In this document: positions 1 through 20,392 of the stretch, piece after piece
Position numbering within the stretch: position 1 is the first letter of the stretch
Layout: every line of letters begins with the position of its first letter
Program-made: the position numbers and the translations under genes
Notes under the pieces: generated by a model
Seen by the model: the letters and a program-made list of their open reading frames with translations, nothing else
Told to the model about the DNA's origin: nothing
Databases searched by the model: none
IMG/VR virus record: IMGVR_UViG_3300025131_000548
Direction: 5' to 3' (one strand)
From: a virus
Length of the DNA: 20,392 bases

Positions 1-615
1 GGTGCTGATGGCTATACTCCCCAAAAAGGAGTAGATTATTCTGACGGCGCTGCCGGCGCTGATGGTACTAATGGTACTAATGGTACTAATGGAGCTGATG
101 GTACTAATGGAGCTGATGGCTATACTCCCCAAAAAGGAGTAGATTATTCTGACGGCGCTGCCGGCGCTGATGGTACTAATGGTACTAATGGTACTAATGG
201 AGCTGATGGCTATACTCCCCAAAAAGGAGTAGATTATTCTGACGGCGCTGATGGTGCTGATGGTACTAATGGTTCTGATGGTTCTGATGGTGCTGATGGT
301 GCTGATGGTGCTGATGGTACTAATGGTTCTGATGGTTCTGATGGTGCTGATGGTGCTGATGGTGCTGATGGCTATACTCCCCAAAGAGGAGTAGATTATT
401 TTGATGGCGCTGATGGCGCTGATGGTGCTGATGGTGCTGATGGAGCTGATGGAGCTGATGGAGCTGATGGCTATACTCCCCAAAAAGGTACTGACTATTT
501 TGATGGCGCTACCGGCGCGACTGGTGCTGTCGGTGCTGATGGTATTGCTGGTACTGCTGGTACTAATGGTACTAATGGTACTAATGGAGCTGATGGAGCT
601 GATGGAGCTGATGGA
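1..615 (+). repeat. Coding tandem repeats: 9-nt units (ggtgctgat, ggtactaat, ggttctgat) plus five copies of a 36-nt module
   Basis: The module ggctatactccccaaa(a/g)agg... starts at 10, 118, 208, 370 and 469. A perfect 98-nt direct repeat spans 4-101 and 112-209. Confidence 0.95.
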
Positions 616-690
616 AATACACATCTTCTAAATCTCCAAAGTATGACATATGATAATGAAGGTTTTCTTGTTATACAAATTGCAACATAA
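1..690 (+). CDS. Collagen-like (Gly-X-Y) repeat protein, 5'-truncated; probable fibre or virion appendage
   Basis: Frame 1 is open from base 1 to TAA at 688-690. It reads GAD/GTN/GSD triplets interrupted by five G-Y-T-P-Q-(K/R)-G-(V/T)-D-Y-(S/F)-D modules and ends GNTHLLNLQSMTYDNEGFLVIQIAT. Not in the ORF track because its start is outside the window. Confidence 0.85.
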   Translation, partial: GADGYTPQKGVDYSDGAAGADGTNGTNGTNGADGTNGADGYTPQKGVDYSDGAAGADGTNGTNGTNGADGYTPQKGVDYSDGADGADGTNGSDGSDGADGADGADGTNGSDGSDGADGADGADGYTPQRGVDYFDGADGADGADGADGADGADGADGYTPQKGTDYFDGATGATGAVGADGIAGTAGTNGTNGTNGADGADGADGNTHLLNLQSMTYDNEGFLVIQIAT

Positions 691-1490
691 TGGAAACAAG
701 CTTAGTAGAATCAAACTCAAAACTTAGGGGTAACTTTATAGATTATAATTCTTTTCTTGAATTATCTTCGGAAACAAGAAGTACTCCTGTCAAGAGTTAT
801 GATCCTATTATTGATTTTGAAATATTTAGAGAATTAAAAGAAAGACTAAGACATGAACTAAAATCAAGAAAGGATAAAACTGAGCTTATGGGACTATCTG
901 CTTCTCAGATAGGTCTTCCTGTTAATGCAGTTTATATAGAAAGAAATGATAATTCTTCTGTATTATTAATTGATCCAAAATTAAAACCCAATACAAAGAA
1001 TGCATATCCAGAACTATTTATAAAATTAATTAAATGTCCAAACTCTCCAACTCCATATCATTTAGGATTATTTATAAAATCTGCTATAATAACGTCTACT
1101 ACAAGTAAACCATATATACTAGAAGAAGATCCGAATGATCCAACTTTTAAATTTTCTGCAAATTTACAAAGAATAATTTGGGCTTCTAATGGATTTCTTC
1201 CTGGAGATGACTCTCCTATTCCTATAAACTATTTTAAAGCATGCAATATACTAGAGAATTCCTCACAATTTAGAAAACATTTTAAATGTACTATACATAA
1301 AAGTGAGATCACTAGTATCTTAAAGCAACCATTTCTTTTTTATAGCCTTATTATGGATGATTTAATTATATATAAAAACAAAGTATCAGTTTTACATGAA
1401 AATATGCTAACCTTACTTGCACATAATATGAATAGTGACTGGATAAAATTACCCTCAATAAATCTATTTAAATCTAGGCTTATACTATAA
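690..1490 (+). CDS. Peptide deformylase-fold protein, probably catalytically inactive
   Basis: Colinear with PDF motifs: GLSASQIG (GxGLAAxQ), LLIDPKL (LINP), LIKCPNSP (EEGCLSIP), KPYILE (KPFELE), NLQRIIWASNGFL (CIQHEMDHLVGKL). HExxH is absent. TAATG overlap with the upstream gene. Confidence 0.7.
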   Translation: METSLVESNSKLRGNFIDYNSFLELSSETRSTPVKSYDPIIDFEIFRELKERLRHELKSRKDKTELMGLSASQIGLPVNAVYIERNDNSSVLLIDPKLKPNTKNAYPELFIKLIKCPNSPTPYHLGLFIKSAIITSTTSKPYILEEDPNDPTFKFSANLQRIIWASNGFLPGDDSPIPINYFKACNILENSSQFRKHFKCTIHKSEITSILKQPFLFYSLIMDDLIIYKNKVSVLHENMLTLLAHNMNSDWIKLPSINLFKSRLIL

Positions 1491-1493
1491 TAG

Positions 1494-1522
1494 TTGCATA
1501 GTATATATATTTTTCGTAAATT
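1494..1522 (+). promoter_or_regulatory. Putative sigma70-type promoter upstream of groES
   Basis: TTGCAT (1494-1499), a 17-nt spacer, then TAAATT (1517-1522), in one of the two longest intergenic gaps. The AT-rich background makes a chance match possible. Confidence 0.45.
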
Positions 1523-1546
1523 TAGGTACGAATAAAAATAAACTAT

Positions 1547-1552
1547 AGGAGA
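1547..1552 (+). promoter_or_regulatory. Shine-Dalgarno site of groES
   Basis: AGGAGA 7 nt upstream of the ATG at 1560. Confidence 0.75.
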
Positions 1553-1559
1553 ATTACCA

Positions 1560-1856
1560 ATGAGTTTTAAATTAAATCCAAAACAGAATAGGATAATAGT
1601 TTTACCAGATACGCCTTCCGATACCTCAGAAGGCGGAATTATTATACCTGACGGCGCAAAAGAACGTCCTAATGAAGCTATTGTTATTGCTGTTGGACCG
1701 GGTATATGGGAATCGTCTATAACGGACTATCGTGTACCTGACGTAGAGATTGGTGACAAAGTCATGTTTGCTAAGTATGCTGGTATAAAAATTAATGTAG
1801 ATGATGTAGACTATTTAATCATTAAAGAACCGGATATCATCGCATCATATAGTTAA
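1560..1856 (+). CDS. groES: Co-chaperonin GroES (Cpn10)
   Basis: 98 aa with PKQNRIIV, mobile loop SEGGIIIPDGAKERP, VIAVGPG, GDKVMFAKYAG and YLIIKEPDIIA. Confidence 0.95.
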   Translation: MSFKLNPKQNRIIVLPDTPSDTSEGGIIIPDGAKERPNEAIVIAVGPGIWESSITDYRVPDVEIGDKVMFAKYAGIKINVDDVDYLIIKEPDIIASYS

Positions 1857-2186
1857 ATGCCAAAACGACGCTGGACAACTACTAAAATTTTAAAAAATAT
1901 CTTGGATTTACCAGAGGATAAACGGTATTCTACGTATGTAAAGACTACTAATGGTGCACTCTGGAAAGCTGCTCAAAGACATTTTGGTTCTTGGAAAGAT
2001 GCTATTGAGGCAGCTGATATAAATTATGAGACGGTTGTTAAATGGGGACCTAGAAAAGCCTATAATAAAGGATCTGGAGGTTTTTGTACATTTCCTGGAT
2101 GTAGCAGAAGACATCATGCAAATGCTTTATGTCAACATCATGATAATATGATGAGATATAAACTAAAACTAGAACGACATACCTAA
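1857..2186 (+). CDS. Small basic putative nucleic-acid-binding protein (homing-endonuclease-associated repeat-like unit plus C3H Zn motif)
   Basis: LWKAAQRHFGSWKDAIEAA resembles the HNH-associated repeat consensus (xxxRxFGSWxxAxxAA). C-terminal CTFPGC-x9-CQHH. Confidence 0.5.
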   Translation: MPKRRWTTTKILKNILDLPEDKRYSTYVKTTNGALWKAAQRHFGSWKDAIEAADINYETVVKWGPRKAYNKGSGGFCTFPGCSRRHHANALCQHHDNMMRYKLKLERHT

Positions 2187-2197
2187 TATATATATCT

Positions 2198-2593
2198 ATG
2201 ATAGTGATTCATAACTATGCTGATGGTTCATTTTCACCAGTGCATTATCCTAGAAAATCTTTATCAGGTTATTTAGGTCAACAAGTTAGAAGCGTATTTG
2301 ATTTGGATAGCATAGAATCAATTAAAATAGAATTTGATATGATATTTGAATTTGAATTACCAAAAACAGTCCGAATAAACAGATTTATTAAAAATAAATT
2401 AAAATGCTACTTTGGAAAAACATATAGTGTTATAACAATGCCATCAGTTCAATTACAAATTGCCGAAACCGTCGATGCATCAGAGAATCTAGAAGCCGGA
2501 GATATTTTGTGGAAAGATATAATTGTTCTCCCTATTAAATTAGAAAGAGCTTTATTAAGATATATGGATAAATTTAAAGGATTTAAATCTTAA
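2198..2593 (+). CDS. Hypothetical protein
   Basis: 131-aa ORF in operon context, TAATG-coupled to the next gene. No recognised motif. Confidence 0.6.
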   Translation: MIVIHNYADGSFSPVHYPRKSLSGYLGQQVRSVFDLDSIESIKIEFDMIFEFELPKTVRINRFIKNKLKCYFGKTYSVITMPSVQLQIAETVDASENLEAGDILWKDIIVLPIKLERALLRYMDKFKGFKS

Positions 2594-3837
2594 TGCCTTA
2601 TCTCAGAAGACCAAAGAAAATAAGAACAAAAAAACCTGTAACAGGTGATCAGTCTGTACAACCTTTACCAGTTGTTCCTAGTACAATAACAGCTCTACCA
2701 GTAGACTTACAAATAGAACAATTAGAAAAAGAATATGATGATGATGTAAAATTAAATTTACTTGAAGCTGGAGAAGATAAATTAGATGAATTAGAGGAAA
2801 CCGTTAAAGAAAACTTAAAAGATATGGCTATTATTTTGGATCCTGAAAAGAATCGTATGTTAATTATTGCTGCTTCCCAATTAAAGCAAGAACCTACTGT
2901 AGTTATAGATTTTGAAATTATTGATAGAGCCATAGATATTGCTATGGATTCTTATATTCATCTTAATGGATTTGATCCTGTTTCTGCTATTATGGGTTTT
3001 TATGGAGCTGATGACAAAAATATGCCACTTGCTCCAATTCCCAGGGTGGCCATGGATTGTATTCAAATGCAAAATTTAGAAAATATACCTGATCCAGGCG
3101 ATTCTGATTTTGAATTGGATAATATTGATGAAGTGAATATAGAAACTCAAGAGTTTCAAATGATTGATATTTATAGAAAGTTATGGCTTATTTTTAAATA
3201 TTTTCCAGGAGAAAGTATTAAATCATTTTTACAAAAACTTATGCCGAAGAAAAAATGGTATACTAAATTAATACGTAGCTGTATTTCAAAAGCAATATCA
3301 TGGGTAGAATGTAATTTAATAAATCCAGCATATTTTATTCTTTTTGGTGAAGCTAGAACTTGCGGTGAAGATGTTAAATCTCCGGAAGAACAAGAAGCAG
3401 CTGGAGAAGATTATATGTATGCAGATGGTTCTTTAGATGGAACAGGTATGGATTGTATAGAAGCTTCCGCTACCATTATGCATTGGACTATGAAAAACAC
3501 AGCAGCTAGTATAGACGAAGCAAAGGATTTGAAAAGTTTATTGCATGTTAAAGAACAAAGAAGTAATCATGAAGCAAATAAATTTGCAACACTAAATCAT
3601 GCTATAAATAATAAGGACAGAGCAAAAAGTAGAATAAATAAGTTAAATGAATCTACAAAAAATATTCCTAGATATAAAAAGAGATTTTTTAATGCTCAGG
3701 ATAAGACTGGAAACTTTCCCTTATCTAATGGTGGGCTAAAGCTAGATATTCCTGTACCAGATGGGTCCATGGCTACAGATCCAACTTCTTCAGATATTTT
3801 CTTTGATTCTGGCGACAGTAACAGTGGCAATTACTAG
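2593..3837 (+). CDS. Hypothetical acidic protein with a basic N-terminus
   Basis: 414-aa ORF starting MPYLRRPKKIRTKKP, followed by D/E-rich sequence. No recognised family. Confidence 0.7.
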   Translation: MPYLRRPKKIRTKKPVTGDQSVQPLPVVPSTITALPVDLQIEQLEKEYDDDVKLNLLEAGEDKLDELEETVKENLKDMAIILDPEKNRMLIIAASQLKQEPTVVIDFEIIDRAIDIAMDSYIHLNGFDPVSAIMGFYGADDKNMPLAPIPRVAMDCIQMQNLENIPDPGDSDFELDNIDEVNIETQEFQMIDIYRKLWLIFKYFPGESIKSFLQKLMPKKKWYTKLIRSCISKAISWVECNLINPAYFILFGEARTCGEDVKSPEEQEAAGEDYMYADGSLDGTGMDCIEASATIMHWTMKNTAASIDEAKDLKSLLHVKEQRSNHEANKFATLNHAINNKDRAKSRINKLNESTKNIPRYKKRFFNAQDKTGNFPLSNGGLKLDIPVPDGSMATDPTSSDIFFDSGDSNSGNY

Positions 3838-3839
3838 GT

Positions 3840-4109
3840 ATGAAAAAAGAAAATTTCTATAGACGAGAGATATTTTTAGGAGAATATAGAGTTGAATGGG
3901 CAGATCAAAAAATAAGCTTAACTTGTATATGTGGACAAGAGGAAGTAGAAATATTTTCAGATACTTATTCTACCTGTCCTGCATGTAAAAGACGATTTTC
4001 TATTTTAGAATTAATTAAAGTGGAAGCATACCAAGAATATGATTCAAGTAGCGATCGAGATATTGGTAATACCCTTGATTATTTAGAATCAAATGATTGG
4101 AAATTATAA
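3840..4109 (+). CDS. Small Zn-ribbon protein
   Basis: CICG followed by CPAC in an 89-aa ORF. Confidence 0.6.
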   Translation: MKKENFYRREIFLGEYRVEWADQKISLTCICGQEEVEIFSDTYSTCPACKRRFSILELIKVEAYQEYDSSSDRDIGNTLDYLESNDWKL

Positions 4110-4121
4110 GGATTAATTATT

Positions 4122-4466
4122 ATGAGACAAAGTACATTAGACAAAATTAGAGCATTAAAGGCTAAGAAAAATGCTCAAGAACCTAAACTACTCATTGACT
4201 CCGAACTTCCAAGAAAAGATATAACTTATCTTGATGGAGACGTGTCTTCTGGGGCCATTACTGAACATGTTAATGAGAGAATAAATATTCTTATTAACAA
4301 TGCTGGAGGGTTAGATAAATATGAAGATAAAGGATTTAATATTATACCTATAACCCTCAAAAATGAAGTTAACACTACTCAGGATCCGTTTATAGAGGAG
4401 AATACAGATACTCGAGAAATTGTTAAACTAATGATAGTTATTGAATATGTTAAAAAAGAGAGTTAG
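4122..4466 (+). CDS. Hypothetical protein
   Basis: 114-aa ORF with an AAGGA SD-like sequence upstream. Confidence 0.6.
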   Translation: MRQSTLDKIRALKAKKNAQEPKLLIDSELPRKDITYLDGDVSSGAITEHVNERINILINNAGGLDKYEDKGFNIIPITLKNEVNTTQDPFIEENTDTREIVKLMIVIEYVKKES

Positions 4467-4468
4467 GA

Positions 4469-5113
4469 ATGAATAGAATAATTTTTATTACAGAAGAAAT
4501 ATATGGAACTGGTTCTTCTCCAGCCGATACAGAACCAATTATGCGTAGAATAGCTGAACACTTATTACTTTTAGAAAATAACGGTAATGCTCCTATACAT
4601 GTTTTTATAGATACTGAGGGAGGAAGTATAAAAACTGCTTTAAGTTTATTTGATCTTTTTAATAGCTGTAAATCTCCTATATATACATATGGACTATCAG
4701 AAGTCAGTTCTGCAGGTATTTTAGTATTTTTAGCAGGTAGCAAGAGATATGCTTTTTCCCATACTCAGTTTATGTCTCATCCTGGAACAATCTCAGCAAC
4801 AGCAAGCTCAGTAGACTTTGAGGCTACTGCTGGTGCTTTGCTTGACCAAGGATCAAAAGCAAATAAAATATTTAAAACTGTTCTAAAAATTAGTGAAAAA
4901 AAGTATAAAGAGTTACATACTAAAACAAATTATATATGGGCAGATGAGGCATTAAAACTTAAAATTGTAACTGAAATTTTAAATTCTTTTCCAAAAATAG
5001 AAAGTATAACAGAATCAGAATCAAAATTTTCAAGAAATGATATGGAATTAATTGATAAAGCTGTAACTTACTATAAAACATCTAAGCAACAATTTTTAAG
5101 TATGGAGAGCTAG
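4469..5113 (+). CDS. clpP: ClpP-family (peptidase S14) protease subunit-like protein
   Basis: IHVFIDTEGGS (INSPGG), VSSAG with S81, AGSKRYA, FMSHP with H104, and WADEALKLKIVTEI (AxEAxxYGLVD). Confidence 0.85.
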   Translation: MNRIIFITEEIYGTGSSPADTEPIMRRIAEHLLLLENNGNAPIHVFIDTEGGSIKTALSLFDLFNSCKSPIYTYGLSEVSSAGILVFLAGSKRYAFSHTQFMSHPGTISATASSVDFEATAGALLDQGSKANKIFKTVLKISEKKYKELHTKTNYIWADEALKLKIVTEILNSFPKIESITESESKFSRNDMELIDKAVTYYKTSKQQFLSMES

Positions 5114-5114
5114 A

Positions 5115-5483
5115 ATGCATTTAATTACATATATTGATGATCTTCCTCAGCCTGTTCGAGTCATGGCTAAGAATTTTTATGAAGCTGATAGGTTTGAACC
5201 TGAAATATTTGAAGTAACAAAATTAGAATATGATAACTTAGCAAATAGTGACGATGTAGTTACTCAATTATTATATTGGAGAGCTGAACATAAATTTTAT
5301 GCTGTTCTTGCGGGAGATGCTAAAAGAAAGGTACAATCACAAGAAATAATACACGATCCTTTTTATAAACCAACATCTTTACTAGCTTTTTATGAGGTTG
5401 GAGATGCTGATATAAGAGAATGGAAAAAGAAATATGGAAGACAAATGCTAGATCCCGATCATGCTTTGGAGATGTACGGATAA
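5115..5483 (+). CDS. Hypothetical protein
   Basis: 122-aa ORF starting 1 nt after the ClpP stop. Confidence 0.6.
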   Translation: MHLITYIDDLPQPVRVMAKNFYEADRFEPEIFEVTKLEYDNLANSDDVVTQLLYWRAEHKFYAVLAGDAKRKVQSQEIIHDPFYKPTSLLAFYEVGDADIREWKKKYGRQMLDPDHALEMYG

Positions 5484-5728
5484 TGTTTCCAGGAGGAAAA
5501 CAATCTCTACAAAAGTATTCAGACATGCGTTCATATTTATGTAATTTATATGATGATGGGGAATTAGATGTACTAAAAACAAAATATAAAGAAATTAATT
5601 CATTTGTTAAGATAAAAAAATTAATGGGCAATGATTGTGATTATCTTTTAAGTATATGTCAAGTTATATCAGCAAATGAATTGTTACTACACGAGTTACC
5701 TAATCCGCAAGGCGTGCATAAAAGATAA
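5483..5728 (+). CDS. Hypothetical protein (81 aa; start reassigned from 5420)
   Basis: ATG at 5483 is in frame with the 5420 ORF and forms a TAATG overlap like six other junctions. Reads MFPGGKQSLQKYSDMRSYLCNL... Confidence 0.55.
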   Translation: MFPGGKQSLQKYSDMRSYLCNLYDDGELDVLKTKYKEINSFVKIKKLMGNDCDYLLSICQVISANELLLHELPNPQGVHKR

Positions 5729-5733
5729 AAAGA

Positions 5734-6525
5734 ATGTCAAAAAATAATAAAACTGACATAACTAAACTGGATACGTCTGTTTCTAAAGAGCTAAAAGAAG
5801 CTCTAGATATAATAGGAAAAGGTACTAGTGTTAGATTAGCTGAACTACCTAAAGTTCCTGAGTTACAGCATATATTATCTGCTTTTCCAGAAGAGAAAAG
5901 AGACGATATAGTGCTGACAAGGCACCAGGTCGAGAAGCTATTGAAACATTTAAAGGTTTCTACATTTGGAGTTAGTAATACTCTACCTATGGTTTGTAGA
6001 AATAATGACTGCCCCGTTGCAGAGCTATGTATATTCTATAAAATGGGAATAGCTCCAGAAGGTGAAAGGTGCCCAGAAGAAATTATGTACATGGAACAGA
6101 TACTGCCACAGTTTATTAAAGATATGGGTGTTGATATGGAAAATTACCTAGAAGTAAGTATGGTTCAAGAATATGTTTCGTCTCTTTTAGATAAAAGACG
6201 AGCAGAAAGAATGATTGCTATTGAAGGAGATGTTAAAGAAGTCGCTACTACCGTCATACAGGCTACAGGAACTGTTATATATAATGAACAAGCAACTCCT
6301 TATACTGAAATAAAGGAGAAAGCAGCTAGAAGATTACAACAATTACGTAGAGAACTATTAGCTACTAGAGAACAAAGAGCCAAGTATAAACTTGCTGACG
6401 AAGGAGATCCATCAACTAGAGCTGCAGAGATGCGAGCAAAATTTGAACTATTACAAGCAAAAGAACAACAAGATAAAAAAGCCTTAGAGTCTTCTCTTGA
6501 TAAAGCATTTAAAGAGGTAGAATAA
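5734..6525 (+). CDS. Cys-cluster/coiled-coil protein; candidate terminase small subunit
   Basis: C-x4-C-x5-C-x13-C cluster and a helical C-terminal half (RRLQQLRRELLATREQRAK). Lies upstream of terL and no other obvious TerS is present. The function is inferred. Confidence 0.3.
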   Translation: MSKNNKTDITKLDTSVSKELKEALDIIGKGTSVRLAELPKVPELQHILSAFPEEKRDDIVLTRHQVEKLLKHLKVSTFGVSNTLPMVCRNNDCPVAELCIFYKMGIAPEGERCPEEIMYMEQILPQFIKDMGVDMENYLEVSMVQEYVSSLLDKRRAERMIAIEGDVKEVATTVIQATGTVIYNEQATPYTEIKEKAARRLQQLRRELLATREQRAKYKLADEGDPSTRAAEMRAKFELLQAKEQQDKKALESSLDKAFKEVE

Positions 6526-6526
6526 A

Positions 6527-7228
6527 ATGGCTGGATTTGTTGATGCTATAAAATATCTTAGAACACCACTTGATAAGGTACCTGGAACTAATATTTTAAG
6601 TAGTTCTACTATGCTTGGTAAAGTGGCAGCAGCTAGTGCTCTAGCCGGAGTTGGAGTTGGAGCAGTAGTATCACGAGGGATGGGAGGATCTTCTAATTTA
6701 CCTGCTAGGACTAGTAGACATGAGCGTTTAACTTATGAAGATATAAATTCTAGAGGCTTTTGGAATAAACAAAAAACTCTGACGGGTATGTCTCTCATGT
6801 CAGAGCAGGGAGTGAGAGGTTATCTTGGATATGCTGCAGGTGAAGCTGTAGCAACATTTACTGGACCCTATGCAAACAAAGGTATGCTAGCAGGAGGCTT
6901 AGCTGGGGGTGCTGCATCATTAGGTGCATTGGCTTTTATTAAACCATCCTGGAAAAAAGCCGGCGGTGTCGTTGCAGCGGCGGTCGGATCCGGAGCTGTT
7001 TTAGGAGGAATTACAGCAAGAAAAGTTCAGCTTGCAGTTGCCGAATCATTTAATACAGTTCAAAAGAATTTATATAAAAAACCAATGTTTTCAAACAAAG
7101 CAAGAGGAGTTGGGCCTGGTTATAGATTATGGGCTCAACGCACAACAATGGGAAAGCCAGGACATCTAGGCGTAACAGGAAGTTTACCTTTTGCAATGCA
7201 TTCAGCTAGACATAAGAGTACCGTTTAA
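6527..7228 (+). CDS. Gly/Ala-rich basic protein with glycine-zipper-like hydrophobic segments; possible virion or membrane protein
   Basis: Segments VAAASALAGVGVGAVV, GMLAGGLAGGAASLGALAFI and GGVVAAAVGSGAVLGGI; few acidic residues. Confidence 0.5.
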   Translation: MAGFVDAIKYLRTPLDKVPGTNILSSSTMLGKVAAASALAGVGVGAVVSRGMGGSSNLPARTSRHERLTYEDINSRGFWNKQKTLTGMSLMSEQGVRGYLGYAAGEAVATFTGPYANKGMLAGGLAGGAASLGALAFIKPSWKKAGGVVAAAVGSGAVLGGITARKVQLAVAESFNTVQKNLYKKPMFSNKARGVGPGYRLWAQRTTMGKPGHLGVTGSLPFAMHSARHKSTV

Positions 7229-8364
7229 TGCCTGCTCAAAAAAATATAAGTAAATTAAGTGCTTATTTGACAGAAGTAGCAGGTGGTGGTTATTTAGGTG
7301 GATTAGGACTAGGCTCTGCAACTTTAGCTCTTGAAAGCTCTCCAGCTGGCATTTCATCATTAGATTTAATGCCAAGCCCACTTACTGCACCTTTATGGGG
7401 TGCTTTTATGACCCCTGTTCGAGCAGCAAGTATTCTAAATCCTTTTTCAGGAGAGGGAACTGGTACAAGAGGCTATGGAATATTTAACAGACAAGCCAAA
7501 ATACCATACGCTAACCCCATAATGGCGGGTCAGTTTGGGCTGAGTTTTGATGCGTCAGGGGCGAAGATAAGAACAGGAAGAAATTTTCAAAAAGCCTTCC
7601 CATTCCTTGGTCCCAAAACGGAATTTTATCGAAAACTAAAGTCAATTGAATATGGCGGGCCAATAGGTTTTAGAACTTTATTAACTGGAATGCCTGACAA
7701 GATGGGAATAAAACAAGGGTTTGCGTTAGGTTCAAGACTTTCTATAGGTAATATGGTTTTATCTGCAACTGAATCTGTAGGCCATGCAGCTATATCTGCT
7801 GGCTGGGAAGCTCCAATGTTTAGAACAATGAGGCATGCTAAATCTTTAGGCTTAGCAGGAATGCTAAATCTGGTTGATGATGCAGATTTTTTAAGTAAAA
7901 CTCCAGATAAATTGAAGTCTGCCTGGTTATATAAATTGGCCGGTGTTGATCCTAAAACACTAAAAGTTGGCGCTGAGATTACGTATGCAAAAGGAGTTAG
8001 TAAGTTTGCTCCCAAAATAACTGAGGTTGGTAAACTGGCACTTGGAGCTGGCGGTGCTGCTAAAGCATTTGCTACTGCTGCGGCTGGTTTTTCTTTATAT
8101 ACATATTTAGATCTTATGAGCGGGGCTGTAAAATTTACAGCAGATACTTTTGTAAAAGGAATAGGCGGATTAGCTGTTAGTATAAATCAATGGTTAGACG
8201 AACGAAAAGGATTAGAATTAGGATATGGAAGACTTCCTACTGCTATGATATCTTCGGCCGCAGCGACTGAAAGACAAAGAGCAGTTCGAGCTTCTTATGG
8301 AGCAAAAATAAATCCAAGAAATAGATTAATGGGAAATGAAGCAACTTATCACCATACGAGATAA
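7228..8364 (+). CDS. Gly/Ala-rich basic protein; possible virion or membrane protein
   Basis: 378 aa with GGGYLGGLGLG and LALGAGGAAKAFATAAAGFSL segments. TAATG-coupled to the preceding gene of similar composition. Confidence 0.5.
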   Translation: MPAQKNISKLSAYLTEVAGGGYLGGLGLGSATLALESSPAGISSLDLMPSPLTAPLWGAFMTPVRAASILNPFSGEGTGTRGYGIFNRQAKIPYANPIMAGQFGLSFDASGAKIRTGRNFQKAFPFLGPKTEFYRKLKSIEYGGPIGFRTLLTGMPDKMGIKQGFALGSRLSIGNMVLSATESVGHAAISAGWEAPMFRTMRHAKSLGLAGMLNLVDDADFLSKTPDKLKSAWLYKLAGVDPKTLKVGAEITYAKGVSKFAPKITEVGKLALGAGGAAKAFATAAAGFSLYTYLDLMSGAVKFTADTFVKGIGGLAVSINQWLDERKGLELGYGRLPTAMISSAAATERQRAVRASYGAKINPRNRLMGNEATYHHTR

Positions 8365-8367
8365 TTA

Positions 8368-8532
8368 ATGGGAGTTACTGTAGAAAAGAGACAACATGAG
8401 TCTGTTGGGGCATTAATAAAAAGATTTACAAAACAGGTTCAAAAATCTGGGTTAATGGAAGAACTAAGATATCGTGAATTTTATGTAAAACCGTCTTTAA
8501 GAAAAAAATATCCAAAGAAGAAGATATGGTAA
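8368..8532 (+). CDS. rpsU: Phage-encoded ribosomal protein bS21 (54 aa; not in the ORF track)
   Basis: MGVTVEKRQHESVGALIKRFTKQVQKSGLMEELRYREFYVKPSLRKKYPKKKIW matches the bS21 pattern V-x5-E-S-x3-L-x-R-F-x6-G-x7-RE(F/Y)YxKPS. Confidence 0.9.
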   Translation: MGVTVEKRQHESVGALIKRFTKQVQKSGLMEELRYREFYVKPSLRKKYPKKKIW

Positions 8533-9284
8533 TCTCTAAAAAACAACTTCTCCTAACAAATAATGGAGAAATAGTATTATCAAAAAATTTAAAAGATAAG
8601 AATATTTTTTGGTGGAATGGAACTACATATAAACCTATACGAGTTATAGATGTAAAAGATTCAAAAGTAAATTTACATAAATTTATAACATCTCAAGGTC
8701 GTATAATAAACTGTCCTTTTAATACCAATTTTTTAGGAAATCCTAATTCCTCGTGGGTAAATTATTCTAAATTTAAAGACTTATCAATTCAATCAGTTCC
8801 GGGAGCTTCTAAAAAAACTACAGTAGCAGTGCTGGGGTACTTAAAGATTTTTGGAGACTCGTGGAAGAATAAATTAGATATAGATTGTTTAAAAAGCTCT
8901 TTTTATTTATTCCAGAATAAAAGACCAAATCCCTATACTAAATTAAATATAACATTAGCATTATCAAAATTAGCTGAATCCGATTTAAAATATGTTTTAA
9001 AACCTTTTCTTTCTGAAAAGATAATAAAACATCTAACTTCGTTTAGTAAAGATTTTCTCATAATGTTACTTAGTAGATTAGGTATTGCAGCTAATGGCCA
9101 TAGTGATCACTGTCCCTTAACCGAACCAGGAACAATAAGATTTAAAGGAAGTTTAACAGAACCTTTAAAATATGAAAATTTGAGATATGCTGGAAAAATA
9201 AATGAACCAGCTATAAAAATCCGTACAGAATTTCCCACAGATAATTTATTAATAGGTAGCTTTATATGCCAGACTCCAAGTTAA
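8526..9284 (+). CDS. Free-standing degenerate intein-like protein (Hint-N, decayed LAGLIDADG-like core, Hint-C)
   Basis: VISKKQLLLTNNGEIVLSKNLK is in register with intein block A (CLPRDTQVVKENGTSVSIDKLK of the adjacent TerL intein). GRIINCPFNTNFL...W sits at block B. LGYLKIFGD and TSFSKDFLIMLLSRLGI resemble DOD blocks C and H. The ending NLLIGSFICQT resembles block G. Confidence 0.6.
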   Translation: MVISKKQLLLTNNGEIVLSKNLKDKNIFWWNGTTYKPIRVIDVKDSKVNLHKFITSQGRIINCPFNTNFLGNPNSSWVNYSKFKDLSIQSVPGASKKTTVAVLGYLKIFGDSWKNKLDIDCLKSSFYLFQNKRPNPYTKLNITLALSKLAESDLKYVLKPFLSEKIIKHLTSFSKDFLIMLLSRLGIAANGHSDHCPLTEPGTIRFKGSLTEPLKYENLRYAGKINEPAIKIRTEFPTDNLLIGSFICQTPS

Positions 9285-11605
9285 CTAAAGACGATTTATT
9301 AGAAGTACAAATTCTTAGTGATCCAGTTTACTTCGCGGAAATTTATCTTCGTTCGCCTTCTGATCCTAAAAAATCTCTAGAACTTCGTCCTTATCAGAAA
9401 AAGATTTTACGTAGTAGAGCACAGAAGAGAGTTCTTAGAATGGGAAGAAGAACTGGAAAATCTGTTACATTAGCAATTGAAGCTATATGGAAAGCTTTTA
9501 CTTATACTGATAGAGAAATTTTAATTGTGGCTGGATATGATTCTCAAGTTCAAACTTTATTTAATCTTATTAATAGAATGACTAAAGATGCTCCTGAAAT
9601 TTCATCGTCTATAGCACGTACTAGAATGCGTCCTTATGAAATTTGGTTTAAAAATAATTCTGTAATACAGGGCTATGTCGGAAATAATTCAGTTCGTGGT
9701 AAATGTCTTCCTAGAGATACTCAAGTTGTAAAAGAAAATGGAACCTCTGTATCAATTGATAAATTAAAGGTTGGAGATGAAGTATTATCTATAGATTTAG
9801 AAACAGAAAAAAGTATTGTTGGAACAGTAGAAGCAATACACGATAATGGTATTAAGGAATTATATGAAGTTGAAACAGCTTCTGAAAGATTTCTAGTTGC
9901 TACTGCAAATCATAAAGTAATGACAATGGGCAGGGGATGGGCAGAAATTCAACAACTATATACTCAAGAAAAAGTTGATAGAGAGGCTGATTTTGTTTCT
10001 GTTGTTCATCCTAATGGAAAAGCATATTGGTCAAGAGTTAAAAGAGTAACAAAGCTTTCTCTGAAAAAAAGAACATTTGATTTAACAGTAACTCCCTCTC
10101 ATACATTTGTTGCCTATAAGAAAAATTCTAATAGTAAAGGAGCAGTAGCTGCCGGACCTTCTATAACTTCAGGTCAAAAAATAGAAGAAGGATTAGCTCC
10201 AGGAGGATTTTTAGTTCATAATTCAGCCAATGATTTATATATAGATGAGGTTGATTCTTTAACAAATGAGGCACTTGTTGAAGCTGTATTACCTATTTCT
10301 ACAACATATAAAGATACTAATCTTACAATATCAGGAACTCCAACAGGTAAAAGAGAATATTTTTATAACATTGTAAAACAACAAAAAGATCTTGGCTTCA
10401 ATGAATATTTTTTTCCATCCATGGTTAGCCCCGAATGGAATAAAGATAGAGAATTAGAATTAAAAGCAGTTACAACTGTTACACAGTTTGAACATGAATA
10501 TTTAGCACTATTTGGTACAGCTGCTGAAGGAGTTTTTAAAAATAATTTTATTGACTCAAATTTATATGTATATTCTTATTCTTCTCTTAGATACAATCCA
10601 GAAAATATTTATGTATTAGGAGTAGATTGGAATGAATCTAGATTTGGAGTTCAAGCAGTTGTTTTAGAGTATATGAATATTCCTGATTTATTAATACCTT
10701 ATAATGATGGAGAATGGAAAACACCAGATGGAGAATTAATTAATAAGATTGAAAAATCAAATGCTCTTAGAGTATTTTATGCCGATGCTATAGATCCTGC
10801 AGACTTTACTAATATGGGATCAGTAGAATTTATTTTAAAACTAATGAAAAAAATCAAATTTAATAAAATGGTTTTTGATCGTGGGCACGGTGAGGCAAAT
10901 TATGAAATGCTTAGACTTTCATTAGATAAGGGTGAAGGTCCCATGGGTACAAAGTGTACAAATATGAAGTATATGTTAGATAATATGGCATCAGTTGACA
11001 TGGGAGGATCTACGGAAATCATAGATAAGATCACAGGGATAGCAAGAAAAACTCCTACAAAAAATACAATGGTAAAAAATTTACAATTATTAAATGAAAG
11101 TGGACAGCTTATAATTCCTGCAGTTGATCTAAAAGGAAATACTGTAGAAAATGAAGAATTCAATTTAGTTGGCCAAATGAGAGGATATATTATCGATAGA
11201 GTTGGTAGATATGGAGAAGTTTATGCATCTACTGTACGCGATGGTCTAGACCATAGACTTGATGCTACAATGTTGGCCGCGTATGGTTATATGATGGATA
11301 CTTCAATTTTTCATAAAAGAGATATGGATGTAGTAATAGATAATGTTCCAGGACTTGAATTAGCTTTTACTAAAGGAGGTTGGAGATCTAATTTAGAAAA
11401 AATAAAAGATGTACCTAAAGTTTCTTCATTATCTGGAGCATTACTTTATGATCATGGATTTTGGAGTGGGGAAGGAGAGCCTCCTGAATATACACTAGAT
11501 AAAAATGGAACTCCTAAAAAAGTAGGAAGTAGATCAGTAAAGAGTAGAGGATTTTCCCATAAATCAAGAACATTAACTAGAAGTACTAAAGGGAGAAGTT
11601 TCTAA
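9266..11605 (+). CDS. terL: Terminase large subunit precursor containing a mini-intein
   Basis: LRPYQ adenine-binding motif, Walker A MGRRTGKS, Walker B LYIDE, coupling motif ISGTP, and nuclease motifs LGVDW, FDRG and DHRLDA. About 606 aa after splicing. Confidence 0.95.
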   Translation: MPDSKLTKDDLLEVQILSDPVYFAEIYLRSPSDPKKSLELRPYQKKILRSRAQKRVLRMGRRTGKSVTLAIEAIWKAFTYTDREILIVAGYDSQVQTLFNLINRMTKDAPEISSSIARTRMRPYEIWFKNNSVIQGYVGNNSVRGKCLPRDTQVVKENGTSVSIDKLKVGDEVLSIDLETEKSIVGTVEAIHDNGIKELYEVETASERFLVATANHKVMTMGRGWAEIQQLYTQEKVDREADFVSVVHPNGKAYWSRVKRVTKLSLKKRTFDLTVTPSHTFVAYKKNSNSKGAVAAGPSITSGQKIEEGLAPGGFLVHNSANDLYIDEVDSLTNEALVEAVLPISTTYKDTNLTISGTPTGKREYFYNIVKQQKDLGFNEYFFPSMVSPEWNKDRELELKAVTTVTQFEHEYLALFGTAAEGVFKNNFIDSNLYVYSYSSLRYNPENIYVLGVDWNESRFGVQAVVLEYMNIPDLLIPYNDGEWKTPDGELINKIEKSNALRVFYADAIDPADFTNMGSVEFILKLMKKIKFNKMVFDRGHGEANYEMLRLSLDKGEGPMGTKCTNMKYMLDNMASVDMGGSTEIIDKITGIARKTPTKNTMVKNLQLLNESGQLIIPAVDLKGNTVENEEFNLVGQMRGYIIDRVGRYGEVYASTVRDGLDHRLDATMLAAYGYMMDTSIFHKRDMDVVIDNVPGLELAFTKGGWRSNLEKIKDVPKVSSLSGALLYDHGFWSGEGEPPEYTLDKNGTPKKVGSRSVKSRGFSHKSRTLTRSTKGRSF
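9704..10222 (+). mobile_element. Mini-intein (173 aa, TerL residues 147-319) without an endonuclease domain
   Basis: Junctions SVRGK|CLPRDT and GGFLVHN|SANDLYIDE; block B TANH; block F RTFDLTV. Removing it restores RGKSANDLYIDE. Confidence 0.93.
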
Positions 11606-13776
11606 TGCCTGACGAACAATGGGTAGAAGATCTTAGATCAGAGCTTGATGATGCTGCAATTGCAGAATTGTCTAGCTTTTTCGATCGAATAGAACAACAC
11701 ACTACCCAACAGGGCAGAAATGAAACTAAATGGAGAGACCCAATTGCAGCATTAAAAAATAGAATACAGTCAGATGTTGCTGGTGATTCTAAAGTGAGTT
11801 CGGCTGCAAGATGGAAGGCTTTAACTTCTAAAATGTCTTCTTATGTTAGAAATGCTGCAAATTCTTTATATCCTCTAAATCCAATTTCACATAATAAAGG
11901 AACATTTCTTCCAATTAAATTTCAAGAGCTAAGAGACTTAATAAGTGGCTCAGCTTTTAATAATATTGTAATAGTAACTGATCCTGGAGATTCTAGTCTT
12001 GAAGGAGGAGATAAACTTGAAAAGGAAAAACTAGAAAATATTAATAAAGATTTAAAAACACGCAATAAAACCGAAGTTAGTTGGGTTAATCCCGAACCAG
12101 CCACTATGCTCTTCTCATATGATGATACTAATCCTTTCAGATTAGAAGATGCTGAATTAACTGGAGGAAAGAAACTTTATTTAGGTTTTCCAAAACTAGG
12201 TTTAGCATTTGATAAAACTATACAAGATAAACAGGACTTAGCAAATAATCCAAATGGTGGCGTTAAGTCTGCTGTGTTTTCTATAGAAACTAGTAGTATT
12301 ACATTGGAAGATAATATTTTAACAGTCTATTTTAAAGAAGAAAATTTACAAGAGATAAAGTCAGAATGGGCAAGTTTAATATCAGTCCCACTTAATGATT
12401 CTTCTAAAGATACTCACTTTATACTTGTTGGAAGATATGTATCTTTAGAAGACGCAGATCTAGATGGATATAAAAAGAATTTAATAGAAGGGGCTAAGAC
12501 TTATGGAGCTAATGGAATCTCTGATATGATTAACGGAGTTGGCGAGGCAATAGGAGGTTCTATCGATAGCATGGCTACCAAAGAATTTTATTGTTGTATC
12601 TTCTATGAATTAATACGCAGCTCTACCATAGCAGGGGTAACAGATGCTAAAATATATAAAGTGGACTCTGGAGGTAATATAATAATACGGACCAGATATG
12701 ACACTGTATCTGAATACGAGGCAGCATTTGCTGCTGGAGATCCAATAACTTTAGAAGAACTCTTAGAAAATCCAGCTATCTCTACACAGCATATAGAGAT
12801 GTTTTTAGAAGAACAGAGAATATGGCTTAGACAGCTACATGCTCTGCTAATGGCTTTAATTCCCTTATTAACTGGAGATTCTATGAATTTCAATTGGGAA
12901 GGATTTAAATTTAACATAGCAGCTATAATGCATACTTCAATAACTATAATGCTGGTTACAATGTTAAATGTTGTTCAACAGCATCTATTTGAACAAGCTG
13001 TACAATGGGGAAAAGAAAGAATAGAAGCATCGGATAATCCAAGTGTTGTCGCCCAATGTTTACCGTGGGAACAATTATTTATGTCACTTATAGTTGCTTT
13101 ATTTGGTCCAGATGGTTGGTCAAAAAATGTTAGAGAAATGATACTAAATATGCAAGACTATATGATGAAAAAAGCAAAAGAAGTTGCTGGTGAAGGAGAA
13201 GATGCATCAGTTACTGGAGAAAATCATCCATGGTTACCTAAGCTTAATGCAGCTATAGATGTTATAGAATGGTTATTAGATTTAAATGCACAAGCTTTTA
13301 TGATTTGTGCAACTCAAAGACCAGATAAGTATGAAGCCGATTCCGGAGCTGGGTCTGCTTCCGATTCTTCCAAGAATAAAGAGACTGGAGGACCATATGA
13401 ACCTTTTCCAACATCATCAACTATTGGAAGACGAACAGGAACAGGTCTTGAATATACAGACGGACGTGGTACTGTTGATATTAAAAAAACTTCTGATACA
13501 GGAGATGGGTCTAAAGATGGTTCATTTTACTCTCCTACAGGGGGCCTAGGCCGCCAGATTGACATAACTGGTGAGAAGATCAATCCCGTTTCTCTCTTAA
13601 TTGAGCAAAAAGATGAGGACGTGGCTAAATTTTTTGCACAATATATGGGTTTAACTCAAGAAGAAGCAAATGAAGCTGTAAGTAAGGCGAAAAAAGGAGA
13701 ATGTGTAAAAGCTTTAGGCGCCGATGAGATACAAGAACTTAAAAATGCTCTAACTAATGTAGGACTAGAATACTAA
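11605..13776 (+). CDS. Large hypothetical protein between terL and portal; probable virion-associated protein
   Basis: 723 aa, TAATG-coupled at both ends, acidic, with a hydrophobic helical block (LHALLMALIPLL...ITIMLVTMLNVV...LFMSLIVALFG). Confidence 0.6.
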   Translation: MPDEQWVEDLRSELDDAAIAELSSFFDRIEQHTTQQGRNETKWRDPIAALKNRIQSDVAGDSKVSSAARWKALTSKMSSYVRNAANSLYPLNPISHNKGTFLPIKFQELRDLISGSAFNNIVIVTDPGDSSLEGGDKLEKEKLENINKDLKTRNKTEVSWVNPEPATMLFSYDDTNPFRLEDAELTGGKKLYLGFPKLGLAFDKTIQDKQDLANNPNGGVKSAVFSIETSSITLEDNILTVYFKEENLQEIKSEWASLISVPLNDSSKDTHFILVGRYVSLEDADLDGYKKNLIEGAKTYGANGISDMINGVGEAIGGSIDSMATKEFYCCIFYELIRSSTIAGVTDAKIYKVDSGGNIIIRTRYDTVSEYEAAFAAGDPITLEELLENPAISTQHIEMFLEEQRIWLRQLHALLMALIPLLTGDSMNFNWEGFKFNIAAIMHTSITIMLVTMLNVVQQHLFEQAVQWGKERIEASDNPSVVAQCLPWEQLFMSLIVALFGPDGWSKNVREMILNMQDYMMKKAKEVAGEGEDASVTGENHPWLPKLNAAIDVIEWLLDLNAQAFMICATQRPDKYEADSGAGSASDSSKNKETGGPYEPFPTSSTIGRRTGTGLEYTDGRGTVDIKKTSDTGDGSKDGSFYSPTGGLGRQIDITGEKINPVSLLIEQKDEDVAKFFAQYMGLTQEEANEAVSKAKKGECVKALGADEIQELKNALTNVGLEY

Positions 13777-15539
13777 TGGCTAGATTCACTTTTCCATTTT
13801 TTGGTAAGAGTAAAACTTTAGAAGAAAAAGTTAATGATATTCTTACTAAACGAAATCGAAAGATTGAACAGTTAGCATATGCCCAAACTGCAGATGCAAC
13901 TACAAAATCAAATAGTATATCAAATATTTTAAAAGCACTTAAATCTAAAGTCTTAAGTGTAATTGCAGGCGGTAATCGAGGTATATTTATTACTCCTGAA
14001 TGGGACTTCAAAAAAGTACAACTTGCTTTTACTAATGAATCAATATTTAGACGATCAGTAGAAAAGTATGTAGAACAAATTAGAAAACATTCTTGGGAAT
14101 TTATAGGCAATAACCCCACTACGGTAGAGTATATAAGAAAAAGATTTAATCAAATGGCTATCGTTACTAATAAACCGACCGCTGAACTTTTTGATGAAAT
14201 TACTTTTAATATGGTATTATACTCTAATAGTATAATTACTAAACAGAGAAATAGAAAAGCTTCAGGAGGTAAAGAAAGAAAATCTTTTGATGGATTTACT
14301 AGAGTTCCTGTTGCGGGATATCAACCAGTTGATCCAAGTTCTGTTAAAGTAGATAGAGATAATTACGGAAATATAAGAAAGTGGAAACAAATTTCTGGAC
14401 AAAATCCAAGCAAACCTAAAGATCCTGCTTTTACACAATTCCTAATTAATAAGCCTCCACCCGGTATAAAGGATCCAGAATGGAGTCCTTATAATGTTAT
14501 TCATATTAAAGACAGAAGTGCCACTCCTTCGATGTTCTTTTTTTCAATGCCTATGTCAGTACCTGTTATTGCAGACATGGAAGCTCTTAGAGAATTAGAA
14601 GAATTATCTTTACTGGAATCAATTAAAGTTGCAATTCCTAAGTTACATGCTAAAGTAGGAAGTAAAGAGCAACCAGGTACACAAGAGCAGGTTGATGATT
14701 TAGCTTCAACTATTCAAAGTTTAACTGGTGATGGCGTATTAGTAACTTCAGAACGAGTATCAGTAGAAGATATAGCTAAAGCAACTAATGCTAATAATAT
14801 ATTAACTTCTTCTATAAATTATTTTAAAGCTAGAGTTTTAGCTGGTTTGGGAATGTCAGGAGTAGCTATGGGAGAAGGAGATTCAGCAAATCGTGCAACA
14901 GCTCAAGTAATTAGTTCTGAAATGCAGAGTACATCGGCAAAGTTTCAGCGTATTCTGAAAAATTCTATAGAATTTTTTATGATTACAGAATTATTATATG
15001 AATCAGGTTATACCGAATTTACTTTAAATGATGAGAATATGGTTTACTTGTCTATTCCTGAAGTTGATCTATCAGAGAAGATTAAAAGAGAAGCACATCA
15101 ACTTAATCTTTATATTAATAATGCTTTGACTGAGGAAGAATTACGAAAAGAATTAGGTAGAGATATTATTCTTCAACTAGAAAGAGAAGCAATGTATCTT
15201 AATAGAGTACAGATTCCTTTAGCAGAAGCTAAAGCATCTGCACTATCAGAGGCAGGTGAGAATTTGTCTAGTAATGTTTCTAGACCAACTAATCAACAAG
15301 GAACTCAACTATCTAAACCTAGCGTAACTAGAGATTATTATACTGAATTATGGAATCAGGCCTTAGGGACGCAAACTGTTATAGAGCTCGAAGATCTACT
15401 TACCGGGTCTAAGTTGGACCCGTATGACATAACTACTATGAAAATTATGTTACGAAGGCACTCTAATGGAGGTAACTTTAAAGAAGTAATAGGAACTGTT
15501 TTCGATACATTAGAAGCACAAATTATAAAGGATGCTTAA
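13776..15539 (+). CDS. Portal protein
   Basis: 587 aa between terL and the prohead protease, with portal-like segments FNMVLYSNSII, PVDPSSVKVDRD, VIHIKD, LAGLGMS..MGEGDSANRATA and NALTEEELRKELG. Confidence 0.85.
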   Translation: MARFTFPFFGKSKTLEEKVNDILTKRNRKIEQLAYAQTADATTKSNSISNILKALKSKVLSVIAGGNRGIFITPEWDFKKVQLAFTNESIFRRSVEKYVEQIRKHSWEFIGNNPTTVEYIRKRFNQMAIVTNKPTAELFDEITFNMVLYSNSIITKQRNRKASGGKERKSFDGFTRVPVAGYQPVDPSSVKVDRDNYGNIRKWKQISGQNPSKPKDPAFTQFLINKPPPGIKDPEWSPYNVIHIKDRSATPSMFFFSMPMSVPVIADMEALRELEELSLLESIKVAIPKLHAKVGSKEQPGTQEQVDDLASTIQSLTGDGVLVTSERVSVEDIAKATNANNILTSSINYFKARVLAGLGMSGVAMGEGDSANRATAQVISSEMQSTSAKFQRILKNSIEFFMITELLYESGYTEFTLNDENMVYLSIPEVDLSEKIKREAHQLNLYINNALTEEELRKELGRDIILQLEREAMYLNRVQIPLAEAKASALSEAGENLSSNVSRPTNQQGTQLSKPSVTRDYYTELWNQALGTQTVIELEDLLTGSKLDPYDITTMKIMLRRHSNGGNFKEVIGTVFDTLEAQIIKDA

Positions 15540-15883
15540 TGGAACACAACTATCTGGAGTTTAGATGTCCACAATGTGGTTCTTTATTATGTAAGTATGT
15601 TGATCAAGAAAAACCATATGCAGTTGAAATCAAATGTCAGAAAAGAGGTTGCTCTACAATTAATATTAGGGCAAACTGTGTTCCTACTAATTTATTAGAA
15701 TTAAGGTGTCAGCACATTGATGAAAAGAAATCAGAAAAATGGGGATCAACAACTATGTGTAATAAACTATTATCTAAGATTGTTCCAGGAACAAATATAG
15801 AAATTAAGTGCCCTAGGTGTAAAAATATGACAAGAAGTTTAGAGCAATTTCCAGCCTTACTACCAGAGACTACAAATGAGTAA
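15539..15883 (+). CDS. Tandem Mu Com-like zinc-ribbon protein
   Basis: Two units: EFRCPQCGSLLCK...EIKCQKRGC and ELRC...CNKLLSK...IEIKCPRC, matching the Com-family pattern RCxxCxKLL...EIKCPRC. Confidence 0.7.
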   Translation: MEHNYLEFRCPQCGSLLCKYVDQEKPYAVEIKCQKRGCSTINIRANCVPTNLLELRCQHIDEKKSEKWGSTTMCNKLLSKIVPGTNIEIKCPRCKNMTRSLEQFPALLPETTNE

Positions 15884-18107
15884 ATTACTACATAATTTTG
15901 AAGATCAAAGCAAAAGTACTATTTCTGCAGATTTTGCTATAGAGCAAGATGGAAATAGATATATTCCAAAATCCTTGCTTGTTACGTTAGATGCTACCCA
16001 TGCGGGATACAAAAATAAAAACTTTTTTTATTATGATCCCGATGCAATGCGTTATGCTGTATCTAGAGATGTGTGGACAACCCCGTATAGTAAACCCTTT
16101 TTAAAGAATCACGACTTAGACAGTGAACCCCTGGGGAGAGTTAAAGCAGCCAGATTTATTGATTCTACGGAAGGTGCTGGGTTTACACAATTAGATGTAT
16201 TAGTTACAGATAGTGATGCTATTGAAAAAATTATTGATGGACGTTATTTAACTGTTTCTACTCATGGTGCTCCTTTAAGAGACGCTGCCAGTGATTTTAA
16301 TTTTACTCAATGTTCTATATGTAATATTAATTTAAATGTAGAAGAATATTGTGGACATAGTAGAGGACGTATTTATGAAGATGATGAAGGTATTGAAAAA
16401 CAATGTTATTGGAGAGTAGGTGCTTTGGATTATAAAGAAGTTTCTCTTGTGAATACCCCCGCAGATAATGATGGTACAACTGCAGCTCAGATTACTTCCA
16501 TATCTATGGTTGATGGGGAAAGACCTGCGGATCCTTGTGTTGGAGATGAATGTAAAGTCCAAACAAGTTTAGTATTTGTGGACTCTGATGTTAGATATGC
16601 TGATGAATCTTTTTTACTTGCATGTGATTTACTAGCTGAATTACTAGTAGCAAATAGAGTATTATGGGAAAGTGTAAAATATGATAAGCAAGCTTATATT
16701 GATAAAAAAGGATTAGTATATGATGAAGATTTAGTTTTATCTAGATTAGAAGAGGATGAACTAAATAAAATAAAAGATGAAGATGAATGTGAGAAATTAC
16801 TAAGTCTAACAGATATAGACTGGGATGAATTAGAGGCATTACTAGATGAAGAAATGGGTGATGCAAAATTATCTAGTTCACAAAGAAAGAAACTTAAGTC
16901 ATCCACTTTTTGTGGACCTGGCCGTTCTTTTCCTGTCCCGGATTGTGCACATGTAACTGCGGCTAGGAGATTGATAGGACGCTATAAAGGCGATGGAAGT
17001 AAATCAGCTATACTTGCATGTGTTTCTAGAAAAGCAAATCAACTAGGTTGTAAATCTAGTAAAAAAGATGCTGAAAATGTACAAAATTTAAAAAATACGA
17101 AGCCGGATACTCCATTGGTAATTAAAGATGATTCAAAAATGGAAGATTCGTCAAATGATAAAGAAAAGAATTATTATGATGCCAGCTCAAAGCAGCATCA
17201 ACATAATGAAAAAGCCGATGAGCAGATTCAAATAGATTTAATATTTGAATCCTTAACTGACATAACCTTACTTACAGGAAACAAAGCAATGAAACTAAAT
17301 GATCTTACACTTGAAAAATTACAACAAAGTATTAACGGTGCTTCTGACAAAAAATTAGACCGTATCAAGTTGTTAATAGAAAATAACAGTAAAGTGTCCG
17401 ACGATGTCAAGCAAGCTTTCCTACAAGCAATCGAAGCTGCAATACAAAGCGAGATTGCTAAAGAAGATGCTGCTGATGACACCGAAAGTACTAACAAGAA
17501 TTCTCCCGCCGATCTTGTTGAAGCTTTAAAAGTTGAAGGAATGGGTGCTTATATAGCATCTCTTAAAGACGAATCTTTTAAAGATGGATACAAGCTTGGT
17601 TATGAAGAAGCTAGTGTTGCTATTTCTCTCGAGACCTCTTCCGAAGATGAAGCGGAAGAAAAAGATCTTGAAGTAGACAATTCTAAAGAAGATTCTAAAG
17701 AAGATTCTAAAGAAGAACCTACTCAAGAAGAGAACACTCCGGAGGGAGAACAAAACACACAAGACGCTGAAGCAGACAAGAAAGAGATAGAAAATTCAAT
17801 TAAGAAAGTTCTTATTGATACTATCGTACACAGTGTGACTGCTTTACGTAAATCAGAAATTGATCTAGAAGATATTGAAACTTCCCAGAAAAGCTATAGA
17901 GCTACTTTGGAAGATAAAGATCTTGACGAACTAAGAGACCTCTATAAGGAATTGGAGAAAGATATGCTTACTGCATTCGTTAACGTTCCTACAGAATCCT
18001 TAGAAAAAGAGACACTTTCTGAAGACAAGCCGCAAGGCTTAGACAATGATGAAAAGCCTATGAGCGATACTAAAAAAATAATTTCATCTTATTTTAAATC
18101 TAAATAA
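15876..18107 (+). CDS. Prohead maturation protease fused to an acidic scaffold region
   Basis: N-terminal DATHAG, KPFLKNHD, PLGRV, IIDGRYLTVS and KEVSLVNTPAD motifs with a CSIC...CGH Zn-like insert. Long acidic coiled-coil C-terminus. Confidence 0.88.
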   Translation: MSKLLHNFEDQSKSTISADFAIEQDGNRYIPKSLLVTLDATHAGYKNKNFFYYDPDAMRYAVSRDVWTTPYSKPFLKNHDLDSEPLGRVKAARFIDSTEGAGFTQLDVLVTDSDAIEKIIDGRYLTVSTHGAPLRDAASDFNFTQCSICNINLNVEEYCGHSRGRIYEDDEGIEKQCYWRVGALDYKEVSLVNTPADNDGTTAAQITSISMVDGERPADPCVGDECKVQTSLVFVDSDVRYADESFLLACDLLAELLVANRVLWESVKYDKQAYIDKKGLVYDEDLVLSRLEEDELNKIKDEDECEKLLSLTDIDWDELEALLDEEMGDAKLSSSQRKKLKSSTFCGPGRSFPVPDCAHVTAARRLIGRYKGDGSKSAILACVSRKANQLGCKSSKKDAENVQNLKNTKPDTPLVIKDDSKMEDSSNDKEKNYYDASSKQHQHNEKADEQIQIDLIFESLTDITLLTGNKAMKLNDLTLEKLQQSINGASDKKLDRIKLLIENNSKVSDDVKQAFLQAIEAAIQSEIAKEDAADDTESTNKNSPADLVEALKVEGMGAYIASLKDESFKDGYKLGYEEASVAISLETSSEDEAEEKDLEVDNSKEDSKEDSKEEPTQEENTPEGEQNTQDAEADKKEIENSIKKVLIDTIVHSVTALRKSEIDLEDIETSQKSYRATLEDKDLDELRDLYKELEKDMLTAFVNVPTESLEKETLSEDKPQGLDNDEKPMSDTKKIISSYFKSK
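17289..18107 (+). CDS. Putative nested scaffolding protein from an internal in-frame start (272 aa)
   Basis: AGGA (17276-17279) precedes the in-frame ATG M472. The downstream part is acidic and helical and visibly richer in C-ending codons. Confidence 0.45.
   Translation: MKLNDLTLEKLQQSINGASDKKLDRIKLLIENNSKVSDDVKQAFLQAIEAAIQSEIAKEDAADDTESTNKNSPADLVEALKVEGMGAYIASLKDESFKDGYKLGYEEASVAISLETSSEDEAEEKDLEVDNSKEDSKEDSKEEPTQEENTPEGEQNTQDAEADKKEIENSIKKVLIDTIVHSVTALRKSEIDLEDIETSQKSYRATLEDKDLDELRDLYKELEKDMLTAFVNVPTESLEKETLSEDKPQGLDNDEKPMSDTKKIISSYFKSK
17681..17716 (+). repeat. Three perfect 12-nt tandem repeats (ttctaaagaaga) encoding SKED units
   Basis: Copies at 17681, 17693 and 17705. Confidence 0.9.
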
Positions 18108-18110
18108 ATT

Positions 18111-18116
18111 AGGAGA
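18111..18116 (+). promoter_or_regulatory. Shine-Dalgarno site of the head decoration gene
   Basis: AGGAGA 8 nt upstream of the ATG at 18125. Confidence 0.75.
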
Positions 18117-18124
18117 CCTATAAA

Positions 18125-19102
18125 ATGGCTAAACTTAATTTTACTGCACAAACTGGAAGAACACGAGCACTAAAACGCTCTCCTTCCAAATATGCGTTGT
18201 CCGCAGGACGCCCAAATATCAGTCAATCTGATGGCATACGTCCAGCATTTCCACTACAGCCTTTTTCAGAACTAGCTGCAAAATTTCAGGATACAAATAC
18301 CCAGGATTGGGTTGTTATTCCGAAAGGCCGCGCTGTTTCTGCGATTACCCCAAATGATGGAGCTCATTTCGCTACTGATGATGATTTCTATGGCGTTGGG
18401 AGAGGCGTATTAGCATTGATGGTTCCATCAAGCGGTGGATATGTCTGGGAAGCTGCTGTCGGTGGTTTTACACAAAGTGCTGATCACGCACCAATTGGTG
18501 TTGTAGAGCACGATGTATACCAAGATATTAGAGGCGACAACTTAAACTACGACATGCGTAATAAAAACTGGGGAGTTATGGCTCGTCAGTTGATTAAATT
18601 ACCTGCCGTTGATCTTGATGAATGGGATACCCAGACATTAGGAGAATTTGTTGCTGCTGAATCACCCCTTCCCCCTGTAGCTGCTGAAACTGGAGCAGGG
18701 TATGTTGCATGTGAAAAGAAATATTCTTTCCTTTCATATAATGGTAGTTCCGAAGGACAAGCTGGAATGGCAATTTCCGCAGATTACTACGGAAATATGC
18801 AATCCATGAAAGCCGCGCAATTAGCGCAGGGCAATCAGAAAATTGGTTATCTGATGGGTATTGATTATCGATTCCCTAAAGATCTGTTGGATACAGTACA
18901 AAACCCTTATGAACCTGAAGGTGCATATAGGGTAGCCGGAACAGGAACAAAAGGCGTGCCACAATTCCTGTATGACTTTGCATATGAAGCACTAAGCGGT
19001 GCCTCTTATGACTTTGGCGCAAACGATCCTGCTACAAAAATAAAAGCACTCTGCGATGCAGGTGTTTTTGGCGAAGCATGGATCCAAATTAATGTAAGCT
19101 AA
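18125..19102 (+). CDS. Probable head decoration / minor capsid protein
   Basis: 325 aa between the protease and the MCP, with a strong SD and beta-rich motifs WVVIPKGRAVS and PIGVVEHDVYQ. The position is typical of capsid cement genes. Confidence 0.6.
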   Translation: MAKLNFTAQTGRTRALKRSPSKYALSAGRPNISQSDGIRPAFPLQPFSELAAKFQDTNTQDWVVIPKGRAVSAITPNDGAHFATDDDFYGVGRGVLALMVPSSGGYVWEAAVGGFTQSADHAPIGVVEHDVYQDIRGDNLNYDMRNKNWGVMARQLIKLPAVDLDEWDTQTLGEFVAAESPLPPVAAETGAGYVACEKKYSFLSYNGSSEGQAGMAISADYYGNMQSMKAAQLAQGNQKIGYLMGIDYRFPKDLLDTVQNPYEPEGAYRVAGTGTKGVPQFLYDFAYEALSGASYDFGANDPATKIKALCDAGVFGEAWIQINVS

Positions 19103-19162
19103 CATAGATTATTCTATGACTTACATGACTAATAATGCAAGAACTCCTTTGAGAGAGTCTGC
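19092..19162 (+). promoter_or_regulatory. Two adjacent predicted hairpins in the decoration-MCP intergenic region
   Basis: ATGTAAG (19092-19098) pairs with CTTACAT (19120-19126), enclosing CATAGA-TTAT-TCTATG. A second, imperfect stem GCAAGAACTC/GAGTCTGC spans 19137-19162. Confidence 0.4.
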
Positions 19163-19181
19163 TTTAGAAGTGCTTTTAATT

Positions 19182-19186
19182 GGAGA
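19182..19186 (+). promoter_or_regulatory. Shine-Dalgarno site of the major capsid gene
   Basis: GGAGA 9 nt upstream of the ATG at 19196. Confidence 0.75.
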
Positions 19187-19195
19187 CTAAAAACA

Positions 19196-20392
19196 ATGAA
19201 AGTAACCAAGCGAACATCAAAGCAGGCTCAAGCTCAGAAGTTGATTTATGACATCTTTACCAACAATGGTATGGTTGGTGTTGAGACGGAAGATAGAGAC
19301 AATCTGCAATTGCATTTCGAATTTAAAGATGTTTTCAATATTGATAGACAGATGGAAGGTGAAGGAATAGGCGACTTTAAAGACGTCTTTTTTACCGAAG
19401 ATCTCACTCGTTATATTGGAACAACTGTTACTCGTTTAGTGCAAGAAGCAATCGAACCAGAATTACTTGTCATTCCCAATTTGTTTAAACAAATTGCATA
19501 TGAAGGACCAGGTCGTTCTGTCGAAATTGGCTCTGTTGGCGCGTTTCACGCTGCGGAAATTCCTGAAGGTCAGGAATATCCTGAAGCTGACTTTTCCTAC
19601 GGGGAAGGTTATATCATGCAGCTGGGAATCAACAAACATGGCTTGAAACTTCGTGTTACTCAAGAAGTGCTCGATGACAACCTGTTTGACGTATTTGGCA
19701 TGTGGCTAAATATGGCTGGTCGTGCGTTAGCGCGACACAAAGAAGAATACGGTATTGCCCTTATGAACGATATGGGTATTTCCGTATTTGATAACTCTGC
19801 TGCTGCAGCAACGGATAGCGAACTAGGATATACAAATGGCCGCGGTATTGACGGTGCATTTAATGGTTCTATGACCATTAATGACATTTTTGATATGTGG
19901 GTATATGGATATCTTCGTGGATTTAATTATGATACATTATTGATTAATCCTCTGGCATGGAAAATTTTTATGAACGATCCTAAAACCAGAGAAATATTAT
20001 TCTCTAATGGCGTAATATCCTCAAATCGCACTCCTGCTGGAAGCGGAGCCTCTACTTTTGGCTCCAGCTTTGGACAACTAGGCTATCAACCAGATCCTAC
20101 CGGTAATGATTATAACAATCTTACCGCGGCTCAAGTTGCTGGACCTAATCCATTTGTACAGACTCTTAACCCGTTAGGTGCATCCTTTAACATTGCACCT
20201 CGCTATTTACCTTCTCCTTTGAAGGTTATCGTTTCACCGCACGTTGGATATCGTGCAGCTACAGGGCCCGGCGCAGCCGCGGTTAAAGTAGCTGATGTCA
20301 TTATGGCCGATTCCCAAAATTGTGGTTTATTGATGACTAAAGAAGGCGTATCTATCGATGAATGGAGAGATCCAGAACGCGATATCCGCGCA
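19196..20392 (+). CDS. Major capsid protein (HK97-fold), 3'-truncated; not in the ORF track
   Basis: Open for 399 codons to the window end: MKVTKRTSKQ...VQEAIEPELLV...AAEIPEGQEYPE...INKHGLKLRVTQEVLDDNLFDVFGMWLNMAGRALARHKEE. Has an SD and the canonical position after the protease and decoration genes. Confidence 0.9.
   Translation, partial: MKVTKRTSKQAQAQKLIYDIFTNNGMVGVETEDRDNLQLHFEFKDVFNIDRQMEGEGIGDFKDVFFTEDLTRYIGTTVTRLVQEAIEPELLVIPNLFKQIAYEGPGRSVEIGSVGAFHAAEIPEGQEYPEADFSYGEGYIMQLGINKHGLKLRVTQEVLDDNLFDVFGMWLNMAGRALARHKEEYGIALMNDMGISVFDNSAAAATDSELGYTNGRGIDGAFNGSMTINDIFDMWVYGYLRGFNYDTLLINPLAWKIFMNDPKTREILFSNGVISSNRTPAGSGASTFGSSFGQLGYQPDPTGNDYNNLTAAQVAGPNPFVQTLNPLGASFNIAPRYLPSPLKVIVSPHVGYRAATGPGAAAVKVADVIMADSQNCGLLMTKEGVSIDEWRDPERDIRA

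What the first reader, a model, noticed from the sequence alone, without database searches (positions are those of the whole stretch)
8526..9284. A whole but dead intein expressed as its own gene, directly upstream of the intein-bearing terminase
Seen: the 252-aa ORF has no extein yet follows the intein block order. Block A is in register with the neighbouring TerL intein (same NG, V and LK positions) but Cys1 is Val. Block B TxxH reads PFNT. A LAGLIDADG-like LGYLKIFGD and a block-H-like LLSRLGI lie in the middle, and a block-G-like ending has CQ|TPS in place of HN|S. It overlaps both bS21 and terL and has no frameshift or stop. Known: inteins normally sit inside host genes, and Gln-terminated inteins and stand-alone Hint domains exist. 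Inference: it may be a domesticated intein with a new role, for example a DOD-fold DNA binder assisting packaging or a partner of the TerL mini-intein, or an escaped endonuclease partner now decaying.
Basis: partly seen in the sequence, partly recalled or inferred. Interest (0 to 1): 0.82.

Follow-up and report, generated by a model that had tools for sequence, protein, structure and literature searches.

The report
Domesticated dead intein before phage terminase
A 252-residue phage gene just upstream of the DNA-packaging motor gene terL encodes a complete intein fold with no host protein around it and no splicing or DNA-cutting residues, yet selection has kept it across a whole clade of uncultured phages, so a former genetic parasite now appears to do another, untested job.

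Summary

- **Ends and dead sites:** the protein starts and ends at the intein boundaries. Cys1 is Val, block B TxxH reads PFNT, and there is no terminal His-Asn.
- **Insert:** the 100-residue insert sits at the canonical endonuclease site. It looks like a shrunken LAGLIDADG remnant with no conserved acidic residue, yet it is the best-conserved part.
- **Distribution:** all 17 distinct related loci with upstream sequence have the gene, always overlapping an intein-bearing terL. Outgroup phages lack both features.
- **Evolution:** it co-diverges with TerL (r=0.93), with dN/dS about 0.06-0.26.

It is therefore a vertically inherited, domesticated, extein-less dead intein, not a decaying relic. 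Its function is untested; my best guess is a non-catalytic terminase accessory. The nearest precedent is yeast HO/WHO. Unchecked notes from this scan report similar stand-alone dead Hint genes before terL on other DNA.

The parts
8526..9284 (+). Stand-alone, extein-less, catalytically dead intein-fold gene (252 aa, P0001)
8526..8834 (+). N-terminal Hint half (aa 1-103): block A without a nucleophile (Val2 at the Cys1 position), and block B GR..C...T with Thr67 at the His position
   Evidence: Register from hhalign and from the profile against the DnaB mini-intein. VIA aligns model residue 2 with chain residue 1. Model strands span aa 2-71 and 99-103.
8835..9134 (+). Insert at the canonical homing-endonuclease site (aa 104-203): mostly helical, probably a vestigial LAGLIDADG domain, and the most conserved part of the protein (motifs LPxFG, KRPN, Q.IP..LSKL, SKD.LI.LLSRLGI)
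9135..9284 (+). C-terminal Hint half (aa 204-252, blocks F and G): ends ...GSFICQTPS with no His-Asn and no conserved +1 nucleophile
   Evidence: Model strands span aa 204-249. VIA aligns model residue 250 with the last intein residue. Cys248 is common but is replaced by Trp in distant members.
9266..9284 (+). 19-nt overlap of the ORF stop with the terL start; terL lies in the -1 frame
   Evidence: The overlap is 13-43 nt with the same frame offset in all 17 loci. The window's overlap contains no slippery heptamer.
9266..11605 (+). Large terminase TerL (779 aa), T4-like
   Evidence: Pfam Terminase_6N; PHROG 2 at E=4.3e-23.
9704..10222 (+). TerL mini-intein (aa 147-319, GK|C...HN|S) just before Walker B; all splicing residues are kept
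   Evidence: Pfam Intein_splicing E=2e-11. C147, T213, H216, H318, N319 and S320 are invariant in 9 TerLs. The intein is at the same site in every clade member.
8368..8532 (+). Phage bS21 (54 aa), overlapping the ORF start by 7 nt
   Evidence: Pfam Ribosomal_S21 E=1.8e-11. It is absent between the upstream gene and the ORF in L031, L033 and L034.
5734..6522 (+). Probable small terminase, three genes upstream
   Evidence: Pfam Terminase_4 E=3.5e-5, 24.6 bits against a cut-off of 24.7. PHROG 83 (TerS) E=0.0038.

Best explanation
The gene encodes a former intein that now stands alone. It has a complete Hint horseshoe (aa 1-103 and 204-250). A 100-residue remnant of a LAGLIDADG endonuclease domain sits at the canonical insertion site. 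It has the initiator Met in place of an N-extein and 2-3 residues in place of a C-extein.

Every residue needed for splicing is replaced: Cys1, the block B Thr and His, the terminal His-Asn and the +1 nucleophile. The endonuclease acidic residues and the DNA-contacting hairpins are gone. The protein can therefore neither splice nor cut DNA in the known ways.

It appears in the same clade of uncultured phages as the endonuclease-less mini-intein of TerL, and is found only in that clade. It has since been inherited vertically under purifying selection, with the ex-endonuclease insert as its most constrained part.

Inference on origin: the ORF and the TerL mini-intein were acquired together. The ORF may once have been a free-standing nuclease that mobilised the neighbouring intein in trans.

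Inference on function (about 35% likely): it is translated together with TerL through the conserved overlap, and it serves as a non-catalytic binding subunit of the packaging machinery. Its partner could be the terminase or the DNA.
For: Shown:
- Sequence-level register.
- Dead sites.
- Insert derived from a LAGLIDADG domain.
- Distribution: all 17 distinct loci with TerL at 36% identity or more have both the ORF and the mini-intein. Intein-less outgroup TerLs lack the ORF.
- Vertical descent: ORF and TerL pairwise identities correlate at r=0.93 over 136 pairs.
- Selection: dN/dS is 0.06-0.26 with dS saturated.
- The insert is the most conserved region.
- The overlap with terL is conserved at 13-43 nt.
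- pI is 9.2-10.3 in 16 of 17 members.
- The exhaustive search returned 14 relatives of 137-278 aa (seven loci-derived members are 254-279 aa), and the separate profile search restricted to 490-2000-residue proteins found none.
Against: - No experiment and no co-folding supports any partner or function.
- The fold evidence rests on a predicted model.
- Sequence-level links to inteins are below the usual thresholds (E=0.0026-0.014).
- The co-occurrence with the mini-intein is a single phylogenetic event, not repeated evidence.
- High pI is common in AT-rich phage proteomes.
- The insert lacks the beta-saddle that LAGLIDADG proteins use to bind DNA, so DNA binding is not implied.
- A probable TerS already exists three genes upstream, so the ORF is not needed to fill that role.
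- In the held literature, bS21 phages have a co-evolving neighbour gene of unknown function (10.1101/2021.10.11.463225). A link to translation rather than packaging is therefore not excluded, although three loci have the ORF without bS21.
Confidence: 0.7

Rival explanations
1. It is a WHO/HO-like selfish element: a still-active, free-standing, intein-derived homing endonuclease that cuts terL alleles lacking it and drags the adjacent mini-intein along.
For: - It is an extein-less intein-derived gene lying next to a conserved essential gene, as with the WHO elements beside FBA1 (PMC7282813).
- It co-occurs perfectly with an endonuclease-less intein about 420 nt downstream of its stop.
- Trans-homing by a neighbouring free-standing nuclease is known in T4, where mobE mobilises the defunct I-TevIII (abstract of PMC2790892).
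Against: - No LAGLIDADG acidic residue is conserved, and the beta-hairpins are deleted.
- There is no presence/absence polymorphism within the clade, no extra copies and no terL fragments.
- It co-diverges with TerL at r=0.93.
- There is no zinc finger.
Confidence: 0.07
2. It is a trans-acting partner of the TerL mini-intein. The dead Hint domain or its insert binds the TerL precursor and times or assists splicing, so that active terminase appears only late.
For: - It co-occurs strictly with the Walker-B-site mini-intein and is absent from phages with intein-less TerL. It is also absent upstream of a distant TerL that has an intein at another site, L048.
- The overlap with terL suggests translational coupling, which would give a fixed stoichiometry.
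Against: - The co-occurrence is one phylogenetic event.
- No trans-acting intein regulator of this kind is known to me.
- The mini-intein keeps all its catalytic residues and should splice unaided.
- No interaction data exist.
Confidence: 0.1
3. The protein itself has no function. The frame is kept open only because its translation delivers ribosomes to the overlapping terL start, or because the DNA carries a packaging or regulatory signal.
For: The overlaps with bS21 and terL are conserved. No promoter-like or terminator-like signal above chance lies between the genes.
Against: - dN/dS of 0.06-0.26 shows constraint at the amino-acid level while synonymous sites are saturated, so the DNA itself is not conserved.
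- A confident fold emerges from the family alignment.
- Conserved motifs are concentrated in the insert.
Confidence: 0.05
4. It works with phage bS21 in late translation take-over, for example as an RNA-binding protein in the way that LAGLIDADG maturases bind RNA, rather than with the terminase.
For: - It is translationally coupled to bS21 in most loci.
- The protein is basic.
- A different bS21 phage group has a co-evolving neighbour gene of unknown function (10.1101/2021.10.11.463225).
Against: - L031, L033 and L034 keep the ORF directly before terL with no bS21 gene.
- The overlap with terL is universal, whereas the link to bS21 is not.
- In the published group, bS21 lies on the opposite strand, so homology with that neighbour gene is unknown.
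Confidence: 0.08

Closest known systems
HO endonuclease and WHO elements of budding yeasts (Coughlan et al. 2020, PMC7282813)
   Same: They are intein-derived proteins (a Hint domain with a LAGLIDADG insert) encoded as their own genes with no exteins and no splicing. The WHO genes lie next to the conserved gene they act on.
   Different: - HO and WHO keep an active endonuclease, carry a C-terminal zinc-finger domain and lack motif G.
- WHO genes are polymorphic and form clusters of pseudogenes.
- The phage protein has no zinc finger, keeps a block G strand, has lost the nuclease residues, is single-copy and co-diverges with its phage.
Canonical LAGLIDADG inteins of phage terminases, for example the P-loop intein of the related phage L024 and the mycobacteriophage TerL inteins (PMC5050341)
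   Same: They share the architecture: Hint N-half, an insert at the canonical endonuclease site, then Hint C-half. Block H and blocks D and E are alignable. They share the genomic neighbourhood of terL.
   Different: Those inteins are embedded in frame in TerL and have Cys1, TxxH, His-Asn and two LAGLIDADG motifs (Pfam LAGLIDADG_3 E=9e-21 for L024). The ORF has none of these and has no host protein.
Mini-inteins (Mtu RecA, Ssp/Npu DnaB, gp41-1)
   Different: They are active splicing elements without an insert. Sequence identity to the ORF is only 12-20%.
Non-splicing Hint domains (Hedgehog HhC, bacterial BIL domains, Vint)
   Different: These domains still autoprocess (cleavage or ligation), keep catalytic residues, and are parts of larger proteins.
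Domesticated, catalytically dead LAGLIDADG proteins (bacterial WhiA; reviewed in PMC3384342, which I found by search and did not read in full) and the HNH accessory proteins of HK97-like terminases (from my own knowledge)
   Same: They are precedents for a homing-endonuclease fold retained as a non-cutting host factor, and for an endonuclease-family protein encoded beside terminase genes and required for packaging.
   Different: WhiA keeps a full LAGLIDADG fold plus an HTH domain and has no Hint domain. The HNH proteins have a different fold and are catalytically active.

Membership tests
Intein (protein-splicing element) | Hint horseshoe fold | tested here: met
Intein (protein-splicing element) | Inserted in frame in a host protein, with N- and C-exteins | tested here: not met
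   The ORF begins with Met and then the residue at intein position 1, and it ends 2-3 residues after block G. Other family members have 1-20 leading residues and 1-8 trailing residues (up to 7-8 in L022 and L031). The search for longer forms found no embedded relative, which is weak evidence.
Intein (protein-splicing element) | Nucleophile at position 1 (Cys, Ser or Thr), or the class 2/3 alternatives | tested here: not met
   The position holds Val, Ile, Leu, Ala or Arg across 27 members. No family-wide Cys is present at block F. Cys63 and Cys248 are absent in distant members.
Intein (protein-splicing element) | Block B TxxH | tested here: not met
   It reads PFNT. His is replaced by Thr67 and the Thr position varies.
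Intein (protein-splicing element) | Terminal His-Asn (or Gln) followed by a +1 Cys, Ser or Thr | tested here: not met
   The end reads C-Q-T-P-S. In either register the positions are not His-Asn and are variable across the family.
LAGLIDADG (DOD) homing endonuclease | LAGLIDADG helices ending in a conserved catalytic Asp or Glu | tested here: not met
   No acidic column is conserved in aa 104-203. The position aligned to the DG of the second motif is non-acidic or variable.
LAGLIDADG (DOD) homing endonuclease | alpha-beta-beta-alpha-beta-beta-alpha fold with a DNA-binding beta-saddle | tested here: inconclusive
LAGLIDADG (DOD) homing endonuclease | Sequence-profile membership (Pfam LAGLIDADG_3 or Hom_end) | tested here: not met
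   No Pfam hit for any of the 16 members of A2 or for 6 further loci-derived members scanned; a few A5 members (for example L022, no hit at E<=0.01) were not scanned at E<=1. The only support is a weak hhalign match, E=0.012 against 0.4 for the reversed control, and an ESM feature lead at 0.90.
HO/WHO intein-derived endonucleases | Extein-less intein-like region encoded as its own gene | tested here: met
   The feature is as defined in PMC7282813.
HO/WHO intein-derived endonucleases | C-terminal zinc-finger domain with CxxC repeats | tested here: not met
   The protein ends right after block G and has no CxxC motif.
HO/WHO intein-derived endonucleases | Mobility: polymorphic presence, clusters or pseudogenes, duplicated fragments of the target gene | tested here: not met
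   The gene is single-copy in all 17 loci. It co-diverges with TerL at r=0.93. No terL fragments lie upstream.
Small terminase (TerS) | Profile match to TerS families or a TerS-like fold | tested here: not met
   The ORF has no Pfam or PHROG hit and its fold is Hint. A separate TerS candidate lies at 5734-6522.

The most novel reading that the evidence does not exclude
A domesticated, catalytically dead intein is a required component of this phage clade's packaging system. It would act either as a terminase subunit or as a trans-acting controller of splicing of the intein-bearing TerL precursor. If so, a protein-splicing parasite and its dead paralogue would have been turned into a regulatory pair.
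Probability: 0.12. Interest if true: 0.88.

Novelty: new variant of a known kind. Interest (0 to 1): 0.62.

Why it matters
Inteins are usually treated as pure parasites. The only described cases of extein-less intein genes put to other use are yeast HO and WHO; three full-text searches of the held library found no others.

This case differs in three ways. It is in a phage, both enzymatic activities are lost, and the former endonuclease insert is the most strongly selected part. In ordinary intein decay the endonuclease is the first part to go.

The gene is fixed in front of terL and overlaps it across a clade whose TerLs have diverged to about 37% identity. It also arrived together with the TerL mini-intein. 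This makes it a concrete case for asking what a dead intein can do for a virus, and whether terminase inteins and their neighbours interact.

Tried and rejected
- **Direct sequence evidence.** Nothing significant came from:
  - Pfam and PHROGs on the ORF;
  - Pfam on the 16 A2 members plus six further loci-derived members;
  - phmmer and a 16-sequence profile against PDB sequences;
  - BLASTP against TerL;
  - tblastn against 50,697 phage records.
- **First AF2 model.** The four-sequence model was poor (pLDDT 51). Its hits were already inteins, but I did not rely on it.
- **Fused or embedded forms.** The profile search among 490-2000-residue proteins found none, which is weak evidence.
- **Frameshift fusion to TerL.** terL is always in the -1 frame, but the window's overlap has no slippery heptamer, and a fusion would still lack splicing residues. 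Rejected.
- **bS21 as N-extein.** Rejected, because the gene has its own ATG in another frame and position 1 is Val.
- **A new catalytic site made of Cys63, Thr67 and Cys248.** Rejected as a family-wide feature, because distant members have other residues there, including Trp at position 248.
- **C-terminal cleavage by Gln cyclisation.** Rejected, because Gln249 is not conserved.
- **Cultured relative or host.** The best cultured TerL match is 29% identical, and a scan of 185,579 species genomes found no relative.
- **Foreign composition.** The ORF's GC (0.28-0.30) matches that of terL.
- **Tools unavailable.** The window's own assembly is not held.

Full report
**1. Observation**

The window carries a co-oriented late-gene run. 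In order it holds:
- a collagen-like protein, a PDF-like protein, GroES and a ClpP-like protein;
- a probable TerS at 5734-6522;
- two unknown genes;
- bS21 at 8368-8532;
- the ORF under study at 8526-9284;
- TerL at 9266-11605;
- one unknown gene, then the portal, a Com-like zinc ribbon, a protease/scaffold candidate and the capsid protein.

The ORF has 252 codons, an ATG start and a TAA stop. It overlaps bS21 by 7 nt and terL by 19 nt. No ORF of 50 aa or more lies on the other strand there. At about 29% GC, a chance open frame of this length has a probability of about 6e-10 (my arithmetic). TerL contains a 173-aa mini-intein (aa 147-319, GK|C...HN|S; Pfam Intein_splicing E=2e-11). Its Cys1, block B Thr and His, His-Asn and +1 Ser are invariant in nine diverged TerLs.

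**2. Identity**

Direct sequence searches say nothing. There is no significant Pfam, PHROG or PDB-sequence hit, no BLASTP similarity to the TerL intein, and no match in cultured phages.

An exhaustive phmmer scan of 1.84 billion representatives found 14 relatives of 137-278 residues, and nothing else. All the full-length ones are about 245-280 aa.

With four sequences the AlphaFold model was poor (pLDDT 51). With 16 sequences it reached pLDDT 89.8 and pTM 0.89. That model gives these matches:
- Foldseek against the PDB: the TliVMA and PhoVMA inteins at E=5.6e-6 and 6.3e-6, and the hits listed (ranks 1-50) are all inteins or other Hint-superfamily proteins.
- Endonuclease-bearing inteins (PhoVMA, TliVMA, PI-PkoII, PI-SceI): 226-230 of the 252 residues align.

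Weak sequence evidence agrees in register:
- hhalign of the family against the TerL mini-inteins gives E=0.0026.
- A 27-sequence profile has the Ssp DnaB mini-intein as its best PDB sequence hit (E=0.014). Five of the top seven hits are inteins.

**3. Catalytic status**

In the consistent register, the catalytic positions are replaced as follows:
- Cys1 corresponds to Val2 (Val, Ile, Leu, Ala or Arg in the family).
- Block B TxxH reads PFNT. His is replaced by a mostly conserved Thr67.
- The end reads ...GSFICQTPS.

The spacing from Gly244 puts Cys248-Gln249 on His-Asn. The structural end-ranges put Gln249-Thr250 there. Either way there is no His-Asn and no conserved +1 nucleophile. Cys63 and Cys248 are common, but distant members have other residues, including Trp at 248. 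This argues against a new family-wide active site.

The protein therefore starts and stops at the intein boundaries. Members have 1-20 leading residues and 1-8 trailing residues. Splicing and autocleavage of the known kinds are excluded.

**4. The insert (aa 104-203)**

The insert sits at the canonical endonuclease insertion site, between the two Hint halves. The model shows four helices and only short strands.

Evidence that it derives from a LAGLIDADG domain:
- Its SKD.LI.LLSRLGI segment aligns with block H of genuine LAGLIDADG inteins found in related phages.
- Its Q.IP..LSKL...L..L segment aligns with blocks D and E of those inteins. The Asp-Gly of the second LAGLIDADG motif and the following beta-hairpin are missing. 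hhalign gives E=0.012, against 0.4 for a reversed control.
- The ESM Atlas nearest clusters for this part carry LAGLIDADG_3 (score 0.90), which is a lead only.

Evidence against an intact domain:
- No acidic column is conserved.
Only its Gly110 is invariant.

I read the insert as a shrunken, inactive LAGLIDADG remnant, at about 60% confidence. It is nevertheless the best-conserved part of the protein. Its mean pairwise identity is 0.32-0.39, against 0.23-0.29 for the Hint halves. This is the opposite of what is seen when inteins decay to mini-inteins.

**5. Distribution and evolution**

Scans of IMG/VR with the ORF and with TerL gave 56 loci.

- **Within the clade:** every locus whose TerL is 36% or more identical to the window's, and that includes upstream sequence, has the ORF directly before terL. 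That is 17 distinct sequences. The ORF overlaps terL by 13-43 nt, always in the same frame relation. Every one of these TerLs has the mini-intein at the same site.
- **Link to bS21:** L031, L033 and L034 have the ORF and the intein but no bS21 gene between the upstream gene and the ORF. The link is therefore to terL rather than to bS21.
- **Outgroups:** TerLs at 32% identity or less (L038-L053) are mostly intein-less, of about 565-610 aa, and lack the ORF. L048 has a mini-intein at a different site (the P-loop) and no ORF in the 373 nt available upstream.
- **Caveat:** the co-occurrence of ORF and Walker-B-site mini-intein is perfect, but it is a single phylogenetic event.
- **Vertical descent:** ORF and TerL pairwise identities correlate (Pearson 0.93, Spearman 0.82, 136 non-independent pairs). 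This indicates vertical co-divergence rather than mobility.
- **Selection:** Nei-Gojobori dN/dS for five moderately diverged pairs is 0.06-0.26, against 0.03-0.11 for TerL, with dS at or near saturation. The window and a near-identical contig differ by one synonymous change. The protein evolves two to three times faster than TerL but is clearly under purifying selection, and the DNA itself is not conserved.

**6. How it most likely works**

Shown: the gene is an extein-less, catalytically dead, vertically inherited intein-fold protein under selection. It is tightly linked to an intein-bearing terL and overlaps it.

Inferred origin: the ORF and the mini-intein entered the clade's ancestor together. 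One plausible route is a free-standing or ectopically inserted intein/endonuclease that mobilised the neighbouring endonuclease-less intein in trans. T4 mobE does this for the defunct I-TevIII (PMC2790892), and the WHO elements lie beside their target gene in a similar way (PMC7282813). After fixation the nuclease decayed.

Inferred present function, at about 35%: a non-catalytic binding protein made in step with TerL and acting in packaging. The conserved insert would be the interaction surface.

Alternatives:
- a trans partner of TerL intein splicing (about 10%);
- a role linked to bS21 or to RNA (about 8%);
- a still-active WHO-like nuclease (about 7%);
- a frame kept open only for translational coupling (about 5%).

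A probable TerS exists elsewhere, so the ORF is not simply the small terminase.

**7. Comparison and novelty**

In the held literature the only extein-less intein-derived genes are yeast HO and WHO (searches; PMC7282813 states that both have no exteins and lack motif G). The phage protein shares the extein-less Hint-plus-insert architecture and the position beside a conserved gene. It differs in lacking the zinc finger, nuclease residues, mobility and clustering. It is not a member of the intein family by function, since four defining features were tested and not met. It is a structural member of the Hint superfamily.

BFVD contains a few viral proteins of 277-358 aa annotated as DOD-type homing endonucleases that match the model at about E=1e-6. 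They may be similar stand-alone forms, and I did not follow them up.

Earlier unchecked notes of this scan report stand-alone dead Hint genes directly before terL in other phages, and extein-less dead inteins in giant viruses and archaea. I could not compare sequences, so these remain leads. If they are independent, they would make a terminase-linked role more likely.

I class the finding as a new variant of a known kind and score interest at 0.62.

**8. Limits**

- All fold evidence rests on a predicted model.
- No coordinates were available for checking residue proximity.
- The window's own assembly is not held.
- No cultured relative or host was found.

Noticed in passing
L024:1585-5160: A related phage's TerL (1191 aa) carries a second, full-size LAGLIDADG intein of 411 aa inside the Walker A P-loop (GRR|C...SN|TGK), in addition to the clade's mini-intein. 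Pfam gives LAGLIDADG_3 E=9e-21 and Intein_splicing E=2.9e-16.
   Followed up: partly
L033:2980-5796 and L036:2974-6558: These TerLs of 938 and 1194 aa also hold extra insertions. L033 has a second Hint/intein near the P-loop (Pfam Intein_splicing with two stretches). The extra roughly 400 aa of L036 has no Pfam match.
   Followed up: partly
L048:374-2710: A distant TerL (24% identity) has a mini-intein in the P-loop (GK|C...HN|T) and no dead-intein ORF upstream. The gene before it is a Gly/Ala-rich protein like the window's 7228-8364.
   Followed up: partly
L037:419-4161: In this contig both terL (95 + 271 + 566 aa pieces) and the dead-intein ORF (120 + 149 aa pieces) are split by frame breaks. 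The cause could be assembly or sequencing errors or a degenerate genome.
   Followed up: no
L031:1107-3004, L033:1095-2998, L034: These clade members have the dead-intein ORF directly after the homologue of the window's 378-aa gene, with no bS21 gene between them. bS21 is therefore a later or separately lost addition.
   Followed up: partly
window:6500-8300 versus 8300-12500: GC falls from about 0.40-0.43 to about 0.28-0.33 near position 8300. The upstream genes encode Gly/Ala-rich proteins. Relatives' homologues start with Ala/Gly-rich stretches.
   Followed up: no
window:1857-2186: A 109-aa ORF after GroES has a sub-threshold Pfam hit to HNH_repeat, the homing-endonuclease-associated repeat (E=2e-4, 22 bits against a cut-off of 26).
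   Followed up: no
BFVD entries A0A6J7WN65 (293 aa), A0A2H4UV68 (277 aa), A0A481YWE8 (358 aa), I6R3T6 (317 aa): These short viral proteins are mostly annotated as DOD-type homing endonucleases (I6R3T6 carries no name). They match the whole model at Foldseek E of about 1e-6 to 2e-5. They may be further stand-alone intein-like genes in phages and giant viruses.
   Followed up: no
window:11605-13776: A 723-aa gene between terL and the portal has no Pfam or PHROG match. It is conserved in position in relatives, at 737-803 aa.
   Followed up: no

Follow-up and report, generated by a model that had tools for sequence, protein, structure and literature searches.

A short, basic-tailed ribosomal protein bS21 encoded in the head-assembly operon of an uncultured marine phage lineage

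The stretch of viral DNA analysed here (IMG/VR record IMGVR_UViG_3300025131_000548; 20,392 nucleotides, called the window throughout) is, judged by its gene content, a block of phage morphogenesis genes that all point in the same direction, with a gene for the ribosomal protein bS21 inside its head-assembly operon. The features that matter for the argument are the following, where SD stands for Shine-Dalgarno, anti-SD for its complement in 16S rRNA, and Ser+n for the nth residue after the serine of the K-P-S motif.

1560 to 1856, plus strand: GroES co-chaperonin (PHROG 3188, E 1.8e-21; Cpn10 in the public gene calls)
4469 to 5113, plus strand: ClpP-like prohead protease (PHROG 94 and PHROG 1684; CLP_protease in the public gene calls)
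7228 to 8364, plus strand: 378-aa gene, hypervariable between strains and a conserved neighbour of bS21, no family match
8362 to 8370, plus strand: upstream junction made of TAA, a 3-nt spacer and the bS21 ATG, without a good SD (best anti-SD pairing upstream of the start at 8368, -3.0 kcal/mol; sequence and duplex energies)
8368 to 8532, plus strand: phage bS21 gene, 54 aa (open reading frame, PF01165 above cut-off, PHROG 21469, AlphaFold model)
8488 to 8496, plus strand: codons of K41-P42-S43, the motif that closes the bS21 core (alignments; the HMMER alignment to solved bS21 spans the motif)
8497 to 8529, plus strand: C-terminal domain L44-W54, 11 residues, net charge +6, Tyr at Ser+5 and Trp at Ser+11 (lengths, charges, lineage alignment)
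8526 to 8532, plus strand: 7-nt overlap in which the Trp54 codon gives the TG of the next gene's ATG (sequence)
8526 to 9284, plus strand: 252-aa gene, conserved between bS21 and TerL, no family match
9266 to 11605, plus strand: large terminase, TerL, with an intein (Pfam Terminase_6N, Intein_splicing and Hint; PHROG 2 and PHROG 5989)
13776 to 15539, plus strand: portal protein (PHROG 9232, E 7e-35)
19196 to 20392, plus strand: major capsid protein, cut by the window end (the full 450-aa gene on contig L094 matches PF25209, Phage_capsid_4)

The open reading frame at 8368-8532 is a genuine bS21 gene, and its modelled product has the fold of solved bS21 chains. The frame runs from an ATG to a TAA, ends in the C-terminus that the first-pass annotation had quoted, and is not extendable because the TAA of the upstream gene lies 3 nt before its ATG. 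Its product scores 44 bits with Pfam Ribosomal_S21 (PF01165), whose cut-off is 27 (E 1.8e-11), with residues 5-53 aligned over profile positions 2-50 of 55, and matches PHROG 21469, 'ribosomal protein S21' (E 1.2e-8); in HMMER searches it matches 24 distinct solved bS21 sequences. Alignment with family members shows F20, G28, E32, R36, K41, P42 and S43 to be invariant or near-invariant, with K41 and P42 the same throughout alignments A1 and A3 and S43 almost so. An AlphaFold model that was given a 30-sequence alignment as input has a mean pLDDT of 81 and predicts helices at residues 13-27, 29-37 and 42-45. The 17 best PDB matches of this model are all bS21 or mS21 (mitochondrial), with TM-scores of 0.63-0.71 and rmsd values of 1.5-2.4 Å; owing to the small size of the protein, the corresponding Foldseek E-values, at 0.09-1.8, are weak. 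The 54-aa bS21 that had been proposed at this position is thus borne out by the frame, by the Pfam and PHROG profiles and by the solved chains, including the Pfam search that had been suggested as a check. Its description as unannotated is correct for the list of open reading frames from which the first-pass annotation worked and incorrect for the public gene calls, which list a 54-aa gene on every contig examined.

The gene is tightly packed between its neighbours. The 3-nt spacing to the upstream stop suggests translational coupling and, since the gene in addition overlaps the next start, bS21 is most likely made with the virion proteins. The overlap between Trp codon and ATG is also found in most of the related lineages; it is absent in G002 and G006, where the next start lies 26 nt downstream and the Trp is still kept. 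The gene does not stand directly beside the terminase, as had first been thought, but is separated from TerL by the 252-aa gene. Searches with Pfam and PHROG profiles gave no match for the 252-aa gene and none for the 378-aa gene. Both have a place in the lineage: homologues of the 252-aa gene with 28-51% identity fill the same slot in L103, L105, G002 and G003, and homologues of the 378-aa gene precede bS21 in G002 and G003. Indeed, the slot as a whole is kept in relatives in the order 344-378-aa gene, bS21, gene of about 250 aa, TerL, in genomes whose bS21 proteins are 42-75% identical and whose portals are 62-64% identical to those of the window. It is present on 91-93-kb contigs with a 52-aa bS21 allele, in L105 with a 54-aa allele at 72% identity, in L103 and L104 with 55-aa forms at about 45% identity, and in five IMG/VR records with portals that are 62-64% identical. 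Between strains that are otherwise about 99.7% identical, the 378-aa gene reaches 90-93% identity over only part of its length. The same behaviour is seen for the two genes directly upstream of bS21 taken together (6527-7228 and 7228-8364), which are hypervariable, being 80-93% identical, with indels and only partial alignment, whereas all other genes from the protease to the Com-like gene are 97-100% identical between strains. The intein of TerL (Hint and Intein_splicing) occupies about residues 144-283, and it is probably old in the lineage since relatives at 58-61% identity have kept the same TerL length (779-785 aa).

By sequence similarity, this is a lineage of uncultured marine tailed phages without a close cultured relative, and its head genes distantly resemble those of Bacillus phage 0305phi8-36. 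The portal is 27-32% identical to the portals of 0305phi8-36 and its relatives, the capsid protein is 24-31% identical to capsid proteins of jumbo myophages, and the two together are 24-32% identical to their counterparts in 0305phi8-36, Moorella phage MTATph1 and Acinetobacter phage ME3. Searches for cultured relatives with blastn and tblastn against the INPHARED phages gave nothing at E 1e-3, and with E up to 5 only a bS21 of the PA5oct type plus a few weak matches. The exact 54-aa protein is found on 55 contigs, GCA_002998485.1 (an assembly from the eastern tropical North Pacific oxygen-deficient zone) being among its holders, and the DNA of window positions 5000-14900 is present in 17 marine or seawater metagenome runs. 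Three metatranscriptomes contain small shares of its sequence words (0.06-0.12), which is neutral as to expression. CheckV rates related records of 68-71 kb as about 37% complete, so genome sizes well above 90 kb are possible; in the two longest related records that come with DNA (70.6 and 68.1 kb), all genes are structural, giant ones included. Runs of giant proteins (1683-3938 aa) lie downstream of the tail genes at 6040-40320 in G002 (L126-L129) and at 30968-67647 in G003 (L131-L133), and the window's own contig carries the start of a giant protein of 2685 aa. On L099, a block of sugar-modification genes (1-7105) lies upstream of the head module and encodes GT92-like and GT8 glycosyltransferases, a SPASM protein, a B12-binding radical-SAM enzyme, a cytidylyltransferase and a cupin; marine metagenomes contain over 1000 homologues of the radical-SAM enzyme, the nearest of them 64-77% identical to it.

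The C-terminal tail is where the phage protein departs from most of its family. Only 11 residues follow KPS, compared with a median of 24 in 144 family representatives drawn from an exhaustive HMMER search, of which only two have a shorter tail. Cellular tails from 80 genomes, among which the search pattern favoured Bacillota, have a median of 15 and a minimum of 10 residues. At 54 aa, the whole protein compares with 71 aa in E. coli and 57 aa in B. subtilis, where the short form is a working protein, and it falls 3-4 residues short of the smallest cellular forms that have been studied well. In many E. coli ribosome entries, only 51-56 of the 71 bS21 residues are modelled. On these sequence comparisons, phage bS21 is truly at the short end of the family, but it is not devoid of a domain that is universal in bS21. 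The tail itself has a pI of 10.7, a net charge of +6 and no acidic residue, and comparable tails are a property of the lineage: all 13 members examined are 52-58 aa long with a basic tail (pI 10.3-12, net charge +5 to +8), and all 13 have a Trp at Ser+11, followed by 0-4 further residues. The K-I-W ending is confined to the present subclade, as the other subclades carry 1-4 residues beyond the Trp. Thus the first-pass annotation was right that the protein is shorter than that of E. coli, and the tail is indeed among the shortest of the family. It is, however, not a plain C-terminal truncation, and a loss of function is not to be assumed, because its basic residues form a stretch that the lineage has conserved, with an invariant Trp at the end.

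The pattern of substitution indicates that bS21 is under purifying selection. Comparison with the L105 allele gives a dN of 0.22 and a dS of 2.3, hence a dN/dS of about 0.1, a ratio that is approximate as it comes from one pair of alleles with saturated dS. The short tail is the most constrained part of the protein, since the last 21 codons show 14 nucleotide differences from L105 and only 2 amino-acid changes; all remaining amino-acid changes fall within the first 33 residues. At a shorter evolutionary distance, the bS21 DNA is identical and its frame intact on 16 loci, from strains whose other DNA differs by about 0.3%, apart from the two genes directly before bS21. In most lineages the Trp codon contributes to the downstream ATG, which partly confounds the conservation of this residue. 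That the invariant Trp is solely a by-product of the overlapping ATG was considered and rejected, as G002 and G006 keep the Trp where there is no overlap.

SD-like sites precede 10-11 of the 22 starts in the window, and 10 of the 22 reach an anti-SD pairing energy of -5.4 kcal/mol or better, as against 15% of 540 control ATGs (Mann-Whitney p 0.001). On the 42-kb contig, an SD-like motif, typically GGAGA 6-9 nt upstream, is present at 23 of 43 starts. SD-like sites are therefore not limited to a few genes such as those first named (groES, decoration and major capsid genes), and their frequency is as expected for an ordinary SD-reading host. In any host that uses SDs, the highly expressed genes are expected to have the stronger ones. 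As to which host this is, neither bS21 similarity nor the other genes of the window gave evidence for a member of the Bacteroidota. The nearest cellular bS21 sequences are at most 50% identical and spread over unrelated phyla. A scan of species genomes with a single pattern that favours Bacillota gave as its best match L009, an ordinary cellular rpsU of 64 aa with 41-47% identity; a profile search ranks Clostridia next after the phage lineage, and the protein-atlas matches are to Chloroflexota and a candidate-phyla-radiation (CPR) group. We take this scatter of sequence similarity as no host signal. The remaining genes are similarly uninformative: the GroES atlas matches are viral clusters, the radical-SAM homologues are almost all marine metagenome proteins, no tRNA gene was found on the six loci searched and no Rfam family reached threshold. 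All DNA runs with the phage are bulk marine metagenomes, with no single-cell genome among them.

The core of bS21 binds 16S rRNA on the platform of the 30S subunit, next to the anti-SD. From the sequence features described above, we regard it as probable that the phage produces a functional bS21 along with its virion genes and uses it on host ribosomes. Co-translated with the head genes, as the tight junctions imply, the protein would exchange into, or complete, host 30S subunits late in infection, and the subunits that carry it would bias translation initiation towards phage messages. The protein has kept the whole core, and its tail is compressed to 11 basic residues ending in Trp. There are precedents for parts of this scheme: a pelagiphage bS21 enters E. 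coli 70S ribosomes and can compete with the host protein (PMC6375957), and phage bS21 genes within structural regions show late expression (PMC9723584). By analogy with a cellular protein, so short a tail might bind the ribosome weakly. The bS21 of F. johnsoniae is largely lost from ribosomes when its whole C-terminal region is missing (PMC9976891), and since the fully tail-less protein is largely absent from ribosomes, this analogy argues that the 11 retained residues serve to keep the phage protein bound.

A more specific scenario starts from the finding that the handling of SD sequences by the ribosome is determined by the part of bS21 that follows KPS (PMC7797042, PMC9976891). Sequestration of the anti-SD by bS21 is specific to Bacteroidota (PMC7797042, PMC9976891), and the host would have to be one of these: the short phage bS21 would replace the host's, free the anti-SD and favour SD-led late phage genes. 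The attraction of this scenario, which we nonetheless consider unlikely, lies in the bS21 of F. johnsoniae (Jha et al. 2021, PMC7797042; McNutt et al. 2023, PMC9976891), a protein of the same family with the same core, 64 aa long, with a weakly basic tail whose Tyr54 and Ile55 contact the 3' tail of 16S rRNA. Tail mutants of this protein raise translation of a strong-SD reporter, 5-fold with ribosomes lacking the bS21 C-terminal region (deltaC) and 3-fold with Y54A, and deltaC ribosomes initiate clearly more poorly on SD-less mRNAs (PMC9976891; structure in PMC7797042). In the HMMER register (phage residues 8-48 on residues 7-47 of chain 7jil_z), the Tyr54 position is Ser+12, and the phage protein ends with its Trp at Ser+11, the equivalent of position 53 and hence one residue before, although a shift by one residue is possible. 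It would also fit that the bS21 gene itself has no good SD and that SD-like sites precede 21 of 35 structural-region genes against 2 of 8 upstream sugar-modification genes. However, the latter difference is not significant (Fisher p = 0.12) and would be expected anyway in an SD-reading host. In addition, neither bS21 similarity nor the other genes point to a Bacteroidota host, and two features of the Bacteroidota system are lacking in the phage: the tail is strongly basic (pI 10.7, net +6) where the Bacteroidota tail is described as weakly basic (PMC7797042), and the gene is preceded by an anti-SD pairing of -3.0 kcal/mol where Bacteroidota rpsU, flavobacterial rpsU included, has an exceptionally strong upstream SD, below -13 kcal/mol (PMC9976891). 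Moreover, the invariant Trp could do the stacking job of Tyr54. The first-pass annotation had interpreted the protein along these lines, as a shortened bS21 that changes SD usage in favour of phage genes; its premises of a phage bS21 in the structural module and of a very short tail stand, while the weakly basic tail and the strong upstream SD of the Bacteroidota type are absent. A variant that we hold to be similarly doubtful is that the minimal bS21 (52-58 aa), through its compressed basic tail, puts an invariant Trp where the Bacteroidota Tyr locks the 16S 3' tail, and that anti-SD handling is thereby altered, the anti-SD being either freed or held differently, in favour of SD-led virion genes and at the expense of host messages. 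If true, the phage protein would parallel in nature the tail mutants of F. johnsoniae bS21 that were made in the laboratory.

bS21 is a late-assembling and exchangeable ribosomal protein, and the main rival to selective initiation on phage messages is a plain boost in capacity. Extra bS21 could complete 30S subunits that are poor in bS21 in a slow-growing oligotrophic host, which would raise overall initiation during the burst of virion protein synthesis and leave mRNA preference unchanged. This is possible, if on balance improbable: the bS21 gene does travel with helpers of protein production such as GroES and the ClpP-like protease, and the complete rRNA-binding core is conserved, but a lineage-specific and strongly constrained tail suggests a specialised function, and ribosomes with the pelagiphage bS21 are only about 5% active in an E. 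coli system (PMC6375957), a hint that phage forms do not simply stand in for the host's own bS21. It is also conceivable that the protein no longer enters ribosomes and has become an RNA- or DNA-binding factor, for example in the regulation of head and terminase genes or in packaging. The gene is embedded among head and packaging genes and, in all relatives examined, comes immediately before the gene upstream of TerL; this place and a tail much shorter than in nearly all cellular bS21 would accord with such a role, and bS21 partners outside the ribosome have been reported (PMC12054373). We consider this very unlikely, however, as the residues conserved in the lineage are precisely the core positions of the family (F20, G28, E32, R36 and K41-P42-S43), the predicted fold matches that of ribosome-bound bS21, and the protein has no other domain or motif. 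Finally, so short a protein, with a tail among the shortest of its family, could be taken for a decaying or truncated passenger gene without function. A dN/dS of about 0.1, a frame that is intact on 16 loci, and a length and tail features that have persisted in lineages with portals almost 40% different make this extremely improbable, and a pseudogene or truncation was rejected on the dN/dS, the intact frames and the conserved tail.

Phage bS21 proteins are already well documented, in aquatic, huge, Bacteroidota and cultured Pseudomonas jumbo phages, and a survey of 2019 found that bS21 makes up 88% of virus-encoded ribosomal proteins, with 90% of bS21 detections being aquatic (PMC6375957). 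The bS21 of HTVC008M and other aquatic phages (Mizuno et al. 2019, PMC6375957) resembles the present one as a marine phage-borne gene under purifying selection for which the same replacement of host bS21 in the 30S subunit has been proposed. However, the HTVC008M protein has 67 aa and is 54% identical to that of its host, whereas the present one has 54 aa, and its identity to the cellular bS21 proteins found does not exceed about 50%; moreover, HTVC008M has another phage backbone, in contrast to the distantly 0305phi8-36-like head genes here. In large freshwater Bacteroidota phages (Chen et al. 2022, PMC9723584), bS21 likewise lies within a conserved region of TerL, capsid, protease and portal genes, and its C-terminal region is conserved within clades and has an aromatic residue near the Tyr54 position. 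In those phages, however, bS21 is on the opposite strand, is Bacteroidota-like and comes with hosts backed by CRISPR spacers, whereas here it is co-oriented and probably translationally coupled, gives no host signal, has a strongly basic tail and ends at the aromatic residue. Since it shares its strand with every neighbouring gene, it falls outside the five clades of Chen et al. Among cultured phages, the Pseudomonas jumbo phage PA5oct and its relatives have an annotated bS21 that is 50% identical over residues 2-39 and that also adjoins protein-quality-control genes (ClpX and a heat-shock protein), but it has 68 aa with a 22-residue tail, no terminal aromatic residue and a place outside the head module.

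Among cellular proteins, the closest parallel to the end of the tail is found in E. coli. The last 13 residues of E. coli bS21 are resolved only in a 2-Å structure, in which the final R-L-Y touches helix h37 and A1167 in the head of the 30S subunit, with the Tyr stacking on A1167 (Watson et al. 2020, PMC7550191). Both tails are basic and both end in a basic, an aliphatic and an aromatic residue (K-I-W here, R-L-Y there), but the E. coli tail has 28 residues and the 11 of the phage are probably too few to follow the same path. Similarly, the long tail ending in [RK]-L-Y that marks gamma- and betaproteobacterial bS21 (about 28 residues) and extends to the 30S head is not what the phage has. What sets this gene apart is the co-oriented and tight packing in a head operon, the undescribed marine lineage and the compressed, Trp-bearing tail, and all three are differences of degree. 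For now, the gene is one further example of a known phenomenon. Yet bS21 is the commonest ribosomal protein encoded by viruses, and the present protein is a compact natural variant in which the core is intact and only 11 residues, all strongly conserved, are left of the part of bS21 that experiments have shown to control the response to SD sequences. Should a host come to light, model ribosomes given this protein, or its tail alone, could show directly whether a phage bS21 alters mRNA selection.

Several observations on the surrounding DNA and on the wider family are added here. Directly after the portal gene, the window encodes a Com-like zinc-ribbon protein (15539-15883; 73-77% identity in relatives). 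Com of phage Mu is a translational activator, and by analogy the Com-like protein may belong to the same translation-related theme as bS21. At 15-393, a 19-nt hairpin-forming unit together with the same 10 nt occurs in four copies (at 15, 123, 213 and 375); the repeat lies inside the open frame at the left end and looks like a coding tandem repeat. Sites resembling sigma-70 promoters are no more frequent than in shuffled sequence. A 12-nt motif, TGACATAACTTA, occurs between genes and upstream of SD-led genes on L099 (at about 5585 and 7112) and on L094 (at about 15830 and 17470), and it may be a phage promoter or regulatory site; the window contains no exact copy of TGACATAACTTA, and near-matches in it are not above chance. 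Another marine phage contig with a tape-measure gene nearby, L106, encodes a 55-aa bS21 ending in Trp (10001-10168) with the same 7-nt stop/start overlap with the next gene; the two may be distantly related, or the arrangement may have arisen by convergence. Lastly, the bS21 core is not always single: some database proteins (P0009, P0010, P0068 and P0287) contain at least two bS21 cores in tandem, and one protein of 1652 aa has four bS21-like stretches.
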